A stretch of 64,000 bases of DNA from positions 4,640,001-4,704,000 of the forward strand of contig OZ245838.1 in NCBI GenBank assembly GCA_965228735.1. The letters run 5' to 3'. Each line of letters starts with the position of its first letter. Positions within the stretch are counted from its first letter, which is position 1. The stretch is from Planctomycetota bacterium (GTDB lineage: Bacteria; Planctomycetota; UBA1135; UBA2386). Positions 1 through 64,000 of the stretch are shown here, piece by piece. The position numbers and the translations under genes were made by a program. The notes below the pieces were generated by a model that made no database searches, was not told the DNA's origin, and saw only the letters and a program-made list of their open reading frames with translations.

Positions 1-2105
1 CGTGCGAGCCGCGCGAGCGTGACGACGTTGCCGTTGCGGCCCCCGACGACGAACAACGCGTGCGTCAGGTCCGGTTCCTGGGCTGCGGCCGCGTTGATCG
101 GAACGACGAACCGATGCTCACGCTCCGAGGCTCCGGTGAGACGTGCTCGCACGAATCGGGCCAGGCTCCGGATCGACCCGGCTTCGAACAGCGTCGAGAT
201 CGGCAACTCGAGCCCGGTGTGATCCAAGATTCTGGCGAAGACGCCGACCGCGATCAGCGAGTGCCCGCCGGCTTCGACGAAGTCGATGTCCGCATCGACG
301 GGGCGGCCCAGGGCGTCCCGGAACGCCGCCGCGATCACCGTCTCGAGTTCGTCCAGATGCTGAACGCCGTTCGTTGACGGCGTTGCGGGGGAGTCGCGCG
401 CGCTGTCGCGGTCCGCGAGCAGTGCGGCTGGGACGCTCAGCTCGAAGGACCGGTCGAGCGCACCGCCGTGCCTGCTGGTTGCGGATCTGCCCGACGTCGG
501 CTTGGAGGCCGCGCTCTTCGGTGATCGGGTGGCGGGTTCGTTCGTGTCGGGCGTGACCTCGCCAGCCCGGGAAGCGTCCATCTCGAGCGTTCCGTGTTCT
601 GCGATCGTTGCACCCGGCGCGATGGACCGCAGGAAGTCGAGTGCGGGCTCATTGCGATCGGTCTCTTTGTACTCGAGACCGACCTTGCCGAGACCTCGAT
701 CGCGGGCGATGTCACCGAGCCGCTGCAGCATCCGGTGCTCGACTCCCCGTCCGAGCGCGCGGCAACTCAGCAAGAACGTCGGAGCGACAACGGCATCCCC
801 GTTCACCCGGTAGATGACCAGGCCGACGATGCCGTACTCACCGAATCGGTCGCTGGCACCGACGAGGAACCCGCGATCTCCGGAGGCCAGATCGGACTCG
901 AGCTCGTCGACTTTCCGCCGCCGAACGGAGAGGTGGAACTGGTTCGTGCGCAGTGTCAGTTCCGATGCGCGATCCATCCGCTCCGAGTCGATGTCGTGGA
1001 ACGTCAACCGCAGCTCCAGGTTGGCCAGGAACTCGCCGAGCGACGGTGCCGTATCGCGGTTCGCCTCGCGCGACAGATGGGCGCGGTAATACTCGACGCG
1101 GCTGCCGGAGGCCGCATCGTTGCGTAGATCGAACGCCCAATGGTGATCGCAGAATCGCACCATGTCGGCGTCGTTGTCCGGAAACCTCGTGACCGTCACG
1201 CCGGGGCAGTTGGCTTCGACCTCGGCACACTCGACCGGGTTGTCGTCGACGAAGATGAAGCTGTCCGTCCCGAGGCTGAGCTTCTCCCCGATCTCCCGGA
1301 TGTTTTCGGATTTCGGTCGCCAGTTGACCGCGGCGATGGTGACCGAGTCGCGCGGCAGGACCATGTCGTCGCGCTCTGCCCAGACACGCTCGACGTCCTC
1401 GGCAGAGTTCTTGGAGCACAGACCGATGACGACTCCGGACTCGGCCTGCGTGACGAGAAGGCGGTGCAGGGCGAGGTGGCCCTCGGTCAGTTCGATTCCC
1501 GTCGGCCCGACCTCGCCGCAGACGCCACGCCACAGGGTGTTGTCGCAATCGACGATGATGGCCTTGTGCGTTGGCTTGGTCCGCCGGTGCACTGCTCGAG
1601 CGAGTGCGGTGGCCCAGGCCGCATAGCCCGCCGGGGTGAACGGCATGGCACCGATCTTGTCACTCGCCGGGTCGTCGAACCTGGGCGTGGGGTAGGCGGC
1701 CTTGACCTCGTCTTCGACGATCAGGGTCACGTTCGGACTCTGGTCGATCGAGGCGCGCGCCCGTTCGACGATCGAGCCCCATTCGGCAGTGCTCTGACCG
1801 GTGCCGCGGCAGAGCCCCAGAATTGTTGGCGACGGCTGACGGGCCGCGGTCGCGATCAACTCGACAATCTGATCGGGGCCCGAGTCCTGCCAATCCGAGG
1901 GGCGGACGAGCATGGCGTGCAGTCGGTCCTCGGCGTCAGGCCGGGCTGCGGACGCGAGCAGGGTCTGGAACACCTGCCCGAACCCGTCTTCCTCGACTGC
2001 CCAGGGCATGCCGAGAGCCGTCGCCCAATGGGCGAGCAGTTCGCGGATCGGTTGCACCGAGAAGGTGCCACCGACGACGACGGTGAGTTGCTGCGGAGAC
2101 GACAA
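1..2105 (-). CDS. FkbH-family (HAD-IIIC glyceryl transferase/phosphatase)-ACP-thioesterase multidomain protein; 3' end runs off the window
   Basis: Absent from the ORF track because there is no stop in the window. Manual translation from a TTG at 2105 gives LSSPQQLTVVGGTFSVQPIRELL..., the FkbH motif HKAIIVDCDNTLW (~1530-1568), the carrier motif DFVEAGGHSL (~255-285), and a TE-like start FVVPIN...LFVVGGRNGNV at the edge. These segments share one frame. The start codon is uncertain. Confidence 0.85.
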   Translation of the reverse strand, partial: MSSPQQLTVVVGGTFSVQPIRELLAHWATALGMPWAVEEDGFGQVFQTLLASAARPDAEDRLHAMLVRPSDWQDSGPDQIVELIATAARQPSPTILGLCRGTGQSTAEWGSIVERARASIDQSPNVTLIVEDEVKAAYPTPRFDDPASDKIGAMPFTPAGYAAWATALARAVHRRTKPTHKAIIVDCDNTLWRGVCGEVGPTGIELTEGHLALHRLLVTQAESGVVIGLCSKNSAEDVERVWAERDDMVLPRDSVTIAAVNWRPKSENIREIGEKLSLGTDSFIFVDDNPVECAEVEANCPGVTVTRFPDNDADMVRFCDHHWAFDLRNDAASGSRVEYYRAHLSREANRDTAPSLGEFLANLELRLTFHDIDSERMDRASELTLRTNQFHLSVRRRKVDELESDLASGDRGFLVGASDRFGEYGIVGLVIYRVNGDAVVAPTFLLSCRALGRGVEHRMLQRLGDIARDRGLGKVGLEYKETDRNEPALDFLRSIAPGATIAEHGTLEMDASRAGEVTPDTNEPATRSPKSAASKPTSGRSATSRHGGALDRSFELSVPAALLADRDSARDSPATPSTNGVQHLDELETVIAAAFRDALGRPVDADIDFVEAGGHSLIAVGVFARILDHTGLELPISTLFEAGSIRSLARFVRARLTGASEREHRFVVPINAAAAQEPDLTHALFVVGGRNGNVVTLARLA

Positions 2106-2354
2106 GATGGGCGAATTCAGGAGCTGGCCGACTATCGGCAACGCATAACTGGGAATTGACTTACGAAGGGTGGTCAGGCTCCCGGGAGGGCCGGGAGCCG
2201 AGCGTGAACGTGGCTTCGCAACGGGGGACCGAGCCGCGGCTCGCGGAGTCGGGCAACGCGGTCCGAGCCGTTGGTCCCGGTGCGAAGGGCGGAATGCGCC
2301 CCGTGACCAGCAGGTCCCGTCGGCGGAACCGCCAGGCCCCGCGGGGGCGAGGAA

Positions 2355-3239
2355 CTAACGGCCCGGCAGCTGGTTTGTTGCAGCAAGAATCGTCGCGGCG
2401 GTTCGTGCGGCCCGAGTACCGGTGTGAGTGTTCGTGATCTTCTGCAGGGCCGCCCGAGCCGTATCGACGGTGCCGCCGGCAGCCGATTCCGTGAGAGCAT
2501 CCCGGAGCGCCTTCTCGGCCGTGATCTCGGCGACGAGTTCCGGCGCCCTCGTCCGCTGCAACAATCCTGCAGCTCTCGCTGCCAGGGTCGAGTTGGCGCC
2601 CGTTCTTTCGATGGCCTCGCAAAGCTCGGTCGCACGAGCGTATGCACCACTCGCCATTGCCTTCTCGGCGAGTCTCATGAGTCGGGCCAGGTCGCGGGCT
2701 CGATCGGCCGTGGTCGCGCGTTGCTCGGCGACGTAGTTCCGCACGGCGGCCATGTCGTCGAGTGGATTGCCCTCCATCACGACCGTGCCTTCGGGGGAGA
2801 GCAGGATGTACGACGGAACCGACTGTCGGTTCATCTCGAAGGGGTAGCCGTTCGTGAAGATCGCCGAGGTCCCGAACCACCCGCGTTCGAGCCCGAGGCG
2901 GAGAACGTCGTCGAGCTCGTGGCGTCGCTCGATCAGGATCGCCTGGAAGTGGTCGTCGAACTGACGCTGCAGATCGAGTGACGCCGGCACGGACGTCGCA
3001 ATGCAATGCCCTCAATTCTTGCCCCAGATCAGGATGAGCACGGGCACGCCGCGCAGGTCTTCGAGCGACCCTACTCCTCGGTCGTGGAACATCGGGCGAG
3101 AGAACTCGTGGCTCAGCCGATCGCCGACGCGGATGGCGCCGGGGCGGTGCGGTTGCCCGCGCGTCTTCTTGTACCAGTAGATTCCCGCGGCAGCCGCCAG
3201 GACGAGAACGGCGACCAGGATGATGCTCGGCGTCTTCAT
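2355..3239 (-). CDS. Thioredoxin-fold (TlpA/redoxin-like) membrane-anchored protein with an in-frame TGA, probably selenocysteine (UxxC)
   Basis: ORFs 3012..3239 and 2355..2990 are in the same frame, joined through TGA (3012-3014): LRGVPVLILIWGKN-U-GHC-IATSVP. There is an N-terminal hydrophobic anchor and a later VPSYILLSPEGTVV cis-Pro motif. The ATG overlaps the upstream deacetylase stop (ATGA). Confidence 0.75.
2980..2997 (-). promoter_or_regulatory. Candidate bacterial SECIS hairpin
   Basis: Stem-loop GACGUC-CGUGCC-GGCGUC whose apical loop starts 20 nt after the UGA and has G at its second position. Confidence 0.55.
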
Positions 3240-4303
3240 CGTCGGAGTAACTCACGGAAGCGGCACACCTCGGCCCGGAAGCCGGCTGAGTCGTGTTCGT
3301 CGTCTCGAACGACGGTGCGTTGCATTGTGATGGCGATGCGAGTCAGGTTGATCGGATTCGTATCGCGCTGGTTCATGCCGCCGTCACGAAAACCGGCGTA
3401 GCGGTAACCAGCCGCTCGAACGGCGGCCTCGACCCGCGCGTCCGAGTCGCCATTGGGGTAACACAGGCCGGAGACCGGCTTGTGGGTCCACTCTGCGAGC
3501 TGAGCAGCAGATTGGCGCAGCTCATGATCGAGGTCCGCGTCGTTCAGCAGCGGCAGAATCGGATGCGTCACCGAGTGCGAGCCGATCTCGTGGCCGCCGC
3601 GATCGAGCTCGATTACCTGCTCGGGAGTCATGGGGCGGCACAACGTGGCGTCGAAGGTGCCGCTGGCGACCGCCTGGGCCCGTTCGACGAACTCCATTCG
3701 CCGGGCTCCGGGGAGCGCCTTGAGGCTGTCGGTCCACGCCTGGCCGGTTGGAGGCTGCCCGTCGGCGGTAGCGGCCGAGGATTCACGCCGGACGGACCGA
3801 AGCAATTCGACCTGATCCTCGCGCGACAGCCGATCCCAGACGAATGCCGCCCGGTCGAACCACAACGCCTGGCCCGATTTCACGAAGTCGCTCGTGACGT
3901 AGAAGGTCCCTCGAACACCGTGCTTCTCGAGGATCGGAGCGGCTAGCGCGTGGTTGTCCCAATAGCCGTCGTCGAAGCTGATGGCGAGCAAGGGGCGACT
4001 CGCGGGACGGCCGTTCGCGAGTTCGTCCATGGCTTCTACGACCGGCAGAACCTCACAGTGCGACGCGAGCCACTCGACCTGGGCGTCGAACGAGTTCTGC
4101 GGAATCACCAGGCTCGCGAGCGGGTAATCGCGGCAATCCTCGAGCGGCAGCACGCGGTGATACATGAGGATCGTCAATCCGCGGCGCATTCGCCGTTCCA
4201 TCAGGCGCATCAATCCGGTCAGTTCGGCGACGCGGTCGATCCCCGAACGCAAGCGATGCTTGAAGGTGCGGGCGAGGCCAGGGGACTCGACGGCGGACGT
4301 CAT
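3236..4303 (-). CDS. Polysaccharide deacetylase (CE4/NodB family)
   Basis: Motifs ILMYHRV, ISFDDGYWD, EIGSHSVTHP and CYPNG. Start MTSAVES overlaps the upstream GT2 stop. Confidence 0.92.
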   Translation of the reverse strand: MTSAVESPGLARTFKHRLRSGIDRVAELTGLMRLMERRMRRGLTILMYHRVLPLEDCRDYPLASLVIPQNSFDAQVEWLASHCEVLPVVEAMDELANGRPASRPLLAISFDDGYWDNHALAAPILEKHGVRGTFYVTSDFVKSGQALWFDRAAFVWDRLSREDQVELLRSVRRESSAATADGQPPTGQAWTDSLKALPGARRMEFVERAQAVASGTFDATLCRPMTPEQVIELDRGGHEIGSHSVTHPILPLLNDADLDHELRQSAAQLAEWTHKPVSGLCYPNGDSDARVEAAVRAAGYRYAGFRDGGMNQRDTNPINLTRIAITMQRTVVRDDEHDSAGFRAEVCRFRELLRR

Positions 4304-5229
4304 CACTTTGCCAAGGCCTCGGTCCGAGTCCGCTGTGGTGATCGCAGGATTGGCGCCCGGAGTCGGTCGCGAAAGCGGTTGTCGCCGCGCCCGGTGAGTC
4401 GTTTCACCAACGACCGTACGCCAACGACGGTGACTTCCGCGCAGTCCGCGAACGCCGCGGCGACGACGCCGAAGTGCTTGCGCAGGTAGTAGAACCGACT
4501 CTCGTAGTAGTGCTTCGAGATGTCTTGCCCGTGCATCGTCTCGTTGGTCTTGGCGGTGCTCGCTCCTGCGAGGTGCGAGGCCACGGCTGCGCCCGTGACC
4601 CACAGCTCGTGACCGGCCTCGCACACGCGGCGACAGAGATCGGTCTCCTCGAAGTACAGGAAGAACCGTGGATCGAATCCGCCGAGCGCGACCATGACGT
4701 CACGACGCGCGAGCAGCACTGCACCGCACAGCCAGTCGGTCCGACGTGGGGCGGACCCCGGTGGGACCGGCTCACTGGGTGGGATCCTCCACCCCGCGGC
4801 GGCGGCAATGACGCGCCATGGAGTCGGCAAGGGATGGATCTTCTGGGCGGAACCGTTCGGATTGAGGATCGCCGGCGCCACGATGGCGGCCTGCGGGTGC
4901 TGCTCCAAGTGCTCCTGCAAGATCGCGAGTGCCGGCAAGGGCAGGACGGCGTCGGGGTTCAGGAACAGCACGTAGTCACCCTCGGCCATCGCCAGGCCGA
5001 TGTTGCACCCTCGACCGAAGCCGACGTTCTCCTTGCTCGCCACGACATCGACCCAGGGGAATCGCGATTCGACGGAGCCGGCCGTGTCGTCCGTACTCGC
5101 GTTGTCCACGACGATGACGCGCACCGTGCCTGCAGCTTGCCCGTCCGCGAGCGCCTCGAGCGCCGCGTCGACCGTGCCGGCTGAGTTGTACGTCACGATG
5201 ACGACCGTGATCGGGGCGCTGCGACTCAT
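4303..5229 (-). CDS. Glycosyltransferase family 2
   Basis: Motifs VVIVTYNS, VVDNASTD, NVGFGRGCN, LFLNPD and GFDPRFFLYFEETDLC. Confidence 0.93.
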   Translation of the reverse strand: MSRSAPITVVIVTYNSAGTVDAALEALADGQAAGTVRVIVVDNASTDDTAGSVESRFPWVDVVASKENVGFGRGCNIGLAMAEGDYVLFLNPDAVLPLPALAILQEHLEQHPQAAIVAPAILNPNGSAQKIHPLPTPWRVIAAAAGWRIPPSEPVPPGSAPRRTDWLCGAVLLARRDVMVALGGFDPRFFLYFEETDLCRRVCEAGHELWVTGAAVASHLAGASTAKTNETMHGQDISKHYYESRFYYLRKHFGVVAAAFADCAEVTVVGVRSLVKRLTGRGDNRFRDRLRAPILRSPQRTRTEALAK

Positions 5230-6245
5230 GACCGACCGAACAGTTTCTCGGGGAGCGTGGGGTAGGCCCCGCCGGTCTTGTAGCGGAAGAACGTCATCGA
5301 CTCCGGTGCCGCGATACGGGTGAGCTGGTAGGGGTCGGAGGCCGACGTGATCTGACGTCGGGCGCCCGACGCAACGGCAGAACTCAGCCCGGCGGCCTCG
5401 ACGAGATTCCGGCCGTCGGCGTCCGACCGACCATAGGGGAACGAGAAGTGAGCGGGTTCGTAGCCGAGCTCGCGACGGAACTCGTCGCAGCACGTGGTGA
5501 CCTCGTGGTCTCGCACCGCCGAATCCGCGTTCTGCAGGTCGCAGTGATCGGAGGTGTGTACGCCCAGCTCCATCAGGTCGTAGTCGTCGCGCAGTCGTCG
5601 AGCCTCGTCCCAGTTCATCGTCAGCCTGGGTCCGGTCTCCCGTGGCTGCAGCTGTTCCGTGAGGGTGGCCAGCAGGGCCTGACGCTGATCGAGGTTTCCG
5701 AGGATCATCGCCGAGTTGATCTCGGCACGGGCGCTTCGCTCGACGGGCCCGTGGTCGAGGCGAATCGGCGTATTGCGACCAGGCAGCGCCAGGTCCTCGC
5801 GGCTGCGGGTCCGGAAGATCGTGTGGACGCGGTCGACCCACTGATTCTCGCCGCGGCCCACGTATCCCGTACAGAGGTAGAGCAACGCTGGCAGTCCGAG
5901 CTCCGCGAGAATCGGCGCGGCGACCTCCAGGTTGTCGAGGTAACCATCGTCGAGAGTGACGACGACCGTTCCTGCTGGTGGTTCTTCGCCCTTCCGGATC
6001 GTTGCGACGAGGTCGCTGAGACCGATCACGCGACGGTGTCGCGCGAGGAACGTCATCTGTCGACGGAACAAGTTGGCGTCGATCGTGTTGGAAGGATCGT
6101 GCCAGCTACGCCGCTCCGGCGTGGAGACGCTGTGATACATCAGGATCACGGCGCCGACCGGCGACGCGGCGCGAACGTAGATCCAGGACAGGCCGCTCAG
6201 GTAGAGCCCCGCGTGCAGACCTTGCAAGACTCGTTGCTTCAACAC
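5226..6245 (-). CDS. Polysaccharide deacetylase (CE4/NodB family), second copy
   Basis: Motifs ILMYHSV, VTLDDGYLDN, LGVHTSDH and FSFPYG. Confidence 0.92.
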   Translation of the reverse strand: MLKQRVLQGLHAGLYLSGLSWIYVRAASPVGAVILMYHSVSTPERRSWHDPSNTIDANLFRRQMTFLARHRRVIGLSDLVATIRKGEEPPAGTVVVTLDDGYLDNLEVAAPILAELGLPALLYLCTGYVGRGENQWVDRVHTIFRTRSREDLALPGRNTPIRLDHGPVERSARAEINSAMILGNLDQRQALLATLTEQLQPRETGPRLTMNWDEARRLRDDYDLMELGVHTSDHCDLQNADSAVRDHEVTTCCDEFRRELGYEPAHFSFPYGRSDADGRNLVEAAGLSSAVASGARRQITSASDPYQLTRIAAPESMTFFRYKTGGAYPTLPEKLFGRS

Positions 6246-6302
6246 GGAGGAGATCGGTGCTCAGAGGCAGGCGGTTCGAGGTCGAGCGAAAGGGAGCGGC
6301 GA

Positions 6303-7025
6303 TCAGAAGTTCCCCACGGGGAAGGCGATCGGCAGCGGCAGGTTCTGGCGGATGTACTTGTCGACCCAGACGTTGATCTTGTCGATCATGTTGTTCGGGA
6401 CGTAGATCACGTCGTGCGGTTGGAGGAACACTGGTGTGCCGTCCACCCAGTTGTCGAGTCCGGCATCGAACTGCCAGACCTGGTGCCTTCGTTCGACTGG
6501 GAGCCAGCGGATCAGCATCGCTTCTTCGAGGAGTGCGGATCCCTTGACCGGCCCTCCGGCGCGTCCGATGGCCTCCAGGAAGGTAAGCTCACCGCGCCCG
6601 AACGCGACGACGCCCGGTATGTTGACCTCGCCGATCACCGTGACTTCGCGCGGCGCCGGGTCGATGATGTCGACGGACACGGTGCCCGCGCCCACCTCGC
6701 TCTGGTTGGCGTAGGCTTCGCTGACCTTGGCGCCGAGCGCCCCGACGGATAGTCCCACCAGCTGGAGCTCGCCCACGAACGTGAACGTCGCGCGGCCGTC
6801 GTCGCGCACGATGGTTTGGTGGTCCCACTCCGGCTTCTGCGGGAACCGCACACCGATCGTATCACCCGCGACGACGAACGCCTGTGGGGAGAGCGTCGCG
6901 TTGATGTCGGGAGCAACGGCACGCAAGGCCGGGAACGAGCAGCCACTGGCCAGAGTCAACGCCAGGAGTCCGAGAACTCGGCCCCCTGCTCGACGTGCCA
7001 ACGAATCACGGTTGCTCTCACGCAT
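6303..7025 (-). CDS. Polysaccharide export lipoprotein (Wza/OPX family)
   Basis: Lipobox LASGC; polysaccharide-export motif GDTIGV...VRDDGRATFTFVGEL; SLBB motifs VIGEVNIPG, AIGRAGG and LQPHDVIYVP. Confidence 0.9.
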   Translation of the reverse strand: MRESNRDSLARRAGGRVLGLLALTLASGCSFPALRAVAPDINATLSPQAFVVAGDTIGVRFPQKPEWDHQTIVRDDGRATFTFVGELQLVGLSVGALGAKVSEAYANQSEVGAGTVSVDIIDPAPREVTVIGEVNIPGVVAFGRGELTFLEAIGRAGGPVKGSALLEEAMLIRWLPVERRHQVWQFDAGLDNWVDGTPVFLQPHDVIYVPNNMIDKINVWVDKYIRQNLPLPIAFPVGNF

Positions 7026-7086
7026 CGGTCGTCGAGCATACCCCGCGTCGTGCTCGGCACACAGCGAACCCGCGCCCCGGCGGGCA

Positions 7087-7992
7087 CTACGAATCGGCGC
7101 GGGGAGTCGTTCGCGCTTCTCTGCCCGCGAGCCGTTCTGCCACCGTCCGGAGCTGACAAAGGTCGCGCGGCCGCGCCAGGCGGGAAACGCGGACGGAGCG
7201 CGCCAGTGCCACGCAGCTCTGCATCAGCGATTCGGGGCCGCTGACGCCGCTGAGAAGTTCGGGGAAGTACGAGTGCCGCAGCAACGCGACGCCCGCGGTG
7301 AGTCCGCGGAGCGGCGTCGGTTCGACGCTTCCGGTCGAACTCAGAACGTAGACGTGGCGCAGCCGGACCGGGCTGTCGGCACAGGATTCCGCGGGTACCC
7401 TGGCGACGCGCTTCTCGGGGCGGTCGCCGGGGCCGATGGGCCGGTTGTCCGGTACGACCTCACGGGTGGCCACCGGTCCGGGTGCGACCATTGGCTCGGT
7501 AGCCGTGGGGTCGATTGCCGCGATGTCGTCCGTCACGAACCGGCAGCCGAATTCGACCATGAGCCTGGCCAGCGTCGACTTGCCGACCCCGGAATCGCCA
7601 GCGAACGCGATGCCGGCCATCGTCGCGGGCTGCGCGACGCAGCTCGCGTGCAGGCAGAAGAATCCGCGTTGTTGCAGGAGCAGCCCCATGGCGGGGCCGG
7701 CGATGAACTGTGCGAGGTCCTGACTCGGCTCGACGTCTACGCCGGATGGCGTCACGGTGATCGATCGCCCGTCACGGACGCGCAGCGCGCCGACCCCGGC
7801 GCGCACGATCGTCGAGTCCTGCGGCGACAGCCGGTGCCAGTCGCCGCTGTGATCGGGCGGCGCAGCCCCGTCGGCAGGGAGTGACGAGGTTTCGATCGTG
7901 ACGTCCGTTGCGTCACGCGAGGATTCCGGCCGCAGGCTGGGGAGCGGTACTTCCGAACGGATGGACAGTCCGTATGCGCGGTATGTCGGCAC
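7087..7992 (-). CDS. HPr-kinase-related lasso peptide kinase (PadeK/PsmK-like)
   Basis: LHAS motif, Walker A GDSGVGKST and VTDD motif. Lies immediately downstream of the lasso precursor. Confidence 0.85.
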   Translation of the reverse strand: MPTYRAYGLSIRSEVPLPSLRPESSRDATDVTIETSSLPADGAAPPDHSGDWHRLSPQDSTIVRAGVGALRVRDGRSITVTPSGVDVEPSQDLAQFIAGPAMGLLLQQRGFFCLHASCVAQPATMAGIAFAGDSGVGKSTLARLMVEFGCRFVTDDIAAIDPTATEPMVAPGPVATREVVPDNRPIGPGDRPEKRVARVPAESCADSPVRLRHVYVLSSTGSVEPTPLRGLTAGVALLRHSYFPELLSGVSGPESLMQSCVALARSVRVSRLARPRDLCQLRTVAERLAGREARTTPRADS

Positions 7993-8010
7993 GGACGAAC
8001 TGCCTCAACG

Positions 8011-8026
8011 ACCGAGCGCGCTCGGT
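8011..8026. other. Perfect 16-bp palindrome between precursor and kinase (possible mRNA-stabilising stem-loop)
   Basis: ACCGAGCGCGCTCGGT is its own reverse complement. Confidence 0.45.
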
Positions 8027-8066
8027 TGAACTCGAACGGTCCTGGGCAGAGCCAGCTGGCCGAGCG

Positions 8067-8237
8067 TTAGCTCGAGCCCGGGTTCGCCCACGGGTTCCAA
8101 CCCGATCCCTGGCCGTTGAAGAATTCGCCCCAGCGGCCGCCAATCCATTGCGTGAGTTCTTCGACTCGGCCTTGGACTTCGATGGATGGCGTTTCGTAGG
8201 TGCGGTCGGTGTCGTTGGAGTGAGTCTGATCGTTCAT
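8067..8237 (-). CDS. Lasso peptide precursor (56 aa: 30-aa leader and 26-aa core WIGGRWGEFFNGQGSGWNPWANPGSS)
   Basis: Sequence MNDQTHSNDTDRTYETPSIEVQGRVEELTQ|WIGGRWGE... has the YxxPxI RRE motif, G-x-V-x-x-L-T with Thr at -2, Glu at core position 8, and a C-terminal Ser. It is flanked by the cyclase and kinase. Confidence 0.9.
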   Translation of the reverse strand: MNDQTHSNDTDRTYETPSIEVQGRVEELTQWIGGRWGEFFNGQGSGWNPWANPGSS

Positions 8238-8343
8238 CAGAGAGCTAACCAGGGTAGAAGGGTCTGGCGCAGGGGCCATCAGAAGATACCCCAGCAACGG
8301 GGTGTGGGAAGGGGGGTTGCGCCTTTTCTTCGAGCGCCTCGGC

Positions 8344-10209
8344 TCAGCGCGAGCGGACCCAGAATCCGAGCAAGACGCCGAGCCAGAGCGCCATTCCGTC
8401 GGACTCCGCGATGCCACCGGGGGGTAGCGCCAGGATTCGGCGGAGTGCCCCGAGGTCCACGAACTCATCGAGGCCCGGAGAGTTGCGGAGTAGCGAATCG
8501 ATACGATCTCGGTCTGCGACCAGGAATCCCTGCTCGAACTGGTCACCCCAATGTGACTTGTGAACGCGAGTCCGGATTGCCTCGGGAACGATCCCGCGCA
8601 AGGCCCGGCGCTGGATGGCTCGATCGTAGCCGCCATGGAGTCGTTGCTCGGGTGGCAGCCCGTAGCAGAATTCGATCAGCCGGTGGTCGAAGTAGGGGTG
8701 CCGGTGATCGAGCCCGAACGCCGCGCTCGCCTTGTCGTGGACCTCGAGCGAGTGCGCGATCAGCGGGGTCGTCAGGGCGCGGTGGTGGGCCTCGCGCAAG
8801 CTTCGGGGCGGGCGGTTCGCCTCGACGACCGCCTGGCGATCTCGCATTCGGGCGGTCCAGTCGACTTCACGCGCAAAGCCGGGCGCGATGCTCGATGGCA
8901 CGGCCCCGAGTTCTCGTCGCCAGGAGCGGGTCACGGAACGGACCACCGGCGCGAGTCCGAAGTGCCAGAAGAACCGCTTCGTCGACTGCCGAAACACGCC
9001 GGCGAGTTGCCGGCACTCGCGCACGGCGCGAACGATGCGGCCGCGGCGCACGAGTTCGGCGAGCCAATCCGTGCCGTGACTGACGGTCGTGTCGCCATCG
9101 ACGCCGTCGATGACGGCTCGGATCCCGAGTTCGCGGGCGCGCCGGGCGAGTGACCAATAGACGTAGAGGTTGGGCGCGCAGAACGGTTCTTCGACCCGTT
9201 CGAGCATGGCGTCCACCTCGCGCAAGGGGCTCGTGCTGCTCGCCGAGACGAACTCTGCCGGCCACGGCTCGTTCGGTTCGTCGTCGCCGTTCGCCGCGAG
9301 GACCAGGTCGATGTACTGCCGCTCGTCGATCCGCGGGAAGTCGGGGAACAGCGCCGACAGCGTCGTGATCGGATGCGCTCCCCAGGCTTTCCGATTCGCG
9401 TGCGCGAGCCGGACCAGGCCTGACGAATCCAGGCCGCCGCTCAGCAGGATCGCCGTCGGCTCGTCGCGGTGCAGGCGGCAGCGGAGCGCTTCCGTGAGCG
9501 TGTCGCGGAAGCGCTCGGCATAGCTCTGGTCATTGGCCAGCTCGACGCGGTGATCCGGGTCGAGCGCCCAGTAGCGGCGCAGGGACTCCCCGCTCTCGCG
9601 GACGGTCAGGGAATGGCCGGGTGGCAGCCGTCGAACGTGCTCGTAGAACGTGCGGTCGTGGTCGGCGAATACCTGGCCGAGGTAGTCCGCGATCTTGCCG
9701 TTGTCGAGATCACGCGGCACGTCGGCGGCGTCGAGCAGCGGGCCGATCTCCGATGCGAAGACGAAACGCTCGGGCGCGAGGTGGTAGTAGAACGGGCGCG
9801 TTCCGAGGCGGTCTCGCGCGCAGAACAGCTGACGCTCGAGGGATGACCAGATGGCAACCACGAAGTCACCGAACAGGTGCTCGGGGCAGCTCTCACCCCA
9901 GCGTTCATAGGCCCGCAAGACGATGTCGGCGGGGGTCGCATCGGCCGGGGCGTCGAGTTCGGCTGCGAGGTCCGAGAGGTTGTCGATGCGGGCCGCGATC
10001 GCGGCGATTCGACCGTTGCGCTGCGCGATCGCGGCCTCGGACCCGGTCGGGGCGAGCACGCCGAACGCCGCGCCGGCCGTGTTCGTCGCGAGGCGAGCTG
10101 CGCCGCGATGCGCCATCCGACCGGCCATTGCGGCAATTCGGTCCCGGTCGAGGGGGCGTTCGTCCCGTTGCCAGGCTCCAACGAGCCCGCTGCTGATGAT
10201 CCCGATCAT
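8344..10209 (-). CDS. Lasso peptide cyclase (asparagine synthetase-like C protein)
   Basis: Motifs ARDRLGTRPFYY, FASEIGPL, LPPGH, PP-loop LLSGGLDSS, DGVDGD and RHPYFDHRLIEF. The N-terminal catalytic Cys of AsnB (CGI) is replaced by SGLVG. Confidence 0.92.
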   Translation of the reverse strand: MIGIISSGLVGAWQRDERPLDRDRIAAMAGRMAHRGAARLATNTAGAAFGVLAPTGSEAAIAQRNGRIAAIAARIDNLSDLAAELDAPADATPADIVLRAYERWGESCPEHLFGDFVVAIWSSLERQLFCARDRLGTRPFYYHLAPERFVFASEIGPLLDAADVPRDLDNGKIADYLGQVFADHDRTFYEHVRRLPPGHSLTVRESGESLRRYWALDPDHRVELANDQSYAERFRDTLTEALRCRLHRDEPTAILLSGGLDSSGLVRLAHANRKAWGAHPITTLSALFPDFPRIDERQYIDLVLAANGDDEPNEPWPAEFVSASSTSPLREVDAMLERVEEPFCAPNLYVYWSLARRARELGIRAVIDGVDGDTTVSHGTDWLAELVRRGRIVRAVRECRQLAGVFRQSTKRFFWHFGLAPVVRSVTRSWRRELGAVPSSIAPGFAREVDWTARMRDRQAVVEANRPPRSLREAHHRALTTPLIAHSLEVHDKASAAFGLDHRHPYFDHRLIEFCYGLPPEQRLHGGYDRAIQRRALRGIVPEAIRTRVHKSHWGDQFEQGFLVADRDRIDSLLRNSPGLDEFVDLGALRRILALPPGGIAESDGMALWLGVLLGFWVRSR

Positions 10210-10323
10210 GGAAACGTCGCGCCCCGGAGGACAGCGGCCGGAGCATACTGGCCGATGTTGCGTTACGCTTCCCGGGCCTTGCCGAGGGAAGTTCGGCACA
10301 TGTGGGTCGACCCGACGCAGCGC

Positions 10324-10623
10324 ATGACAGGAGACATCGGACTCAACTCGGTCGTTCGAGCAAACATTCGTCAGCTTTCGGTCGAGATCGACGGCGAGAC
10401 CGTCCTGCTCAACTTCGACGACGGATTCTACTACTCGATCAACTCGGTCGGAGCGCGGATCTGGACGCTGGTCCAGGACGCGACCCGAGTGTGCGACGTG
10501 AAGGCGGCGTTGCTTTCGGAGTTCGACGTCGACTCGGCCAGATGCGAGGCCGACCTGCTGGCGCTGCTCGCCGACCTCGAGGCGAAGAACCTCATCGAGG
10601 TACTCGATGCGGATCCTGCGTAG
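10324..10623 (+). CDS. PqqD-family RiPP recognition element (lasso B1/E protein)
   Basis: 99 aa: EIDGETVLLNFDDGFYYSINSVGARIWTLV...EFDVDSARCEADLLALLADLEAKNLI, a typical PqqD pattern. Confidence 0.92.
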   Translation: MTGDIGLNSVVRANIRQLSVEIDGETVLLNFDDGFYYSINSVGARIWTLVQDATRVCDVKAALLSEFDVDSARCEADLLALLADLEAKNLIEVLDADPA

Positions 10624-11053
10624 GTTCTGGCGGCTGTCGTTCTCCGAGAAGCTGATGCTCGGCAAGGCGTGGGGGTTGCTCGCCGTCGTGCGAAGCAGCA
10701 TGTGGATCGCGGGGTTCGCGCGGACCAAGCGCTGGGTCGATCGTCGACACGCGCGCGTGGAACGACTCGTGCGGTCGCGCCAGGAGCCGCATCGGATCGC
10801 CCGAATGGTCGAGATCGCGAGTCACTTCTTCCCTGGCGGTCGGCATTGCCTGAGTCGGGCGATGGTGCTCGAGGTGCTGCTGCGCCGCCGCGGCTACGAC
10901 GCCAAACTGGAGATCGGTGTCGCGTTGGCGGATGCACCCGTCCAGAGCGGGTCACGGCTCTCGGCGCACGCCTGGGTCACGCACGGTGACCGGATCCTTC
11001 TCGGTGGAGCCGAGGCTCCCGACTTCAAGCGGTTGACGCGGTCGGGTCGGTGA
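10607..11053 (+). CDS. Lasso peptide leader peptidase (B2, transglutaminase-like)
   Basis: Catalytic Cys in HCLSRA, the IGV motif, and His in AHAWV. Overlaps the RRE gene. Confidence 0.92.
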   Translation: MRILRRFWRLSFSEKLMLGKAWGLLAVVRSSMWIAGFARTKRWVDRRHARVERLVRSRQEPHRIARMVEIASHFFPGGRHCLSRAMVLEVLLRRRGYDAKLEIGVALADAPVQSGSRLSAHAWVTHGDRILLGGAEAPDFKRLTRSGR

Positions 11054-12051
11054 CTCGTTCGACGGACAGCTTCTCCGCGGCGGACGCGCCGCCTCGCATC
11101 CGCGTCACCGCGCTGCAGAAGCGCTACCCGCGGAACCGCAATCTGCTGCGGTTCCTGCGCGCGCCGCATCGCCGCGACTACACGATGGCGCTCCGTGGGG
11201 TCGATCTCGTGATCCCGCAGGGCGGCATCTACGCGCTCCTCGGCCCCAACGGCGCTGGCAAGACGACGCTACTGAAAGCGCTCTCGGGTCTGCTCCTGGC
11301 CAACTCTGGCACGATCGAGATCGATGGCATCGACCTGACGAACGAGCCGCGGAAGTTGCGCAATCGCGTCGCGCTGGCCGTGTGCGACGAACGTTCGTTC
11401 TACTGGCGCATCAGCGGCCGCGAGAACCTGCGGTTCTACGCGACGCTCAACGGGCTCGAGGGCGCGGCGCGCGATCGCCGGATCGATGAATGCCTCGCGA
11501 TGGTGCGGTTGGGGTCGGCTGGCGATCGGCGCTACATGGAGTACTCGGCGGGCATGCGGCAGAGCCTCGCGCTGGCGCGCGGGCTGTTGCTCGATCCGCC
11601 GATCCTCCTCATGGACGAGCCAACGCGGTCGCTCGACCCCGAGGCCACGGCGGCGGTCCACGATGTGATCACCGGGTTGCAGGCTGCCGATCCGAGCCGC
11701 GTGTTCTTCTACTCGACCCATGACCTGGCCGAGGCGGAATCGATCTCGAGTGATGTCATCGTGCTGCGGGGCGGGCGCATCGTGATGCAGCGGAGCCTCG
11801 CTCGCGAGGCCGGCTACGTCTACCGCGTGCGCACCCATCCCGAGCTGCCCGAGAGATTGCTCGACGACATCGACGGGCTGCAGGTGCTGGGCAGCTCGGA
11901 AGCCGGCACGGTCGTCGAGTTCGCCGAGTTCCGGACGCTCGATGCGGTGCTCGCGCGGCTCGCCGAGCGTCGTTTGCAGGTGCGCGAGGTCGCAGAGCAG
12001 CGGTCGCGGCTCGGCGAACTGTATCGCTCGAGCGCGGAGGCGCAGCGATGA
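11050..12051 (+). CDS. ABC transporter ATP-binding protein (likely lasso exporter)
   Basis: Motifs GPNGAGKTT, YSAGMRQ, LLMDEPT and STHD. Overlaps the B2 stop (GTGA). Confidence 0.92.
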   Translation: MTRSTDSFSAADAPPRIRVTALQKRYPRNRNLLRFLRAPHRRDYTMALRGVDLVIPQGGIYALLGPNGAGKTTLLKALSGLLLANSGTIEIDGIDLTNEPRKLRNRVALAVCDERSFYWRISGRENLRFYATLNGLEGAARDRRIDECLAMVRLGSAGDRRYMEYSAGMRQSLALARGLLLDPPILLMDEPTRSLDPEATAAVHDVITGLQAADPSRVFFYSTHDLAEAESISSDVIVLRGGRIVMQRSLAREAGYVYRVRTHPELPERLLDDIDGLQVLGSSEAGTVVEFAEFRTLDAVLARLAERRLQVREVAEQRSRLGELYRSSAEAQR

Positions 12052-12863
12052 GTCTGCCACGCACGGCTGTCGCGTTCCTGCGGCGCGAGTTCCTCGAAGA
12101 GGCGTCCTACCCGCTCAAGGTCGTGTTCGGGTTCGGCGCGGCGATCGTGAGTATCGGGTTCCTCGTAATCTTCGCCGACTTCGTCGGCGCCACGATGGCC
12201 GGCAGCGGTGAAGGGCGAATGGCACACGGCTACCTGCCGTTCGCGCTCGTCGGACTGAGCTTCCACACGCTGCTCGATACCGCTTTGCGCGAACTGAGCT
12301 CGCGGATTCGCCGGGCGCAGATGCAGGGCACGTTCGAGGCGCTGCTCGCGACGAGCACGCCGCTGCCCGTGCTCATGCTCGCGCTGCCGCTCTACCCGTT
12401 GCTGCGGACGTGCTCGCGATTCGTGTTGCTGCTCTTGTTCGGGTGGCTCGTCCTGGATGTGCCGCTCAGCTTCGGCAACTGGCCCGTCGTGCTCGTGGCG
12501 TTCGGGCTTGCCGTGACCGTCTTCACGGCGATCGGTCTCGTGTTCGCCGGCCTCACGGTCGTGTTCAAGCAGACCGAGCCGCTGATCGCCGTCTTCAACG
12601 CGTCGTGTTTCTTCCTCGGTGGCGTGATCGTGCCGTCGGGTGAGTTGCCCGCGGTGCTGCAATGGGTCGGCGTGCTGTTGCCGATCACCCCGGCGCTCGA
12701 GGCGTTCCGGATCGCTGCGATCGATGGTGGCGACTTCGCGGCTGCAGGGCCGGTGCTCGGACAACTGGCCGTCTTCGCGGTCGTCCTCGTGCCGTTCAGC
12801 GTCGTCGTGTTCCGCTGGTCGATTCGGCAGGCGCTTCGCGACGGCAGCCTCGGGCACTACTGA
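12048..12863 (+). CDS. ABC-2 type transporter permease
   Basis: Multiple hydrophobic segments, GTFEALLAT and LPAVLQWVGVLLPIT. Translationally coupled to the ATPase. Confidence 0.9.
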   Translation: MSLPRTAVAFLRREFLEEASYPLKVVFGFGAAIVSIGFLVIFADFVGATMAGSGEGRMAHGYLPFALVGLSFHTLLDTALRELSSRIRRAQMQGTFEALLATSTPLPVLMLALPLYPLLRTCSRFVLLLLFGWLVLDVPLSFGNWPVVLVAFGLAVTVFTAIGLVFAGLTVVFKQTEPLIAVFNASCFFLGGVIVPSGELPAVLQWVGVLLPITPALEAFRIAAIDGGDFAAAGPVLGQLAVFAVVLVPFSVVVFRWSIRQALRDGSLGHY

Positions 12864-12874
12864 CCGGTCGCGCC

Positions 12875-13537
12875 CTACAACGGCGGCCAGGCCTTGACCG
12901 CCATGAGACACCCATCGCCCACCGGCACGATGATCGAGTTGAGGCGCGGCTCGTCCTGGACCAGCTTCAAGAACGCCCGCAGGCCCTGCGCGCGCGGCGT
13001 GTCGTTCTTCGGATCGTCGATCTCGCCGCCGTCGAGCACGTTGTCGGCGAACAGCGTGCCGCCGGGTCGCAGGATCCGCATCGCGTGCGCGAAGTAGTCG
13101 GGGTAGCCCTCCTTCTCCGCGTCGATGAACACGGCGTCTGCCGTGCCGTCCGCGTGCTGGTTCAGGGTCTCGTGCGCGTCGCCGACGATGATCTGGATCT
13201 TGTCCTTCTGCTGGGATTTCAGGATCCAGTCCTGGGCGAAGGCTGCGTGGATCGGCTCGAGCTCGTGGGTGACGACGGTGCCGTCCGCGGCGAGCCCGCG
13301 CGCCATCGCGATCGCCGAGTAGCCGCCGAGGGTGCCGACCTCCACGACCCGAACGGCCTTGGTCGCCGCGAGCGCGATCTGCAGGAAGGCGGCCTGCTCG
13401 GGCGCGATCTGGATCTCCGGCAGGCCGGCTTCGACCGCGGCGGTGCGCAGATCGCGCAGCAGCTCGTCCTCGGGAATGGTCTGGCCGCGGATGAAGTCGA
13501 AGAGCGGGGCGTCGACCGGCGTGCTCAGCTTGGACAT
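12875..13537 (-). CDS. SAM-dependent O-methyltransferase (caffeoyl-CoA OMT-like family)
   Basis: Motifs VEVGTLGGYS, FIDAEK and ADNVL. Confidence 0.92.
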   Translation of the reverse strand: MSKLSTPVDAPLFDFIRGQTIPEDELLRDLRTAAVEAGLPEIQIAPEQAAFLQIALAATKAVRVVEVGTLGGYSAIAMARGLAADGTVVTHELEPIHAAFAQDWILKSQQKDKIQIIVGDAHETLNQHADGTADAVFIDAEKEGYPDYFAHAMRILRPGGTLFADNVLDGGEIDDPKNDTPRAQGLRAFLKLVQDEPRLNSIIVPVGDGCLMAVKAWPPL

Positions 13538-13566
13538 GCGCGCAAGGTAGCGCTATCCATGCCGCA

Positions 13567-14133
13567 GTGAACCCTGGTTTCGAACCCGCGGCGGCCAAGA
13601 GCCGGCTGCTCGAGCTCGTTCGCGAGCGCGCCTACAAGGACGGCCTCGATATCGTGCTCGCGTCCGGCAAGCGCTCCGACTTCTACATCAACGGCAAGAA
13701 GGTCTCGCTGCACCCCGAAGGCCTCTGGCTGATCGCGCGGCTCCTGCTGCACAAGCTCGAGGCCTATCCCGACATCACCGCGGTCGGCGGGCTGACGCTC
13801 GGCGCGGATCCGTTGGCCAGCGCGGTCGCGGCGCTGTCGTTCGAGACCGGCCAGAACCTCAAGGCGTTCCTCGTTCGCAAGGAGGCGAAGGGGCACGGCA
13901 CCGGCTCGCGCATCGAGGGTGATCTCGAGAAGGGCGAGAAGGTCTGCGTTCTCGAGGACACGGTCACGACCGGCGGCAGCGCGAAGAAGGCGATCGACGC
14001 GGTGCTCGAGGTCGGTGCGGAACCCGTCGTCGTGATGACGATCGCCGATCGCGAGGACCCGGACGCCGAGCCGTTCCGCCAGGAGTGGAAGGTCGAGTCG
14101 CTCGTGACGCTGAGCGAGATCCGCAACGGCTGA
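13567..14133 (+). CDS. pyrE: Orotate phosphoribosyltransferase
   Basis: Motifs LASGKRSDFY, GGLTLGADP, RKEAKGHG and the PRPP motif LEDTVTTGGS. Confidence 0.95.
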   Translation: MNPGFEPAAAKSRLLELVRERAYKDGLDIVLASGKRSDFYINGKKVSLHPEGLWLIARLLLHKLEAYPDITAVGGLTLGADPLASAVAALSFETGQNLKAFLVRKEAKGHGTGSRIEGDLEKGEKVCVLEDTVTTGGSAKKAIDAVLEVGAEPVVVMTIADREDPDAEPFRQEWKVESLVTLSEIRNG

Positions 14134-14148
14134 TGCAGAGGCCCCGGC

Positions 14149-15540
14149 ATGCGTGACGTCGTCGCGATCGTGCCGGCGGCCGGGCTCGGCGAACGGATGG
14201 GCGCCGACAAGGCGTTGCTCGCGCTCGGCGAACGCACCGTCGTCGAGCGGGTCGTGGCCACGCTGCGCGCGGCTGGAGTGAGCGACGTGCTCGTCGTGCG
14301 GCGACGCGGCGCGGAACCCCTGCCCGATGGGCTCGCGGCGACCGTGGTCGAAGTCGAACCCGGCGGTGAAATGGCAGACAGCTTGCGCGCGGCCCACGCG
14401 CGGTTGCCTTCGGGCGCTGGGCGAATCCTCGTGCTGCCGGTCGATCATGCGCTCGTCGAGGCCGACACCGTGCGGGCCGTCGTCGCCGTGCTCGACGATG
14501 CCGCCGACGCGCATGTCGCGTTGCCGACGTACCGCGATCGCCCGGGCCATCCGGTGGCGTTCGAGCGCGCGGTGTTCGACGAGATCACGGCCGATGGCGC
14601 CGTTCTGCGCGACCTGGTTCGGCGCGACCCCGACCGGGTGCGGACCATACCGACGGCGAATCCCTGGGTGCGCGCGGACCTCGATCATCCGGAGGACCTG
14701 CGCGCCGCGCGCGCGGCGCTCACGCAGGTGTCCCCCCTGTCGACCGTCGAACTGATGGCGCGACATCGCAGCCGGCGTTCGTTCCGCGACGCGCCGGTCC
14801 CGCGCGCGCAGATCGAACGACTCGTCGATGCCGCGCGCCACGCGTCGACGTCGAGCTACATCCAGACCACTACCGTGATCGCGGTGACCGATCCGCAGCA
14901 GAAAGGTGAGTGCGCGCGGCTCTGCGGGGGGCAGCAGCAGATCGTCGAGGCGCCCGTGTTCTTCGCGCTGTGCGCCGATCTGCAGCGGCTGGCGCGCGCG
15001 TGCGAGCGGCACGGGGCGACGTTGCAGAGTCAGAGCCTCGAGCTGTTCTTGCAGGCCACCGTCGACGCGGCGCTCGTCGGCCAGAACCTGCTGCTCGCGG
15101 CGGAGTCCGAAGGGCTCGGTGGTTGCATGATCGGCGGCGCGCGCAACCACCCGATCGAGCTCGCGCAGCTGCTCGGGTTGCCGGCCCATGCGTACGTCGT
15201 GTTCGGCATGACGGTCGGTGAGCCGATCGACGATCCGGCCGCGCGTGGTCGCATGCCGCTGACCGGCGTGCTGCACTTCGAGGGCTACGACCACGACGGC
15301 GTCGATGCGGCGCTCGCCGGCGCCGACGAGGTGATGAACGACTGGGCCCGCCGCGCGAACGCGCAGAGCGCCGGGTATGGCGGTCGACCCGTCGACGAGA
15401 CCAAGGGGTGGGCCGCACGCATGGCGCGCATGTGGGGCGAGGACGGTCGCTACGCCATCGCGCGTCGGACGCTCATGGCCGAGCTGCGGCGGCTGGGCTT
15501 CGGCCTCGCCGACGAATCGGCGGAGACGGGCGATGACTGA
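14149..15540 (+). CDS. Fusion of a MobA/MocA-like NTP transferase and an NfsA/FRP-like nitroreductase
   Basis: N-terminal half: IVPAAGLGERMG-DKALL, LPVDH, GHPV, DLDHPED. C-terminal half: HRSRRSF, ASTSSYIQ, VDAALVGQN, AESEGLGGCMIGG. Confidence 0.85.
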   Translation: MRDVVAIVPAAGLGERMGADKALLALGERTVVERVVATLRAAGVSDVLVVRRRGAEPLPDGLAATVVEVEPGGEMADSLRAAHARLPSGAGRILVLPVDHALVEADTVRAVVAVLDDAADAHVALPTYRDRPGHPVAFERAVFDEITADGAVLRDLVRRDPDRVRTIPTANPWVRADLDHPEDLRAARAALTQVSPLSTVELMARHRSRRSFRDAPVPRAQIERLVDAARHASTSSYIQTTTVIAVTDPQQKGECARLCGGQQQIVEAPVFFALCADLQRLARACERHGATLQSQSLELFLQATVDAALVGQNLLLAAESEGLGGCMIGGARNHPIELAQLLGLPAHAYVVFGMTVGEPIDDPAARGRMPLTGVLHFEGYDHDGVDAALAGADEVMNDWARRANAQSAGYGGRPVDETKGWAARMARMWGEDGRYAIARRTLMAELRRLGFGLADESAETGDD

Positions 15541-16171
15541 CATCGAAGTCCTGCACCTCGACGACTTCCTCGCGATCGTGAACAAGCCCGCGGGCGTGCT
15601 CGTCGTGAATGCCCCTGGCCGTCGCGGACCGACCCTCGTCGACAGGATGCGGCGGCAGCTCGGCGGCTACGTCGAGCCCGTGCACCGGCTCGACGAGGAC
15701 ACGACGGGGGCGATCGCGCTGGCGCGAAGTCCGGAGGGCCGTTCGGCGCTCGAGGGCGTGTTCCGGCGGCACGCTGCCGAGCGCGTCTATCTCGCGCTGA
15801 CGACGGCGGCGCCGTCACCGCCGGCAGGCCGGATCGAATCGCAGCTCAAAGCGGATGATGCGGGGGTGATGCGCGTGGTGCCGTCGGGCGGCGAACGCGC
15901 CGTGACGCACTACGAGACGGTCGAAAGGCGCGGCCGCTGCACGCTCGTGCGATGCGAGCTCGAGACCGGTCGCCGCAACCAGATCCGCGCCCACCTCGCG
16001 GCGCTCGGCTGCCCGGTGGCCGGGGATCGCAAGTACGGCTATCGGCGCCGGGCTGACGAGCGCTTCGGGCGTGTCATGCTGCATGCCTGGCGGCTCGCGC
16101 TTCGGCATCCGATTCTTGGCAACGAAGTGGACGTAACGGCGGTTGCCCCGGAACCCGACCTACGGCCTTGA
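15533..16171 (+). CDS. RluA-family pseudouridine synthase
   Basis: Motifs VNKPAG, HRLDEDTTG, ETGRRNQIRAH and GDRKYG. Confidence 0.93.
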   Translation: MTDIEVLHLDDFLAIVNKPAGVLVVNAPGRRGPTLVDRMRRQLGGYVEPVHRLDEDTTGAIALARSPEGRSALEGVFRRHAAERVYLALTTAAPSPPAGRIESQLKADDAGVMRVVPSGGERAVTHYETVERRGRCTLVRCELETGRRNQIRAHLAALGCPVAGDRKYGYRRRADERFGRVMLHAWRLALRHPILGNEVDVTAVAPEPDLRP

Positions 16172-16263
16172 ACGTGCCGAGGCGGGTGTCTCACGATGGA
16201 AGCGGGTCGAGCCTCGACTAGCATGTCCGTGTCACTCTGCTGCCGGTCGGGACGGCTTCGGTA

Positions 16264-17358
16264 TTGAACGATCATCTACGCGCGATCCTGAAAGGAGTCT
16301 TCGGTGACGGCTCGGCCTCCCAGGCGGACGAGTTTCGGGCGGCCTGCAGCCGTGTACGGCCCGCGGACTGGGGCGGTTTGTTGCCGGAGCTGGAGAGTCA
16401 CCGCCTCGCGCCCCTGGTCGGCTACACCGCCCGCCGGCTCGATCTCGAGTCCGCCATTCCGTCGGCGCCACGGGAGCGGTTGCGGGAGTCGTATCGCGCG
16501 GCCTTTTTGTTTGCCGAACTACAGTCTCGAGCTCTGCGCGACATTCTGGTGGCCCTGCGCGCTGGCGGGGTCGAGCCGATCATCTTCAAGGGCCTCGTGC
16601 TGAGCGGCGCGTTCTATCCCGATCGAGGGGCCCGGCCGATGGTCGACGTGGACTTCCTGGTTGCGGTTTCCGAGCTGAAGCGCACGGTCCGCGCGCTGCG
16701 AAAGCTGGGCTACACGCGACGCATTCGCGATGGTGTCGTGGGGCCGAATGGGTTCGTCAACCCGTTCGGTGTCGTCATTGATCTGCATTGGCAATTCGAC
16801 TTGTTTGCCCCGGACCAGCATGCCGAGATCACTGAGGACCGCGCGATCCGAGAACTCGGAGAGCATCCGATTCGCTCGTGGGAGCCCAACGCGATGCTCG
16901 TCCATCTCGTGTACCACCTCGTCGGACATCGCGAAGGCACCGGGATCAACCTCGGCTGGCTCGTCGACATCGGGTTCCTCGTCCGTTCCGATGGCGATCG
17001 CATGAACGTCGACGCGATTCGTCGGCTCGCGCCCACCGATGCCTGCTTCGCGATGGTCTGGCGCATTCTCGCGTTCCTCGAACGCGACTGCGGTGTCGAA
17101 CTTCCGGCGCACCTCGCCCAGCAGGCGGCGCTTTACGAACCGCTCTCCCTGCCGCGCATCCTGCGCGAGAGCCGGCTTCGCCCCTGGGGCCTGCCCGGTC
17201 TCGTCGGTGCCGGACGGTTCCTGTTCCGGCGCGTGTTCGGCGGGTCCACCAAGCGTCGCAATCCGACCTTGACCGACCTCGCGCTCGCGATCACCGACCG
17301 GATCCAGGACCGCCGCGCGGACAGCCGCGCCATCGCGACCGTGCGAACGCAGTCTTGA
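16264..17358 (+). CDS. Nucleotidyltransferase family protein (NTP_transf_5-like, the type found in lasso clusters)
   Basis: Motifs GVEPIIFKG...YPDRGARPMVDVDFLV, IDLHW and WLVDI. Confidence 0.8.
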   Translation: MNDHLRAILKGVFGDGSASQADEFRAACSRVRPADWGGLLPELESHRLAPLVGYTARRLDLESAIPSAPRERLRESYRAAFLFAELQSRALRDILVALRAGGVEPIIFKGLVLSGAFYPDRGARPMVDVDFLVAVSELKRTVRALRKLGYTRRIRDGVVGPNGFVNPFGVVIDLHWQFDLFAPDQHAEITEDRAIRELGEHPIRSWEPNAMLVHLVYHLVGHREGTGINLGWLVDIGFLVRSDGDRMNVDAIRRLAPTDACFAMVWRILAFLERDCGVELPAHLAQQAALYEPLSLPRILRESRLRPWGLPGLVGAGRFLFRRVFGGSTKRRNPTLTDLALAITDRIQDRRADSRAIATVRTQS

Positions 17359-17444
17359 GGCCGCGCGGGGCCCCTCGGCAGCCTGCCCGCTCGACCGCAT
17401 TTCCGCCTACGGTCGCACCGCATTCGGACTAAGATCTGCCGCGC

Positions 17445-18830
17445 TTGCAGGTTCCTGTTCGACTTACCAAGGAGTCCCTGTTCGGCTTCTTGACGAGCAC
17501 GCGACTGCCCGTCGTCTCGAGCATCGCGACCGTCATTCGCTGGGTCTCGCTGGGCCTTTGCGTTGCCGGACTCGGGCACGCGCTGTTCTGCCTACTGCGG
17601 TACGACGATCCGTGGTGGGCGGCGGATCTGCCGTGGTCGGGGGCGTTGCCGGTGCTGGTCGCAGCGCCGGTGTTCGGGGCGGCCTGGCTGCATTGGCGGC
17701 GGCGGCGCATCGATCGGGCCGCGCTGCTGATGTTCGTGGCGCTGCTCGCGCTCTCGAGCCTGGCGAACTGGCCGCGCGGGGCGTTCAGCCCGGCATGGTA
17801 TCTGCACCCGTTCCTCGCGCTGCTTGCGACGATGGCGCTCGGTGTGATTCCGGGGCTCGGTCTCACGCTCGCGGCGGTCACGGTCATGTTGCTTGCCGCA
17901 TCCGTCGGTCCGGCGGCGGTCGGGGTCGGGACGGGAGCGGGTGGATCGGTCCAGGGCGACGTCTGGGTGCACGTCACGAGCCTCTGTGCGCTGACGCTCG
18001 CATCGGCGCTCGTCGGCGCGATCACCAACCGGCTCGTGTTCATGGCGCTGGTCACCGCGGAATCCCAACGCCGCAAGAACTTCGAGTCGAGCCGCGCCTT
18101 GCGTTACCGCGAGAAGCTGCTGCGTCACGCGCTGCGCGTCGAGACGGTCGGCGACCTCGCCGGCATGGTCTGCCATCAGTTGCGCAACGCCCATCAGGTG
18201 CTGCTCGGTCACGTGACCCTCGCAATGGGCGCCGACGAAACCGAGCGCACGGAGCGCCTCGCGGCCATCGAACGCACCCTCGGCGAGACCCAGCCGTTGT
18301 TGCAGCAGCTGATGCGGATGGCGCATCCGGACGAAGGCGCAACGACACCGACGGACCTGAGCGCTTTGGCACGCGAGTTCTTCGGGCAGGCGCGGCTCAT
18401 CGTGCCCGAGGCGATCACGATGCGGTCGGAGATCGCCGATGGCCCGCTGCCGGCGCTGATCAACCCGCAGGGCCTGTCGCACGCGCTCTGGAACCTCGTG
18501 ATCAACGCCCGGCAGGCGCTCGGCGGCAGCGGCATGATCCGGATTCGGTGCGGCGGCAATCGCTCCCAGGTCTGGATCGAGATCGCCGATGACGGCCCCG
18601 GGATCCCGGCAGAAGTCCGCGAACGGATCTACGACCCCTACTTCACGACCAAACCGCCCGGGCAAGGAACCGGACTCGGATTGACGGCCGTGGCGCGCTT
18701 CGTCCGGGCCAGCAACGGGGTCATCCAGCTCGCGAGCGAGATCGAGGAGGGGACGGCGTTCCGGATGCGGTTCCCGCGGGCGGCCGAGAGTGCGGAAGCG
18801 ACCGCGGCGCGCGGGGCGGCCGGGGCCTGA
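17445..18830 (+). CDS. Membrane sensor histidine kinase
   Basis: Multi-TM N-terminus, H-box AGMVCHQLRN, N-box NLVINA, and DDGPGI, PYFTTK, GTGLGL. Confidence 0.9.
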   Translation: MQVPVRLTKESLFGFLTSTRLPVVSSIATVIRWVSLGLCVAGLGHALFCLLRYDDPWWAADLPWSGALPVLVAAPVFGAAWLHWRRRRIDRAALLMFVALLALSSLANWPRGAFSPAWYLHPFLALLATMALGVIPGLGLTLAAVTVMLLAASVGPAAVGVGTGAGGSVQGDVWVHVTSLCALTLASALVGAITNRLVFMALVTAESQRRKNFESSRALRYREKLLRHALRVETVGDLAGMVCHQLRNAHQVLLGHVTLAMGADETERTERLAAIERTLGETQPLLQQLMRMAHPDEGATTPTDLSALAREFFGQARLIVPEAITMRSEIADGPLPALINPQGLSHALWNLVINARQALGGSGMIRIRCGGNRSQVWIEIADDGPGIPAEVRERIYDPYFTTKPPGQGTGLGLTAVARFVRASNGVIQLASEIEEGTAFRMRFPRAAESAEATAARGAAGA

Positions 18831-18838
18831 CGCGCGGG

Positions 18839-19177
18839 TCAGCCGAGCGCGACCGCACGACCGAGCTTCTGGCCCAGGATCCCGGCGAGGATCGCGTGCA
18901 GCGTGCCGCGGCCCTTGGTGTCGAGCCACTGCCCTGCGGTCGGGTCGTAGCTGAAGTGCCACGCGGACGCGCCCTCGGCGAGCCAGATCTGGCTCGCGGC
19001 AGCTTGCCGGTTGAGCACGCAGTGACGCCCGTCGGCAAACGTCATCTTCAGCACGCCGCCCGCGTAGTCGGCCTCGAGTTCGTCCGGGTCGATGGCGTCC
19101 AACGCCTCGAGGATCGCCGTGAGGCAGGCCTCGGAACGGGCGGAGAAGTCGGGGTCGTGGGGCGCGGTGTTGGCCAT
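18839..19177 (-). CDS. cyaY: Frataxin-like iron donor protein
   Basis: Pattern GGVLKMTF-DG...VLNRQ...QIWLA...WHF. Confidence 0.88.
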   Translation of the reverse strand: MANTAPHDPDFSARSEACLTAILEALDAIDPDELEADYAGGVLKMTFADGRHCVLNRQAAASQIWLAEGASAWHFSYDPTAGQWLDTKGRGTLHAILAGILGQKLGRAVALG

Positions 19178-19240
19178 GGCGGGATCCGCAGGGGCAGACC
19201 AAAAACTAGGTCAGGGGCTTGCCAAGACGAGAGCAGGGCG

Positions 19241-19284
19241 AGAAAAAGAGTGGCCGACGATCCTCTCCCAGGATCGCCGGCCAC
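19241..19284 (-). terminator. Rho-independent terminator
   Basis: Minus strand: GTGGCCGGCGATCCT-GGGAG-AGGATCGTCGGCCAC followed by TCTTTTTCT. Confidence 0.85.
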
Positions 19285-19287
19285 GAT

Positions 19288-19400
19288 AGTGGGTCCCGGC
19301 CGCGACTTGTGCCCTCTCGAATCCGCGGTCTGCCAGCGAGCTTCAGTTTTCAGGCCTTGGCTCGTTGTCAAACCGCGTTGCGCGGCCGGGACCACTCGTC
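19288..19400 (-). ncRNA. Candidate structured ncRNA (rod-shaped; 6S-like, or a cis-leader of cyaY)
   Basis: Outer stem AGTGGTCCCGGCCGCG/CGCGGCCGGGACCCACT, an asymmetric internal loop, and inner stem CGCGGTTTGACAACGAGC/GCTCGCTGGCAGACCGCG. A TACATT -10-like box lies upstream and the terminator directly downstream. Confidence 0.6.
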
Positions 19401-19598
19401 CCATGCAATGTAGTAGACGCATGAACGGGCGAAACTTTCCGAAGCAGAGCGGGTTTTTCTGCTCGTTGGCACGCCCGAGTCCCGAACGGGCCCCTTGGTG
19501 AAGAGCGCAGCGCCCTTGCCTGGGCCAGGTTGTGGCCGTTCGGATGCGATGTTTGAAGATTGTGCCAGCAGGTGGCACGCGCGCCGTTCGCTGCCGGT

Positions 19599-20585
19599 TC
19601 AGAGCGCGCGTTCGGCCGCTGTTCGCCACGCCGGATACAGATCTGCGACCGATTGACGCTCCGCCTCGGCCTCGAAGCCGAGGAGAACTCGATGCCGGAG
19701 AGCCGGCATGACACATGCGTCGATGTCTGCACGATCGATTGCGGGTCGCCCTGACAACAGAGCGCGGGCCTTGGCGCCGAGCACGATGGCCTGCCCGGCG
19801 CGCGCACTAGCGCCGTAACGCACGAACCGTTGCGTGCGTTCATCCGACTCGGGATTCGGATGCGTCGCGAGAATCAGGTGCGCGACGTAACGCAGCAGGT
19901 GCGAGCCGCACAGCACGTCACGCACGATGCCCTGCAGCTCGCTGAGCTCCTCGGCGGTCAGCTGCGGCGCCTGCGCGGCGGCCGCGCCGCCCGTCGTCGT
20001 CTCGAGGATGCGGACCATCGCATCCGCGGACGGCGTGGCGACGTCGAGGCGAAACAGGAACCGATCGAGCTGGGCCTCGGGCAGCGGAAACGTGCCCTCG
20101 AGTTCGATCGGGTTCTGCGTCGCGATCACGTGGAACGGCCGCTTCAGCTGGTGGGTCGTGCCGGCGACCGTCACGGAATGCTCCTGCATCGCCTCGAGCA
20201 GCGCCGACTGGGTCTTCGGGGTGGCGCGGTTGATCTCGTCGGCGAGCACGATGCCGGCGAAGATCGGCCCGCGCTGGAACCGGAACGCGCGGCGGCCGCC
20301 TTCTTCGTCCAGCACCTGCGTGCCCGTGATGTCGGTCGGCATGAGGTCCGGCGTGCACTGGATCCGCGAGTCCTCGAGGCCGAGGCCTTGCGCGAGCTTG
20401 CGCACGAGCAGGGTCTTGCCGAGGCCCGGCAGACCCTCGAGCAGCACGTGACCGCCCGCGAGGATGCCGATGAGCAGGTCCTCGATCAGGCGATCCTGGC
20501 CGATGATCTGGCTGCTGAGCTGCGTGTGAAGGTCGCGGACCTTCTTGACGAGAGCGGTGGCGCGTTCCTGGATCGCTTCGGCCAT
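19599..20585 (-). CDS. MoxR-family AAA+ ATPase
   Basis: Motifs GHVLLEGLPGLGKT, RIQCTPDLMPTD, LADEINRATPKTQSALLEAM and LPEAQLDRF. Confidence 0.95.
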   Translation of the reverse strand: MAEAIQERATALVKKVRDLHTQLSSQIIGQDRLIEDLLIGILAGGHVLLEGLPGLGKTLLVRKLAQGLGLEDSRIQCTPDLMPTDITGTQVLDEEGGRRAFRFQRGPIFAGIVLADEINRATPKTQSALLEAMQEHSVTVAGTTHQLKRPFHVIATQNPIELEGTFPLPEAQLDRFLFRLDVATPSADAMVRILETTTGGAAAAQAPQLTAEELSELQGIVRDVLCGSHLLRYVAHLILATHPNPESDERTQRFVRYGASARAGQAIVLGAKARALLSGRPAIDRADIDACVMPALRHRVLLGFEAEAERQSVADLYPAWRTAAERAL

Positions 20586-20617
20586 GGTTCCGCCGCAGTC
20601 TACGGCGGGGTGCTGGC

Positions 20618-21538
20618 TCAAATCCCGCGTCGCATGGATTTGTGCTCGAGGTAGCGCTCGGCGCGGTCGGGCAGGATCGCGACGATCGTCTTGCCCTGGT
20701 TGGCCGGGCGGCGCGCGACGGCGACGGCGGCCTGCACGACGGCGCCGCTCGCCGGGCCGAGGAGCAGGCCTTCGGAACGGGCGAGCGCCCGCACGCCTTC
20801 GGACGCTTCTTCGTCCGCGATGCGGGCGATCTCGGCGAGGTCGCTCGGTGCGAGGATGTCCGGGATGAAGCCGGGGCCGAGCCCCGGGATGTCGTGCGGG
20901 CCGGCCTCGCCGCCGCTGAGCACGGCGCTGCTCGCGGGTTCGACCCCGATCACGTCGACCTTGCGGTCGCCGAAGAACGCGGCGCACCCCGCGGCCGTGC
21001 CGCCCGTGCCGACCGGCGCGACGACGATGTCGACCTTGCCGTCGGTGTCGCGCCAGATCTCGCGCGCGGTGGTCTGCGCGTGCGTGTCCGCATTGCTGCG
21101 GTTGGTGAACGCCTGCAGACAGACCCCGCCAGTGCCCTTGGCGATCTGCTCCGCCCGACTCATCGCGCCGCGCATGCCGTCGTTCGACGGCGTCTGTTCG
21201 ACCCGCGCGCCGAACGCCTGGAACAGCGCGAGCCGACTCTCGGGTTGATACTCGGGCATGGTCAGTACGACCTGATAGCCGAGCCGGGCGCCGACCATCG
21301 CGATCGCGAGGCCGAGGTCGCCGCTGCTGCACTCGACGATCGTGCCGCCCGGTTCGAGGTAGCCCTGCTGCTCGGCGTGCCGGATCATCGCGAGCGCCGC
21401 GCGATCCTTGTTGCTGCCCGATGGGCTCATCGCCTCGAGCTTGCCGAAGAGTCGGACGCCGGTGGGGGCGATCGCGGACAGTTCGACGAGCGGGGTGTCG
21501 CCGATCAGCCAGGTGACATCACTCGCGAATCGTGCCAT
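20618..21538 (-). CDS. PLP-dependent cysteine synthase family protein (CysK-like, with a diverged substrate loop)
   Basis: Motifs IGDTPLV, SGSNKDR (PLP Lys), VGTGGT, GVEP and IPGLGPGFIP. Confidence 0.88.
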   Translation of the reverse strand: MARFASDVTWLIGDTPLVELSAIAPTGVRLFGKLEAMSPSGSNKDRAALAMIRHAEQQGYLEPGGTIVECSSGDLGLAIAMVGARLGYQVVLTMPEYQPESRLALFQAFGARVEQTPSNDGMRGAMSRAEQIAKGTGGVCLQAFTNRSNADTHAQTTAREIWRDTDGKVDIVVAPVGTGGTAAGCAAFFGDRKVDVIGVEPASSAVLSGGEAGPHDIPGLGPGFIPDILAPSDLAEIARIADEEASEGVRALARSEGLLLGPASGAVVQAAVAVARRPANQGKTIVAILPDRAERYLEHKSMRRGI

Positions 21539-21573
21539 TCGGCAAGCGTAGCTTGGTCGAGAGGTCGCACCAG

Positions 21574-22740
21574 ATGATGATGCCGCGCATGACGAGCTCG
21601 CGTTCGCTGATCGGATTCGCAGTCATGTTCGCGGCGTGTGCGGGCGTTTCGCCGCGTCCGAATGCAGCCAATGCGGATTCGTTGCCGAGTCGCACGTTGT
21701 CGCGCAGCGAGGCCGAGCAGTTGCGGTCGATCGTCGAACAGGCCAAGGAAGACATCATCCGCCGGCGCTACGACGCGGCGGCCCGCGGCGTCGAGGCGGC
21801 GCTCGCGCTCGACCCGCGCAGCGCCCGGGCGCACGCGATCCGCGGCATCGTGCGGCTCGAACGCGCCCGCGCCCAGGAGCCGCCGGACATCTTCCTGCAG
21901 AACAGCGGCGAAGCCGACACCGTGATCGCGGAGCAGCTGGCGCCGAACGACCCGTTCGTCGCGTGGATGCGCGCGCACTTCCTGGCCGAGAGTGGTCACC
22001 TCAGCGCCGCCGCCGCCGCGGCCGAGGCGGGCATCCAGCGCGCCGCGGGTTCGCCGCCCGACCAACTCGCGGCGCTGTACGGCGCGGCCGGGACCTATCG
22101 CTACGAGCTCGGCGAGGAGCGCACCGCTCTGCCGCTGCTCGAGCGCTACGTCGAGTTGCAGCCCGACGACGCGGCCGCGCGGTTTCGCATGGGCAACTGC
22201 CTGCTGCGCCAGGCGATCGTGCCGCTCGCCGCCGAGCTGACGGCGGACGCGATCGCGCAGGGCGACGCGGTCCGCGCGTCCCGGTCGTTCGACGCTTGTT
22301 TCGAGTTGGCGCCTGGCGATGACGACGCCGCGCTCGCGGCGGGCGCAGCTCTCGTGCGCGCGGCCGAGCTCGCGAGCAAGCGCGTGGCCTCCGGCGATCC
22401 GGGCCTCGAGCCCGAGGTTCCGGATGAGCTGCTGGATCAGGCGATGGCGCGCTTCGAAACGGTCGCGGAGCGCTTTCCCGACAACGCCGAAGCGGTGTTT
22501 CGCATCGGCGTGGTGCACGAAGAACGCGACGATGCAGTCGCGGCGGCCACGTCCTACGAGCTCGCGCTCGGCCGCGACCCGAAGCATCTCGGCAGCCTGC
22601 TCAACCTCGCGGCGCTGCGCGCCGAATCGGACCCGACTGCAGCGCGCGAGCTCTGGCGCCGCGCGCTCGCGGCCGACGCAACGCGCGGCGGTCTGACGGA
22701 CCGCGAGCGCCGCGACCTGCAGGCGCGCGTCGACGGCTGA
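21574..22740 (+). CDS. TPR-repeat lipoprotein
   Basis: Lipobox FAAC and repeated helical TPR-like units (ALALDPRSARAH, YVELQPDDAAARFRMG, ALGRDPKHLGSLLNLA). Confidence 0.75.
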   Translation: MMMPRMTSSRSLIGFAVMFAACAGVSPRPNAANADSLPSRTLSRSEAEQLRSIVEQAKEDIIRRRYDAAARGVEAALALDPRSARAHAIRGIVRLERARAQEPPDIFLQNSGEADTVIAEQLAPNDPFVAWMRAHFLAESGHLSAAAAAAEAGIQRAAGSPPDQLAALYGAAGTYRYELGEERTALPLLERYVELQPDDAAARFRMGNCLLRQAIVPLAAELTADAIAQGDAVRASRSFDACFELAPGDDDAALAAGAALVRAAELASKRVASGDPGLEPEVPDELLDQAMARFETVAERFPDNAEAVFRIGVVHEERDDAVAAATSYELALGRDPKHLGSLLNLAALRAESDPTAARELWRRALAADATRGGLTDRERRDLQARVDG

Positions 22741-22756
22741 GAGCAGCTGCCGAAGA

Positions 22757-22791
22757 TGGCCGTACCGAACCCGCTTCGAATCCGCCACTCG
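22757..22791. repeat. Single copy of a REP-like intergenic repeat (same family as 49681-49797)
   Basis: TGGCCGTACCGAACCCGCTTCGAATCCGCCACTCG matches the reverse complement of 49762-49796 with 3 mismatches. It lies between convergent genes. Confidence 0.75.
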
Positions 22792-22829
22792 ACGGGCGGG
22801 TCGGGGCGCGGTCGCCTCACGGTCGCCGT

Positions 22830-23603
22830 CTACGCGCCCATGATGCTGTAGCCGGCATCCACGTAGATCGTCTGCCCCGTGATCCCCGAGCTCAGCTGCG
22901 ACAGCAGGAACGCGGCCGTGTTGCCGACGTCGGCCTGGTCGACGTTGCGCTTCAGCGGCGACTTGTCGGCCATCGAATCCAGCAGGCTGTTGAAGTCGGA
23001 CACGCCCATCGCGGACACGGTCTTGATCGGGCCGGCCGAGATCGCGTTGACGCGGGTGCCCTGCGGGCCGAGGTCGTTGGCGAGGTAGCGCGTGCTGGCC
23101 TCGAGCGCGGCCTTCGCGACGCCCATGACGTTGTAGTTCTGCACGACCTTCTCGGCGCCGTAGTAGCTCAGGCAGACGACGCCGGCGTTGCGGCCCTCCA
23201 TCATCGGCGCCGCGGCCTTGCAGAGGCCGACGAGCGACCAGGCCGAGACCTGTTGCGCGAGGGCGTAGCCGTCCCACGACGTGTCGCGGAAGTTGCCGCC
23301 GAGCTCTTCGCGCTTGGCGAACGCGATCGAATGCACGAGGCCGTCGAGGCCGTCGAACTCCTTGCCGAGGGCCTCGAAGCAACGGTCGATGTCGCCGTCG
23401 ACCGTGACATCGCATGGCGCGAGAACCGTGTCGTCGCCGAGATCGCCGGCGAGCTTCTTCACCGCGTCGCCCATGCGCTCGTTCTGGTAGGTCAGCGCGA
23501 TGCGGGCGCCTTCGCGGTGGAGCGCCTGAGCGATGCCCCAGGCGATGGAGCGCTTGTTGGCCACCCCGAAGATGACGACGTTCTTGCCGGACAATAGTGC
23601 CAT
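22830..23603 (-). CDS. fabI: Enoyl-ACP reductase
   Basis: Motifs GVANKRSIAWGIA, VHSIAFA, YNVMGVAKAALE and RVNAISAGPIKT. Confidence 0.96.
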   Translation of the reverse strand: MALLSGKNVVIFGVANKRSIAWGIAQALHREGARIALTYQNERMGDAVKKLAGDLGDDTVLAPCDVTVDGDIDRCFEALGKEFDGLDGLVHSIAFAKREELGGNFRDTSWDGYALAQQVSAWSLVGLCKAAAPMMEGRNAGVVCLSYYGAEKVVQNYNVMGVAKAALEASTRYLANDLGPQGTRVNAISAGPIKTVSAMGVSDFNSLLDSMADKSPLKRNVDQADVGNTAAFLLSQLSSGITGQTIYVDAGYSIMGA

Positions 23604-23638
23604 GCCGGCGATCCTAGGCCGTGTCCGGCCTCCGATCA

Positions 23639-24700
23639 CTACTCCGGCTCGGCGCGAGCGCGATCGGCCTGCCGGAACGCCTTGCGGGAGACGGTCGTCC
23701 ACGGCGTCTCCTCGTCGATCGGATGCCATCGCAGTCGGCCGCGGGCTTCGGCTTCGCCGCCGTGAACGCAGTAGGTGATCCGATGGCGCGTGATCGCGTG
23801 GCGGACCCGGGCCAGCTCGCTCCCGACCGTCACGTTCGCCGCGTAGCGCTGCTGCAGAACGCCGCCGAGGGTCGCGGCATCGGCCGTCACGAGCACGCCG
23901 GCGCCCGGCAGTTCGATCTGTCCGGCATTGGGTTCGTCGTCCGGCACGCGGGCGCCGAGGGCCTGGGAGCTGGGGGCCTGGCCGTTCTTGAGCACGAGAA
24001 CGGCGCGCGACGTCACGTCGATGGGCTCGGGGCGCGGCTTCCTGGCGGGGAGCTCCGCGGCCGTGCCTTCGGCCAGGGCCGTGCAGTCGGCCGCGACCGG
24101 GCAGTCGGCGCAGCGCGGCGATCGCGGCGTGCACACCGTGGCGCCGAGCTCCATGAGCGCCTGGTTGAAGTCGCCGGGGCGGCGCGGGTCGAGCTCGGCC
24201 GCTGCGTGCTCGCGCACCGCGCGTTGGGCGGGGCCGGCCTTGATGTCCGTCGTGATGCCGCGGTGGCGCGCGAAGACCCGTTCGACGTTGCCGTCGACGG
24301 CGGGTTCCGGAACGTCGAACGCGATCGACGCGATGGCGCCGCGCGTGTAGGTGCCGATGCCGGGCAGTTGCCCGAGCGCGTCGGGATCGTTCGGCACGCG
24401 GCCGTCGTGGTCGCGCACGACGGCGTGCGCGCCATCGCGGAGCAGCCGCGCTCGCCGGTAGTAGCCGAGGCCGCGCCAGGCGCGCATGAGCTCATCGTCG
24501 GTGACCGCAGCGAACGCGGCCGGGTCGGGATACGCGGCCATGAAGCGTTCGTACGCGTCGCGCACGGCCTCGACGCGCGTCTGCTGCAGCATGATCTCGC
24601 TGACCCAGATCGCCCACGGATCACGACTCCGACGCCACGGCAGGTCGCGTTGGCACTGGTCGAACCACGCGAGCAGGCGCGCGGCGAAGGTCCGCGCCAT
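23639..24700 (-). CDS. mutY: A/G-specific adenine glycosylase
   Basis: Motifs RDLPWR, WVSEIMLQQT, WRGLGYYRRA, LPGIG-YT, VDGNV and the 4Fe-4S motif CTPRSPRCADCPVAADC. Confidence 0.96.
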   Translation of the reverse strand: MARTFAARLLAWFDQCQRDLPWRRSRDPWAIWVSEIMLQQTRVEAVRDAYERFMAAYPDPAAFAAVTDDELMRAWRGLGYYRRARLLRDGAHAVVRDHDGRVPNDPDALGQLPGIGTYTRGAIASIAFDVPEPAVDGNVERVFARHRGITTDIKAGPAQRAVREHAAAELDPRRPGDFNQALMELGATVCTPRSPRCADCPVAADCTALAEGTAAELPARKPRPEPIDVTSRAVLVLKNGQAPSSQALGARVPDDEPNAGQIELPGAGVLVTADAATLGGVLQQRYAANVTVGSELARVRHAITRHRITYCVHGGEAEARGRLRWHPIDEETPWTTVSRKAFRQADRARAEPE

Positions 24701-25533
24701 CAGTCGCCGAGCGCGCTGGCGTCGGTGGGCCGCGACTGCAGCTCGAGGCCGAGGCGGTCGCGCAGGTCCTGTTCGGCCTGATCGAGCAGGTCGTTGAGCT
24801 GCACCGCGTTCTCACTCTCGCTCACGAGCGAGATGCGGATCGTGCGGGTGCGGTCGGCGCCCTGCACGCGGGTGCGGACGCTGACCATCGGGTGGCGCGC
24901 CGCGATGTCGCTGAGCGCCCGGCTGATCGAGCTCTCGTCCTGACCGTGGTAGTCGACCTGGCGCTCGCCGCGGACCGTGTCGGGCCCTTCGGCGCTCATC
25001 ACCGGCATGACGTCGACCGTGAAGAAGCGCTGCATCTCGGCCGGGACGCCGGGCAGCAGGAACACGGTCGTATCGTTCACCCGCAGGTGCACCGCCGGCG
25101 CCGTGCCGACCGTGTTGGGGTAGCACGTCGCGCCGACCGGGACGAACGACATGCCGCGCCGGGACTCGTTGAGCTCGGCGTCCTCGATGATGTCGCGCGC
25201 CTTGAGCCGCTTGTAGGACGCGGAGATGAATTCGAGCGCCTTGGGGTCCTCCTTGAGCTCGATGCCGGCCGCCTTGGCGAGGCAGCCGCGCGAGTTGTCG
25301 TCCCAGTTGGGGCCCATCCCGCCGGTCATCAGAACGAACGTGGGACGTTCCGAGATGGCCCATTTCAGGGCCGCGACCATCTCGGCCTCGACGCGGTCGA
25401 TGACCTGGATGGTGCGCACGCGATAGCCGATGTCGTCGAGCCGGTTGGCGATGAACGCCGCATTGCGGTCGACCACCGCTCCTTCGAGGATCTCGCGGGA
25501 AACGACGAGGATGATGACGCTTTTGTCGAACAA
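24700..25533 (-). CDS. CinA-like molybdopterin-binding domain protein (no PncC domain)
   Basis: Motifs EILEGAVVDRN, TGGMGPNWDD, NTVGTAP and LPGVPAEM. Confidence 0.8.
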   Translation of the reverse strand: MFDKSVIILVVSREILEGAVVDRNAAFIANRLDDIGYRVRTIQVIDRVEAEMVAALKWAISERPTFVLMTGGMGPNWDDNSRGCLAKAAGIELKEDPKALEFISASYKRLKARDIIEDAELNESRRGMSFVPVGATCYPNTVGTAPAVHLRVNDTTVFLLPGVPAEMQRFFTVDVMPVMSAEGPDTVRGERQVDYHGQDESSISRALSDIAARHPMVSVRTRVQGADRTRTIRISLVSESENAVQLNDLLDQAEQDLRDRLGLELQSRPTDASALGD

Positions 25534-25729
25534 ATCAGGACTCCGGGGGAAGGAGGACTGGGGCTGAATGGCGCGAGGCCGGGATCGGCGACCTGGGGCG
25601 GCGCCGCAACCCTCATGCTACAGGAAGGCCGTTGTTGAAGGTCCAGGATGGGTGCGGAAGAATGCTCTTTTCTGGCACCGGGATTCTCCTGACCGGCGCG
25701 CCGCCGAACGAATGCGGCGGGCCGGCTCG

Positions 25730-25773
25730 CTGGCACGTCCAACTGGCACGTCCAACTGGCACGTCCAACTGGC
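25730..25773. repeat. 13-bp tandem repeat (CTGGCACGTCCAA, 3 copies plus a partial) upstream of gyrA
   Basis: Three exact copies followed by CTGGC, ending 36 bp before the gyrA ATG. Confidence 0.9.
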
Positions 25774-25809
25774 GGATCCTGCACTCGACCGATCGCCCTG
25801 AGCTCGCAA

Positions 25810-28326
25810 ATGACCGACTCGACCCCGCCTCCGGCCGGCGGCCGCATCACCGATCTCCTGCTCGAACAGGAGATGCGCGAGAGCTATCTCAACTACTCGA
25901 TGAGCGTGATCCTCTCGCGCGCTCTGCCCGACGTGCGCGACGGTCTCAAGCCCTCGCAGCGGCGCGTGCTGGTCGCGATGAACGACCTCAACCTGGGGCC
26001 GCGCGGCAAGCACAGGAAGTGCGCGAAGATCTGCGGCAACACGTCGGGTGACTACCACCCGCACGGCGAATCGGTCGTGTATCCGACGCTCGTCGGCATG
26101 GCGCAGCCGTTCACGATGCGTTACCCGCTCGTCGACTCGCAGGGCAACTTCGGCGCGATCGACGGCAGCCCGCCTGCGGCCATGCGCTACACCGAGGCGC
26201 GCAAGGCGATGCCCGCCGAGCACATGCTCGACGACCTGCAGCAGGACACCGTCGACATGGTGCCCAACTACGACGGCAGCAAGATGCAGCCCGTCGTGCT
26301 GCCGGGGCGTTTCCCCAACCTCGTGTGCAACGGCTCGACCGGCATCGCGGTCGGCATGGCGGCGAGCCTCGCGCCGCACAACCTGCGCGAGGTCGCCAAA
26401 GCCGTCAACAAGCTGCTCGACAACCCCGACGTGACGCTCGACGAGTTGCTCGAGATCGTGCCGGGACCCGACTTCCCGACGGGCGGCATCGTCATGGGGC
26501 GCGGTGGCGTGCGGAACGCTTACGCGAGCGGCCGCGGCTCGGTCGTCGTGCGGGCCAAACACCACATCGAGGAGAAGCGCGGCCGCAAGCAGATCGTGTT
26601 CACCGAGGTGCCGTTCCAGGTCAAGACGACGACGATCCTCGAGCGCATCACGACGCTCGTGAAGAACGCGCAGATCGACACGATCGCGGACGCCAACGAC
26701 GAGTCCAACGACCGCGTCGGGCTGCGGCTCGTGGTCGAGCTCAAGCGCGGTGTCGACGACGAACAGGTGACGCTCAACCAGCTGTTCAAGATGTCGCCGC
26801 TGCAGACGACGTTCTCGATCATCAATCTCGCGATCGTCGAGAACCGGCCGCGCACGCTCGGCTTCAAGGCGATGCTCGAGTGCTATCGCGATCACCGGAT
26901 CGAGGTGATCACGCGGCGCACGCGCTTCCTGCTGAAGCGCGCCGAAGAACGGCTGCACATCATCGAGGGCCTGCGCCTCGCGGTGCAGAACATCGACGAG
27001 ATCGTCGAGATCATCAAGACGTCGGCCAACGTCGACGAGGCGCGGCAGCGGCTCGTCGCGCGCTTCGAGCTCTCCGAGATCCAGGCGCGCGCGATCCTCG
27101 ACATGCGGCTCGCGCGGCTGACCGGCCTCGAGATCGAGAAGCTCGAGGCGGAGCACAAGGAAGTCACCGACAAGATCGCCTACTACCAGACGATCCTCAA
27201 CGACCGCAGCGTGCTCATCGGCCTGATTCGTCAGGACCTCGACGACATGGTCGCGCAGCTCGGCGACGATCGTCGCACGCAGATCTCCGACGAGGAGGTC
27301 GGCAGCTTCATCGCCGAGGACCTGATCCCCGTCGAGATGATGGCGGTCACCGTGACCAACAGCGGCTACATCAAGCGCACGGCGCTCGATCAGTACCGCA
27401 CGCAGGGTCGCGGCGGCAAGGGCGTGAGCGGCGGTGAGACCAAGGAGGGCGACTTCCTGTGGAAGCTCTTCGTCGCGTCGACGCACGACTACCTGCTCTT
27501 CTTCACCGACCGCGGACGCGTCTACTGGCGGAAGGTCTATCAGCTGCCGAGCTTCGGTCGCACGGCCAAGGGGCGGTCGCTCGCCAACGTCGTCGAGACG
27601 CAGGAGGGTGAACGCATCACGGCGATCCTGCGCGTCGACGAGTTCGACGAGGAGCGCTTCCTCGTCACCGCGACCAAGAGCGGGCTCATCAAGAAGAGCA
27701 AGCTGTCGCTCTACAGCCGTCCGCGCGCCGGCGGCATCATCGCCGTCAAGCTCGACGAGGGTGACGGGCTCGTCGGCGTCAGCGTCGTCAAGCCGGACCA
27801 GCACATCGTGCTCGGTTCGCAGAACGGCATGGCGATCCGCTTCAGCGAGAGCGACGCCCGCGCGATGGGCCGCGGCGCGGTCGGCGTCTGGGGCATTCGC
27901 CTCGCAGACGGCGACCAGGTCTGCTCGATGGTCGTGACGGACGGCAGCGGTGAGTTCCTCACCATCTGCGAGAACGGCTACGGCAAGCGCACCAAGGTCG
28001 AGGAGTACCGCAGCCAGTCGCGCGGCGGCAAGGGCATCATCGACATCCGCACCAACGAGCGGAACGGCAAGGTCGTCAACGTCCTCTCCGTGACCGAGGA
28101 GGACGAGGTGATGATGATCACCAAGGACGGCCAGATCGTGCGCACCAAGGTCGCGGGCATCAGCGTCATCGGCCGCAACACCCAGGGCGTGCGCTGCATC
28201 TCGCTGAACGGCGACGACAAGCTCGTGTCCGTCGCGCGCATTCCGCGCGAGGACGAGGCCGAAGCGGAAGCCGAGGCCGGGTCGGGTCCGAAGGGCGATG
28301 GCGGCAGTGACGGAGGTGGGGCGTAA
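25810..28326 (+). CDS. gyrA: DNA gyrase subunit A
   Basis: Motifs [25 protein letters not shown] (catalytic Tyr), GyrA-box QGRGGKG, and C-terminal pinwheel repeats. Confidence 0.97.
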
Positions 28327-28763
28327 TGGCCGAGTACCTCGACCGGCTGACCGCCGACATGAAGACCGCGATGAAGGCCGGTGAGAAGGACCGCCTCACG
28401 GTCCTTCGCATGATCATCAGCGACATCAAGAAGAAGGCCGAGGCCGAGGGCGAGCTCGCGGCCGACGGTGAGGTTGCGATCCTCACCAAGGCCGTCAAGA
28501 CGCGCGCGGACACCGTGTCGCAGGCGCGCGCGGCCGGCCGCGACGAGATCGCGGATCGCGAGCAGAAGGAGATCGAGATGATCCAGGGCTACCTGCCGCA
28601 GCAGATGAGCGCCGACGAGGTCGCTCAGAAGGTCAGGGACCTCGCCGCCGAGATCGGCTACGCGGGCCCGCAGGACACCGGCCGCTTCATGAAGGAGTGG
28701 ATGGGTCGCTACAAGGGCCAGGCCGACGGCAAGGCGGTGCAGGCGGCCATTCGGTCGTTGTGA
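28326..28763 (+). CDS. GatB/YqeY domain protein
   Basis: Pattern DMKTAMKAGEK-RL-VLR, YLPQQMS and ADGK. Confidence 0.9.
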   Translation: MAEYLDRLTADMKTAMKAGEKDRLTVLRMIISDIKKKAEAEGELAADGEVAILTKAVKTRADTVSQARAAGRDEIADREQKEIEMIQGYLPQQMSADEVAQKVRDLAAEIGYAGPQDTGRFMKEWMGRYKGQADGKAVQAAIRSL

Positions 28764-28886
28764 TCGGGGTTTCCGCGGATCGCGGTCGCGCGTGGCTTCG
28801 GATGAGACGGCCCGTCGCGCGATTCCGTGTTTCGCTTGGTTGGCTCGCTATGGTCGCGTTGGCGTGTCGGCGCTCGGCTTTCCGGT

Positions 28887-31800
28887 ATGGCGTCGAGCGT
28901 GGCCTCCGTACAGTCGGGATTTGATCCTCGATCTTGCCTCGCCCCGCCCCAAGCCGTGACAGCTCGTCTTGATCTGACTCCGACGCAAGCCGGTCTCCTC
29001 TGGCAGGCACTTGCACACCCTGAGACGAACCTCGAGCAGATCGTCTGCGTGCTGCGCGAGGACGTGAACCCCGCCGTTCTGGCACGGTGCTGGCAGGAGC
29101 TCGTAGATCGCCACGCCGTTCTGCGCTCCAGGTTCCGCTGGGGCGCGGCCGACCCAGAGCAGGTGTTCGAAGCGACGGCGACTTTGCCCGTTACGAACCT
29201 CGTCCTGGAACCAGGCGACGAGCGCGCTCGCGAGCGTGAGTTCGCCGAGTTCCTGCGATCCGACCGGCAACGGGGGCTGCAGTTGGACGAGGCGCCAGTT
29301 TGCCGCGTCACTCTGGTGACCTGTGGCTCCGAGACGCGGTGCGTGTGGACGTTCTCGCACGTGCTGTTCGATGGCCGATCATTCGTGGATCTGCTGGCCG
29401 AGCTGTTCGATTCGTACGACGCGGGTGTGGAACAGCGCCCGTGGACCGCGCCGGAGTTGCCGGACTACGAGCGCTATCGGGAGTGGCTGAGTGGCCGCGA
29501 TGCCGGCCCGGGAGTCGAGTTCTGGCAGCGCGAACTCGAGGGATTCGGGCGCGCCAGCCCCGTGCTCGTACAGCGGAACGCCGCGGGCCTCGATGGCCAG
29601 CACGTGGGCCCGTTGGCGAAAGTGACCCGGGTGCTCTCGGCGGATCGAACGGCGCGCCTCACGCGGGCCGCGAGCGAGCTCGGGGTCACGCCGAACAACG
29701 TGGTGCAGGCGGCCTGGGCGCTCACGCTGGCGGCCTACGCCGGTCAAAGTGACGTGGCGTTCGGCGTCGTCCGGGCCGGTCGGCACGGCACGGTCGAGGG
29801 CGCGGAACGGATGGTCGGCGTATTCATGAACACGCTGCCACTGCGCGTTCGGCTGCAGGAACACGGCACCGTGCGCGATCTGCTGACGGATCTGCGGCAG
29901 CGCCAGATCGCCTGGCGCGAGCACGAGCACGTGCCGCTCGCGACCATTCAGTCCGCTGCGGCGTCCGAGCGCGGGGCGCCGCTGTTCCACAGCATCCTCG
30001 TCTTCGACAATCGGAACCTCGACAGCCACCTGCATCGCGTCGGGCAGCCGGCGACTCGCTCGTTCGAGCTGCACGAGAAGACGGGCTATCCGGTCACGCT
30101 GTACGCCTACTGCGATGACGAGCTCACTCTCGCGATCGCCTACGACCGCGATCAGATCGAAGGCGAGGCTGCCGAAGAGGCCTGCGCCGGACTCGTAGAG
30201 TTGGCGCTCGAGCTCGTCGAACAACCAGACCGCCGCCTCGACGAGGTGGAGGTCATCGCATCGGACGTTCGCCGCCGCCTGCTCGAGTCCTGGAACGCAA
30301 CCGAGGTCGCGTATGCCCAGGAAGCGACGATCCCGATGTCGTTCCGCGAACGGGTCGAGATCGCGCCGGATCGGCCCGCGGTGACTGCCGGTGGGCGCAC
30401 GCTCGACTACCGGCAGTTCGCCGAGTTGGTGACCCGGATCGCGGGTCGGTTCCGGCAAGCCGGCGTCGGGCCGGGGGACGTCGTAGGGGTCTGCACGGGG
30501 CGGACCGTGGAGATGCTGGCGGCGCTCTATGCCATCATGGAGCTCGGCGCCGCATACCTGCCGCTCGACCCGGAGTTCCCCGAGTCGCGGCTGCAGTTCA
30601 TGCTCGAGGACTCCGGGGCGCGGGTCGTCGTGACCGATGCTCTCGGGGCGGATCGTGCGGGCCGCCTGGGCGTCGATACGGTCGCGCTCACCGATGCCGA
30701 CGCCGATGGCGATGATGCCCCGAACGAAGAACGGCCGGCGACGCGTTCGAGCAGCGATGACGCCTACCTGATCTATACGTCGGGCTCGACCGGCAAGCCG
30801 AAGGGCGTGCGGGTGACGCACCGCAACGTGCAGAACTTCTTCGCCGGAATGGACGAGCGCCTCGGGAGCGACGAGCTCGGCACCTGGCTCGCCGTCACGA
30901 GCCTGTCGTTCGACATCTCGGTTCTCGAGCTGCTCTGGACCACGTGCCGCGGGTTCCACGTGGTGTTGTACGGCGGCCTCAAGCAGGACGCACCGGTCAG
31001 CACCGGCCACCCGGGCTTCAGCTTGTTCTATTTCGCGGCCGACGCCGGGGAGGATCCGGCTGCGAAGTACCGCGTCCTGCTCGAAGGTGCCGAGTTCGGG
31101 GACCAGAACGGATTCGAGGCCGTCTGGACGCCGGAGCGCCACTTCCACGCGTTCGGCGGCCTGTATCCCAACCCGTCGGTCGTGGGAGCCGCGATCGCAG
31201 CGCGTACCCGTCGGATCGGGATCCGCGCCGGCAGCGTGGTTCTGCCGCTGCATCATCCGCTGCGAGTCGCCGAGGAATGGTCGGTCGTCGACAACCTCTC
31301 GGACGGGCGTGTCGGCGTGTCCTTCGCGTCCGGCTGGCACCCCAACGACTTCGTCCTGGCGCCCCACCAGTACGAGGATCGCAAGGCCAAGCTGTTCGAG
31401 AACATCGAAGTCGTGCGGCGCCTCTGGCGGGGCGAAGCCGTCGAGTTCGAGAACCCCAAGGGGGAATCGGTCGCCACTTCGATCCTGCCGCGGCCGATCC
31501 AGCGCGAGCTGCCGATCTGGGTCACTGCCGCAGGGAATCCCGAGACGTTCCGGCAGGCCGGTGAGCGCGGCGCGTTCCTGCTCACGCACCTGCTCGGTCA
31601 GACGGTGGCCGAGGTCGCCGAGAAGGTCGCGCTGTATCGCGAAGCGTGGCGGGCGGCGGGACACGCTGGCTCCGGTCGCGTGACCCTGATGCTCCACACG
31701 ATGGTCGGCGAGAATCGTGAGAACGTCAAAGCCGTCGTGCGCGAGCCGATGCGCGGCTACCTCCGCTCGTCGATCGATCTGATCAAGCAGCACGCGAGTG

Positions 31801-33392
31801 CGTGGTCAGCGACGGCGCGGCCACTCGAGGAGTCGACCGGCAATCTCGATGAGCTGTCGCCGGCGGACCTGGATGCGCTGCTCGAGTTCTCGTTCGAGCG
31901 CTACTTCGAGACCAGCGCGTTGTTCGGGACGGTCGACGATTGCGTCGCGATGGTCGACAACGTCATGGCGGCGGGCATTGACGAGATCGGTTGCCTGATC
32001 GACTTCGGTTGTGCAGCCGATGAGATCCTCGGTGCCCTGCCGTTCCTCAATCAGGTGCGGGAGCGGGTGCAGGCAGGGTTCGCAACGGACGCGGCGCCGC
32101 CCGAGTCCATCGGTGGGTTGATCGAGCAGCACGGAGCGACCCACCTGCAATGCACGCCGTCGATGGCGCGAATGCTCATGGCGGACCCGGAGTCGCGCGA
32201 AGCGCTGTCGCGCCTTGGCTGCCTCATGGTCGGCGGGGAAGCGCTCCCGGAGAGCCTCGCTCGCGAACTGTCGGCCACCGTTCCCGTCGTGCACAACATG
32301 TACGGACCGACCGAGACGACGATCTGGTCGAGCACGGCGCGGGTCGAGGGCGGTGGCCCGGTGACGATCGGTCGGCCCATCGCGAACACCGCACTCTACG
32401 TGCTCGATGACGCCCGTCGTGTCGTTCCGAGGGGCGCCGTTGGCGAGCTCTACATCGGCGGTGACGGGGTGGTTCCGGGCTACCACGACCGCCAGGAGCT
32501 CACGGTCGAGCGTTTCGTGCCCGACCCGTTCGCCACCCGCGAAGGTGCCCGGATGTATCGGACCGGGGATCTCGTGCGCCATCGACCCGATGGGCAGCTC
32601 GAGTACCTCGGGCGCAGCGACCACCAGGTCAAGGTCAGCGGTCATCGCATCGAACTGGGCGAGATCGAGGCGGCGCTCGAGAACCACGCCGGTATCGCCG
32701 CTGCCGTGGTGACGGTTGTTGGCGAGGATGTCGACGCCACGCTCGTGGCGAACGTCGTAGAGCGCGACGGAGGGGCGGCCGATGATGATCTGCTCGGGTC
32801 GCTCCGCGCCTCGCTGCCGGCCTACATGGTGCCCACCGCGGTCGTGCGGCACGAGCAGTTCCCGACGACGCCCAACGGCAAGACCGATCGCGGCGCGATC
32901 GCGGCGATGAAGCCGATGGCCGCTGGCGCGCCCACGAAGAGTGCGGCAGGCGTGGCGGACGCCGAGCCCCGAATCGCCGGCGCCGCGGCGCGGCCCGTCG
33001 CGTCCACACCGGTCGCCGACGCCTTCGATCCGGCGGGTTCGATCGATGACATCAAGGCGATCTGGCGCGAGTTGCTCGGCTTCAACGAGATCGGAATCGA
33101 CAGCAACTTCTTCGAGATCGGCGGGCACTCGCTGCTGACGATCCGGTTGCAGGCCGCACTCCGGGAACGGCTCGACGTCGCCGTGTCGCTCGTGGACCTG
33201 TTCCGGTTCACGACACTGCGGGCGTTGGCGAAGCATGTCGACGGCAAGCGCGGTGGTTCTGGCGGCGGCGGTGGCGGTGTCCGGGCTGCGGGTTCGGCGA
33301 CGGACCCGACCGACGAGGTCGCCAGTGCGTCGTCCCGCGGTAGCATGCGCGCCGCGAAGCGGCGACGGGCGATGCGCCGGCGCGAGGACTGA
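28887..33392 (+). CDS. NRPS: C - A(N-part) - MupA/Atu3671-type luciferase-like monooxygenase - A(C-part) - PCP
   Basis: C domain SHVLFDG; A motifs YTSGSTGKPKG and SFDIS; LLM FSLFYF...WTPERHFHAFGGLYPNPSV (~31010-32060); A resumes with NMYGPTE, GELYIGG, YRTGD, HRIELGEIE and NGK; PCP NFFEIGGHSL. The start is uncertain (28827, 28887 or 28955). Confidence 0.93.
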   Translation: MASSVASVQSGFDPRSCLAPPQAVTARLDLTPTQAGLLWQALAHPETNLEQIVCVLREDVNPAVLARCWQELVDRHAVLRSRFRWGAADPEQVFEATATLPVTNLVLEPGDERAREREFAEFLRSDRQRGLQLDEAPVCRVTLVTCGSETRCVWTFSHVLFDGRSFVDLLAELFDSYDAGVEQRPWTAPELPDYERYREWLSGRDAGPGVEFWQRELEGFGRASPVLVQRNAAGLDGQHVGPLAKVTRVLSADRTARLTRAASELGVTPNNVVQAAWALTLAAYAGQSDVAFGVVRAGRHGTVEGAERMVGVFMNTLPLRVRLQEHGTVRDLLTDLRQRQIAWREHEHVPLATIQSAAASERGAPLFHSILVFDNRNLDSHLHRVGQPATRSFELHEKTGYPVTLYAYCDDELTLAIAYDRDQIEGEAAEEACAGLVELALELVEQPDRRLDEVEVIASDVRRRLLESWNATEVAYAQEATIPMSFRERVEIAPDRPAVTAGGRTLDYRQFAELVTRIAGRFRQAGVGPGDVVGVCTGRTVEMLAALYAIMELGAAYLPLDPEFPESRLQFMLEDSGARVVVTDALGADRAGRLGVDTVALTDADADGDDAPNEERPATRSSSDDAYLIYTSGSTGKPKGVRVTHRNVQNFFAGMDERLGSDELGTWLAVTSLSFDISVLELLWTTCRGFHVVLYGGLKQDAPVSTGHPGFSLFYFAADAGEDPAAKYRVLLEGAEFGDQNGFEAVWTPERHFHAFGGLYPNPSVVGAAIAARTRRIGIRAGSVVLPLHHPLRVAEEWSVVDNLSDGRVGVSFASGWHPNDFVLAPHQYEDRKAKLFENIEVVRRLWRGEAVEFENPKGESVATSILPRPIQRELPIWVTAAGNPETFRQAGERGAFLLTHLLGQTVAEVAEKVALYREAWRAAGHAGSGRVTLMLHTMVGENRENVKAVVREPMRGYLRSSIDLIKQHASAWSATARPLEESTGNLDELSPADLDALLEFSFERYFETSALFGTVDDCVAMVDNVMAAGIDEIGCLIDFGCAADEILGALPFLNQVRERVQAGFATDAAPPESIGGLIEQHGATHLQCTPSMARMLMADPESREALSRLGCLMVGGEALPESLARELSATVPVVHNMYGPTETTIWSSTARVEGGGPVTIGRPIANTALYVLDDARRVVPRGAVGELYIGGDGVVPGYHDRQELTVERFVPDPFATREGARMYRTGDLVRHRPDGQLEYLGRSDHQVKVSGHRIELGEIEAALENHAGIAAAVVTVVGEDVDATLVANVVERDGGAADDDLLGSLRASLPAYMVPTAVVRHEQFPTTPNGKTDRGAIAAMKPMAAGAPTKSAAGVADAEPRIAGAAARPVASTPVADAFDPAGSIDDIKAIWRELLGFNEIGIDSNFFEIGGHSLLTIRLQAALRERLDVAVSLVDLFRFTTLRALAKHVDGKRGGSGGGGGGVRAAGSATDPTDEVASASSRGSMRAAKRRRAMRRRED

Positions 33393-33425
33393 GGATCGTC
33401 CGCAACGAGCCAGACAGGACTGACG

Positions 33426-36400
33426 ATGAGCGAAGGACCGGGATCGAGCCAGGCGGACAATCGGATCGCGATTGTCGGAATGGCTGCGCGTGTGCCCGGC
33501 GCCAACGATCCGCGGTCGTTCTGGCGCAACCTGTGCGCTGGCGACGAGGCGATTCGCTTTCTCGACGACGATGAACTGGCGGCCAACGGTGTCGAGCCCG
33601 GGCAGATCGCGCGGCCCGACTTCGTCCGCGCCTATGCCGGCCTGGCGGACATCCGCGGGTTCGATGCCGACTTCTTCGGGCTCGGCCCGAAAGAGGCGGC
33701 CATCATGGATCCGCAGCACCGGCACTTCCTCGAGTGTGCGTGGGAGGCCCTCGAGGCGGCCGGTCACACGCCGGAGAGCGTCGCGCGTTCCGTCGGGGTG
33801 TTCGCCGGGTGCGGCATCGGGACGTACTTCGCGTTGAACATCCTCACCAACCGGCAGCTGCTCGAGGACGTCGGGTTCTTCCTCCTGAGCCATACCGGTA
33901 ACGACAAGGACTTCCTCGCGACCAGGCTGTCCTACTCGCTCAACCTCGAAGGCCCGAGCATCAGCGTCCAGACCGCGTGCTCGACGTCCCTGGTCGCGAC
34001 GCATCTGGCCTGCCAGAGCCTGCTCGGCGGGGAATGCGACCTCGCCCTCGCCGGCGGGTCGACGATCAAGACGCCGGACGGGCAGGGCTACGTGTTCAAG
34101 TCCGGCGAGATTCTCTCACCGGACGGGCATTGTCGGCCGTTCGACCACAAGGCCGCCGGCACGGTGTTCGGCAGCGGCGTCGGAGTCGTCGCACTGCGCC
34201 GGCTCGAGGATGCCCTGGCGGACGGTGACCACATCCATGCCGTGCTGCTCGCGACAGCCGTCAACAACGACGGCGCCGCCAAGGCCGGCTACCTGGCGCC
34301 GTCCCTCGATGGTCAAGCGGCTGCGGTCTCCGAAGCGCTCGCCGTGGCCGACATCACCGCGGACACGATCGAGATGATCGAGTGTCACGGCACCGGCACA
34401 CCGATCGGCGACCCGATCGAGGTCGGAGCGCTGAGCCAGGCGTTTCGTGAGAGCACGGATCGCACGGCGTTCTGCCGTATCGGGTCCGTCAAGGGCAACA
34501 TCGGTCACCTCGACACCGCGGCAGGAGTCATCGGTCTGATCAAGGCTGCGCTTGCCGTGGAGAAGGGCAAGATTCCGCCGAACCTGCACTTCGAGCGCCC
34601 GAACCCCGAGATCGACTTCGAGAACAGCGCGTTCGTGGTCAACGGCGAGCTGCACGAGTGGCGCGGAACCGGCCCGCGGCGGGCTGGCGTCAACGCGCTC
34701 GGGGTCGGCGGCACGAACGCGCACGCCATCGTCGAGCAACCGCCGGCACCGGCGCCTTGCTCATCGCCGGCCCGAACGGCGCAGCCGATCGTGGTGTCGG
34801 CGCGGTCACCGGCGGCGCTCGACGCCGCCGCGCAACGGTTGGCGCAGTTCCTCGACGAGGAGTCGAGCGTCGAGCTCGCGGACGTCGCCCACACGCTGCG
34901 CCATGGGCGGCGGCGATTCTCGCACGGCCGCGTCGTGGCCGGGCACACCGTCGCGGAGGTCGCCGAGCTGCTCACGCAGAAGACCGGGCCGCGGTCGTTC
35001 GACGTGCGGGCGTCCGAGCGTCCAGCCAAGGTCGCGTTCCTCTTTCCGGGGGCTGGCCCGCAGCACGTGGGGATGGGGCGCGATCTGCGGGCGACGGAAT
35101 CCGGGTTCCGTGAGATCACCGACCGACTGCTCGGCATCGCCTCGAAGCTCGTCGGGGTCGACCTGATCGAGCTGATCGATGGACCGGAGACGCCCGAGGT
35201 GGAGCGGCAGCTCGAGCGACCGTCGATCCAGTTGCCGCTCGTCTACGTCTTCGACTACGCCGTCGCCCGACTCTGGATGGACCTCGGCGTCCAGCCCGTC
35301 GGGATGCTGGGTCACAGCCTGGGTGAGTATGTCGCGGCCGCGATTGCCGGGGTTTGGAGCCCTGAGGACGGCGTCGCGCTCGTGCATGAGCGCGGTCGAC
35401 TGTTCGAGTCGGTGACGGTCGAGTCCGGCATGGTGACCGTCGAGCTCGAGCCCGACCGGGCGGCGGAGCTCGGCGCCGGCATCGAGGGGCTGGAAGTGAG
35501 CGTGGTGAACACGCCCGGCAACTGTGTGCTCAGTGGGCCGCGGGCTGCCATCGACACGGTCGTGACGGAGCTCGAGCGGCGGGAGATCGATCACCGGATC
35601 GTCCCGATCGCCACGGCGGCGCACTCGTCGCTGCTCGAGCCGTTGCTCGACACGTTCCGAACCTTCGTCGCGAAGCTGGAGCTCCGCGCGCCGACCATCC
35701 CGTTCGCCGCGAATCTGACGGGGCGGTGGATCGAGGACGACGAAGCGACGGACCCCGACTACTGGGTGAAGCACTTCCGGCACCAGGTTCGATTCTCGGA
35801 TTGCCTCGCCACGATCTTCTCGGATCCGCAGGTCGTGATGCTCGAGTGTGGCCCGGGCCGCATGCTGAGTTCCCTTGCCAAACGTCACCCGCATGGCAAG
35901 GGCCGCGTCGTGCTGCCGTCGATGCGGCACCCGGACGAGAAGGTGGGTGACGACGTCGCGTTCGCTGCCGCGGCCGGTCGGCTCTGGGCGGCGGGTGTCG
36001 ACATCGGGTTCGAGCACTTCACGGGCCCGCGTCGACGGCGCGTGCCGTTGCCGACCTACCCGTTCCAGCACAAGGACTACTGGATCGAGTGGCGGGGGCC
36101 GTCGGCCGGGTCGGGGCCGGATCAGAGCCAGCCGCCGCAGCCGGAACGTTTCGAGAACGTCGAGGACTTCTTCGCGCGCCTGGAATGGCGACCGCGAGCC
36201 GCCCCGGCCGCTCCGCTGGCGGTGCCCGAGGGGTCGCGATTCCTCGTGCTGCTCGACAAGCTCGGCTACGGCGATGCGTTCGTCGATGAGTTGCGCCGGC
36301 TCGATGCGGATGTCGTCGTCGTTCGCGAGGACGATTCCTTCGTCGAGCGCGGCAGCAAGGAGTTCTGCATCGCGCCGGAAGACGGACGCGCGGGGTTCGA

Positions 36401-39400
36401 CCGCCTCGTGGCCCGACTCGGCGAAGGCGATTGGAGCCCCACGCACGTCGTCAGCTTCTGGGCCGTGTCTCGCGAAGGCGATCGCCGGCCCGGCTCGAGC
36501 CCGCTGCATCACAGCGAGGAGCGCGGTCTTTACACCCTGGTCTACCTGATTCAGGCGCTGCTCGGGGTGGGGGCGGCTGGCCCGTTCCGGTTCGTCGCCG
36601 TTTCATGCGGGATGCAGCGGCTGCCCGGCGATGCGCCCGCGGAGCCCGAGAAGTCTCTCGTGCTGGGGCCGGCGCGCGTGCTGTCGCGCGAACTGCCGGG
36701 AAGCGACTGCATCAGTGTCGATATCGACCGTCCCCCGCAACGTCGGCTCTTCGGCTCGGAGCGGGTCGCGGACTCCTCTCGGCGTGCCATCGCGTCGGAC
36801 CTGCTCGCGGAGTGCTTGTCGGACGGGTCCGCGACGACGATCGCGATTCGTGGGCGAGAGCGCTTCGAGCTGACCAACGTGAAGTGGCCGCCACCCTCGG
36901 CTTCGGGCGACACGACGACGGCGCCGTCGCGGGTGCGCCAGGGTGGGGCCTACCTGATCACCGGCGGCTTGGGCGAGATCGGCCGCCTGTTCGCGGCGCG
37001 GATCGTCGCCGCGGAACCGGACGTTCGCCTCGTGCTGACAGCCCGGCGCGGGCTCCCGCCGCGCGAGGAATGGAACAATCACGCTCGCCGCAGTGACGCC
37101 CTCGGGGAGGCGATTCGAGCCGTCATCGCGCTGGAGCGCCAGGGGGCGACGGTCCGGGTCGTTGCCGTCGACGTGACCGACATCGAGGCGATGCGCCGGA
37201 TTGTCACGGACGCAGTCCGTGACTTCGGTGCGCTCGCCGGTGTCGTCCATGCTGCGGGCATCGTCGATGATCAGCTCCTGCAGGTCGCCGAAGCCGCCGC
37301 CGTCGAGTCGGTGTTGGCGCCGAAAGTTGCCGGCACGCTCGTGCTCAATGAGCTCGTTTCCGAGTTGCCGTCGCTCGACTTCGTCTTTCTGTTCTCGTCG
37401 ACGAGTGCTTGGATCGCGCCGGCCGGGCAGAGTGCGTACGTGGCGGCGAACGTGTTCCTGGACGCGTTTGCCGAGTCGCGATCGTCCGCCACGGTGCCCG
37501 TGTGCGCGGTCGCGTGGGGCATCTGGCGGGAGATTGGCATGGCGGCCAGGGCGGTCGGTTCGCGGGACGACTCCGGGCGCGTTCTCGCCACGGCTCGCGC
37601 GACTGCGTGCAAGCATCCATGGCTGCACGAGTGCATAGGCACCGCGGCCAGCGGTGGCATCGTCGACTTCCGGTCGAGCGCCGGCAGCAGCTGGGTGTTC
37701 GACGAGCATCGCACGGCGGATGGTCAGGCGGTGTTTCCGGGTGCCGCGTACTTCGAGCTCGTTCGCGGTGCGCTCGCCGAACTCGGGTCGTCGGCGCAAC
37801 CGCCTCGGGGGGCGCTGGCGATCACGGACCTGTTCCTGTTTCGCCCGCTCGTGCCCGGTCCGGACGGTGAGATCGCGGCCCGGGTGGTCGTCTCCTTGGC
37901 GGATGACGGCGGCTTCGAGGTGCGGGTCGAGCAGCGCGCGACGACAGCTGGCGAGGGACCATGGACATTGGCGGCCCAGGCTGCCGCTGCGCTGACGGAA
38001 ACCGCCACTCCCGCCGCCGCCACGGGGCGGTCTGCTCCGACCCTCGAAGCCAGTGCCGAACCGGAGCTCGAAGGGGCTCAGCAACGTCGAATGCGCTTCG
38101 GTCCGCGTTGGAGCTGCCTGCGGACGCGAAACGTCGACCGCGATTCGGGGGTGGTCGACGGTCGGTTGGAGTTGCGGAGCTCATATCACTCGGATCTGGA
38201 GTCGATTCTCTGCCATCCGGCGCTCATGGACGTCGCGACGGGCCTCGGCCTCGAGCTGGTCGATCAGAGCGAGGGGCGGCTCTGGGTGCCGGTGTCATGT
38301 GGCGGAGCGACCCTGCATCACGGGTTGCCCCCCATCGTCGACGTCCACGTCGAACGGACCGCCCACGGTGGCGGCGAGGATCGGCGGTTCATCACGATGA
38401 CCGTCACCTTGCGGGATCCGGAGTCCGGGACGACTCTCGTCGAGTTGCGCGACTACACGATGCGGCAGGCCGACGCCAACTCGCTCGCGAGTGCGGACGA
38501 CGAAGGTTCGGCCTGGGGGGGCGGTCAGGAAGCCGCGATGGATCGGCACGAGAGCCCGGCCGAGCGTGTGTTCCTCGAGAACCTTTCACGCGGCATCACT
38601 CCGGCGGAGGGGGCGGCGGCGATCGATCGGCTCCTGGCCATGCAAGACCTGCCGCATCACGTGTTCGTCAGTTCCTTGTCGATCGATGGGCTCGCGGCCC
38701 AGACGAACTGGCTGCGGGACCACGCGGCAGCCTCGGGCGGCGAAGGCTTCGAGCGGCCGGATCTCGAGAGCACGTACAGCGAGCCCGAGACGGCGACGGA
38801 GAAACGGCTCGTCGAGATCTGGGAAGACGTGCTCGGTGTCCGGCCGATCGGCGTCGAGGACAGCTTCTTCGACCTGGGCGGCCACTCGCTGATCGCGGTT
38901 CGGTTGTTCGCTCGCATCAAGCGGGACTTGGGAGTCGATCTCCCGATCTCGACGTTGCTCGACGTGCCGGACGTTCGTGGCAGTGCCGCCATCATCGATG
39001 AGCAGGCGGGTGCGAGCGGGGAGGATTCGGCCGGCGCGGATGGCCGGTTCACCTATCTCGTGCCGCTGCAGGGCGCCGGCGAGCGCAGCGCGGGTCGATC
39101 GTCGGGTGCTACGGCGTTCTTCATGGTTGCCGGGATGTTCGGCAACGTGATGAACCTGCGTCACCTGGCGAGTCTGGTCGGCTCGGATCGTCCGGTCTAT
39201 GGCGTTCAGGCTCGCGGCTTGTTCGGCGGGCTGGAGCCGCACCTGTCGTTCGAGGACATGGCGCGCGACTATCTCGAGGAGATTCGTCGCGTGCAGCCGC
39301 ATGGCCCGTATCTGCTCGGGGGGTTCTCGGGCGGCGGGATCACGGCGTACGAGATGGCGCGGCAGCTGCGTTCGCAGGGAGAGGAAGTCGCGGCCATCGT

Positions 39401-39917
39401 GATGCTGGACACCCCCGTGCCATCGCACGAGAAGTTGACCCGCAAGCAGAAAGCCCAGATCCACCTGATCCACTTGAAGCGTCGCGGAATCCGGTATCTC
39501 GGCGAGTGGGCGCTCAAACGGGCGCGCTGGGAACTCGGCCGATTGCGGGCTCGGTTCCGGGGCAAGGTCGAACTCGACAGCTCGACCTATCATTCGGACG
39601 ACGTCCGCGATGCGTTCGTGGTTGCCGTCCGGGACTACGGTTTCGCGCCGCAGCCCGTCACGATCCATCTCTTCCGGCCGGGTCTCGCCGTGCACTACGA
39701 CCTCGGCGACGGTGTGTTGTTGGACGCGGGGAGGCAACGGGTTCGAGAGGACAACGGTTGGCGCCCGCTGGTCGACGAGGTCCACGTCTCGGAAGTGCCC
39801 GGCAACCACGACAGCATGGTTCTCGAGCCCAATGTCCGGGTCGTGGCTCTGCGAATCCGCGAACTGCTCAAGCGGTGCGATCGCAAGCGGGCAGGCGGCG
39901 CCGGCTCGCGCGGTTGA
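33426..39917 (+). CDS. Type I PKS: KS-AT-KR(with embedded DH)-ACP-TE
   Basis: KS: DPQHR, NDKD, VQTACSTS, HGTGT, KGNIGH. AT: GHSLG. KR: ITGGLGEIG, HAAG-VDD, YVAAN. DH: HRTADGQAVFP, HPALMD. ACP: FFDLGGHSL. TE: GFSGG, GNHDSM. Confidence 0.95.
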   Translation: MSEGPGSSQADNRIAIVGMAARVPGANDPRSFWRNLCAGDEAIRFLDDDELAANGVEPGQIARPDFVRAYAGLADIRGFDADFFGLGPKEAAIMDPQHRHFLECAWEALEAAGHTPESVARSVGVFAGCGIGTYFALNILTNRQLLEDVGFFLLSHTGNDKDFLATRLSYSLNLEGPSISVQTACSTSLVATHLACQSLLGGECDLALAGGSTIKTPDGQGYVFKSGEILSPDGHCRPFDHKAAGTVFGSGVGVVALRRLEDALADGDHIHAVLLATAVNNDGAAKAGYLAPSLDGQAAAVSEALAVADITADTIEMIECHGTGTPIGDPIEVGALSQAFRESTDRTAFCRIGSVKGNIGHLDTAAGVIGLIKAALAVEKGKIPPNLHFERPNPEIDFENSAFVVNGELHEWRGTGPRRAGVNALGVGGTNAHAIVEQPPAPAPCSSPARTAQPIVVSARSPAALDAAAQRLAQFLDEESSVELADVAHTLRHGRRRFSHGRVVAGHTVAEVAELLTQKTGPRSFDVRASERPAKVAFLFPGAGPQHVGMGRDLRATESGFREITDRLLGIASKLVGVDLIELIDGPETPEVERQLERPSIQLPLVYVFDYAVARLWMDLGVQPVGMLGHSLGEYVAAAIAGVWSPEDGVALVHERGRLFESVTVESGMVTVELEPDRAAELGAGIEGLEVSVVNTPGNCVLSGPRAAIDTVVTELERREIDHRIVPIATAAHSSLLEPLLDTFRTFVAKLELRAPTIPFAANLTGRWIEDDEATDPDYWVKHFRHQVRFSDCLATIFSDPQVVMLECGPGRMLSSLAKRHPHGKGRVVLPSMRHPDEKVGDDVAFAAAAGRLWAAGVDIGFEHFTGPRRRRVPLPTYPFQHKDYWIEWRGPSAGSGPDQSQPPQPERFENVEDFFARLEWRPRAAPAAPLAVPEGSRFLVLLDKLGYGDAFVDELRRLDADVVVVREDDSFVERGSKEFCIAPEDGRAGFDRLVARLGEGDWSPTHVVSFWAVSREGDRRPGSSPLHHSEERGLYTLVYLIQALLGVGAAGPFRFVAVSCGMQRLPGDAPAEPEKSLVLGPARVLSRELPGSDCISVDIDRPPQRRLFGSERVADSSRRAIASDLLAECLSDGSATTIAIRGRERFELTNVKWPPPSASGDTTTAPSRVRQGGAYLITGGLGEIGRLFAARIVAAEPDVRLVLTARRGLPPREEWNNHARRSDALGEAIRAVIALERQGATVRVVAVDVTDIEAMRRIVTDAVRDFGALAGVVHAAGIVDDQLLQVAEAAAVESVLAPKVAGTLVLNELVSELPSLDFVFLFSSTSAWIAPAGQSAYVAANVFLDAFAESRSSATVPVCAVAWGIWREIGMAARAVGSRDDSGRVLATARATACKHPWLHECIGTAASGGIVDFRSSAGSSWVFDEHRTADGQAVFPGAAYFELVRGALAELGSSAQPPRGALAITDLFLFRPLVPGPDGEIAARVVVSLADDGGFEVRVEQRATTAGEGPWTLAAQAAAALTETATPAAATGRSAPTLEASAEPELEGAQQRRMRFGPRWSCLRTRNVDRDSGVVDGRLELRSSYHSDLESILCHPALMDVATGLGLELVDQSEGRLWVPVSCGGATLHHGLPPIVDVHVERTAHGGGEDRRFITMTVTLRDPESGTTLVELRDYTMRQADANSLASADDEGSAWGGGQEAAMDRHESPAERVFLENLSRGITPAEGAAAIDRLLAMQDLPHHVFVSSLSIDGLAAQTNWLRDHAAASGGEGFERPDLESTYSEPETATEKRLVEIWEDVLGVRPIGVEDSFFDLGGHSLIAVRLFARIKRDLGVDLPISTLLDVPDVRGSAAIIDEQAGASGEDSAGADGRFTYLVPLQGAGERSAGRSSGATAFFMVAGMFGNVMNLRHLASLVGSDRPVYGVQARGLFGGLEPHLSFEDMARDYLEEIRRVQPHGPYLLGGFSGGGITAYEMARQLRSQGEEVAAIVMLDTPVPSHEKLTRKQKAQIHLIHLKRRGIRYLGEWALKRARWELGRLRARFRGKVELDSSTYHSDDVRDAFVVAVRDYGFAPQPVTIHLFRPGLAVHYDLGDGVLLDAGRQRVREDNGWRPLVDEVHVSEVPGNHDSMVLEPNVRVVALRIRELLKRCDRKRAGGAGSRG

Positions 39918-39924
39918 CGACTGG

Positions 39925-41922
39925 TCAGTTCCCGACCGTCACGACCAGCCCGCGGGTGAGCGCGATGCCGCCGGTCGACGCGGGATCGAGAACCGCGCCC
40001 TGGGCGACGAACGTGAACCCGCTGAGGCTCGCAGCGCTCGGCAGCGGCAACGGCACTCGTACGATGCCGCTCGCGTTCGTGAACCAGACGCGCGACGCGA
40101 TCGGGCTGTGGATCGCGAGCTCACAGCCGTTGCCCAGCGGGATCTGGGTCTGACCCGTGCCGAACGCGATCATCGCGGGTCGTTGCGTGGCCTCGGCGCG
40201 GACCTGCAACTGCAGATCGGCGTTGCCGGGGCGCGGGGCGCCGAAGGTCGTGATCGACGAGACGATCGTCTGGCCGCCGCAGTTCGAGCCGGCGTGGACG
40301 GCGTCGGCCGACTGCTGAGTGTCGGCCACGAGCCGCTCTTCGCTCAGGCCTAGCATGAAGCCGCGCGCGCCGTCGAAGACGTGGTGGCCGATCGGATCGC
40401 CGATCGCGGTCCAGACGCTGCCGTCCCAGCTGTAGCGTCGGACCAAGCCGGTGTTGATCCCGCGCAGGTCGCCTTCGACGCGCTGGGTGATCGCGTTGAA
40501 CGCGAACGAGGAGTTGCGCTCCGCGCGCAGCACGGTGTTGATGCCGGCCTGCCAGCTCGTGCCGTCGTACTCGAACGTGTTGGTCATCGCGAAGAAGACG
40601 GTGCGGGCCCGAATCGGATCATAGGCTGCCTTGCCGGCGGCGATCGTCATCGGGGTGGCGCTCGAGATCAGGGCCCAGTTCGTGCCATCCCATTCCCAGT
40701 GGTCGTTGATGTAGCCGCCGCTGTCATTCCCGCCGATCAGCAGGACACGTTGCCGGCCACTGTCATAGGCGAGCGCCGGGGACGAGCGCGGCGATGGCGT
40801 CGGGCCCGTGGGGTTGGCCTGTTGCCACGCCGCACCGTCCCAGAGCCAGGTATCGCCGAGGTCCTGCCCCTGCCATCGGCCGCCGAACAACACCGTCTGC
40901 TGGCGCGCCGCGTCGTAGGCCTGGGCGTGATCCTGGCGCAGCGGCACGGGCACGTTCGCGGTGTAGTTCCAACGAACACCGTCCCACTCCGCCGCGTTGG
41001 ACTGGCTGCGCGCCAGGTCGGCACCGAACGCGACGACGCGGTTTCGGTTCGAGTCGTAGCTCGCGCTCTGGTAGGCCTCATCGAAGTGCGGTCGCCGGAT
41101 CGACGACCACGCCGCACCGTCCCAGACCGCGAGTCCACGCGTTACGAAGAAGCTGCCGAACAGGCGACCGTTCTCGTGGTCGGCCGCATAGGCCTGGAAT
41201 CGCCGGGCGCCCGGTTGTCGGACGAGGTTCCAGTTGGAGCCGTCCCACTCGAAGGTCTCGTCGATCGCTGGCGCGACGACCCTGTTCAGCGCCGGGTCGT
41301 ACACGATGGCGCCGATGGCCGTTGGCCGTGAGTTCTGCATCGACCAGTTCGCGCCGTCCCATTCCCAGGTCTCGAAACCCAACGGCTGGATGGCGAGGGT
41401 CACTGCGACGAGTCGATCGCGGGCCTGGTCGAAGCTCGCGCCGAGGATCGGCGCGATGGTGGTGGCCGGGATGGGCGGCAAGCTCTGCCAGCCGCCGGCG
41501 AGGGTGAAGCGCCACGTGCTGCTGTTGCCGAGCAGGTAGAGCGCGCCGCTGTTGCGATCCACCGCGAGTCGCCCGTCGCTCGGCATCGTCGTGACCGGCT
41601 CGAGGCCGTCGCCGTCCCAGGCCACGATGTCGATCCCGTTCTGCAGGATGACCTTCTGCAGCGGCGGGAACCATGCAGCGAACCGCGCGCCGACGTTCAC
41701 GTCCGGCAAGACGCGGCCCCATCGCGTGCCATCCCACGCGTGCACCGGCGCGGGCAGGTTCGGGCCGAAGAACAGCAGCTGATCGCGAGCTTCGTCGTAG
41801 ACCATCCGACCGGCCAGGACGCTGAGGCTCAGGTTGGTTGGCGCGGTCTGCGCGGACGCGAAAGCGGAGAGGACGGGAAGCGCGGCCAGCAGGCCGACGC
41901 ACGCCAGAGCAGGCTGTTGCAT
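39925..41922 (-). CDS. Secreted kelch-like (WxWDG-repeat) beta-propeller protein with a C-terminal beta-rich domain
   Basis: Signal peptide ending ASA-Q and repeated AYD..R...LFGG...DTW.WDG..W units. Confidence 0.8.
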   Translation of the reverse strand: MQQPALACVGLLAALPVLSAFASAQTAPTNLSLSVLAGRMVYDEARDQLLFFGPNLPAPVHAWDGTRWGRVLPDVNVGARFAAWFPPLQKVILQNGIDIVAWDGDGLEPVTTMPSDGRLAVDRNSGALYLLGNSSTWRFTLAGGWQSLPPIPATTIAPILGASFDQARDRLVAVTLAIQPLGFETWEWDGANWSMQNSRPTAIGAIVYDPALNRVVAPAIDETFEWDGSNWNLVRQPGARRFQAYAADHENGRLFGSFFVTRGLAVWDGAAWSSIRRPHFDEAYQSASYDSNRNRVVAFGADLARSQSNAAEWDGVRWNYTANVPVPLRQDHAQAYDAARQQTVLFGGRWQGQDLGDTWLWDGAAWQQANPTGPTPSPRSSPALAYDSGRQRVLLIGGNDSGGYINDHWEWDGTNWALISSATPMTIAAGKAAYDPIRARTVFFAMTNTFEYDGTSWQAGINTVLRAERNSSFAFNAITQRVEGDLRGINTGLVRRYSWDGSVWTAIGDPIGHHVFDGARGFMLGLSEERLVADTQQSADAVHAGSNCGGQTIVSSITTFGAPRPGNADLQLQVRAEATQRPAMIAFGTGQTQIPLGNGCELAIHSPIASRVWFTNASGIVRVPLPLPSAASLSGFTFVAQGAVLDPASTGGIALTRGLVVTVGN

Positions 41923-42142
41923 GAGAGGGGTCTCCTGCGGCCCGACCGCGGGTCACGATCGCCGTGGCTAGCGGGCCAGTTGGTACTGTAGAGCCGCCGG
42001 TTGCCGAGGTATCGCGCCGCAAAACCCGGTCCGGTGCGCCGGTATTGCTGCCGGTTCGAGCGGTTGCTCCGAACGGACTCTCACGGAACGGGTTGCCGCT
42101 ACCCCCGGGGGCGGACAGCTGGCAAAAAAAAGCCGGCCGCGT

Positions 42143-43798
42143 CTACCTGGGCACGAGTACGGATGGCGAATCGGCGGCGAACCCGACCAACGGGTTGAGC
42201 GCCTTCGGGTTGCTCAGCGCATCGAGCGGGCGCGATTCGTAGAGGTCGTCCGGCGTGCCGAGCTGCCCATCAGGGCCGACGAGAGCGAGCCGGAACATGT
42301 ACAGGTAGGCTCCGCGGATCTGCTCGTCGAGGATGATTGCCGAGTAGCGGCGACTCGTCATCGCCGCGTGCATGCCGTCGCGAAAACTCACGAGGGCGTC
42401 GCGGACCCGCGGTGAGAGCTGCGCGAGTCGGGCCTCGTCTTGCAGGGCGAGCACGTCGATCGCGCCGTCCGCCCGATTGGGCAGCGTCTGCATCAGGTCG
42501 TAGATCGCCTGGCCGTGCGCTGAGGTCGGTTTGCCGGCGCGCGCGGTGATGTGGCCGTGCGCCGGCATGAAGACGTCCCCTGGGCGTGACCTCACGTACT
42601 CGAACAGCTCTTCGTGTGCGGTGCGGTGCGCGTCGCTCGGCAGCGCGCTGCGCACTCGCGAGGGCGCGAACGCGAACACGAACAAGAACACGAACTGCAC
42701 GACGAGGAGCCACGGCAGGAACCGCAGGCGCGCTGCCGCGACAGGACCGAGGACGCAGGCGCCCGCGAAGCCGTAGAGCAGCACGTTGTCGAAGCCGCCG
42801 ACGTGGATGCGCGACAGCCACGACGTGACGAGTCCGCCGCTGCCGACCGCGGCTAGGAACAGGGCTGCGCGGCCGCGGCCGGCGCGGCAGTCGCTGACGA
42901 ACCCAGTTATCCCGGCGACGACGAGCGGCAGCATCGGCCACAGGTCGCGCGTCCAGAAGCCGAGCTTGTTCGCCTCGACCGAGCCATGGTAGGTCGGCAT
43001 CTCGAACAGATAGAACGTCGACCAGCCTTCGCTCGACATATGCATGACGCCGAGCGCGAGGACGATCGCACCGACACCCGCGAACCCGAACTTCACGCCC
43101 CTGCGCCAGTCCAGGATCAGCGCGCCGATGCCGACAGCGGGCAGCCACATCGCGGCCGACTGCTTGGCGAGCACGGCCACCATGGCAAGCAGCGCCGCGA
43201 CCCACCAGCCGTGTCGGCCGCCGTGCCGCAGCGCGTAGGCGCACAGCAGCATCGACAGGAGGAACGGCGAGTCGTTGCGCGCGAGGTCGTACCACCAGTA
43301 GAGCCAGCCGTAGCCGGCGAGAAAGACGCCGACTGCGACGAGGCCCGGCAGGACGTGGCCGGTCTCCTTCTTGACCCAGTGGCCGATGAGCGTGGCGACT
43401 CCGAGGGAGCTCGCGAGCGCGACGAGCCGCAGCGCGAGGATGCCGTCGAGACCGAGCGCGATGCCGCCGCCGCCGAGCCAGAAGAGCAGGGGGGCGTAGA
43501 GGAACGGCACGTGCTCGGGTGTCGGTGGGCAGTAGATCGGTTCGCCTCTGCTGACGCGCAGCGCGTGATCGGCGAGCGCGCCTTCCATCCACTCGAGCTC
43601 GAACGGATAGCCGATGCGTTGGCTGACGAGATAGCCGAACCAGGCGACCGCGACCGCGGATGCCACGACCAGGACGTGCCAGACGTGTCGTTGTGCGAAT
43701 GCCGCGAAGCGCAGGAGCGCCGGCGGCAACCGGCCGGGGATCGGAGCCGGTTCGGCGGTTTGCGCGGAGGGAGTCGACATCGAGGCGAGGCGGAGCAT
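42143..43798 (-). CDS. Multi-TM membrane protein, probable GT-C (ArnT/PMT-like) glycosyltransferase
   Basis: Motifs YPFELEWMEG, PFLYAPL, WYDLARNDS and LAKQ, with many TM segments. Confidence 0.65.
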   Translation of the reverse strand: MLRLASMSTPSAQTAEPAPIPGRLPPALLRFAAFAQRHVWHVLVVASAVAVAWFGYLVSQRIGYPFELEWMEGALADHALRVSRGEPIYCPPTPEHVPFLYAPLLFWLGGGGIALGLDGILALRLVALASSLGVATLIGHWVKKETGHVLPGLVAVGVFLAGYGWLYWWYDLARNDSPFLLSMLLCAYALRHGGRHGWWVAALLAMVAVLAKQSAAMWLPAVGIGALILDWRRGVKFGFAGVGAIVLALGVMHMSSEGWSTFYLFEMPTYHGSVEANKLGFWTRDLWPMLPLVVAGITGFVSDCRAGRGRAALFLAAVGSGGLVTSWLSRIHVGGFDNVLLYGFAGACVLGPVAAARLRFLPWLLVVQFVFLFVFAFAPSRVRSALPSDAHRTAHEELFEYVRSRPGDVFMPAHGHITARAGKPTSAHGQAIYDLMQTLPNRADGAIDVLALQDEARLAQLSPRVRDALVSFRDGMHAAMTSRRYSAIILDEQIRGAYLYMFRLALVGPDGQLGTPDDLYESRPLDALSNPKALNPLVGFAADSPSVLVPR

Positions 43799-43815
43799 AT
43801 CGTCGCCCGCCGACG

Positions 43816-45468
43816 ATGCGCGTAGCGATGGTGTGGTTGCTGGTGGCCGTCGCCGTGGGCATCGGCGGTTGGTTGCTGCTGGGTGGGAGTGGTGACGGCG
43901 CCGCGCTCGCGCCGCCCAATGGTGTTGGCGGCGGCGGCGTCGGCGACGTTCCCGTGACTCCGGGTCGCAGTGGCGACGCGGACCTGTCGGCCGGCGGCGA
44001 GCTCGCCCGCGCGGTGCCGACCCGAGAGCTGACGACGCCGGCGCCGACGGATCTCGCGAGCCGCATGACCGCGTGCGTGCAGGTCGTCGACTACGAGCGT
44101 GGCACGCCGATCGCCGGCGCCGTGGTGCGACGGTTGAAGGGCGGCGCGGAGATCGGCTTCACGGACGAACGCGGGATCGTCGAGCTGCCGCTCGCAGAAC
44201 GCGAACAGCTCGGCATCGTCGCGGAGCGCTACCTGACGCGGCTGGCCGCGACGCGCCTCGGCTCGACGATCGGCGCGCCGCAGCGGGTGCAGCTGGTGCG
44301 CGATCGCTGGTCGGTGCGCCACCGGTTCGTTCTGCGGTCCGGGCCGGGCAGCGCGGCCGTGCCCGAAGCGACGATGGTCGTGCTGTCCCGGGGCCAGGCC
44401 GAGGCACCGAACCACACGGACGCCGTCGTCCAGCGCGCCCGCCTCGAGGATGCGCGACTCACGGAGCTGTTCGCCAGGCTGGCGCCCGCGCGAGTCGTGC
44501 AGGACGGCGAGAACGTCCGGTTTGCGATCGGCGTGCCCTACACGCTCGAGTTCGCGACCCGGGACGGCCTCGCGACGCGCGTCGAGCTCGCGGCGGTCGA
44601 TACGGCGCGGATCGTGCGCGTCGATCTCCAGCCCGGCGCGTTCGTTCGCGGCCGGATCGTCGGCGGCGGACAGCAGCCGCTCGCGGGGGCCGAGATCACG
44701 CGTCGGGTCGAGAGCGGTGATGGCGGCGGCCCGCTCGCACTGCGGTGCGTCACGGGTGAGAGCGGTGCGTTCGCGTTCGGCCCGCTGCCGAACGGGCCCG
44801 TGACGTTGCTCGTGCGACACGTCGACCACGAGCCGCGCGCGTTCGGTCCGATCGACGTCGCAGCCGCCGGGACGCCGGAGATCGCGCTCGTGCCGTTGCC
44901 GCAGAACGCGCTGCGTGGGCGGGTGCGGCGTCGGCCCGGCGGCGAGCCGGTCGCCGGCGCAGCCGTCGCGTGGACCCTCGGCGGCAATCCGCCGATCACG
45001 GCGGTAACCGCGGCTGATGGCACGTTCCGGCTCGCGGCGAGCGGCGACGCGGCGGGCCGGCTCGTCGTGAGCAAGCCGGGCTACGTGCCGCTCGCGGAGC
45101 TCGTCGAGGCGGCCGCGCCGATGCGCGACTACGACCTGTTGCCCGCCGTGACCGCGGACCGCGTCGCTGCCGGTCTCACGGGCGTACTCACGGGCGTCGT
45201 CGTGCGCGCGGGTCAGCCGCTCGCGGGCGCGACCGTGCGCTGGGTGCCCGGCGCGCCGGCCGCAGCGCCGGAGCCGACGGGTCGCCGCGCGATCTCGGGA
45301 CACGTGCTCGCGCTGCCGTTGACCGTGAGCACCGACGGCGAAGGCGTGTTCACGCTCGAGACCGATCGCTTCGGACCGGGCCGGCTCGAGCTCGCGGACG
45401 GCGGCGCGGGTCTCGACGTCGAAGCGATCGCCGGGCAGCGGCGCGATGGCCTGCGGCTCGGCAACTGA
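43816..45468 (+). CDS. Membrane-anchored carboxypeptidase-regulatory-like (transthyretin-like) repeat protein
   Basis: N-terminal TM segment and repeats of G-V...G-P-AGA-V...T--DG-F. Confidence 0.75.
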   Translation: MRVAMVWLLVAVAVGIGGWLLLGGSGDGAALAPPNGVGGGGVGDVPVTPGRSGDADLSAGGELARAVPTRELTTPAPTDLASRMTACVQVVDYERGTPIAGAVVRRLKGGAEIGFTDERGIVELPLAEREQLGIVAERYLTRLAATRLGSTIGAPQRVQLVRDRWSVRHRFVLRSGPGSAAVPEATMVVLSRGQAEAPNHTDAVVQRARLEDARLTELFARLAPARVVQDGENVRFAIGVPYTLEFATRDGLATRVELAAVDTARIVRVDLQPGAFVRGRIVGGGQQPLAGAEITRRVESGDGGGPLALRCVTGESGAFAFGPLPNGPVTLLVRHVDHEPRAFGPIDVAAAGTPEIALVPLPQNALRGRVRRRPGGEPVAGAAVAWTLGGNPPITAVTAADGTFRLAASGDAAGRLVVSKPGYVPLAELVEAAAPMRDYDLLPAVTADRVAAGLTGVLTGVVVRAGQPLAGATVRWVPGAPAAAPEPTGRRAISGHVLALPLTVSTDGEGVFTLETDRFGPGRLELADGGAGLDVEAIAGQRRDGLRLGN

Positions 45469-45505
45469 TGCAGGGTAGCTGACCGATGATGCGGGGGACT
45501 ACGAC

Positions 45506-46054
45506 ATGACGCTCGGCGACTGGGAGCAGCTCGAGGAAGAGACGCTGCTGCACTACAAGGTCTTCCACGTTCGCAAGTCGCGCCGGCGGTCGCCGCGCAC
45601 CGGCGCGGACATCGGGTTCTTCCTGATCGACACCCCCGACTGGGTCAACATCGTGCCGATCACGACCAACGACGAGATCGTCCTCGTGCGGCAGTATCGC
45701 CACGGCGACAGGCGCATCGCGCTCGAGGTGCCCGGCGGCCTCATCGATCCGCACGAGACCGATCCGGCGCAGGCCGCAGCGCGGGAGTTGCGTGAGGAGA
45801 GCGGCTACGAGGCCGGCACGCTCGAGCGGATCGGGGAGATGAATCCCAACCCCGCGATCTTCTCCAACCGCTGCTACGTCTACCTCGCGACCGACTGCAC
45901 GCGGGTCGGCGAGCCCGAGCTCGATCCGGGCGAGGACATCGAGGTCGTCACCGTGCCGGTCACCGAACTCGATGCGCTGATTCGGGACGGCGCCATCGAG
46001 CACTCGATCGTGCTCGGGGCCATCGCGATCTGGCGGGCGCGGCAGAGCGTCTGA
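45506..46054 (+). CDS. NUDIX hydrolase (ADP-ribose pyrophosphatase-like)
   Basis: VRQYRH, LEVPGGLID and the Nudix box AAARELREESGY. Confidence 0.93.
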   Translation: MTLGDWEQLEEETLLHYKVFHVRKSRRRSPRTGADIGFFLIDTPDWVNIVPITTNDEIVLVRQYRHGDRRIALEVPGGLIDPHETDPAQAAARELREESGYEAGTLERIGEMNPNPAIFSNRCYVYLATDCTRVGEPELDPGEDIEVVTVPVTELDALIRDGAIEHSIVLGAIAIWRARQSV

Positions 46055-46157
46055 TCCGGCCGCCGGGGCGCGTTTTCCGGGATCAACCGGCAGTTTTCCC
46101 CAATAGTTGGCCACAGCGCCGTGCATTACCGTGGCGGCTGCCGCCCGGAGATCCTCC

Positions 46158-49127
46158 ATGCAGAAGAACGCTGTCCTCATCGTCCTGCTCCTGCTGGTCA
46201 CGGCCGGCGTCTGCTGGCTCGTGTTCTTCCGCGGTGACGATGCCGCGCCGATCGTGCCCAACGACGGCGACGTGGTCCCCCTCGCCGACGATCCGGCGGG
46301 CGCATCCGGCGGCAGCGGCCTGGCGGCGGCCGAGGCGACCGGACCCTCGACGATGCAGCGCACGGCGGTCGCGGTCGGCAACGACGATCTGCTCGACGAC
46401 CCGGAGATCCGCGAGGGGCTCTGCGGGTTCAAGGGTCGGGTCGTCTCGTTCGACGGCCAGCCGGCGAGCCGCTGCGGTGTCCGGTTCTACCGCGGGGCGA
46501 TGGATTCGATCGTGCGCGAGGGTGCGGACGTGTTCGCCGACGAGCCGACGGCCGAACCGAACTACATCGCGGGCGAGACCCAGACGGGCGAGGACGGCCG
46601 CTTCCTGCTGAGCGGCGTCTGGCCGCGGGCGATCTACGTGATGTTCGCGGGCATCGGCACGGACGCGCCCGTGCACGAGATCATCACGCAGACGCCGTCG
46701 CCGGGCGAGGTCGTCGATCTCGGTGACATCGTGCTGCCCAACGCGGGCGTCATCGTCGGCAAGGTCCTCGGCGAGGACGGCCAGCCGCTCGCGGGTGCGC
46801 TCGTGCGCGCGGCCGACCTGCCGGGCACCCTCGCCGGGTTCTTCCCCGTCGAACGGTTCGACCCCGAGGGCGCGGTCCTCATTCGCGAGCCGCGGGCACC
46901 CGTGCAGGTCGTCGAGATGCCCCCGTGGGTCAAGGGCGCGTTCGAGAACGTGCCGATCCCGACGACCCACTCGGGCGAGGACGGCACGTTCCGGCTCGTC
47001 GGTGTCGTGCCCGGCAGCAATCTGCTCGCGGTTACCGCCGAGGATCACCTGTCACACATGTCGCCGAGCGTGGTCGTGCGCGCCGGCGAGGAGAAGAACG
47101 TCGGCGAGATCGGCCTCAGCACGGGTGAAGAACTCTGGGGCAAGGTCGTCGACGGCGATGGCGAGCCGGTCGCCGGAGCGGAGATCCTCGCCGGCTCGAC
47201 GATTCCGATCGCGCCCGTGGATCTCGCGCGCCGCGTGCCGAAGACGAACGAGAAGGGCGAGTTCACCGCGCTCGGCTTCGCGCGCGGCAACGTGACGGTC
47301 GCTGCCCGGCGCGGGCCGACGCACACGTGGGTGATCGCAGAGCCGCAACCGATCGGCAGCGACGTCGTCGTCGTGCTCGAGGCGTCGCGTCACATCGACG
47401 CGATGATCGTCGGCGCGGACGGTAAGCCCGTCGCGGACGCCAATCTGCGGCTGCTGCAGGGCGATGCGGGTGACGGCGCGGCCGAGATGGCCGTGTTCGG
47501 CTTCGTGCCGCCGGTCGACATCCGGGAGCGCGTGTCGCGCACCGAGGAGGGCGCGTGGCGCATCGAGAACCTCAACGCCGGCAAGTACACGCTGGTCGCG
47601 CGCGCGCCCGGTCACGCTACGGGCTTCGCCGAGGTGTCGATCAAGGACGCCAACGTCGAGACATCGATCCAGCTCGAGCCGTTCCAGGCGTTCCAGGTCC
47701 GGGTCGTCGGACCCGAGGAGCGCCCCATCAAGAACGTCGCGATCTACGCCGATCCGCAGGGGCGGCAGCTCTACGACATCCCGCTGATGTGCGGCCGCAC
47801 CGACAAGGGCGGCGCGCTGACCATCGATCGCTTCAAGGCCGACAAGTTGCGCGTCAGCGCGGAGCATCCCAAGTGGGGCTACGTGCACGGCGAGGCGGTG
47901 CTCGGCGAAGAACTCGTGCTGCGCATGGAGGCGCCGGGTGCGCTCGAAGGCGTGCTCACCGAGAACGGCGCGCCGCCGGAGGCGGGCAAGTACACGGTCG
48001 TCGTCGAGTGGCGTCGCAACGGCGGCCCGCGCGGTCCGCTCGAGGTCGTGCCGCGGATGGTCACGGCGGGTCTGGACGGCTCGTTCCGCGTCGCGGCGCT
48101 GCAGCCGGGCAGCTACCGCGTCCAAACGATCGATTCGCTCGACATGCTGAAGTCGCCGGGCGGCGTCATGGAGCTCATGATGTCGGCGCGGATGATGGGC
48201 GGTGGCCGCGAACAGCAGCGCGCCACGGTGGACGTTCTTTCCGGTCAGACGGCGCGGGTGCAGCTCGACGCCGGCGAGAAGCCGATCGAGGGTCCGACGG
48301 CGCGCGTGTTCGGCTCCGTGACCGTCAACGGTCGCCTGGTCGAAGGCGCGATGGTGATGGGCTGGATCGAGAACCGGCGCTACGGCGAAGAGACGGACCG
48401 CGCCGGGCAGTTCGATCTCGGGGTCGTGCCGGCCGGCAACGCCTATCTCACGATCACCCGGCAGGGCGGCATCTTCGGCGTCACGTCGACGATCTGGCAG
48501 GGCAACTTCGAGCTGAAGGAAAACGAGCAACGCGAGCTCCGCATCGAGATCATGACGTCGTCGATCTCAGGCACGGTGTACGGCATGAACGGCGCCCCCG
48601 TGGCTGGCGGTCACATCAGCGCGCGCGGCTCGTTACCCGACGACTCGGGTTCGCTCAACCTGCACGCGCCGATCGACGCCAACGGCAACTTCGAGTTCGA
48701 CGAAGTGGCGGAGGGCACGTGGACCTTCACGGCGCGGCAGCGCGGCGACGAGCCGAGCGAGGGCAAGGTGACGGGCGTCAAGGTCACGGGCGGCGTGCCG
48801 GTCACCAACCTGCGCATCGACATGCGCGCGACGATCCAGGTGAAGGGGCGGCTCGACTTCGCGATGTTCGGCAACGAGAAGCCGCAATGGACGTGGATCA
48901 GCGTGCACGAGCTCGAGCCCGACGGGTCGCTCGGCTCGCAGGAGGACGGCATCGGCATCGACATGGGCGACGGCTCGTTCCGGACCGATGACCTGGCGCC
49001 GGGGCAGTACGGCCTGCGGATTCACGCGGGCTGGGACGGCCGCAGTGAGCGGTATCGCGGCCAGAACATCACGGTCGGCCCCGATGGCCTGGACGGCATC
49101 GTCATCACCGGCACGAAGGAAGGGTAG
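46158..49127 (+). CDS. Large membrane-anchored carboxypeptidase-regulatory-like repeat protein
   Basis: N-terminal TM segment and many G-V-GEDG-P-AGA / T--DG-F repeats. Confidence 0.8.
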   Translation: MQKNAVLIVLLLLVTAGVCWLVFFRGDDAAPIVPNDGDVVPLADDPAGASGGSGLAAAEATGPSTMQRTAVAVGNDDLLDDPEIREGLCGFKGRVVSFDGQPASRCGVRFYRGAMDSIVREGADVFADEPTAEPNYIAGETQTGEDGRFLLSGVWPRAIYVMFAGIGTDAPVHEIITQTPSPGEVVDLGDIVLPNAGVIVGKVLGEDGQPLAGALVRAADLPGTLAGFFPVERFDPEGAVLIREPRAPVQVVEMPPWVKGAFENVPIPTTHSGEDGTFRLVGVVPGSNLLAVTAEDHLSHMSPSVVVRAGEEKNVGEIGLSTGEELWGKVVDGDGEPVAGAEILAGSTIPIAPVDLARRVPKTNEKGEFTALGFARGNVTVAARRGPTHTWVIAEPQPIGSDVVVVLEASRHIDAMIVGADGKPVADANLRLLQGDAGDGAAEMAVFGFVPPVDIRERVSRTEEGAWRIENLNAGKYTLVARAPGHATGFAEVSIKDANVETSIQLEPFQAFQVRVVGPEERPIKNVAIYADPQGRQLYDIPLMCGRTDKGGALTIDRFKADKLRVSAEHPKWGYVHGEAVLGEELVLRMEAPGALEGVLTENGAPPEAGKYTVVVEWRRNGGPRGPLEVVPRMVTAGLDGSFRVAALQPGSYRVQTIDSLDMLKSPGGVMELMMSARMMGGGREQQRATVDVLSGQTARVQLDAGEKPIEGPTARVFGSVTVNGRLVEGAMVMGWIENRRYGEETDRAGQFDLGVVPAGNAYLTITRQGGIFGVTSTIWQGNFELKENEQRELRIEIMTSSISGTVYGMNGAPVAGGHISARGSLPDDSGSLNLHAPIDANGNFEFDEVAEGTWTFTARQRGDEPSEGKVTGVKVTGGVPVTNLRIDMRATIQVKGRLDFAMFGNEKPQWTWISVHELEPDGSLGSQEDGIGIDMGDGSFRTDDLAPGQYGLRIHAGWDGRSERYRGQNITVGPDGLDGIVITGTKEG

Positions 49128-49161
49128 CGCGCCCGTTCGGTTCGGCGTCGCGGCGCGCGCG

Positions 49162-49659
49162 CTACCCGAGGTCGGCCGCGACCCGCTGCGGTAGCGCGAG
49201 GCGCAGCTCGCCGATCGTGCTGGCGCGCGACGCGAGCTCGACGGCGACGAGCATGCCCTTCTTGAGTGGGATCGATCGCCGCACGTCGCCGGTCAGCAGC
49301 GCGGCGAGCACGCAACCGAGGTGCGGCTCGTGCCCGACGAATGCGATCGCCGTCGTATCGGATGCGAGCTCCTCCTCGATGAGCCGCAGCGTTTCCCGGA
49401 CGCTGCCGCCCGGCGCGATGAGATCGGTCGTGCGCAGCTCCGGCGAGCCGCGCACCGCCAGTTCGAGCAGGATGGCTGCGGTCTCCTGGGCTCGCCGCAA
49501 CGAACTCTGGAACACGACGTCGAGCGGCGGCAGCAGCTTGTGCCATACGGGCGCCGCGGCGCGCAGCCGTTCTTCCCCATCACTCGTGAGAGCGCGCTCC
49601 TCGTCGGGTTTGCCGAAGCCGTCCTCGGCGCGACCGTGCCGCAGCAGATAGATGAGCAT
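49162..49659 (-). CDS. sixA: Phosphohistidine phosphatase SixA
   Basis: Motifs YLLRHGRAE, R-LT--G, SSLRRAQETA and VGHEP. Confidence 0.88.
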   Translation of the reverse strand: MLIYLLRHGRAEDGFGKPDEERALTSDGEERLRAAAPVWHKLLPPLDVVFQSSLRRAQETAAILLELAVRGSPELRTTDLIAPGGSVRETLRLIEEELASDTTAIAFVGHEPHLGCVLAALLTGDVRRSIPLKKGMLVAVELASRASTIGELRLALPQRVAADLG

Positions 49660-49680
49660 CGGTTCTCCAGACTAACCCGC

Positions 49681-49797
49681 GTGGCGATACCGAACCCGTT
49701 TCAAATCCGCCACGGCGCCGGCCACGCAACCCCGGTGCCTGCCGGCGTTCGCGCCGAGTCGCGAGTGGCGGATTTGAAACGGGTTCGGTACCGCCAC
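49681..49797. repeat. 33-bp inverted repeat pair (MITE/REPIN-like)
   Basis: GTGGCGATACCGAACCCGTTTCAAATCCGCCAC (49681-49713) and GTGGCGGATTTGAAACGGGTTCGGTACCGCCAC (49765-49797) are reverse complements with 1 mismatch, separated by a 51-bp spacer. Confidence 0.88.
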
Positions 49798-49811
49798 TGT
49801 ATGTTCACGTC

Positions 49812-51032
49812 GTGAGTTCGGAGTCCCTCTCTCAGCGCATGCGTGCTCGTCGTGACGGCGTGCGGCGGCCGTGGTGGCGTTCGACGCCGATGCTCGTGGT
49901 GTGGCTCGCCGCGATCGCCGGTCTGGTGGCGCTCGGGGTCCGGCACTGGCAGGCCGGCCGGGTCACGTTGACGTTCGTGCACGCGACCGGTGCCGTGCCG
50001 CCGCTCGAGCTGACCGTCTTTGCCGATCGCCTCACGTTCACCGGCCCTTCCCCGCCGGCCGCGCTCGGACAGCGGCAGGTCGAGGGCGCGAGCGCGACGC
50101 TGGCCGGTGACCTCGTGCCGGAGCGCGCGGTCGTGCGATACCGCGGTGACGGGGTCGGGGCCGGCATCGTGTTCGTCACGCTCGGCGACGACATCGCGCC
50201 GATCGAACTCGGGCCGGCGCGCACGATTCGCGGCTCGGTGGTCGAACCGCTCGGCTTCTGGGCGTTCGGCTGGCGGCCAGCCGGCACGAGGGCCGTCGGC
50301 GGCGCCGAGATCATCGCGATGGCCGGCGGCGAACAAGGTATCGAGATCGCGCGCACCGTCGCCGACGAGAACGGCGACTTCGTTCTGCCCGGGATCGCCG
50401 CGGCCGTCGATGCGCTGAGCCTGCGCGTGCGCGCACCGGGTTTCGAGCTCGGGCACGTCGACGTCTCGACCCATCGGCCGCGCACCAGCGCCGACCCCGA
50501 CATCGTCGTCGCGCCGGTTCGGCGCACGAAGCCGGTTCGCGGTCGCGTCCTCGGGCCGGACGACGTCGATCTCGAAGGGCTGTGGGTGCTCGCACGCGGT
50601 CTGCCGGGAGTGCAGGTTCGACCCGACGCGGACGGCACGTTCGAGCTCGACCACGTGCCGCCACGAGCGCAGCTGCGGTTGCTCGTTCACGGCCTCGGCC
50701 CGTTCTTCGCGTGCGCCGACGTGCGGGCCGAGCCCGGCAGCGTCCCGGAGCTGCGAATCGTCCCCGCCGGACTCGTTCGCGGTCGCGTCGTCGACCACGA
50801 AACGGGGGAGCCGATCGCCGGCGCCCTCGTCTACGCGAAGAACACGGCGACCGTGCGGACGGACGTACACGGGCACTTCGAACTGCCGCACATCGAGCCC
50901 GGCCGCGTCGAGGTCATCACGCAGGTCGAGACCAGGACCAAGAAGCGGCGCCGACAGGTCCGCTTCGGGCGCGCCGACGTCGACGTGCGGGCCGGCGCGG
51001 AGCAGGCCGGCGTCGAGATCCAAGTCCACTGA
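49812..51032 (+). CDS. Carboxypeptidase-regulatory-like domain membrane protein
   Basis: TM segment and motifs ADENGDF, VRGRV and TGEPIAGALV...TDVHGHF. Confidence 0.75.
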   Translation: MSSESLSQRMRARRDGVRRPWWRSTPMLVVWLAAIAGLVALGVRHWQAGRVTLTFVHATGAVPPLELTVFADRLTFTGPSPPAALGQRQVEGASATLAGDLVPERAVVRYRGDGVGAGIVFVTLGDDIAPIELGPARTIRGSVVEPLGFWAFGWRPAGTRAVGGAEIIAMAGGEQGIEIARTVADENGDFVLPGIAAAVDALSLRVRAPGFELGHVDVSTHRPRTSADPDIVVAPVRRTKPVRGRVLGPDDVDLEGLWVLARGLPGVQVRPDADGTFELDHVPPRAQLRLLVHGLGPFFACADVRAEPGSVPELRIVPAGLVRGRVVDHETGEPIAGALVYAKNTATVRTDVHGHFELPHIEPGRVEVITQVETRTKKRRRQVRFGRADVDVRAGAEQAGVEIQVH

Positions 51033-51053
51033 CGATTGCGGGAGCACGGAACG

Positions 51054-51620
51054 TTGAAGCCATTTCTGATGACGGTTCTCTTCGGCATCTCGGCCGGCCT
51101 GACCGGCGCCGTGATGTCGCCCCGACTGCAGGATCCCCAACCCCAGGATCCCCGACCCCAGGATCCCCGACCTCACGATCCGAAGGTCGAACGCTCGCAG
51201 GATCCCGGTTCGAAGCAGCCGGCGGCCGAGGAACCAGCGGCACAGGAGCCCGACAAGCGACCCGAGCGCGACCCGATCGAAGGCGTCTACCGCCTGACGC
51301 GCCGCATGGTCGAGGGCCGGCCCGACCCGCGCGCGAGCAGCGGCTACGTCGCGATCACGCGCCGGCACCTCCTGCTGTGCCTCGCGGGTGCCGGCACGGA
51401 TCCGGACTACCCGCTGCTGCGTGCCGGCGTGCGGGAGTGGCAGCGGCAACCGAACGGCTACCAGACGACGGTCAGGCTCGGCTTCTACACGGACGTGGAC
51501 GGCGAGATCCACGTCGAGGAGAAGGGCGAGTTGCGCGTTCGCCGCATCGACGTCGTGCGCGGCATGCTCCGCATCTGGCAGGACGGGTCGAGCTTCCTCG
51601 AGTTCGAGCGGCTCGAATGA
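51054..51620 (+). CDS. Hypothetical secreted protein with a QDP(R/Q)P repeat linker
   Basis: TTG start with a GGAG upstream, a signal-like N-terminus, and a beta-rich C-terminal domain. Confidence 0.65.
   Translation: MKPFLMTVLFGISAGLTGAVMSPRLQDPQPQDPRPQDPRPHDPKVERSQDPGSKQPAAEEPAAQEPDKRPERDPIEGVYRLTRRMVEGRPDPRASSGYVAITRRHLLLCLAGAGTDPDYPLLRAGVREWQRQPNGYQTTVRLGFYTDVDGEIHVEEKGELRVRRIDVVRGMLRIWQDGSSFLEFERLE
51129..51182 (+). repeat. 15-bp coding tandem repeat (QDPQP/QDPRP)
   Basis: CAGGATCCCC(A/G)ACC(C/T) in 3 copies plus a partial CACGATCCG. Confidence 0.85.
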
Positions 51621-51641
51621 CGCTCCGGCTGTCCCTGTGGC

Positions 51642-53207
51642 TCAGCGCCGCCGCGCCCGCCGCACGCCGCGCCACTCGGGCGACCCCATGAGGACGTGCG
51701 CGAGCAGATACCCGACGATGCCGACGCCGATCGGGATCGCCACGTCGTAGAGCGCGACCTGCATGAGGCTCGCATCTGGCGGCGCGCTCTGCGAGAGCAC
51801 GACCGCGACGCCCATCGCGCCGGTCGCGGCGATCGCGCGCACCCAGCTGCCCGTGAGCCCACCGTCGTCGACCGCGGCCACGTGGCGGCGAAAACGCTGC
51901 GCCAGGAGGATCGCGTTCGCCAGCGACGAGATGCTGCTCGCGAGCGCGAGACCGGCGGTGCCGAGATCGGTGAGCCAGAGCAGCAGCGCGTTGAGCGCCG
52001 CATTGCAGAGAACGAGCACGGCGGCGAAACGGGCGGGCGTGCGGGCGTCCCCCACGGCGTAGAACGCGCGGGCATAGAGCTGTGCGAGTCCGAGGAACGG
52101 CAGACCCAGCACGAGCAGCGTGACCGTCCGCGCCGTCGGTCCGACATCGGCTTCGACGAAGCGGCCGCCGAGGAACAGCATCCGGATCACCGGCTCGGCG
52201 AGCAGGGCGAGTCCGATCGATGCGGGCAGGGTCACGAAGATCGTGTAGCCGGCGAACTGATCGAGCGTGCTGCGCATGCTGCGCCGGTCGGTCTCGGTCG
52301 CTTCGAGCGCGAGCTTCGGGAACGCGGCGACGCCGAGCGACATCGCGGTCAGCGCATGCGGGAACAGCAGCAGCCGGTTGGCGAGATAGAGGTAGGTGAC
52401 GGCGCCCGACGACACGAAGTAGTACGCCATCAACATGTCGAGCAACGAGCTGATCTGGTTGAGCGACATGCCGACGACCATCGGCACCATGGTCACGAAG
52501 ACCCCGAACGCCGCGCTGCCCCGTCGCGGCAGGCGGAACCGGGGCCACGGCAGTTCATTGCTGCGCCACATCGGCAGCGCGAGGACCGCGAGCTGCACGA
52601 AGCCGCCGGCGAGCAGCCACCACGCGACGAAGTTGGCGATGTCGGTTTCGACCGTGTAGCCGAGTGGTCCCGCCAGGAGCAGGGCCGCGATCCAGAACGC
52701 GTTGAGCAGGACCGGCAGCGCGGCCGGCAGCGCGAACCTGCCGAGCGTGTTCAGCGCGCCACTGAGCGCCGCGCACAGACAGACCGGCAGCGCGTAGGCG
52801 AACAGCACGACGTTGAGCGTCAGCAGCAACCGGATCGCCTCGACGCCACCCTTCTCCGGCGCGGGCAGCCACTCGGCCGGATACAGCAGGCTGACGGCGG
52901 CGACCACGAGGCAGAGTGGCAGCAGGATCGTCGTCACCGCGCCCGTGATCTCCGCGAGCAGCCGCCGCGCCTCGTCCGGGTCGCGCTTCTGAGCCGCGGT
53001 GTAGGCCGGCACGAGCGCGGCGGACAGCGCGCCCTCGCCGAGCAGCCGCCGCATGAGGTTCGGCAGCATCCACGCGAGCAGGAACGTGTCCTGCACCCAG
53101 CCCGCACCGAGCACCTGCGCCATCATCCGGTCGCGGAACAGTCCGAGGACGCGAGACACGAGCGTCATCGCGGTCATCGACCCGGCGGCGCGCAGAAGTC
53201 GCGTCAT
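51642..53207 (-). CDS. murJ: Lipid II flippase MurJ (MviN)
   Basis: Motifs SRVLGLFRD, LPNLMRRLLGEGALSAALVP, YLANRL and RAFYA. Confidence 0.93.
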   Translation of the reverse strand: MTRLLRAAGSMTAMTLVSRVLGLFRDRMMAQVLGAGWVQDTFLLAWMLPNLMRRLLGEGALSAALVPAYTAAQKRDPDEARRLLAEITGAVTTILLPLCLVVAAVSLLYPAEWLPAPEKGGVEAIRLLLTLNVVLFAYALPVCLCAALSGALNTLGRFALPAALPVLLNAFWIAALLLAGPLGYTVETDIANFVAWWLLAGGFVQLAVLALPMWRSNELPWPRFRLPRRGSAAFGVFVTMVPMVVGMSLNQISSLLDMLMAYYFVSSGAVTYLYLANRLLLFPHALTAMSLGVAAFPKLALEATETDRRSMRSTLDQFAGYTIFVTLPASIGLALLAEPVIRMLFLGGRFVEADVGPTARTVTLLVLGLPFLGLAQLYARAFYAVGDARTPARFAAVLVLCNAALNALLLWLTDLGTAGLALASSISSLANAILLAQRFRRHVAAVDDGGLTGSWVRAIAATGAMGVAVVLSQSAPPDASLMQVALYDVAIPIGVGIVGYLLAHVLMGSPEWRGVRRARRR

Positions 53208-53344
53208 CGGGTGCTCACGAACGGAAACGAGGACGGCTTGTGCACGAGTTCGGGGTGGGACCTGTCGGCGCCATGGGGAACAATGCACACGGGTTCGTGC
53301 CCCGCAAGCTCGCTCTCTCGCCGCCCGTCATTCATGGCCATCAC

Positions 53345-53989
53345 GTGACTCGCCGCATCTTCATCGGTGACATCCAGGGCTGCCGCGAACCGCTCGAACG
53401 GCTGCTCGCGGCCGTGCGGTTCGAGGCGGGGCGCGACCGCCTCATGCCCGTCGGCGACCTGGTCAACAAGGGGCCGGACTCGGACGGCACGCTCGATCTG
53501 CTCATCGAGCTCGGCGCCGAGCCCGTGCTCGGCAACCACGACCTGTCGTTCTTGCGGAAGGGCAAGGCGGCGAGCGCTCGCCATCGCGAGTGGCTCGAGT
53601 CACAGCCGATCGTCCGCACGTTCGACGATCTGATCGTCGTGCACGCGGGCCTGCATCCGAGCTGGTCGCAATGGCCCGACGACCGCCTCACCGCGCTCGC
53701 GGCCGATGACGTGCGCTACGCGGTGACCGTGCGCTACTGCGACTCCGAGGGCAACCGACCGGCCGCCGACTGGCCGCCGCCTGGGCCGCCGTTCCGACCG
53801 TGGGACGACTGGTACACGGGCGCCCGGCGCGTCGTGTTCGGGCATTGGGCGCGGCGCGGTCTCGTCGTCCGGCCGCACGCGATCGGCCTCGACACCGGCT
53901 GCTGCTACGGTGGTGAGCTCACCGCGTGGATCGCCGAGGAAGATCGCTTCGTGCGGGTGCCGGGGATCGCCGGGATGCGATCGCGCTGA
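53345..53989 (+). CDS. Metallophosphoesterase (ApaH/PrpE-like)
   Basis: Motifs IGDIQGC, VGDLVNKGPDS, LGNHD, VHAG, FGHWA and LDTGCCYGG. Confidence 0.9.
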   Translation: MTRRIFIGDIQGCREPLERLLAAVRFEAGRDRLMPVGDLVNKGPDSDGTLDLLIELGAEPVLGNHDLSFLRKGKAASARHREWLESQPIVRTFDDLIVVHAGLHPSWSQWPDDRLTALAADDVRYAVTVRYCDSEGNRPAADWPPPGPPFRPWDDWYTGARRVVFGHWARRGLVVRPHAIGLDTGCCYGGELTAWIAEEDRFVRVPGIAGMRSR

Positions 53990-53995
53990 TGCTCG

Positions 53996-54697
53996 TCAGG
54001 CCGGTGCCGCGGCGGAGAGCGCGGTTTCGTAGTAGCCCGCGCCGAGCACGATGCCCGCGAGCCCCTTCTCCTCCAGCGCGCGGACCGAGTCGCGGTCTTC
54101 GCGGCTCTCGGCCCCGACGCGGGCGAAGAGCTCGACGTTCTCGAGCTGACCGAGCACCGCTTCGACCGCCGCGATGTCCGCGTCGATGTCGACCGTGTCC
54201 CCGATGCGCGAGTAGGACAGCGTCTCCGCGCCGGTCGACGTGATCGCGGCGATGGCCTCGGCGACGCTCCGCGCGTCGTTCTCCGCGCGGCCGCTGACGA
54301 GCACCTGACCGCCGCGGTCGTCGATCGCCGCGATGACCCGACGACCGAACTTGCCGACGAGCGCCTTCGCCTCGTCGGGTGCTGCGAGCATCATCGTGCC
54401 CACGACGACCCGATCGGCGCCGAGCGCGAACAGCTCCTCGGCGCGAGCCGCGCTGCGGATGCCGCCGCCGACCTGGAACGGGATCGTGCGCTCGGCGAGG
54501 CCGCGCAGCACGTCATCGTTGTTGCCCGACCCGAACGCCGCGTCGAGGTCGGTGATCTGGAAGAACAGGGCGCCGTGTTTCTGCAGCAGGCGCGCCGCCT
54601 CGAGCGGGTTCTCGTGCAGGACGCGTGCGTCGTCCGCACCCTTCGCGTCCGCGACCAGGCGGCCGCCGAGGATCTCGAGACATGGAACCTGCATCAT
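53996..54697 (-). CDS. HisA/HisF-family TIM-barrel protein, degenerate HisA paralogue
   Basis: DLDAAF, QVGGGIRS and GADRVVVGT are conserved; the catalytic and C-terminal phosphate-binding motifs are altered. Confidence 0.8.
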   Translation of the reverse strand: MMQVPCLEILGGRLVADAKGADDARVLHENPLEAARLLQKHGALFFQITDLDAAFGSGNNDDVLRGLAERTIPFQVGGGIRSAARAEELFALGADRVVVGTMMLAAPDEAKALVGKFGRRVIAAIDDRGGQVLVSGRAENDARSVAEAIAAITSTGAETLSYSRIGDTVDIDADIAAVEAVLGQLENVELFARVGAESREDRDSVRALEEKGLAGIVLGAGYYETALSAAAPA

Positions 54698-54872
54698 GAC
54701 GCGTCGCTACCCTTCATGACCTGGGGAAGAAGCGGGCCTGCGAGGCGAAGGCCGCCCCGGAACGAGACGTTCATCGGCTCAGAGCCGTCCGACCTTGCCC
54801 GAACCGTCCAGTTTTCGGACGCCGCTCGGCGGGCGGTCCGCAGCGGCCCGTCCCGTCGAGGGTTCGAGCCGG

Positions 54873-56486
54873 CTACGCGAGTACCGGTGACGCGCCCTCC
54901 GGCTCGACGGCCGAGAACGATGCCGAGGACGCGGCCCGTAGCGCGCGCGCGTATCCTGCGGGCGGGTCGTCGCCGAGCAGATCCCCCGGGGCCAGGTACT
55001 CGTAGATCTCGCCGTAGTGCCGGACGTCGGTCGGGCTGATGCGCCGCACGAGATGCCACGGCCGCAGCTGATGCGGTGCTTCGAGGCCGAGCGTGCCGAG
55101 CAGCTCGGCGAGGCTCTCGACCGACTCGGCATGGAACGAGGTCACGCGCTTGCGCTTGTTGCTCACGACGAGGCCGGCCTCGAGGTGCGGGTCCTGCGTC
55201 GCGACGCCGGCGGGGCACACGTTGGCGTTGCAGCGCAGCGCCTGGATGCAACCGAGCGCGAGCATCATCGCGCGCGCCGAGTAGATCATGTCCGCGCCGA
55301 GCATCAGCGCCTTGATCATCCCGAAGCCGCTCGTGATGCGGCCCGAAGCGATGACCTTGATGCGGTCGCGCAGTTCGAAACCCGTGAGCGCGTTGTGCAC
55401 GAACACGATCGCGTCCGCGGCCGGCGTGCCGACGCGGTCGGTGAACTCGACCGGTGCAGCGCCCGTGCCGCCCTCGCCACCGTCGACGGCGATGAAGTCC
55501 GGTGTGATGCCGGTCTCGCGCATCGCCTTGCACAGCGCCAGGAACTCGCGGCGCTTGCCGAGGCACAGCTTGATGCCCACGGGCTTGCCGTCCGCGAGCT
55601 CGCGGAGCTGCTGGACGAACTTCACGAGCTCGAGCGGCGTCGAGAACGCCGAGTGCGCGGGCGGTGACAAGACGTCCTGGCCGAGTGGCACGTTGCGAAT
55701 CGCGGCGATCTCGGGCGTGACCTTCTGCGCCGGCAGGATGCCGCCGTGGCCGGGCTTGGCCCCCTGCGACAGCTTGAGCTCGATCATCTTGACCTCGGGC
55801 CGCGCGGCGTTCTGCTTGAACAGCGCGGTATCGAAGTCGCCCTCGAGCGTGCGACAGCCGAAGTAGCCGGTGCCGATCTGCCAGATCAGGTCACCGCCGT
55901 GTTCGAGGTGGTGCGGCGAGATCCCGCCTTCACCCGTGTTGTGCGCGAAGTCGCCGTCCTTCGCGCCGCCGTTGAGTGCGCGGATCGCGTTGCCGCTCAG
56001 CGCGCCGTAGCTCATCGCCGAGATGTTGAGGATGCTCGCGCTGTACGGCTTGGTGCAGTGCGGTCCTCCGACGGTCACGCGCATGAGGCGCGGGTCGACG
56101 TGCACGGGCGCCATCGAGTGGTTGAGCCACTCGTAGCCCGGCTCGTAGAGATCGTGCCGCGTGCCGAACGGCATCGTGTCGAGCGCGCCCTTCGCGCGCT
56201 GGTAGACGAGCGAGCGTTCGTCGCGGCTGAACGGCCGCCCATCCGTGTTGGACTCGACGAAGTATTGGTTGATCTCGGGGCGGATCGCCTCGAGCCAGTA
56301 GCGGAAGCGGCCGAGGACCGGGAAGTTCCGGCGGATCGCGTGGCGAGTCTGGCAGTAGTCGTAGCAGCCGGCCGCGAAGATCGGGCCGACCACGGCGAGC
56401 GACCAGAGCACGGGCGGCCAGAAGATCGCGGTGATCGCGATCGTCAGCAGCACGATGATCGATGTCAGGACGAAGATTGGGCGCAT
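54873..56486 (-). CDS. FMN-binding glutamate synthase family protein (YerD-like)
   Basis: N-terminal TMs and motifs NISAMSYGALS, NTGEGG, KLSQGAKPGHGG, VDGGEGGTGAAP and GCIQALRCNANVCPAGVATQ. Confidence 0.93.
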   Translation of the reverse strand: MRPIFVLTSIIVLLTIAITAIFWPPVLWSLAVVGPIFAAGCYDYCQTRHAIRRNFPVLGRFRYWLEAIRPEINQYFVESNTDGRPFSRDERSLVYQRAKGALDTMPFGTRHDLYEPGYEWLNHSMAPVHVDPRLMRVTVGGPHCTKPYSASILNISAMSYGALSGNAIRALNGGAKDGDFAHNTGEGGISPHHLEHGGDLIWQIGTGYFGCRTLEGDFDTALFKQNAARPEVKMIELKLSQGAKPGHGGILPAQKVTPEIAAIRNVPLGQDVLSPPAHSAFSTPLELVKFVQQLRELADGKPVGIKLCLGKRREFLALCKAMRETGITPDFIAVDGGEGGTGAAPVEFTDRVGTPAADAIVFVHNALTGFELRDRIKVIASGRITSGFGMIKALMLGADMIYSARAMMLALGCIQALRCNANVCPAGVATQDPHLEAGLVVSNKRKRVTSFHAESVESLAELLGTLGLEAPHQLRPWHLVRRISPTDVRHYGEIYEYLAPGDLLGDDPPAGYARALRAASSASFSAVEPEGASPVLA

Positions 56487-56583
56487 TGGCGAGTTCTTCA
56501 GCACGGCTCCGATCGGCACCGTCGCGAACCGTTCTGGAGGAGGCCGTGTGCGGGCGATGCCATCGAGCCGATACCCTTGCCGC

Positions 56584-58125
56584 ATGCGGCTGCCCGGCCT
56601 CTTCGCACTGCTCCTCGTCGCCCTCGAAGGCGCCGCGTCGCCGCTGGCGGCGCAAACGGTCGGCCCGACGGTCGCGACGCACTACTTCTATTGGTACCAC
56701 TGGCCGACGGAGCACTTCGACCAACCCGGGGCGCCCGGTCGCGAGGGGCACGCGCGCCACTTCGTCGCGCCGGAGAAGGTCAGCTACCGGAGTGTCGACT
56801 GGCACGCCGGCAACTTCGAGGCGATGGCGGCGGCGGGGATCGACGTCGCGCTGCCGGTCTACTGGGGCGCGCCCGGCGCCTACGAGCGCCCGAACCTCGC
56901 GTTCTCGCGCGAGGGTCTGCCGCCGATGGTTCGTGCGCTCGATCGGCTCGAGAAAGAAGGCGACGGGAGCGTCGAGCTCGGTCTGTTCTACGACACGAGC
57001 ACGTTGCGCAACGACGTCTGCGGCCGAGAGCCGCGCGGCGGCCGCGCCGATCTGACGACCGCCGCGGGGCGCGAGTTGTTCTGCACCACGGTCACCGATT
57101 ACTTCGCGGCGATCCCGCGGCGGCACTGGGCCCGCCACCGCGGCGGCGCGCTCGTCGTGCTCTACGTCAGCGGTTTCGCCGAGCGTTGGGACCGCGAGCT
57201 CGGGGATGCGTTGCGCGAACGGTTCGCGGCGCGCTTCGACGGCGATCGCGTGTGCCTCGTCGCCGATCAATCGTGGGGCGACATCGGACAGGACCTGACG
57301 ACGAGCTGGGGGGCGGCGTTGTGGGGACCCAAGCTGTTTCCCGGCGTCGCGCAGATCGGACCGGGCTACGACGACCGACCCGTGCCCGGCCGCCGGACGC
57401 CGATCCGCGAACGCGAGGGCGGGCGCTACTACAGCTGGTCCTGGCAACGCGCGATCGCGCATCGCCCGGAGCTCGTTCTGCTCGAGACGTGGAACGAGAT
57501 GCACGAAGGCACCGAGCTGTGTCCGACCATCGAGACGGGGCGGCAGTACGTCGAGCTCACGCGGCTTTGGATCGCAGCGTTGCGGACCGGCACGAAGCCC
57601 GACCTGGGCCCGGACCCGATCGAACTGAGCTGGCCCGAACCGCGTCCGCGGCCCGATCGCAGTTGGGGGCAGGCCGCGGCCGATCGCGATCACGTGCTCG
57701 TGTCGTACGGCGGCCGTCGCCTCGGGGTGCGTGAGGTCGCATGCGAAGACGGACCGTGCCGCGTCGCAGACGGCGCGCTGCGACCGGGCGTCGTCGCACG
57801 AGGCCTCGGCAACTACCTCTACTTCCAGGTCAGCGACCACTTCGCGTTCGACGTCGACGCCGACTTCGAACTCGAGGTCGTGCGCCGCGGCGGTGTCCCC
57901 GTCGGTCTCGAGTTCGACTCGCGGGACCGCGAGGCCACGCTGAGCGGGGCCTACACGGCGTGTCGACCGTCCGAGACCGAACGCCAGGACGATCGCGTCG
58001 TGGAGCGCTACCTGCTGCGCCGGGCCCGCTTCGCCAACCGCCAGAACGGCGGCGCGGACTTCCGTTTCGTGCTGCCACAGCGTCGGGCCGCGATCCTGTC
58101 GGTGACGCTGCGGCGCGCGCGTTAG
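56584..58125 (+). CDS. Secreted glycoside hydrolase-like protein (GH99/DUF5010-like)
   Basis: Signal peptide and motifs THYFYWY, AGIDVALPVYWG, GPGYDD and ETWNEMHEGT. Confidence 0.7.
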   Translation: MRLPGLFALLLVALEGAASPLAAQTVGPTVATHYFYWYHWPTEHFDQPGAPGREGHARHFVAPEKVSYRSVDWHAGNFEAMAAAGIDVALPVYWGAPGAYERPNLAFSREGLPPMVRALDRLEKEGDGSVELGLFYDTSTLRNDVCGREPRGGRADLTTAAGRELFCTTVTDYFAAIPRRHWARHRGGALVVLYVSGFAERWDRELGDALRERFAARFDGDRVCLVADQSWGDIGQDLTTSWGAALWGPKLFPGVAQIGPGYDDRPVPGRRTPIREREGGRYYSWSWQRAIAHRPELVLLETWNEMHEGTELCPTIETGRQYVELTRLWIAALRTGTKPDLGPDPIELSWPEPRPRPDRSWGQAAADRDHVLVSYGGRRLGVREVACEDGPCRVADGALRPGVVARGLGNYLYFQVSDHFAFDVDADFELEVVRRGGVPVGLEFDSRDREATLSGAYTACRPSETERQDDRVVERYLLRRARFANRQNGGADFRFVLPQRRAAILSVTLRRAR

Positions 58126-59543
58126 CGGTACGGCACGACGAGCGTGTCGATCAGCGGCACCTCGCCGGTCTGCGCATTGCTCCGGAACGTGATCCGGAAC
58201 TGCAGGTGCGGCAGCCCGTCCGCGACGTTCGGGCTGCTGGACCAGGCGGTCGCGTTGCTGCCGGAGTTGCTCGTCGCGCCGCGGAACTCGACTTCGTAGC
58301 CCGTGCCGGCCGGCAGCGTCGCGGCCACGAGCGCCGGATCCCAATCCGGGTTGCTGACGTTCGCCGAGAAGAACGGGGACAGCGCCTCGGTGGTCACGTC
58401 CGCGAACTCGAACTGCAGCCGCATGAGCAGGTTGTCGCCCGTGCCCATCGTCGCCTGCGACGGGTTGAGCGGCTGGCTCGGCGTGCCGCTCGCGACGACG
58501 CGCGCGGCCGGCAGGGGTGAGCTCTGCACCATGAGGTAGCCGTACATCCCGTTCTGCCCCGTCGCCGGTGCGCCGGGGTTGGTGCGCAGTTCGATCAGCA
58601 GGCTCGACGTCCCGTCGTAGGCGAACGGCACGATCTCGGGCAGCGGCACGTAGCCGTCGGGTTGTTGGATCGACGGCTGGATCACGTAGCCCGCGCTGTA
58701 GACGACCTGCGGCGGCGCACTCGGTGAGTAGTTGTTGGCGAACGTCGGGTCGAGGCCCGAGTTGGGCGACGACGGCAGTGCCGTCCAGGGGTCGATCGAG
58801 TAGTCCGGCGTCACGGGCGTGTGCCCGACGAGGATGTCGATGTGCGGGAAGACGTCGAAGACGACGGGCGTCGCCGAATACCACCGGATCGCGGTGAGCA
58901 TCTCGGGACTGCCGCTGGCACCGACGTCCGACGACCGAAACACCATCTGCTCGCGCGCGCCCGCGGGGTTGAGCGGGTTCTGCACCGGCGAGCCGAACGC
59001 GACGCCCTGGGTCGGCATGACCGACCACGTGCGACGCGTGATCGCGCCGCCGGTGATGTGACCCGCGACGCCCTGGCCGAACGAACCCGTGAACCCGGCC
59101 TGCTGCGGGTCATCGAACGCGATCGCGAGCGCCTGGGGTGCGCCGTGCACGAGTGAGCTCTCGCCGTTGCTCACGACGATGCCCTGCGGCGCCGTCGGGT
59201 CGGCGGCGATGGCCTGACCGTAGACCGCGAGGCCGAGGGCGGCCGGCCCGGCCGGCAGCGAGATCGTGCCCGTGACGAGGCCCGTGCCGGGGAGCAACCC
59301 GCTGCGCAAGGTCAGGATCGGCGTCGGACCGAGGAAGAGGCGTTCCCCGAGCACGTCGAGCGGCCCGCCCTGCGGCGAGATCAGGACGGCGTAGAGCTGG
59401 CCGGCGTTGCCGACGATGGCGTAGGGAATCGACGCGCCCGTGGGGCCGAGCGCCGCTGCGGGTGCGATGTCGAAGGTCGGGGACTGCGCGAGGGTCGCTG
59501 CGGCGAGGCAACTGATCGCGCCCGTGATCGTGCTCGGTCTCAT
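58122..59543 (-). CDS. Hypothetical secreted protein
   Basis: Signal peptide ending TLA-Q, Pro/Gly/Ser-rich beta-type composition, and strong GC3 bias in this frame. Confidence 0.7.
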   Translation of the reverse strand: MRPSTITGAISCLAAATLAQSPTFDIAPAAALGPTGASIPYAIVGNAGQLYAVLISPQGGPLDVLGERLFLGPTPILTLRSGLLPGTGLVTGTISLPAGPAALGLAVYGQAIAADPTAPQGIVVSNGESSLVHGAPQALAIAFDDPQQAGFTGSFGQGVAGHITGGAITRRTWSVMPTQGVAFGSPVQNPLNPAGAREQMVFRSSDVGASGSPEMLTAIRWYSATPVVFDVFPHIDILVGHTPVTPDYSIDPWTALPSSPNSGLDPTFANNYSPSAPPQVVYSAGYVIQPSIQQPDGYVPLPEIVPFAYDGTSSLLIELRTNPGAPATGQNGMYGYLMVQSSPLPAARVVASGTPSQPLNPSQATMGTGDNLLMRLQFEFADVTTEALSPFFSANVSNPDWDPALVAATLPAGTGYEVEFRGATSNSGSNATAWSSSPNVADGLPHLQFRITFRSNAQTGEVPLIDTLVVPYR

Positions 59544-59640
59544 GTCGAATGGTGGATCGCAAGAAGGCGCCCCTCGCCGAGTGCGAAGCGACGTCCGATA
59601 CACGGCACCTAGCCGGGTTCGTGACCGACGTCACTGCGGA

Positions 59641-60645
59641 TCAGCTGGTTCCGAGGTGGCGTTCGATCTCTTCGCGCACGATCGGGATCATGTTCCGCGC
59701 TAGCGTTTCGTTCGCGTAACACGCGAAGCCGACGTTGGTGGTCACGTCGAACGGCGCGTCGAACGGCCCGCCGAGCGGGTCGCGGACGACGCACCCGGCC
59801 TCGGCGGCGATGAGCCACGTCGCGAGGTCGTAGGGCCGACACGCGAGCGACGATCGCACGCCGAGCGCGCGATGCACCAGCGGCCGAACGTCGAGCACGA
59901 ACCGATCGCGTCCGAGCGCGACCTCCGCGAGCTGCCCGCCGGAGCAGATGTACTGGTCGGTGTAGACCTCGGCCTTCTCCGGATTCCACGGCCCGAGCGC
60001 GCGTGCGAGGATCGCTTCCTCGAGCCGCGCGATCAGCTCCTTGCCGCCCTGGAAGAAGTTGCCGACCGTCGCGAACCCGTGCCGCAGGTTGTCCGCGCGA
60101 CTCGGTTGCAGGGGCAGCTCGCGCGTCGCGCCGGTCTCGAGATGCGTGCGCACCCCGCGCGCGCCGCCACCCGCGGTCGCGGTCAGCGTGTCGCTCGTCG
60201 CCTGCCGCGTCGTCGGCAACTCCGTCATCACCGCGACCTCGACATCGGTGAGACGCGTCGCGTCACCACGATCGGGCGCGACGCCGAAGAGGCACCACGC
60301 CGACCGCTTGTCGAACATCAACCCGCGCGTGCCGTCGATCGGATCCGCGAGCAGTCGGAACGGCGGCCCGCCGCGACCCGACTTCCCGAACGTCACGCCG
60401 GCCGGATCGAGCCCTTCCGCGAGCAACGTGAAGTGCTGCGTCGCGCCCCACCGCTCGCACTCGCGCAGCAGCAGCTCCTCGACCTCGACATCGATCCCGA
60501 AGATCGTGTCCCCGAGATCGTCACGCACCGTGCGCGCCAGCACGTCGGTCGACTGCGATGCCATGTGCGAGCGCAGCGCATCGCGAACCGCCGCGCCGAT
60601 CGCGGTGAGACGGGTCAGGATCGACGAGGTGTCGAGCGGGCTCAT
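59641..60645 (-). CDS. Inositol monophosphatase/FBPase-superfamily protein
   Basis: Motifs AEG, DPIDGT and PYDLA...AEAG. Confidence 0.8.
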   Translation of the reverse strand: MSPLDTSSILTRLTAIGAAVRDALRSHMASQSTDVLARTVRDDLGDTIFGIDVEVEELLLRECERWGATQHFTLLAEGLDPAGVTFGKSGRGGPPFRLLADPIDGTRGLMFDKRSAWCLFGVAPDRGDATRLTDVEVAVMTELPTTRQATSDTLTATAGGGARGVRTHLETGATRELPLQPSRADNLRHGFATVGNFFQGGKELIARLEEAILARALGPWNPEKAEVYTDQYICSGGQLAEVALGRDRFVLDVRPLVHRALGVRSSLACRPYDLATWLIAAEAGCVVRDPLGGPFDAPFDVTTNVGFACYANETLARNMIPIVREEIERHLGTS

Positions 60646-60726
60646 GGGGTCCCGATCCTAGCCCGCAGGCGCCAGCCCTGTCCGCGGCGCTGCATCCGAA
60701 TTCACGGCCTCGACGAAGCCCTCGTC

Positions 60727-60975
60727 ATGCCGAAGAGCCGCCCCACGATCGCCAACGACGATCAGTACGAAGCCCTCCGCGAGAAGGGCTATGGCAAGGA
60801 AACCGCCGCCCGCATTGCGAACAGCGATGGTGCTGGCGCGCGCGGCGCCGCCCGGTCGCCGTACGAGGAGTGGAGCAAGGATGCGCTCTACGAGCGCGCG
60901 CAGGAGCTCGAGATCGACCGCCGCTCTTCGATGAACAAGGCCGAACTGATCGAGGCCCTGCGCAGCGCCCGCTGA
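60727..60975 (+). CDS. Small Rho-termination-factor N-terminal-domain protein
   Basis: Pattern YEALREKGYGKETAARIAN...YEEWSKDALYERAQELEI..RSSMNKAELIEALR. Confidence 0.85.
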   Translation: MPKSRPTIANDDQYEALREKGYGKETAARIANSDGAGARGAARSPYEEWSKDALYERAQELEIDRRSSMNKAELIEALRSAR

Positions 60976-61018
60976 AGCTCTTCGGGCCGGTCGTTCCCGC
61001 CCGCCATACCGACGACGT

Positions 61019-62503
61019 ATGGTCAACCGTGTGAGTGGTGATCAGGACCACGATGGCTGTCGGATCTCGGGTCGCTACCTGGGCGCGATCCTGCTCGGTC
61101 TGGCCGGGGTTGCGGCCGTGCCCGGCCTGGTCGCCGTTGCGTGCGGCGACGCGAACCTCGCCGTTGCGTTCCTGACGACCGCGGCGCTCTACGGCGGCGT
61201 TGGTTGGCCGCTGCGCCGGATGTCTCGCCCGCCCGATCGCCGCGTCGGTTCGCTGCTGGCGACGATGGCGCTCGCGTGGCTCGTTGCGCCGTGCATCGGT
61301 GCCGTGCCGTTCGCCGCCCACTTCTTGGAGCTGGGCCGGCCGGCGGTCGTGATCGACAGCGCGTTCGAAGCGATGTCCGGGTTCACGAGCTGCGGGCTCA
61401 CGATCGTGGCGGCGCCCGCGGAATTGCCGGCCTGTCTCCAGCTTTGGCGGTCGCTGACGCAGTGGGTCGGCGGTCTCGGCATTGCTGCGCTCATGCTGAC
61501 GGCCATGCGTCCGAGCGAGGACGGGCGACCCATCGTTCGGGCCGAGATCGGCCGGGTATTCGCCGGCGGCGCGCGTGCGGCCGCCCGTTGGAGCTGGTCG
61601 ATCTACATTGGGTTGACGGTGCTCGCGATGGTCGGGTTCCTGCTCGTTGGTCGGCCGTGGTGGGAGTCCCTGAACCACGCGCTCACGACCGTCTCCACGG
61701 GCGGCTTCTCGGTGACCAACAGCAGCGTCGCCGAGGTCGGAATCGGAGCGCAAGTCGTCGCGGCGACTTTCATGTTCGCCGGCGCGCTGAGCTTTCAGTT
61801 CTACCACCGCGTGCTGACTGCGCGAGCCCTGCGCGCGCTGTGGGATCGTCGCGCCGTGGCGCTGTTGCCGCTCGCGGTCATGGCGACGCTGCTGGTGCTG
61901 GCGCTCGCCGACAGCGAGAGCGGGTCGCGCCCCGATGCGCCAACGGCAGCGTTCGAGTGCATCTCGGCGCTCGCGACCGGCGGCTTCTCGTCGACCGACC
62001 TGCGCGACTGGTCACCGGCGATGCTCGGCGTCCTCGCTCTGCTGATGTTCGTCGGTCCCATGTCCGGCTCCACGGGCGGAGGTGTCAAGATCGAGCGCGT
62101 CGGCCTCGTGCTCCGGGCCATCTGGTGGCGCGTCAGTCGCGCGTTCCTGCCCGACCGTCCGCGAATGCGCGTGGTCGAACGCGAGCGAATGCCCGAGGAC
62201 GCGGCGCGACTGCTCGCCGAATCCGCAGCGACTCTCATCGCGGTCTGGTTCGTCACCATCCTCGGCGCCGCGTTCGCCCTCACGATTTGCCTCGGCAACG
62301 ACGCCACCTTCGCCCAGGTCTGGTTCGAGGTCGTCTCGGCCCTGAGCAGCGTCGGCCTGTCGGCCGGCATCACCACTCCGGACGCACCGGCCGCGGCCAA
62401 GCTGCTGCTGCTCGGACTCATGTGGCTCGGCCGACTCGAGCTCTTCGCCGGCCTGTTCCTGCTCACGACGGTCCTTCGCGCGATCCCGAAACGAACGCGC
62501 TGA
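61019..62503 (+). CDS. trkH: TrkH/KtrB-family potassium uptake membrane subunit
   Basis: Four pore-loop motifs (FEAMSGFTSCG, STGGFS, ATGGFS, SALSSVGLS), plus GSTGGGVK and MWLGRLE. Confidence 0.88.
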   Translation: MVNRVSGDQDHDGCRISGRYLGAILLGLAGVAAVPGLVAVACGDANLAVAFLTTAALYGGVGWPLRRMSRPPDRRVGSLLATMALAWLVAPCIGAVPFAAHFLELGRPAVVIDSAFEAMSGFTSCGLTIVAAPAELPACLQLWRSLTQWVGGLGIAALMLTAMRPSEDGRPIVRAEIGRVFAGGARAAARWSWSIYIGLTVLAMVGFLLVGRPWWESLNHALTTVSTGGFSVTNSSVAEVGIGAQVVAATFMFAGALSFQFYHRVLTARALRALWDRRAVALLPLAVMATLLVLALADSESGSRPDAPTAAFECISALATGGFSSTDLRDWSPAMLGVLALLMFVGPMSGSTGGGVKIERVGLVLRAIWWRVSRAFLPDRPRMRVVERERMPEDAARLLAESAATLIAVWFVTILGAAFALTICLGNDATFAQVWFEVVSALSSVGLSAGITTPDAPAAAKLLLLGLMWLGRLELFAGLFLLTTVLRAIPKRTR

Positions 62504-62568
62504 TCGCTGATCTGCTCGAATCTGGGTTGCCACGAGCGTGATCGTCCGATCCGATCGACGCCGACGAC

Positions 62569-62642
62569 GGGCCCTTAGCTCAATTGGTTAGAGCCGGTGT
62601 CTCATACACACTTGGTTGCAGGTTCGAGTCCTGCAGGGCCTA
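62569..62642 (+). tRNA. tRNA with CAT anticodon, most likely tRNA-Ile2 (lysidine); CCA not encoded
   Basis: Cloverleaf: acceptor GGGCCCT/AGGGCCT, D-arm GCTC/GAGC, anticodon arm GGTGT-CTCATAC-ACACT, T-arm GCAGG-TTCGAGT-CCTGC. It has C4:G69 and C5:G68 as in TilS substrates. Confidence 0.92.
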
Positions 62643-62650
62643 TCACTCGC

Positions 62651-62812
62651 ACCCCTCGAATGTGGCCGTTAACGGCCGATTCGCGGGGGTTCGGGGTCTG
62701 GGCGAGGGGCAGTGTGCAACAGAGTGTGCAACGGGCGTGTTCACAGCCTGGCACGACGTGGCACGATCTGGCACGGGGTGGCGTTGGCGCTGCAGGGTGT
62801 GACCTGCAGCGC
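62651..62812. repeat. Hairpins and short direct repeats just 3' of the tRNA (att-arm-like)
   Basis: Palindrome GGCCGTTAACGGCC (62664-62677), AGTGTGCAAC x2 (62711, 62723), TGGCACG x3 at 10-bp spacing (62749, 62759, 62769), and the hairpin GCGCTGCAGG/CCTGCAGCGC. Confidence 0.6.
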
Positions 62813-62878
62813 AAGGGGGGCCTGCGGAAGGCCTGTGTCGGGACATGTGCGGGCCGACCTGGGCCCGCGTCAGGCGGA

Positions 62879-64000
62879 TCAGCGGATGCGGATCCGTTCG
62901 ATGTTCGACTTGGCATACAGGCCGCTGGCGGCGAGCACTCCGCTCACGCAGTAGAGGTCGTAGGCCGGCAGGGGGCCGGGCGGGAGCGGGAACGAGAAGG
63001 TGCCGGCACCGCTGCCGTTCAATGGCCCCTGTGCGCCGAGCCCGATCGAGCTCTGCAGCCACGCCCCGTCGTTGGGCAGTAGGAAGAGGCCGAGGTTCTG
63101 CGGCCGCACGTCGGTGCCGGGGTGGATGCCTTCGCCTATGGCGATGAAGTGCCAGGCACCCGGGTGAGCCGGAGCATCGATCGCGAACGTCACGGTCTGA
63201 CTGCCGGTGTAGGTGTGCTGGGTGGCCGCGATCGTGACCTCACCGCGGTGCGGCTCGGACTCCAGCACCAGCTGGCGATAGGTCTTCTGCAGGTCAGAAC
63301 GGTTGCCCTCGTCGTCGACGACATCGATCGCGATGACGTCGTCGAGCGCCGGTGGAGTGCCGAGCTGGAACACCTTGGTGCCATTGCTGGTCGGCGAGTA
63401 CGGCGCCAAGGCGGCACCGTTCACGCTGACCGTCACCGTGTCGATGTTGTCGAACGCGTCCCAGTAGCCGACCTCGAGCGCGGTGCCGTTGAAGGTCGTC
63501 AGGTTCGCCGAGATGCCGATCTGATAACCATCACCGTTGAGGCCGCGACGCGGGTCGTTGATCCAACCACCGCTGCCGTCCGGGATGACGGCGTTGTGCG
63601 TGATACCAGCACCGCCGTCGATCCATTCGATGACCGTGCCGATCGCGGTGCGGTCCGAGATCATGGCGGTGGGGTGGACCTTGGTGCCTTGGTGGTGCGT
63701 CGTGATCCAGTATCGGCTGCCGGCGTTGGCATTCGGGTTGTACGCCTGCATGTATCGGGCGTTGGTTTCGCCATCGAGGCGGATGTCCTGGTCGGTGTTG
63801 ATCCCGGTGAAGTACCAGGTGAACGGGGACTTCGCCGCGCCGGCGCGGCGGTTGACGATGCGCTGACGGTTGAGCCAGGCCCAGACCGCAGCCTCCTTCT
63901 CCATGGTCACCAACACACCGTTGTACAACTCATCGCGTGGCCTGCTGAGGTTGAAGGCGCCAGTGCCGTCGTGCGGGTCGGGATAGTTCGTGTGAGCCGT
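62879..64000 (-). CDS. 3' part of a large hypothetical, probably secreted protein; the start probably lies beyond the window
   Basis: Open frame 62879..63928 that probably extends upstream past the window edge. Asn/Thr/Gly-rich, with an Ig-like segment and a C-terminal domain resembling that of 39925..41922. Confidence 0.7.
   Translation of the reverse strand, partial: TAHTNYPDPHDGTGAFNLSRPRDELYNGVLVTMEKEAAVWAWLNRQRIVNRRAGAAKSPFTWYFTGINTDQDIRLDGETNARYMQAYNPNANAGSRYWITTHHQGTKVHPTAMISDRTAIGTVIEWIDGGAGITHNAVIPDGSGGWINDPRRGLNGDGYQIGISANLTTFNGTALEVGYWDAFDNIDTVTVSVNGAALAPYSPTSNGTKVFQLGTPPALDDVIAIDVVDDEGNRSDLQKTYRQLVLESEPHRGEVTIAATQHTYTGSQTVTFAIDAPAHPGAWHFIAIGEGIHPGTDVRPQNLGLFLLPNDGAWLQSSIGLGAQGPLNGSGAGTFSFPLPPGPLPAYDLYCVSGVLAASGLYAKSNIERIRIR

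Follow-up and report, generated by a model that had tools for sequence, protein, structure and literature searches.

A predicted lasso peptide gene set with kinase and nucleotidyltransferase genes beside polysaccharide genes in a planctomycete

Introduction

Pseudomycoidin is the precedent for a Ser-phosphate-hexose modification; its cluster in Bacillus pseudomycoides, psmC-A-K-B1-B2-N-D, has a cyclase, split B1/B2, an HprK-like kinase, an exporter, a PsmN-like nucleotidyltransferase with two catalytic Asp residues, and a precursor ending in Ser (PMC6993621), all of which recur in the planctomycete locus described here. Paeninodin-like lasso clusters and LPPs occur in capsular polysaccharide loci of Bacilli, where kinase, NTP transferase, and RRE likewise stand inside the polysaccharide locus. 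A biofilm hypothesis has already been put forward for them, and lasso and EPS genes were upregulated together in Paenibacillus (PMC13381572). That source describes the paeninodin and LPP families as restricted to Bacillota and, in 2026, gives the role of kinase/nucleotidyltransferase-tailored lasso peptides as unknown. In the Gram-negative Bradymonas sediminis, the bsf lasso cluster has kinase, RRE, B2, and N genes (PMC10368454), Trp at ring position 1 is known chemistry from fusilassin and cellulassin (10.1101/2020.11.25.399105), and the davasins are glycosylated lasso peptides involving a deacetylase/GT2 protein, IgtG (PMC11912497).

The theme has already been published for Bacilli (PMC13381572), so the value of the planctomycete locus lies in a sharper open question. 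Its order provides a natural series, in which the same neighborhood and Ser tail occur with and without a cyclase, and this series points experiments toward the modified tail and the matrix and away from antibiotic assays. A further addition is a conserved Trp1/Glu8 core family; no description of this family, or of the linkage outside Bacilli, was found in the literature searched, although subscription papers or the supplements of PMC13381572 might hold one.

Lasso peptide genes

The window is the whole stretch of DNA analyzed (64,000 nucleotides). Its positions 1-17500 form a single contig in three public runs with zero letter differences, and these runs may include the source of the window. 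A sequence-only reading had listed nine minus-strand genes in the order cyclase > precursor > kinase > wza > deacetylase > GT2 > deacetylase > UxxC redoxin > FkbH-ACP-TE, and we found the same order and orientation. The genes were also said to be joined by overlaps or short gaps, which is correct for the deacetylase-GT2-deacetylase-redoxin block (the only place with overlaps) but not for FkbH, which follows a longer gap; the intergenic distances from cyclase to FkbH are, in order, 106, 74, 61, 57, −4, −4, −4, and 213 nt. Cyclase, precursor, and kinase do lie within 1..10209, as described, but half of the cluster had been missed (divergent RRE, B2, and ABC-2 exporter at 10324-12863; nucleotidyltransferase at 16264-17358).

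The AsnB-like cyclase (C; 8344..10209, minus strand; 621 aa) has an SGGLDS motif and no N-terminal Cys. Its best family is NF033535 (501 bits, against 207 for AsnB; just short of the cut-off of 525), and its orthologues in two genomes of the order (G306 and G304), each 52% identical, both score above that cut-off. The precursor (A; 8067..8237, minus strand; 56 aa) matches NF033521 over cut-off and has a YxxP leader with Thr(−2); its core, WIGGRWGEFFNGQGSGWNPWANPGSS, comprises 26 residues, is Trp-rich, ends in Ser, and has a predicted Trp1-Glu8 ring. On the plus strand, divergent from the cyclase, are a PqqD-like RRE (B1; 10324..10623; PF05402), whose best PDB match is the TbiB1 structure, a leader protease with Cys and His motifs (B2; 10607..11053; NF033537 over cut-off), a DrrA/NodI-type ABC exporter ATPase (11050..12051; family match), and an ABC-2 permease (12048..12863; PF01061). 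The locus holds the sequence features expected of a lasso cluster, namely, a YxxP/Thr(−2) precursor, Glu at core position 8 (7-9 required), an AsnB-like synthetase, and RRE plus B2. This complete lasso set is predicted to make a knotted 26-residue Trp1-Glu8 peptide, with calculated monoisotopic masses of 2832.26 when cyclised, 2912.23 with phosphate, 3074.28 with one hexose added to that, and 3236.33 with two.

The HprK-like peptide kinase (K; 7087..7992, minus strand) matches PF07475 below cut-off; its best PDB matches are HprK structures, and His115, the P-loop, and Asp155-Asp156 are invariant across 16 homologues. The PsmN-like nucleotidyltransferase (N; 16264..17358, plus strand; PF14907) is displaced 3.4 kb past the exporter, with four unrelated genes between, and is present as a single copy in the genome (tblastn). 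Asp128 and Asp130 of its DxD motif are invariant (19 rows), and it is 32-41% identical to the kinase-adjacent N genes of relatives. A sequence search of the PDB with this protein gave 0 matches; its fold is that of a nucleotidyltransferase, with antibiotic and tRNA nucleotidyltransferases as top matches. The paeninodin/pseudomycoidin-type features are present in the kinase (His, P-loop, and Asp-Asp), the C-terminal Ser, and the DxD NTP transferase. By analogy with pseudomycoidin (PMC6993621), the tail could plausibly be phosphorylated and glycosylated, and the required nucleotidyltransferase is present.

Comparison with described systems

Compared with the pseudomycoidin cluster, the planctomycete locus belongs to another phylum, has a Trp1 core with four Trp residues, is arranged as two divergent units with N displaced, exports through an ABC-2 ATPase plus permease, and is embedded beside wza. 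Paeninodin RREs favor WxxP leaders (PMC13381572), whereas the leader here is YxxP; the Trp-type leader motif and Bacillota host of the strict paeninodin clade are both missing. LPPs, as described in the same source, rely on an S26 peptidase and carry their phosphate at Ser3, whereas this locus has a cyclase and B2, with no S26 match among the open reading frames scanned, and its cyclase-less relatives keep B2 and a C-terminal Ser. BsfK targets Ser3, with Ile(−2) in the leader (PMC10368454); here, the ring has no Ser, and the leader has Thr(−2). Compared by description, fusilassin and cellulassin form a Trp1-Glu9 ring (10.1101/2020.11.25.399105), against the predicted Trp1-Glu8. IgtG, also compared by description, is a single fused membrane protein acting directly on the Ser hydroxyl (PMC11912497), unlike the deacetylases and GT2 here, which are separate genes and show no conservation alongside the peptide module.

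Conservation among relatives

Of 339 genomes from the order, 12 have kinase homologues (6 candidates scored per genome; kin genomes do not count as independent cases). These kinases are spread over several deep clades. The proposed linkage to polysaccharide export is conserved among them: in 10 of the 12, wza or wzc lies on the kinase contig no more than 12 kb away, and a limit of 27 kb takes in an eleventh, far more than expected for positions picked at random in this genome (chance 0.7-1.5%). In the twelfth (G304), a contig other than that of the kinase carries the cyclase, with wza/wzc 9.8 kb away. Cyclases flanked by glycan genes were likewise seen in seven of eight cyanobacterial loci and in one Methanobacterium locus. 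Two loci were left out of the locus tally, L030 as AsnB-like and L032 as a fragment at a contig end. The linkage is not universal, as a close core-family member (G413) sits among flagellar genes, with kinase, B2, and wza unmatched within 40 kb, and two Nitrospira loci with full flanks (L026 and L031) have no glycan genes among the open reading frames scanned.

By its sequence, the core is a member of a conserved Trp1/Glu8 family, strongly conserved and Trp-rich, in which Tyr14, Pro17, Thr29, and Glu8 of the core are invariant (10/10 rows). All 15 precursors of the 12 kinase genomes end in Ser (two repeat proteins, P0033 and P0035, were excluded from the core counts). Among relatives, the cyclase has been lost repeatedly, mostly along with the ring acceptor, and within the order a clean cyclase deletion separates close relatives. 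Kinase, transferase, B2, and the terminal Ser are retained where the knot is lost, which suggests that the modified tail is of greater consequence than the knot; the cores after ring loss are very different (basic and Trp-poor), with only the Ser tail in common.

Polysaccharide genes

The genome has two over-cut-off copies of the wza-like polysaccharide export lipoprotein, one of them in this locus (6303..7025; PF02563 plus SLBB). This copy is followed on the minus strand by polysaccharide deacetylase 1 (5226..6245; PF01522), whose orthologue in G304 (43% identical) adjoins the cyclase, a GT2 glycosyltransferase (4303..5229; PF00535), polysaccharide deacetylase 2 (3236..4306; PF01522), and a putative selenoprotein with a UxxC motif (2355..3239; UGA at 3014-3012, residue 76). 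The last had been called a redoxin, a reading that comes from the motif, and has no Pfam or NCBIfam match. Its in-frame UGA is probably selenocysteine, since the genome has selA and tRNA-Sec and the aligned position is a stop in eight of nine homologues examined (Cys in the ninth); the one fold examined gave no clear SECIS candidate. The FkbH-ACP-thioesterase (958 aa; 1..2141, minus strand, plus 735 bases beyond the window start) matches TIGR01686 over cut-off, with PP-binding and thioesterase domains, and its orthologue in G304 (53% identical) lies beside other island genes. FkbH and the selenoprotein are part of the polysaccharide island.

The greater part of this locus is found past the window start, on the opposite strand. 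The island has one wza match and one Wzc-like gene (TIGR03007, E 3e-19, below its cut-off), and the components of a Wzx/Wzy-type locus found were Wza, the Wzc-like co-polymerase, a Wzx flippase, and glycosyltransferases. A Wzy polymerase and an initiating transferase were also looked for: the 437-aa protein encoded between wzc and wzx gave no family match, and no Bac_transf was found among the open reading frames scanned.

Proposed function and alternatives

In the explanation that we propose, by reference to characterized homologues, the RRE would bind the leader, the kinase would phosphorylate the C-terminal Ser, B2 would cleave after Thr-Gln, the cyclase would join Trp1 to Glu8, the PsmN-like enzyme would add or enable a hexose on the phosphate, and the ABC-2 pump would export the peptide. 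Comparison among relatives suggests that function resides in the modified tail. A separate transcript would probably begin at wza, and wza, the deacetylases, GT2, the selenoprotein, and FkbH would serve the polysaccharide. We see an even chance that a knotted peptide, likely phosphorylated on its last Ser, likely sugar-capped there, and likely exported, acts alongside the slime matrix as an accessory, not as a covalent part of it. Of these steps, its action alongside the matrix has the least support; it is suggested by relatives that keep the neighborhood even after cyclase loss. As wza homologues occur in 196 of the 339 genomes and the kinase in only 12, the peptide module is an accessory, and the polymer pathway has no need of the peptide.

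The sequence-only reading had the lasso genes running codirectionally into an exopolysaccharide/FkbH operon; one long transcript from cyclase to FkbH could lead to one hybrid product in which FkbH-ACP-TE acylates the peptide. The nine genes are indeed codirectional, and no terminator-like site emerged from a consensus scan of the kinase-wza gap, where a hairpin considered as a terminator was rejected because it folds no better than shuffles (z 0.15). This arrangement is not conserved, however, as none of the 11 other kinase genomes has the kinase-then-wza order and the nine-gene order recurs in no relative, and wza probably has its own promoter and starts its own transcript, judging from a promoter-like TATGCT (TAnnnT) 9 nt upstream of its ATG. 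The motif was derived from this genome because a sigma-70 consensus scan (0 promoters) is uninformative at 69% GC, and the flanking-context score of the wza site is middling, equaled by 19% of coding TAnnnT sites. The 213-nt gap before FkbH contains a 9-bp hairpin (z −3.3), FkbH was found in only 4 of 12 related genomes, in none of them on the contig with the peptide genes, and neither FkbH nor the redoxin was found in 24 stretches around 13 related peptide loci; one long operon is highly improbable. A covalent hybrid, the idea of the sequence-only reading, could also arise if the Ser-phosphate-sugar tail were extended by glycosyltransferases of the locus or joined to the polymer, the peptide priming, anchoring, or decorating it. 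That terminal Ser, kinase, and nucleotidyltransferase persist where the knot can be dispensed with is consistent with this, as are the coupling of wza to the RRE in two genomes (13-nt gap in G195; 1-nt overlap in G080), a lower-ranked fold match of the transferase to the phospho-sugar transferase FKRP (Z 9.1, rmsd 3.2, 139 aligned), and the adjoining deacetylase and GT2 genes, given that the lasso glycosyltransferase IgtG is a deacetylase/GT2 protein (PMC11912497). The disparity between kinase and wza counts nevertheless rules out a role as general primer, the peptide comes with an ABC-2 exporter of its own, neighboring glycosyltransferases change from locus to locus, the closest matches of wza sit in genomes without a kinase match, and the transferase's top fold matches are the antibiotic and tRNA enzymes. 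We consider covalent attachment quite unlikely, and equally doubtful a peptide-glycan conjugate in which the phosphoserine tail is the polysaccharide handle and the lasso knot an optional, repeatedly lost cap.

The module could instead be a passenger or conflict system making a free antibacterial, anti-phage, or signal peptide, with polysaccharide islands serving as transfer hot spots with biofilm-stage expression. Its distribution is patchy (neither of the two same-genus genomes searched, 88-90% complete, has it), a pattern read in Bacilli as typical of biological conflict (PMC13381572). Gene order around the peptide loci is also heavily shuffled, the member among flagellar genes is unlinked, and the core is Trp-rich and strongly conserved. 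Near-invariant wza/wzc proximity over distant kinase clades, the glycan genes flanking cyanobacterial and Methanobacterium cyclases, and the dissimilar cores left by ring loss, with the Ser tail alone shared, all speak against it, and we regard it as unlikely, though with an appreciable chance of being right.

Weak cyclase matches in four further genomes (G028, G032, G033, and G034; the first two inspected) were taken as ordinary AsnB-like genes. The host genome has 11 PSCyt1 domains, which are typical of planctomycetes.

Linkage of the peptide kinase (HprK-like) to polysaccharide export genes, a check that the sequence-only reading had proposed, was conserved among kinase-bearing genomes of the order. 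Kinase homologues (E ≤ 1e-10; 6 candidates scored per genome) occurred in 12 of 339 genomes, spanning 9 genera and 2 families. Same-contig kinase-wza distances were 0.06 kb (G000, the window's own genome), 1.6 kb (G195), 1.8 kb (G080), 4.0 kb (G306), 4.7 kb (G215), 5.0 kb (G214), 6.4 kb (G035), 9.6 kb (G023), 11.2 kb (G114), and 26.2 kb (G064); in G303, the kinase lay 1.5 kb from wzc on a 9-kb contig, and in G304, where the locus is split, the cyclase lay 9.8 kb from wza. A position drawn at random from this genome has a wza no more than 12 kb away with 0.7% probability and no more than 27 kb away with 1.5%. In G195 and G080, wza directly led the peptide genes (13-nt gap or 1-nt overlap). Related genomes do not count as independent cases, but the kinases were spread over several deep clades. 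The linkage observation itself is real, and the dependence is one-way, as wza is widespread (196/339 genomes) versus 12/339 for the kinase. A survey of 15 cyclase loci (two dropped; two shorter Nitrospiraceae loci scanned partly or not at all) placed glycosyltransferase or wzc genes no more than ~10 kb away in seven of the eight loci from cyanobacteria and likewise in the one from Methanobacterium oryzae; none were seen near the cyclase in two Nitrospira loci with full flanks. Universal linkage is contradicted by G413 (from 401 genomes sampled across the phylum), which carried a close core, cyclase, PqqD-like leader-binding protein (RRE), and PsmN-like transferase amid flagellar genes, with kinase, leader protease (B2), and wza not matched within 40 kb.

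In the window, the minus-strand order cyclase, precursor, kinase, wza, deacetylase, GT2, deacetylase, UxxC redoxin, FkbH-ACP-TE was borne out across positions 1-10209. The claimed overlaps or short gaps held for seven junctions (106, 74, 61, 57, −4, −4, and −4 nt) but not ahead of FkbH, where 213 nt contained a 9-bp hairpin. FkbH-ACP-TE was a 958-aa open reading frame with its thioesterase domain beyond the window edge. Bases 1-17500 were found unaltered within a single contig in three runs, which may include the source. Left out of the sequence-only reading were the RRE, B2, ABC ATPase, and ABC-2 permease genes, which all overlap and run divergently from the cyclase after a 114-nt gap, and, separated by four unrelated genes, a PF14907 nucleotidyltransferase (16264-17358). 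The latter was counted as a displaced cluster member because it was the sole tblastn copy in the genome and 32-41% identical to kinase-adjacent transferases of the closest relatives.

The precursor was 56 aa long, with a YxxP leader, Thr(-2), and a 26-residue core (Trp1, Glu8, four Trp in total, last residue Ser). Trp1, Gly4, Trp6, Gly7, Glu8, Phe9, Phe10, Gly12, and a GWNPW motif were invariant in 10 precursor rows. Nine proteins from a homologue search were pooled with 22 representatives from a profile search with the precursor family (31 proteins; 29 after excluding 2 repeat proteins); 25/29 ended in Ser, and 23/29 had Asp/Glu at core positions 7-9 (one row corrected manually). Trp1 rings were already seen in fusilassin (bioRxiv 10.1101/2020.11.25.399105); the Trp1/Glu8 core family was not found in the literature searched. 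Kinase His115, P-loop, and Asp155-Asp156 were kept in 16/16 rows and the transferase DxD in 19/19. The transferase structure model (pLDDT 92) matched nucleotidyltransferase folds, including ANT(2'') (Z, 14.7; rmsd, 3.5; 165 aligned) and FKRP (Z, 9.1; rmsd, 3.2; 139 aligned). PsmN of the pseudomycoidin cluster also resembles ANT(2''), as Zyubko et al. pointed out; PsmN is needed to add one or two hexoses to pseudomycoidin at its phosphorylated C-terminal Ser (PMC6993621). One protein, P0035 (268 aa), repeats a lasso-leader-like motif five times, with a short acidic unit rich in Ser/Thr after every copy, and is possibly a multi-core precursor.

The lasso knot is optional. A cyclase was present at the locus in 6 of 12 kinase genomes (G000, G306, G304, G023, G035, and G114) and was not found there in G214, G215, G195, G080, G064, and G303 (69-94% complete; the G303 contig begins just ahead of the RRE), whose best genome-wide cyclase matches reached E values of 1e-31 to 1e-51, versus 1e-109 or better for syntenic cyclases. 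At metagenome locus L036, a counterpart (48% identical) of the gene beyond the G306 cyclase sits directly before the RRE, amounting to a clean cyclase deletion. Cyclase-less loci fell at three separate places in the kinase tree. Asp/Glu at positions 7-9 was found in 5/6 cyclase-bearing versus 0/6 other kinase genomes (Fisher P = 0.015, overstated by kinship), with L036, which retained Glu8, as an exception. RRE, B2, kinase, and a transferase match (weak in G035) were retained in 12/12 kinase genomes, and all 15 of their precursors ended in Ser. Several clusters that lack the cyclase but carry RRE, B2, kinase, and nucleotidyltransferase genes (L058:13719-18039, L063:13916-18377, L061:12728-14620, L045-L046, and L049) had Ser-ending cores without a ring acceptor; their products are candidates for linear phosphopeptides that differ from the linear polyphosphorylated peptides of Bacilli, which depend on an S26 peptidase. 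Cyclase-less forms keeping B2 and the C-terminal Ser were likewise not found in the literature searched.

The proposal that cyclase through FkbH form a single operon is probably not correct as drawn, and one hybrid operon including FkbH is very improbable. In 0/11 other genomes did wza come immediately after the kinase, the next gene usually being the transferase or an exporter, and FkbH, found in 4/12 related genomes, was never on the peptide contig. Neither FkbH nor redoxin had a match in 24 stretches from 13 peptide loci; G304 orthologues (53% and 49%, respectively) were on separate contigs adjoining other genes of the polysaccharide island, so the pair travels with the island. No terminator was found in the kinase-wza gap, and TATGCT at 9 nt before the wza start is probably a leaderless promoter, compatible with read-through from the kinase. 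By a rough gene caller, TAnnnT lay 6-11 nt before the start in 210/1428 divergent G000 genes, 119/736 co-directional genes with 40-100-nt gaps, 14/963 overlapping genes, and 61/29545 internal ATGs; the ~15% among divergent genes suggests that leaderless transcription is frequent.

Our best reading, held with about as much confidence as doubt, is a pseudomycoidin-like pathway. Judged from homologues, its enzymes would make a Trp1-Glu8 lasso peptide, phosphorylate and probably hexosylate the C-terminal Ser, and export the product through the ABC-2 pump; from the gene neighbourhood, the peptide would be an accessory that works together with the polysaccharide matrix. The polysaccharide-locus setting is already on record for Bacilli, in which paeninodin-like clusters sit inside capsular polysaccharide loci, with joint upregulation of an EPS gene; linear analogues lacking the cyclase were described there too, and a biofilm role was raised as a hypothesis (PMC13381572). 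A free conflict or signal peptide carried in a transfer hot spot is unlikely, at perhaps half the weight of the matrix accessory, and a covalent peptide-glycan conjugate is more doubtful still.

FkbH would load glyceryl onto a carrier protein. Outside the window, in the ~27 kb ahead of its start, the island encoded a Wzc-like protein, a 437-aa protein of no assigned family, Wzx, GNAT, GT4, WecG, a sulfotransferase, two further GT2, and another AsnB, this one bearing an N-terminal Cys; most of these genes are plus-strand and convergent with FkbH. The island's one wza match was the window's copy. At its far end (L001:191-5228; genome 4608-4613 kb), an ACP, acyl-CoA dehydrogenase, DUF1839, and GH2-like cassette, found also in G304 (62-75% identity), possibly acylates the polymer together with FkbH-ACP-TE.

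The UxxC protein gene (2355-3239, minus strand) had one UGA read through at residue 76, and selA and tRNA-Sec are both present in the genome. Across the order, 174/339 genomes held homologues, with a single in-frame TGA in most of the rows listed; among nine examined, eight had a stop at the aligned column and one had Cys. The family had no match in Pfam or NCBIfam, and its database entries begin downstream of the UGA. The host genome held 11 PSCyt1 domains, a domain typical of planctomycetes.

Elsewhere, the archaeon Methanobacterium oryzae (L029:7439-21622) carried a full lasso cluster (RRE, B2, ABC, cyclase over the cut-off, Ser-ending precursor, kinase, and nucleotidyltransferase) amid GT2, GT4, and Alg13/Alg14-like genes. 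At Nitrospira loci L026:8106-15575 and L031, where no glycan genes were seen close by, a PRMT-like methyltransferase accompanied the kinase and nucleotidyltransferase of the lasso cluster, and the cores were Met-rich and terminated in Cys-Leu. A hybrid PKS/NRPS cluster adjoined the lasso cyclase in G306 (L043:568-14332), and in G064 (L061:14630-19400), repeated sequence and transposase-like open reading frames lay between kinase and nucleotidyltransferase, ~5 kb apart.

Follow-up and report, generated by a model that had tools for sequence, protein, structure and literature searches.

In the chemistry of the thioredoxin-fold reductases ResA and TlpA, a nucleophilic residue attacks the oxidised client and a second Cys then resolves the bond. 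A thioredoxin domain can also be followed by a helical-repeat-like domain, as in the chaperedoxin CnoX (YbbN), which is cytoplasmic. Among bacterial selenoproteins, the catalogue of PMC13188914 includes UxxC proteins of the cd02966, PF08534 and PF00578 type. The legend to Fig. 2 of the same paper gives the geometry of the bacterial SECIS as a loop of 3-9 nt, a stem of 4-16 bp, a G in loop positions 1-2 and a spacing of 16-37 nt; the published energy criterion is <= -7.5 kcal/mol. Sec machinery and six putative selenoproteins were reported for one planctomycete genome (PMC4807772). The BSepDB top ten in Table 2 of PMC13326102 have 46 to 63 selenoprotein genes and include no Planctomycetota, and the string 'Planctomyc-' is absent from the main text of that paper.

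In this study, we analysed a window of 64,000 nucleotides, positions 4640001-4704000 of the single 7.19-Mb contig (69% GC) of a Planctomycetota bacterium, hereafter G000. The assignment to this phylum agrees with the named homologues, which come from it, and with one planctomycete 16S probe motif that matches the genome twice; four of the six 16S probe or primer motifs tried had no match. A preliminary description had proposed that this window contains a selenoprotein of the UxxC thioredoxin-fold class whose frame is interrupted by a TGA. The window gene resembles the catalogued UxxC redoxins: in a redoxin fold, a predicted Sec stands in for the first Cys of CxxC, and a SECIS directly follows the UGA. 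Unlike them, it encodes a further, helical domain at the C-terminal end and an anchor-like N-terminus, and its motif is W-G-x-x-U-x-x-C-x3-V-P, with no match to PF08534 or PF00578. It shares with the exported reductases ResA, TlpA and CcmG (DsbE) the fold (Z 14-16 over ~135 residues), the position of the active site, the conserved proline and the N-terminal hydrophobic helix. It differs from them in having Sec for Cys, an identity of 12-20% and an additional helical domain; its scanned neighbours include no cytochrome c maturation genes. The order of domains is that of CnoX, and Foldseek lists 3qou (E 3e-4); however, the whole-length TM-score to 3qou is 0.25 with an rmsd of 22.9, and the window protein combines a thioredoxin domain of the longer, TlpA type with an N-terminus resembling that of exported proteins. 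The window motif, WGKNUGHC, matches neither of the NCBIfam models WAxxUGC (NF041054) and VPGUxxT (NF041382), which match 3/20 and 5/20 relatives weakly (best E about 1e-5 and 1e-6). An uncurated Planctomycetota family of TlpA-plus-helical proteins (MBL8896837.1, a Cys form; MDA0372704.1, a truncated fragment) is homologous over both domains and has the same UxxC position and the same hairpin. In contrast to this family, ~50 residues of the helical domain are missing from the window protein and its orthologue, whose hydrophobic N-terminus is longer and has KK after it; the two proteins lie on a long branch, and their genes are located in a polysaccharide/lasso island.

Results

The internal TGA and its reading

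The features of the locus are listed in Table 1. The minus-strand frame from the ATG at 3239 to the TAA at 2355 has 294 codons with a single internal TGA, at which translation with table 11 divides it into ORFs of 75 and 211 aa. Translation with the TGA as Sec bore out the earlier statement that these two ORFs are one frame, and the region reads VLILIWGKN-U-GHC (U-G-H-C). The TGA had also been placed at the first Cys of a TlpA-type CxxC, and the homologues agree. In 44 loci, the codon aligned to codon 76 was TGA in 36 and TGC in three, and was not parsed in five; the window gene is one of the 36 Sec loci, and one species contributes two records to them. The homologues continue beyond this position rather than ending there. 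The three Cys-form genomes still carry selA, so their genes use Cys in Sec-competent hosts.

Table 1. Coordinates of the selenoprotein gene and associated features in the window
Feature	Position	Strand	Basis or remark
Whole selenoprotein gene	2355..3239	(-)	294 aa if the TGA is read as Sec; homologues match on either side of the TGA
In-frame TGA, codon 76	3012..3014	(-)	Predicted Sec, first position of UxxC
ATGA overlap that couples the start codon to the polysaccharide deacetylase stop upstream	3236..3239	(-)	Sequence; deacetylase is PF01522
SECIS-like hairpin, 6-bp stem, loop CGUGCC	2980..2997	(-)	Covariation
N-terminal hydrophobic helix, residues 4-26, then KKTR	3162..3230	(-)	Helix in model; predicted signal or anchor
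TlpA/ResA-like thioredoxin domain, residues 32-178	2706..3146	(-)	Structural and profile matches
Cys79, predicted resolving cysteine	3003..3005	(-)	Invariant in 20/20 aligned proteins
Pro142, at the cis-proline position of the thioredoxin fold	2814..2816	(-)	Invariant in 20/20; aligns with the G-x-P motif in redoxins of known structure
All-helical C-terminal domain, residues 180-289	2373..2702	(-)	~50 residues shorter than in most relatives
Right-hand part of the island, holding the gene	1..12871	.	Flanks adjoin in G001 and G002

The letters of the TGA were identical in contigs of four runs from four studies, with no alternative letter; three of these contigs cover the whole stretch, are near-identical and are possibly related to the source assembly, and the fourth is a 247-nt piece of depth 2.3 from a 2017 coral metagenome. 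The sequencing error that the preliminary description had allowed for is thus not seen in any of these assemblies, of which three may be source-related. TGA is the main stop codon of the genome (1277/1947 long ORFs), which argues against a change of the code, and a genome-wide reassignment of TGA was rejected. A genome-wide scan for the UxxC pattern gave 36 matches with TGA versus 17 with TAG and two with TAA as controls; the pattern by itself is weak evidence for Sec. The internal TGA at codon 76 is very likely decoded as selenocysteine.

The coupling of the ATG to the deacetylase stop, also described earlier, was read in the sequence as an ATGA overlap. The deacetylase start in turn overlaps the stop of a GT2 gene as TGATG. 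No sigma-70 promoter and no minus-strand terminator was found at 2100-8700 of the window. RNA data sets containing the sequence were likewise not found, which is uninformative as to expression.

The hairpin after the UGA

The hairpin GACGUC/CGUGCC/GGCGUC has six pairs, all of them standard, and a loop that starts 20 nt downstream of the UGA. The position, pairs and spacing given in the preliminary description therefore stood, but an excess of folding stability over shuffled sequences was not found. The folding energy of the region is not exceptional (z = +0.17 to +1.13), and 116-173 of 200 shuffles folded equally well. Folding energy was accordingly rejected as proof of a SECIS, and the support for the hairpin comes from comparison, not from stability. 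With its loop of 6 nt (CGUGCC), stem of 6 bp and spacing of 20 nt, the hairpin has the geometry given in PMC13188914. It agrees with four of the five published criteria, and the fifth, energy, varies with the span folded: -6.7 to -6.9 kcal/mol for the 18 nt alone, and -11.4 and -12.8 for spans of 42 and 47 nt.

Covariation was then examined in 18 Sec-form sequences. Over the six pairs, 79.6% of 108 cells are paired and 26 changes are double-sided; none of 500 shuffles was as high and slid registers gave 28-54%, values that are not probabilities, since the structure was taken from one of the 18 sequences and the sequences are related. RNAalifold recovered the same inner four pairs unaided. The inner three pairs are intact in 28/36 Sec loci versus 0/3 Cys loci. 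The loop is CGUGCC in 30 of the 36 Sec loci and GGUGCC in the remaining six. It falls on conserved Val-Pro codons, so the protein accounts for part of the sequence conservation of the hairpin. When the window gene was compared with its orthologue, 5/8 synonymous sites were conserved in the hairpin region and 46/92 in the rest, not a clear excess.

Sec machinery and other selenoprotein candidates of the genome

The preliminary description had named selA, selB, selC and selD as genes to look for, and all four were found in the genome. The scores were 454 bits for selA (curated cut-off 268), 337 for selB (242) and 367 for selD (125). The selD gene itself contains one TGA, and tRNA-Sec (selC) is present. 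We also considered stops flanked on either side by coding-like sequence. A hairpin whose loop is of the CGUG type followed 41/239 TGA, 8/293 TAG and 0/26 TAA; as TGA genes of the same genome had supplied the loop patterns, this comparison is partly circular. Besides SelD and the window gene, we picked by hand 43 TGA read-through candidates, and a Pfam or NCBIfam model spans the TGA in 29 of them. With SelD and the window gene included, the genome has at least 31 well supported selenoprotein genes and up to ~45 candidates, 14 of them without a spanning model. The spanning models comprise peroxiredoxins, TlpA-like proteins, four HMA proteins, MsrA, glutaredoxin, two deiodinase-like and two AhpD-like proteins, an ArsC-like and a SelL-like protein, and a VPGUxxT protein with two Sec.

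Three other candidate families were examined in relatives, and TGA was kept. Four paralogues with the motif GHPLG(C/Q)T-U-(N/G)NG (G000 4855623 (-), 3484699 (+), 6929513 (+) and 7087946 (-)) have no Pfam or NCBIfam match; in 81 genomes 35/36 matches have TGA, with the position checked in 8/10 loci. These paralogues are a candidate for an undescribed selenoprotein family. Exported-looking FG-GAP repeat proteins with the U-C pair W-U-CIGMSPQF (G000 3065085 (+), 406817 (-) and 5872224 (-)) had TGA in 31/31 matches in the 81 genomes, with the position checked in 7/10 loci. A protein similar to cobalamin-independent methionine synthase reads TFM-U-A (G000 1762143 (+)); TGA was found in three loci and TGC in three, with four unparsed, and 4/21 matches have TGA. 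Table 1 of PMC13188914 contains neither the FG-GAP nor the methionine synthase-like proteins. Further TGA candidates read GRLDDEFC-U-S, GDIDGFA-U-S and EAADC-U-S (G000 2546238 (+), 5497385 (+) and 5458926 (+)). The first two may resemble the Sec region of eukaryotic selenoprotein N.

Fold and N-terminus of the protein

The predicted model (pLDDT 91, pTM 0.85) has a helix at 4-26, a thioredoxin fold at 32-178 with the motif starting helix 77-93, and six helices at 180-289. The best structural matches are of the TlpA/ResA/DsbE type (VIA-align to 3gl3_A: Z 16.3, rmsd 2.3, 134 aligned), and profiles match structures of ResA, TlpA and DsbE. These matches, together with the model, support the TlpA-type thioredoxin fold that had been proposed. 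U/C76, C79 and P142 are invariant in 20/20 aligned proteins. The C-terminal helical domain alone gave only generic helical-repeat matches (best Z 8.6, in the uninformative range of the tool); this lack of a specific match does not show a new fold.

At E 0.01, the window protein matched neither a redoxin model of Pfam nor a redoxin NCBIfam. A match to BamD (E 0.006) was far below the family cut-off and was set aside. Of the 20 relatives, 15 match ResA NF002854 and 11 match TlpA NF047696 (best E 1.6e-9), while PF08534 and PF00578 match 14 and 13, respectively.

The best 19-residue hydropathy of the N-terminus is 2.2. One Lys precedes the hydrophobic helix and KKTR follows it, charges that could orient the domain to the cytoplasm. 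The N-termini of the relatives are short hydrophobic stretches which, by eye, often end in A-Q as signal peptides do.

Distribution of the family

The window protein matches 25/61 genomes of relatives and, at E 1e-8, 174/339 genomes of the class, both counts including the source genome. By hand count, 134 of the 150 class matches listed, out of 190, contain TGA. A family profile matches 216/401 genomes of the phylum, a number that may include more distant paralogues. In distant matches of three genomes (G614, contig C1017; G342, C269; G678, C29), a single in-frame TAG was seen rather than a TGA.

A word-based protein search with the window protein found only three downstream fragments. Among the best 150 matches in a 50%-identity library, 86 were short pieces without the motif, nearly all starting just after it; 28 had CxxC by pattern, 36 were long and unmatched by the pattern, and none had U. 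NCBI names the Cys-form homologue 'TlpA family protein disulfide reductase [Planctomycetota bacterium]' and lists fragments of the family as hypothetical proteins. None of the NCBIfam selenoprotein models covers this Planctomycetota family. We found no paper on it in the literature, and a term search of the deep-Sep paper PMC12013277 gave no match; supplements (PMC4807772 Table S9) and the BSepDB data could list members. UxxC redoxins themselves are, as the preliminary description stated, a known selenoprotein class, catalogued in PMC13188914.

The sole close orthologue found, from one species only, is in G304, a genome of another genus (contig C458, 49% identity). It has U-T-H-C, a 7-pair hairpin, an anchor-like N-terminus and the same shortened tail. 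Besides this island copy, G304 has a separate canonical full-length copy of the family. In a quick tree of 46 rows, the island copies group together as a single clade, and its branch is long (support 100, length 1.28). A search of the source genome for a closer copy of the main family at full length found two distant paralogues only, of which one lacks CxxC. This full-length paralogue (G000 about 6,180,000 (-)) reads QFADVFSG in place of the lost CxxC and is probably non-catalytic. We take the window gene to encode a genuine selenoprotein that has escaped annotation. Its class is known and its family uncurated, and it is here a divergent, shortened, island-borne paralogue.

The polysaccharide/lasso island

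The gene is located in an island of 45.6 kb (G000 4,607,220-4,652,871, 66% GC). Two genomes of the same genus (G001 and G002) are without the island, and their flanks adjoin within ~50 bases. The island encodes glycosyltransferases, a flippase, Wza, two deacetylases, a sulfotransferase, an FkbH-like/ACP/thioesterase protein, DUF1839, an HprK-like kinase and a lasso cluster. Directly downstream of the window gene, at 3-2141 (-) and extending beyond the window, is the fusion of an FkbH-like phosphatase, an ACP and a thioesterase, which is also present in G304. The lasso cluster consists of the precursor at 8067-8237 (-) with 7087-7992 and 8344-12863, and includes the HprK-like kinase, a cyclase, PqqD, B2 and an ABC protein. 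The precursor has 56 aa, with a leader ending in LTQ and a core that starts with WIGGRWGE and ends with GSS; the G304 core is near-identical.

The two neighbours of the G304 orthologue have their best matches inside the source-genome island (sulfotransferase 66%, DUF1839 75%). The G304 genes for the FkbH-like protein, lasso proteins, Wza, flippase and deacetylase are on contigs other than that of the orthologue. At the site of the island, the flanks in G304 are only ~1.4 kb apart, so the island is located elsewhere in that genome. Gene order and strand differ between the two islands. In the wider family, 0/88 neighbour ORFs (38 loci, 1.5-kb flanks) matched a polysaccharide-synthesis family, which indicates that the family does not need an island context. 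The polysaccharide/lasso context of the preliminary description is thus real and recurs in one orthologue with context, but it does not recur in the wider family. The link to the island is drawn from two lineages, which may have the island in common through transfer, and two are not enough to tell function from co-transfer.

Discussion

We favour, with moderate confidence, a membrane-tethered, outward-facing oxidoreductase of the TlpA/ResA type that uses Sec and probably keeps cysteines of envelope proteins reduced, these proteins being probably island-encoded. The UGA, the hairpin and selABCD are present in the sequence. SelB would almost certainly bind the CGUG loop, with Sec inserted at position 76. 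In the predicted thioredoxin fold, U76-x-x-C79 would stand at the start of the first long helix. By analogy with TlpA/ResA chemistry, it is likely that the selenolate would attack a disulfide or an oxidised cysteine of the client, that Cys79 would resolve the mixed bond and that a DsbD-type protein would re-reduce the enzyme. A single DsbD_TM match was found in the genome, and its C-terminal thioredoxin-like domain reads FNUGSC, itself a UxxC candidate (G000 4263499, -; the gene spans 4,263,182-4,266,050). The last step could equally go either way: the helical tail may select the client, and the client may belong to the island. The protein is most likely tethered to the inner membrane with its domain predicted to lie outside, and it may have a redox role for the envelope proteins of the island.

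Other explanations were weighed against this one. That the TGA is a nonsense mutation, a sequencing error or a true stop between two genes would fit the splitting of the frame by gene callers and the lack of excess stability in the hairpin. It is hardly credible when the same letters stand in contigs of four studies (three of them near-identical and maybe source-related), when the catalytic position across the class holds TGA, exchanged with TGC only, and when a division into two genes would cut the modelled fold at its active site. Action of the enzyme on the lasso peptide, by forming or reducing a disulfide in it, is nearly as implausible and was rejected: the 56-residue precursor contains no Cys, and the G304 precursor likewise, although the precursor gene is 4.8 kb away and that of G304 is probably within ~9 kb of the orthologue if contigs C489 and C458 adjoin.

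The remaining explanations accept a real selenoprotein. According to the positive-inside rule, basic residues after a helix favour cytoplasmic placement of the domain that follows. The window protein has more basic residues after its hydrophobic helix than before it, and a cytoplasmic location is expected of the FkbH-like/ACP protein encoded next to it and of the lasso enzymes, so the catalytic domain might act inside the cell and reduce island enzymes via the thioredoxin system. We regard this as improbable, given the signal-peptide-like N-termini of the relatives and structural matches that are mostly exported redoxins. A general antioxidant or repair enzyme of the envelope that merely rides in the island, whose position would then be uninformative on the client, is a less remote alternative, which we nevertheless judge unlikely. 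The wider family occurs almost throughout the class, next to unrelated genes, the island copy could substitute for the closer full-length copy not found in the source genome, and the G304 orthologue lies on the strand opposite to both its neighbours, so that the operon link is not conserved. Against this, G304 keeps a canonical copy alongside its island copy, the long branch, shared deletion and changed N-terminus of the island clade suggest specialisation, and the window gene is coupled to the deacetylase by ATGA. The outward-facing oxidoreductase for envelope proteins is the reading that we retain.

A bolder proposal, which we put forward only tentatively and consider possible but doubtful, is a mobile island with its own dedicated selenoenzyme: a specialised paralogue that would use the Sec machinery of the host and service the export or modification proteins of the island, in a planctomycete lineage whose selenoproteomes (~45 genes in this genome, several of undescribed families) would rival the largest catalogued in bacteria.

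The underlying chemistry is of an already known kind. Recognition of the family corrects an annotation error repeated across the phylum, in which short pieces lack the active site (86 of the best 150 representatives). The SECIS of the family covaries strongly in nature and comes with Cys forms as controls, which makes it useful for refining models of the bacterial element. The host genome suggests that Planctomycetota are rich in selenoproteins, and through the island-borne copy a link of selenium-based redox chemistry to the production of exopolysaccharide becomes open to test.

Follow-up and report, generated by a model that had tools for sequence, protein, structure and literature searches.

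A predicted Trp1 lasso peptide with a pseudomycoidin-type gene set in an exopolysaccharide island of a planctomycete

The window, which is the whole stretch of 64,000 nucleotides that was analysed, carries a lasso-peptide gene cluster in which a kinase and a PsmN-like nucleotidyltransferase are added to the lasso core genes, so that the gene set is that of pseudomycoidin. The reading that we favour, and regard as fairly likely on the basis of the sequence, is that these genes would make a W1-E8 lasso peptide which is likely phosphorylated on Ser26, likely carries a hexose cap, and is likely exported to act together with the exopolysaccharide (EPS) of the surrounding island. The parts of this reading differ in strength. 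Formation of the ring, as predicted from sequence conservation, is very probable; phosphorylation of Ser26, predicted by analogy with known kinases, is probable; an additional step dependent on the nucleotidyltransferase is slightly favoured on similar grounds; and a role in the matrix together with EPS, suggested by the gene neighbourhood, is put forward tentatively.

An earlier note on this DNA had identified a lasso-peptide cluster whose RRE, B2 and ABC exporter genes diverge from the cyclase, and this identification is borne out: these genes and the precursor are real, with the cyclase on the minus strand and the RRE, B2 and exporter genes all on the plus strand. The description of 7087..12863 as a complete cluster requires correction, because the kinase lies inside these coordinates and the nucleotidyltransferase outside them, and neither had been mentioned.

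Gene set and genomic setting

The features of the locus are as follows.

1..12871: right-hand part of a 45.6-kb island of EPS genes and the lasso cluster, continuing left of the window
6303..7025, minus strand: Wza-type polysaccharide export protein (Pfam Poly_export/SLBB)
7087..7992, minus strand: K, putative HPr-kinase-like lasso-peptide kinase of PadeK/PsmK type, 301 aa (Hpr_kinase_C)
8067..8237, minus strand: A, lasso precursor, 30-aa leader and 26-aa core, predicted W1-E8 ring, C-terminal Ser26
8344..10209, minus strand: C, AsnB-like lasso cyclase without Cys1, 621 aa (NF033535, SGGLDSS)
10324..10623, plus strand: B1, discrete RRE, 99 aa (Pfam PqqD, 62 bits)
10607..11053, plus strand: B2, leader peptidase, 148 aa (NF033537, 78 bits, cut-off 33)
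11050..12051, plus strand: ABC exporter ATPase, DrrA-like (Pfam ABC_tran, TIGR01188)
12048..12863, plus strand: ABC-2 permease (Pfam ABC2_membrane); the right edge of the island falls at its stop codon
16264..17358, plus strand: N, PsmN-like nucleotidyltransferase (NTP_transf_5), 364 aa (PF14907, 143 bits)

The island spans about 4,607,220-4,652,871 of contig G000:C1, with its right edge at window position 12872 and the lasso cluster at its right end, and it is absent from both same-genus genomes (G001 and G002), which join the two flanks directly. The Wza gene lies 61 bp behind the kinase gene on the same strand and opens the EPS part of the island; after it come two polysaccharide deacetylases and a GT2. 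N sits 3.4 kb from the cluster, past four housekeeping genes, and is, like the island, an insertion relative to G001 and G002, separate from it. No member of the signal-peptidase family was found among the island ORFs scanned. The O-methyltransferase at 12875-13537 was set aside as a candidate tailoring enzyme, because its gene sits beyond the island edge, within a block that G001 and G002 also have. Neither a sigma-70 promoter nor an excess of terminators was detected in 6900-13000, and the predicted folding of the three intergenic stretches does not exceed that of shuffled sequences (z from -0.98 to 0.22), for which reason a stabilising hairpin 3' of the precursor gene was dropped. Contigs from three of four runs cover 6000-18000 unbroken with zero differences, and may themselves be the source of the assembled DNA. 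The attribution to a planctomycete host agrees with the finding that the related locus L023 belongs to the Planctomycetota and that its DNA is also present in a genome of the same family.

Precursor, cyclase and processing genes

The precursor was proposed to be a 56-aa ORF buried in a longer frame, and it is indeed the in-frame C-terminal portion of a 189-aa ORF (8067-8636). That it is a real gene is supported by its score of 21.9 bits against the NCBIfam lasso leader model NF033521 (cut-off 19), by a PDB search with the family profile in which lasso leaders (TbiA(alpha), TbiA(beta) and TfuA) take the first three places, and by the synonymous pattern of change in core codons 1-20, where 9 synonymous and 0 non-synonymous changes separate it from L022 and 11 and 1 separate it from L023; the corresponding numbers for L019 are 4 and 6. 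Among the 100,256 six-frame ORFs in the genome, only two have the leader pattern followed by a tail of 14-40 aa, and this precursor is the only one of them with an acid at core positions 7-9. The leader (YETPSI..GRVEELTQ) and the 26-aa core with four Trp are as the earlier note wrote them. The Trp residues stand at positions 1, 6, 17 and 20, the sole Glu is at 8, and Cys is absent. The 18-residue loop and tail is Gly-rich, with few bulky residues.

The cyclase scores 501 bits against NF033535, slightly under the cut-off of 525, while the AsnB paralogs of five other genomes reach at most 172 bits against the same model. It is full length and free of stops, and is 48-50% identical to the cyclases of G296 and G298 as against about 27% to an EPS-type AsnB paralog. 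Its earlier description as Cys-less is correct for the absent Cys1 and not in any wider sense. A PDB sequence search with the cyclase matched no entry named as a lasso cyclase, and a scan of genome contigs with the cyclase alone gave no matches. The best PDB match of B1 is TbiB1 (E 1.8e-11), the Cys and His motifs of B2 (xCL, AHAW) are present in 12 of 12 aligned B2 proteins, and orthologs of the exporter ATPase in related clusters are 44-61% identical. The locus has the sequence features expected of a class II lasso system: a precursor with the YxxP RRE motif and Thr(-2), an acid within core positions 7-9 (E8) in the absence of Cys, an AsnB-like cyclase with an ATP-binding motif and no Cys1, and an RRE (B1) with a B2 cysteine protease that has its catalytic Cys and His.

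The family of related cores

Comparison with related precursors yielded 44 distinct cores. These exclude P0021 and P0023, which are long repeat proteins, L024, whose match falls inside a 700-aa ORF, and two duplicates; P0031, probably an unrelated lasso precursor, was kept. The leader YxxP is found in all aligned precursors. Cleavage before Trp1 is supported by the family register (Thr(-2) in 44/44 cores, Trp1 in 40/44), and the predicted W1-E8 ring is well supported because Thr(-2), Trp1 and the acid at 8 are conserved across the family: 36 cores have an acid at 8 (34 E, 2 D) and none has one at 7 or 9, these counts of W1 and E8 being inflated by retrieval with W1/E8-rich profiles, and the kin among them not being independent. 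A terminal Ser is present in 39 of the 44 cores, including all eight that lack the ring acid, and seven of those eight keep a [WY]xxW motif.

The ring acid tends to follow the cyclase across genomes. When matches to G303, G304 and G174 (31-32% identity) are counted as generic AsnB, an acid at 7-9 occurs in a precursor of five of the six genomes that carry a cyclase ortholog, and in none of the seven precursors of the five genomes where no cyclase was found. Exceptions occur on both sides: G276 has a cyclase, yet its precursors lack an acid at 7-9, and L021 keeps E8 despite having no cyclase in the usual place. A natural E8A is also among the related cores. The five cyclase-less genomes retain the kinase, the nucleotidyltransferase and the terminal Ser, and the ring-less relatives retain B2 and a recognisably homologous core. 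Because these relatives keep the tail end, the tail, rather than the knot, is likely to be the working part. A literature search on loss of the cyclase found no paper.

Kinase, nucleotidyltransferase and predicted product

Although K scores below the cut-off of Hpr_kinase_C (27.8 against 33.3 bits), the His-Lys-Asp-Asp motif described for kinases of this type (PMC9266682) is present as H115, K138, D155 and D156, invariant across 13 cluster kinases, and, together with the conserved C-terminal Ser, it points to a paeninodin-type system. The loop past the DD is about 8 aa shorter than in the orthologs and divergent; a frameshift was rejected as the cause, since the contigs have no indel. In related loci the kinase gene lies directly 3' of a precursor gene. 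Among the 11 cluster-bearing genomes, from which G057 is excluded (a weak B2 match in a 636-aa frame, with no cluster in L073), the loci of all 11 have a kinase, 10 have N and 10 have a Wza ortholog; G094 has the cluster and no match to N.

N is the sole PF14907 gene of the genome, with an invariant DxD (D128/D130), and is 32-40% identical to the gene adjoining K in Trp1/Leu1-family loci. Matches to N at E<1e-40 occur in 7 of the 339 genomes of the order, and 6 of these carry this precursor family; co-occurrence and co-insertion, not adjacency, thus link this PF14907 gene with its DxD to the cluster, as in a pseudomycoidin-type system. No meaningful match to N came from a PDB sequence search; the Foldseek matches of N (ANT(2'')-Ia, MenT, LnuA, and weakly FKRP at E 0.03) indicate a Pol-beta-type nucleotidyltransferase fold. 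They include 5cfs and 4xje, entries that are also named for PsmN (PMC6993621).

In the pathway that we propose, K would phosphorylate Ser26 on the linear precursor, as PadeK and PsmK suggest. B1 would then recognise the leader through YxxP, with B2 removing it behind Thr(-2)-Gln(-1), a site placed by conservation; C would activate Glu8 by adenylation and close the ring onto the Trp1 amine; N, judging from PsmN, would bring about the addition of one or two hexoses to the phosphate; and the ABC-2 pair would export the peptide. The product had earlier been expected to be the core minus H2O, but K and N predict a further +80 Da, and likely +162 Da, on Ser26, and the native form would therefore escape a test limited to A, C, B1 and B2. 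The computed neutral monoisotopic masses are 2832.26 for the ring only, 2912.22 with phosphate, 3074.28 with phosphate and hexose, and 3236.33 with phosphate and two hexoses.

Alternative readings

It is possible, if unlikely, that the peptide is covalently joined to EPS: N would put an NMP on phospho-Ser26, giving a CDP-alcohol-like donor, and a hydroxyl group on one of the polymer's sugars would then accept the peptide-phosphate. The hexoses found on pseudomycoidin in E. coli would have taken the place of that acceptor. CDP-alcohols serve FKRP-type enzymes as donors in phosphodiester formation, and the fold of N, with its weak FKRP match, is that of a nucleotidyltransferase and not of a glycosyltransferase; K, N, the terminal Ser and the Wza link also outlast the cyclase. 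The PsmN authors, in what they report, were undecided between a new glycosyltransferase and a maker of substrate for a host enzyme (PMC6993621), and the native products of P. alginolyticus are described as undetected by MS, with genes induced together with an EPS gene (PMC13381572). Against covalent attachment, no separate transferase was identified in this analysis, the ABC-2 exporter is retained in most clusters, which fits a free product, and a single transfer would not account for every one of the diphospho-hexose and dihexose pseudomycoidins reported (PMC6993621).

A broader form of this proposal, also improbable, is that a single family switches between knotted and linear peptides. On this view, planctomycete lineages would repeatedly have lost the cyclase and the ring Glu and kept B1, B2, the kinase, the nucleotidyltransferase, W-x-x-W, the terminal Ser and the polysaccharide export link; the true job would then be that of a nucleotidyl-activated phosphoserine tail tethering a Trp-rich peptide to EPS by a phosphodiester, and the knot would be an optional protective fold.

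That the product is instead an unmodified class II lasso, with a W1-E8 ring, W17 and W20 as plugs, and a diffusible antimicrobial or receptor-ligand function, K and N being inactive or used elsewhere, appears quite unlikely. Every core gene is intact, purifying selection acts strongly on the Trp-rich core, the kinase loop is shortened and N displaced, and paeninodin and pseudomycoidin also occur unphosphorylated in heterologous hosts (PMC6993621, PMC9266682); but the catalytic residues of the kinase are invariant, the terminal Ser is conserved even in acid-less cores, N is co-distributed and co-inserted, and pseudomycoidin and paeninodin are reported to be without antibacterial activity (PMC6993621). 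The earlier proposal of W17 and W20 as plugs is weakened, not excluded, by the persistence of [WY]xxW in cores without a ring acid, since its conservation does not show plug function. Decay of the cluster toward the ring-less state of its relatives, which lost cyclase and ring acid, or formation of an unthreaded, branched-cyclic product, as the Gly-rich tail and the reported lack of threading in unmodified pseudomycoidin (PMC6993621) might suggest, is very unlikely given a full-length cyclase 50% identical to its orthologs and a core protein unchanged from L022 over residues 1-20 despite the synonymous changes.

Significance

No identical peptide was found in the sources searched, and the earlier note had not recognised it; the LassoPred table (4,749 rows, six from Planctomycetota) contains no member of this family, and a comparison with the ESM Atlas yielded nothing beyond unnamed clusters at 0.88-0.90. 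The family, absent from these sources, unites a Trp1 ring with a kinase/nucleotidyltransferase tail, two features previously described separately. Its homologous cores form a natural series with and without cyclase and ring acid, the E8A included, and these matched versions on one scaffold allow a direct comparison of ring and decorated tail as the carrier of function. As a candidate biocatalyst, the cyclase could serve to close Trp1 eight-residue rings that bear long tails. If the reading of a switching family were true, a ribosomal peptide would be serving as coat decoration.

Comparison with known systems

The closest parallel is pseudomycoidin (psmC-A-K-B1-B2-N-D, Bacillus pseudomycoides), with which the present system shares the gene set, the C-A-K order, the terminal Ser, on which PsmK and PsmN put phosphate and hexose, and an N with a DxD motif and identical ANT(2'')-Ia fold matches (PMC6993621). 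It differs from pseudomycoidin, as described there, in its predicted W1-E8 ring (A1 to residue 9 in pseudomycoidin), its YxxP leader, two-gene ABC-2 exporter and Planctomycetota host, and in having B1-B2 divergent from C-A-K and N displaced (PMC6993621).

Like the paeninodin-type enzymes PadeK, ThcoK and SyanK, K is HPr-like with His-Lys-Asp-Asp residues and would act on the terminal Ser of the precursor; those kinases are reported to have little specificity beyond Ser (PMC9266682, PMC8498205), and such kinases do not explain the conserved WNPW. The paeninodin cluster is described without an N gene (PMC6993621), and its core differs. Membership of the paeninodin clade is defined by a WxxP leader and a Bacillota RRE clade (PMC13381572), while the present leader is YxxP and the host is not a member of the Bacillota; judged by leader motif and host, the system is taken to work like paeninodin and is not filed in its RRE clade.

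Trp1 had been called rare, with fusilassin/fuscanodin as the example; it is uncommon, but not limited to fusilassin, since cellulassin has a Trp1-Glu9 ring (10.1101/2020.11.25.399105). The Trp1 macrolactams cellulassin/cellulonodin-1 and fusilassin of Thermobifida resemble the present peptide, and the cellulonodin-1 core as listed (PMC12214591) matches five of its first seven residues (W1, I2, G4, W6, G7). They differ in their Trp1-Glu9 rings, 18-aa cores, unrelated tails and absence of a terminal Ser, and no kinase or N is among the genes listed for them (10.1101/2020.11.25.399105, PMC12214591).

The linear polyphosphorylated peptides (LPPs) of Bacillota likewise have capsule loci that encode an RRE, a kinase, an NTP transferase and an exporter (PMC13381572), and the cyclase-less relatives of the present family match them in logic. 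LPPs are defined by the lack of a cyclase and by an SpI-like leader peptidase, and their separate RRE clade is restricted to Bacillota (PMC13381572); the window retains a cyclase and B2, and the ring-less relatives retain B2 and the homologous core. Like LPPs, paeninodins are encoded in capsule loci (PMC13381572), in keeping with the Wza gene near 10 of the 11 clusters of the present family.

Precursor and gene set

The ORFs were re-checked in the window, and the coordinates and sequences in the earlier note proved correct. The genes it named, for a cyclase (C), an RRE protein (B1), a leader peptidase (B2) and an exporter, are borne out, but it overlooked an HPr-like kinase (K) and a PsmN-like nucleotidyltransferase (N).

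Genes of the cluster (window coordinates)
7087-7992, minus strand: K, HPr-kinase-like, immediately behind the precursor gene
8067-8237, minus strand: precursor A, 56 aa, the C-terminal portion of a 189-aa ORF (8067-8636)
8344-10209, minus strand: cyclase C, intact; NF033535 501 bits, slightly below the cut-off of 525
10324-10623, plus strand: B1, RRE, intact
10607-11053, plus strand: B2, intact
11050-12863, plus strand: ABC-2 exporter, two genes, intact
16264-17358, plus strand: N, NTP_transf_5, the sole such gene of the genome

The precursor exceeds the NCBIfam lasso-leader cut-off (21.9 bits against 19), the top PDB matches of a profile built from 27 family members are the lasso leaders of TbiA and TfuA, and the leader pattern followed by a short tail occurs in 2 of the genome's 100,256 ORFs. 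Comparison of core codons 1-20 with those of three homologs gives synonymous and non-synonymous counts of 9/0, 11/1 and 4/6. The locus is well supported as a real lasso cluster of the phosphorylated, PsmN-bearing kind.

Ring register

Homology searches recovered 44 distinct cores, whose kinship, like the profiles used for searching, raises the counts: Thr(-2) is present in 44, W1 in 40 and a C-terminal Ser in 39, while an acid occupies core position 8 in 36 (34 Glu, 2 Asp) and position 7 or 9 in none. These position counts settle the cleavage site and the register as far as sequence allows, and the W1-E8 ring proposed earlier remains the predicted one. Two search hits are unusual in form: P0023 (268 aa) contains some five lasso-leader-like repeats in tandem, their cores acidic, while in P0046 (71 aa) the W-x-P-W tail is duplicated and the terminal Ser is missing.

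Kinase and nucleotidyltransferase

Residues H115, K138, D155 and D156 are unchanged across 13 cluster kinases, and His-Lys-Asp-Asp is the motif described for lasso kinases whose phosphorylation target is a C-terminal Ser (PMC9266682); the last residue of the window core is Ser. An ortholog of N (32-40% identity) lies directly behind the kinase in the homologous Trp1/Leu1-family loci L019-L023 and L035-L037. At E<1e-40, N is found in 7 of the 339 genomes of the order, six of which are those that carry the window's precursor family. The seventh close ortholog (E 2.8e-42) belongs to G166 (L072:6787-8052), a 77% complete genome in which no kinase, B1, B2 or precursor was found within 17 kb around it. 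The AlphaFold model of N (pLDDT 92) resembles MenT1, ANT(2'')-Ia and LnuA (best Foldseek E 4.6e-4), and its matches include 5cfs and 4xje, the entries named for PsmN (PMC6993621).

Probable loss of the ring in relatives

B2 has matches in 12 of the 339 order genomes, 11 of them with the cluster. A cyclase ortholog of at least 37% identity is present in six: the window's genome (G000), G296 and G298, whose ring-position acid is E8; G094, with D7; G023, with D7 and a second precursor bearing D10; and G276, with D10 only. No cyclase was found in G295, G195, G196, G060 and G175 (94%, 87%, 70%, 91% and 91% complete) by a search of the order with the window protein, which took in all five, while NF033535 gave at best 172 bits; the window protein was also searched against four of the five. 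Their seven precursors have no acid at positions 7-9. B1, the kinase, N, the terminal Ser and a B2 with both its Cys and its His motif are retained in all five genomes. In G195 and G196 the slot that would hold the cyclase, between B1 and the precursor, is empty and lies inside a contig; the precursor P0014 carries E8A naturally, and the ring region of the G295 core is shortened.

An unrooted tree built from B1+B2+K of 12 clusters has G295 nested with the cyclase-bearing G296 and G298 (100/100), and G060 and G175 grouped with the cyclase-bearing G094. AU tests (2,000 replicates, fast constrained searches) reject a single clade of the five cyclase-less genomes (p 8e-8) and also a clade made up of the three nearest relatives (p 5e-6). 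The nesting, the empty slot and the core relics together suggest, on an unrooted tree, that the cyclase was lost repeatedly. A strict rule linking cyclase and acid has two counter-cases, namely G276, with a cyclase and no acid at 7-9, and locus L021, which retains E8 with Leu1 and lacks a cyclase in the usual slot, the one place inspected there.

The conserved acid of precursors at L016:6193-6339 (G023) and L038:9079-9402 and 10557-10787 (G276), counted from Thr(-2), is Asp10, with none at 7-9; in these cyclase-bearing clusters it may indicate either a ring of 10 residues or cleavage at another site. G060 (L039:9347-10211) and G175 (L070:9989-10944) each have two tandem precursors with Gln first and an R-P-[FY]-x-S end, directly behind Wza-B1-B2 and without a cyclase, and these are a second ring-less family.

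The earlier note took W17 and W20 for candidate plugs. Among the eight acid-less cores, terminal Ser is kept in 8, [WY]xxW in 7 and W1 in 6, and lasso kinases are reported to demand little beyond the terminal Ser (PMC8498205). Since the motif persists where there is no acid and the kinases need so little, something beyond ring locking, or in place of it, appears to conserve WNPW, perhaps binding to N, the exporter or a target; W17 and W20 stay candidate plugs.

Exopolysaccharide setting

In the same-genus genomes G001 and G002, G000 position 4,607,219 is joined directly to 4,652,872 (window 12872), and window 16152-17425 is absent from both, so two pieces set the G000 lineage apart from them, either by gain there or by loss in the other two: a 45.6-kb island, which ends at the ABC permease stop, and a 1.3-kb piece containing N alone. 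Among ORFs above about 220 aa, the island holds Wza, a Wzx-type flippase, several glycosyltransferases, WecG, a sulfotransferase, two polysaccharide deacetylases, an epimerase, a Cys1-bearing AsnB paralog, a carrier/thioesterase protein and a phosphopantetheinyl transferase, the last at its start. Wza lies on the kinase's strand, 61 bp behind K, and the loci fetched from 10 of the 11 cluster-bearing genomes contain its ortholog, the 11th being a 9-kb contig. The host is a planctomycete, and NCBI likewise assigns the homologs P0032 and P0025 to Planctomycetota.

Positions of single genes in the exopolysaccharide (EPS) island (fetched loci L017 and L090)
L017:9856-11793 (G000:C1 4,631,855-4,633,804): second AsnB-like gene, Cys1 present, 27% identity to the cyclase
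L017:17266-19974, extending to window 1-1974: carrier/thioesterase protein
L090:3476-5689: acyl-CoA dehydrogenase-like gene and DUF1839
L090:16621-17919: LarA (lactate racemase-like) gene

The AsnB paralog is likely an EPS amidotransferase. A full NRPS module (L023:52-4428) adjoins the G298 cluster, and this module, the carrier/thioesterase protein and the phosphopantetheinyl transferase possibly serve acyl decoration of the polysaccharide. The island ORFs at window 2355-2990 (211 aa) and 1140-2159 (339 aa) matched no Pfam family. Window 14149-15540, in a block common to the same-genus genomes, encodes a MobA-like NTP transferase domain fused to a nitroreductase domain.

Proposed route

On the most likely account, the kinase would phosphorylate Ser26 on the linear precursor, B1 and B2 would take off the leader, C would join W1 to E8, N would lead to a hexose on the phosphate, and the ABC-2 pair would export a product that acts with the island's polysaccharide. 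The neutral monoisotopic masses predicted are 2832.26 for the ring alone, 2912.22 with a phosphate, 3074.28 with a phosphate and one hexose, and 3236.33 with a phosphate and two hexoses. The genes, motifs, register, co-occurrence and island structure are observed; the chemistry and the biological role would follow by analogy with work on paeninodin, pseudomycoidin and the linear polyphosphorylated peptides of Bacillota. A peptide covalently tethered to the EPS is improbable, and a plain lasso peptide is slightly more so. An unthreaded product or a decaying cluster is very unlikely.

Comparison with known systems

A search for the family came up empty in the LassoPred supplements (seven files, including a 4,749-peptide table with six Planctomycetota rows) and in the LassoESM supplements, one picture PDF aside. 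Among the papers listed on lasso peptides in Planctomycetes/Planctomycetota, no title points to it, though it may appear in RODEO lists, in papers behind subscription or in supplements on bioRxiv. The gene set equals that of pseudomycoidin (PMC6993621), five of the first seven residues of the cellulonodin-1 core match the window core (PMC12214591), and a Trp1 ring has precedents in fusilassin and cellulassin, in which it is Trp1-Glu9 whereas W1-E8 is predicted here (bioRxiv 10.1101/2020.11.25.399105). In Bacillota, capsule loci are known to carry peptide clusters with a kinase and N, and linear versions have been described there as well (PMC13381572). The Trp1 core family is undescribed in the sources searched; the pathway type and Trp1 itself are precedented, and what lifts the cluster above the routine is its link to EPS together with the series of relatives without the ring.

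Follow-up and report, generated by a model that had tools for sequence, protein, structure and literature searches.

PadeK, ThcoK and SyanK are reported to act on the precursor while it is still linear and to place phosphate on its terminal Ser (PMC9266682, PMC8498205), lasso kinases show little regard for the peptide beyond this Ser (PMC8498205), and several phosphates can be added by ThcoK and SyanK (PMC9266682, PMC8498205). In the pseudomycoidin system, the same reaction is reported for PsmK, and the attachment of one or two hexoses requires PsmN (PMC6993621). A motif consisting of His, Gly, Gly, Gly, Lys, Ser, Asp and Asp has been defined for BsfK and the known lasso kinases (PMC10368454). 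BsfK of Bradymonas modifies Ser3 with the aid of B1, its precursor BsfA ending in Asp (PMC10368454); the LPPs of Bacillota are likewise described as phosphorylated on Ser3, employ a signal peptidase and are often encoded in capsule loci (PMC13381572). The biological role of paeninodins and LPPs is stated in the same report to be still unknown (PMC13381572). Rings formed between Trp1 and Glu9 are reported for fusilassin and cellulassin (bioRxiv 2020.11.25.399105).

Here we describe a locus in the genome of a Planctomycetota bacterium, analysed as one stretch of 64,000 nucleotides (hereafter, the window). The window contains a full lasso gene set within an exopolysaccharide locus, and we hold it to be fairly probable that the kinase of this set phosphorylates Ser26 of the linear precursor. 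If this is true, terminal-Ser phosphorylation of lasso peptides extends to the Planctomycetota, for which no characterised example was found in the literature searched; the chemistry itself is not new. What is of interest lies at the family level: the last Ser is nearly fixed, the ring has repeatedly been lost, and the clusters are linked to glycan genes.

The lasso gene set

The features of the locus are listed in Table 1. As the original prediction had stated, the precursor gene lies directly upstream of an HPr-kinase-like gene and the core ends in PGSS; the two ORFs are on the same strand and are separated by 74 bases. The precursor has the leader motif YxxPxI...T(-2), in which Tyr, Pro and Thr, together with a Gly, are conserved in the alignment of the family precursors, and it scores 21.9 bits against the NCBIfam lasso leader model NF033521 (cut-off 19). 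The core, predicted to be released after Thr(-2)-Gln(-1), runs from Trp1 to PGSS, contains Glu8 as its only acidic residue and has Gly at position 3. With the queries used, no second precursor was found in the genome, the copy in Table 1 being the only one found. In the sister strain the precursor gene shows a single difference, which is silent and falls within the Glu8 codon. The gap between the precursor and the kinase holds no significant hairpin (z -1.63; 11 of 200 shuffles fold equally well), and a sigma-70 promoter scan gave 0 hits.

Table 1. Features of the lasso locus and its polysaccharide neighbours (positions in the window)
Feature	Position	Strand	Remarks
Exopolysaccharide genes directly downstream of K	3236..7025	minus	
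Second polysaccharide deacetylase	about 3236-4306	minus	
GT2	about 4303-5229	minus	
Polysaccharide deacetylase	5226-6245	minus	
Wza-type exporter	6303-7025	minus	
Putative precursor kinase K	7087..7992	minus	301 aa; GTG start, GAGG upstream
Altered kinase segment, Pro171-Lys194	7411..7482	minus	22 residues between instead of 30
Kinase motif, Asp155-Asp156	7525-7530	minus	
Kinase motif, P-loop	7576-7599	minus	
Kinase motif, His115	7648-7650	minus	
Lasso precursor A	8067..8237	minus	56 aa from ATG 8237
Precursor A, predicted core	8070-8147	minus	26 residues
Core residue Ser26	8070-8072		
Core residue Ser25	8073-8075		
Core residue Glu8	8124-8126		
Core residue Trp1	8145-8147		
Precursor A, leader	8148-8237	minus	
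Lasso cyclase C	8344..10209	minus	start approximate; NF033535 E 5e-150, 501 bits vs cut-off 525
B1, PqqD-type RRE	10300..10623	plus	start 10300 or 10324
B2, leader peptidase	10607..11053	plus	NF033537 above cut-off; catalytic Cys and His motifs present
ABC exporter pair	11050..12863	plus	
ABC exporter, ATPase	11050-12051	plus	
ABC exporter, ABC-2 permease	12048-12863	plus	
N, PsmN-like nucleotidyltransferase (NTP_transf_5)	16264..17358	plus	E 1.5e-41; DxD intact

The cyclase is AsnB-like, with intact SGGLDS and DGxDGD motifs and no N-terminal Cys; it scores just under the cut-off of NF033535, and its orthologue in genome G033 (G, L and P numbers are our handles for genomes, loci and precursors) scores above it. 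A YxxPxL-type leader with Thr(-2), the Glu8 acceptor, B1, B2 and a cyclase lacking the Cys, the features by which lasso clusters are recognised, are thus all present. The orthologues of the ABC exporter in related clusters are 59-60% identical. The N gene, which the original prediction had overlooked, stands 3.4 kb from the exporter, behind unrelated genes. Among seven related clusters found via the kinase, N abuts K in five, and it was not seen in the DNA examined at L018 and L021. We counted the N gene of the window into the system because it is 32-36% identical to the N genes abutting K in these five clusters, shares their motifs and retains DxD. The ORF between the lasso exporter and N (14149-15540) encodes a MobA-like NTP transferase fused to a nitroreductase.

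The kinase has the GDSGVGKST and TDD sequences originally noted for it: GDSGVGKST corresponds to residues 132-140, with Lys138 and Ser139, and a Thr precedes Asp155-Asp156, so that together with His115 the His-Lys-Asp-Asp motif is complete. In the alignment, every residue of the published BsfK/lasso-kinase motif is present. The motif alone leaves the site of phosphorylation undefined, because BsfK and LppK, which carry the same motif, phosphorylate the internal Ser3.

The locus resembles the psm cluster of Bacillus pseudomycoides (PMC6993621), as far as the latter is described in the available portion of the report, in its gene set (A, B1, B2, C, D, K and N), in the terminal Ser of the precursor, in an HprK-family kinase with Asp-Asp and in an NTP transferase with DxD. 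It differs from psm in its phylum, in the predicted Trp1-Glu8 ring, in the Trp-rich WNPW tail, in the ABC-2 type two-gene exporter, in the divergent gene layout, in the displaced N and in the shortened segment of the kinase. With the paeninodin, ThcoK and SyanK systems it shares a kinase adjacent to the precursor, the His-Lys-Asp-Asp motif and a conserved terminal Ser with free tail length (PMC9266682, PMC8498205); the window kinase, however, shares only about 28% identity with two paeninodin-type kinases and belongs to a separate clade, and the pade cluster, as reported, has no N whereas the window has one. BsfK (PMC10368454) and LPP (PMC13381572) systems are reported to share this kinase motif and to include an N as partner, but to phosphorylate Ser3; here a B2 is found in place of the signal-peptidase-type protease of the LPPs, and position 3 of the core is not Ser. 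Trp1 as the ring amine donor is shared with fusilassin and cellulassin, which differ in having Trp1-Glu9 rings instead of the predicted Trp1-Glu8 ring, and phosphorylation is not mentioned in the available portion of that report (bioRxiv 2020.11.25.399105). The original prediction had presented the combination of Trp1 with a C-terminal phosphoserine as having no known precedent. No such peptide was found in the literature searched, but both features are known separately, and the claim of novelty is weak because a combination of known, independent features needs no new chemistry.

A shortened segment in the kinase

The set of kinase homologues comprised 154 of 181 proteins, filtered by length and P-loop. 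The spacing between the positions of Pro171 and Lys194 is 30 residues in 143 of the 154, and a spacing of 22 residues was found in two only, the window kinase and the copy of its sister strain. The window kinase, which is 8 residues shorter, keeps Arg177 and Lys194 and has lost the Leu (96% conserved) and Trp (85%) that follow Arg177. The family-typical (K/R)LW segment, which is conserved in the homologue alignment but is part of no published catalytic criterion, is therefore absent. The model of an intact homologue has a strand and a helix at this segment; in the model of the window kinase the strand is kept and is followed by a low-confidence loop, and the remaining predicted structure elements match those of the intact homologue. 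An assembly error or frameshift as the origin of the lesion was rejected, since an independent metagenome contig (L096) is 100% identical and the sister strain shows no indel.

Because of this lineage-specific lesion, the motif match alone would overstate the certainty that the window copy is active. It might be that the terminal Ser is the target in the family and that the window copy has been impaired or repurposed, in which case the product would be a mostly unphosphorylated lasso peptide; we regard this as unlikely, though as deserving serious attention. It would agree with the facts that the deletion is unique to this species among the 154 homologues, that Leu-Trp and a helix have been lost beside conserved basic residues, and that N has been displaced from its usual place next to K. 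On the other hand, all published catalytic residues are retained, N keeps its DxD, and the Trp is likewise missing in three of the five nearest homologues. Selection also speaks against impairment. The sister strain is about 4% divergent in DNA, and its kinase gene, which aligns without indel, differs in 43 letters (26 silent; 11 changed codons, 7 of them within the last 61 residues), giving a dN/dS of 0.12-0.24 with p at most 9e-6 for these two strains, without a neighbouring-gene control. No acceleration of rate relative to the kinase of a relative was detected (Tajima chi2 1.47 and 0.28). The kinase copy is under purifying selection between two lesion-bearing strains, and, to judge from these sequence comparisons, it is probably a remodelled, yet working enzyme.

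The last serine as the probable target

A profile built from 8 precursors yielded 42 family proteins out of 310 candidates. A terminal Ser is present in 40 of the 42, which are related sequences and not independent draws and were found with a profile that itself contained the terminal Ser. These precursors span 12 core lengths (24-35 aa), the tails having altered in length many times with the final residue kept, and the two exceptions end in Gly or Asp. This share exceeds chance: as a background, 177 of 2644 (6.7%) long coding-like ORFs of this genome end in Ser. Trp comes first in the core in 39 of the 42 and Glu8 is found in 37. The last Ser is the sole Ser of the core in 8 family precursors, the position of Ser15 is occupied by Ser in 22, and Ser at -2 occurs in only 3, that of the window among them. 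The Ser-Ser pair, which the original prediction had put forward as matched to the kinase, was therefore rejected as a conserved feature, the last Ser alone being conserved; phosphorylation at S26, also predicted, retains the best-supported site. From these sequences the target is most likely Ser26 rather than Ser-Ser.

That the kinase is active on another Ser (Ser25 or Ser15), or on both terminal serines, is in our judgement improbable. Modification of an internal site has precedents in BsfK (PMC10368454) and LppK (PMC13381572), a change of register brought about by the altered segment is conceivable, and the window precursor is one of the few with Ser-Ser; yet neither Ser25 nor the Ser15 position is kept nearly as constantly as the last residue, and BsfA, according to the available portion of the report, ends in Asp, hence the BsfK precedent had no terminal Ser available.

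Because circularity was to be avoided, the 339 genomes of the order were searched with the precursor profile alone. Six full family members were obtained, and in all six the kinase gene is directly downstream. A sample of the phylum (401 genomes) gave one further family cluster, in genome G416, and this is an exception: N adjoins the precursor, the kinase is absent within 20 kb, and a kinase homologue is on another contig. The G416 cluster (L171:9007-14306) contains B1, C, A and N, with no match to a kinase or B2 nearby; the lone kinase, which is intact, is at L172:8249-9208, and the precursor has a run of ten glycines ahead of its last residues. A search of JGI metagenomes with the precursor returned three loci, of which L096 is real and two are chance matches. 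Metagenomes of coral and of macroalgae are among the sources of the related contigs.

The leader pattern failed on the precursors in the majority of the distant kinase loci, and those loci were therefore left uncounted. Eight other Planctomycetota kinase loci (L005, L006, L125, L128, L130, L131, L136 and L137) have unrelated precursors with lasso-type leaders that likewise end in Ser; some of these show no clear acceptor at 7-9, and some occur as two copies. Beside a PqqD-like gene, G729 has a tandem of three precursors whose leaders are of the lasso type and whose cores are rich in Cys (L167:1289-1850).

Relationship of the kinase to HPr kinase

The original prediction had placed the enzyme with the precursor kinases PadeK and PsmK rather than with HprK, and phylogeny, in which PadeK and PsmK are represented by two paeninodin-type kinases, agrees with it. 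The tree (LG+G4, 21 rows) contained two annotated or syntenic paeninodin-type kinases and two HprK proteins, with PadeK and PsmK themselves outside it. In this tree the window kinase and five kinases adjoining family precursors form one clade with a support of 100/98. Forced grouping of the window kinase with the two HprK proteins, which are long branches, was rejected (AU p=0.024). An earlier tree (mixture model, 17 rows), from which the 21-row tree differs by the addition of six rows and the dropping of two long ones (L137 and L048), was less resolved: the HprK pair stood apart from the other rows (79/92), and there was no placement for the window kinase. In two paeninodin-type clusters the same kinase family adjoins precursors ending in Ser.

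The match to Hpr_kinase_C (PF07475) covers residues 126-174 only, at 27.8 bits (cut-off 33.3), and the TIGR00679 (HprK) score is 25.2 bits (cut-off 240). An AlphaFold model of the kinase (pLDDT 88) matched HprK (1kkl) over residues 110-300 only (Z 14.4, rmsd 2.5, 136 aligned), and its match to PEP carboxykinase extended from residue 1 to residue 295 (Z 17.5, rmsd 4.3, 257 aligned); in the model, the entire kinase including its N-terminal domain looks like a cut-down PEP carboxykinase fold more than like HprK. The profile alignment with PEP carboxykinase covered only the stretch from His to Asp-Asp, with Arg177 and Lys194 outside it, and among the structures matched by sequence or fold there was no solved lasso kinase. 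The kinase is scattered in its distribution, occurring in 12 of the 339 genomes that represent the order, and it was not found in two genomes of the same genus (88-90% complete). Canonical HprK thus shares with it the fold of the catalytic domain, the His, the P-loop and Asp-Asp, and differs from this low-scoring, patchily distributed enzyme tied to lasso genes. The assignment as a precursor kinase of the PadeK/PsmK type, and not as HprK, is supported by clade, rejected grouping and predicted structure. That the gene is the HPr kinase of the organism, placed next to the precursor by chance, is hardly credible in view of these scores, the rejected HprK clade, the partial match of the model and the scattered occurrence in a phylum where full-length HprK was not found among 201 genomes, even though the genome, with the queries used, held no second PF07475 match and encodes an HPr with a Ser46-type motif about 1.9 Mb away.

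Proposed pathway

By analogy with PadeK, ThcoK, SyanK and PsmK, K would use ATP-Mg to place one or several phosphates on the hydroxyl of Ser26 while the ring is still open. According to the leader motif and the family alignment, B1 would bind the leader and B2 would remove it by a cut behind Thr(-2)-Gln(-1); C would then link Trp1 and Glu8 into an 8-residue ring that leaves a tail of 18 residues. N may add one or two hexoses to the phosphate, as PsmN does, a step for which we see the chances as roughly balanced, and the ABC pair would export the product. The computed [M+H]+ values are 2833.27 for the lasso peptide, 2913.23, 2993.20 and 3073.16 with one, two and three phosphates, and 3075.29 and 3237.34 with one phosphate and one or two hexoses. 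Polyphosphorylation of the product is conceivable. Since N is PsmN-like, the end product may be phosphoglycosylated, and a phospho-hexose is a plausible final state. The prediction of a product phosphorylated at S26 is thus qualified in two respects, as the kinase lesion lowers its certainty and phosphate may not be the last addition.

Judged from the sequences, the peptides of this family would be previously undescribed phosphorylated, possibly phosphoglycosylated, lasso peptides made by known chemistry. No description of the precursor family was found in the literature, in a search whose scope ended short of subscription papers and supplementary genome-mining tables. The family offers a natural test set, with 42 precursors, a nearly fixed last Ser, a genus that contains both ringed and ring-less forms, and a kinase that carries a deletion of natural origin.

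Relatives without a ring

Asp or Glu at positions 7-9 is absent in 5 of the 42 family precursors, and three of these acceptor-less precursors come with genomes (G032, G091 and G092). The search of these three genomes, which are 94%, 87% and 70% complete, two of them sharing a genus and the G032 cluster beginning at a contig edge, gave only weak matches to the cyclase (E 5e-24 or worse, 27-33% identity for the long ones). In G033 and G093, whose precursors have Glu8, cyclase orthologues were found at E 3e-189 and 1e-106. The gap between B1 and the precursor in L017 and L019 is 240-440 bases, at the place that holds the cyclase in the window. All three ring-less relatives retain B1, B2 (with Cys and His motifs), K and N. 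In the 21-row tree the G032 kinase groups beside that of G033, away from those of L017 and L019, which implies that acceptor and cyclase were lost at least twice. The cluster versions without cyclase and acceptor are at L017:1237-1368, L019:6801-6932 and L020:3123-3245. P0221, which retains Glu8, P0199, in which Ala replaces it, and P0200, whose ring region is shortened, look like a graded series.

The LPP cores are also reported to be released without a cyclase (PMC13381572); there, however, a signal-peptidase-type protease is described, whereas the ring-less relatives keep B2 and the terminal Ser. One speculative reading, which we consider doubtful, is that the family can do without the lasso ring and that what matters is the phospho-serine tail, the peptide serving as a carrier, primer or surface anchor linked to sugar via a Ser-phosphate bridge. 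It would make the family a RiPP built into the glycan coat, with the window as a ring-bearing form with a remodelled kinase. The basis of this reading is that acceptor and cyclase disappeared together, by the tree at least twice, and that B1, B2, the kinase, the nucleotidyltransferase, WNPW and the terminal Ser are retained beside exopolysaccharide genes.

Polysaccharide genes around the locus

Downstream of the kinase the window contains exopolysaccharide genes (Table 1), and the locus continues upstream of the window with GT4, flippase, epimerase, sulfotransferase and true amidotransferase genes. The clusters of G033, G035 and G252 are likewise flanked by polysaccharide genes, and LPP and paeninodin clusters have been reported in capsular polysaccharide loci (PMC13381572). 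The G252 cluster adjoins Wza and a priming sugar transferase, with no ABC exporter match in the surrounding 40 kb. Inside the polysaccharide locus of the window, a large ORF with a carrier-protein (PP-binding) domain is found at 3-2141 on the minus strand. Elsewhere in the window, at 28827-39914, there are a hybrid NRPS, in which a luciferase-like monooxygenase domain is embedded, and a PKS with a thioesterase.
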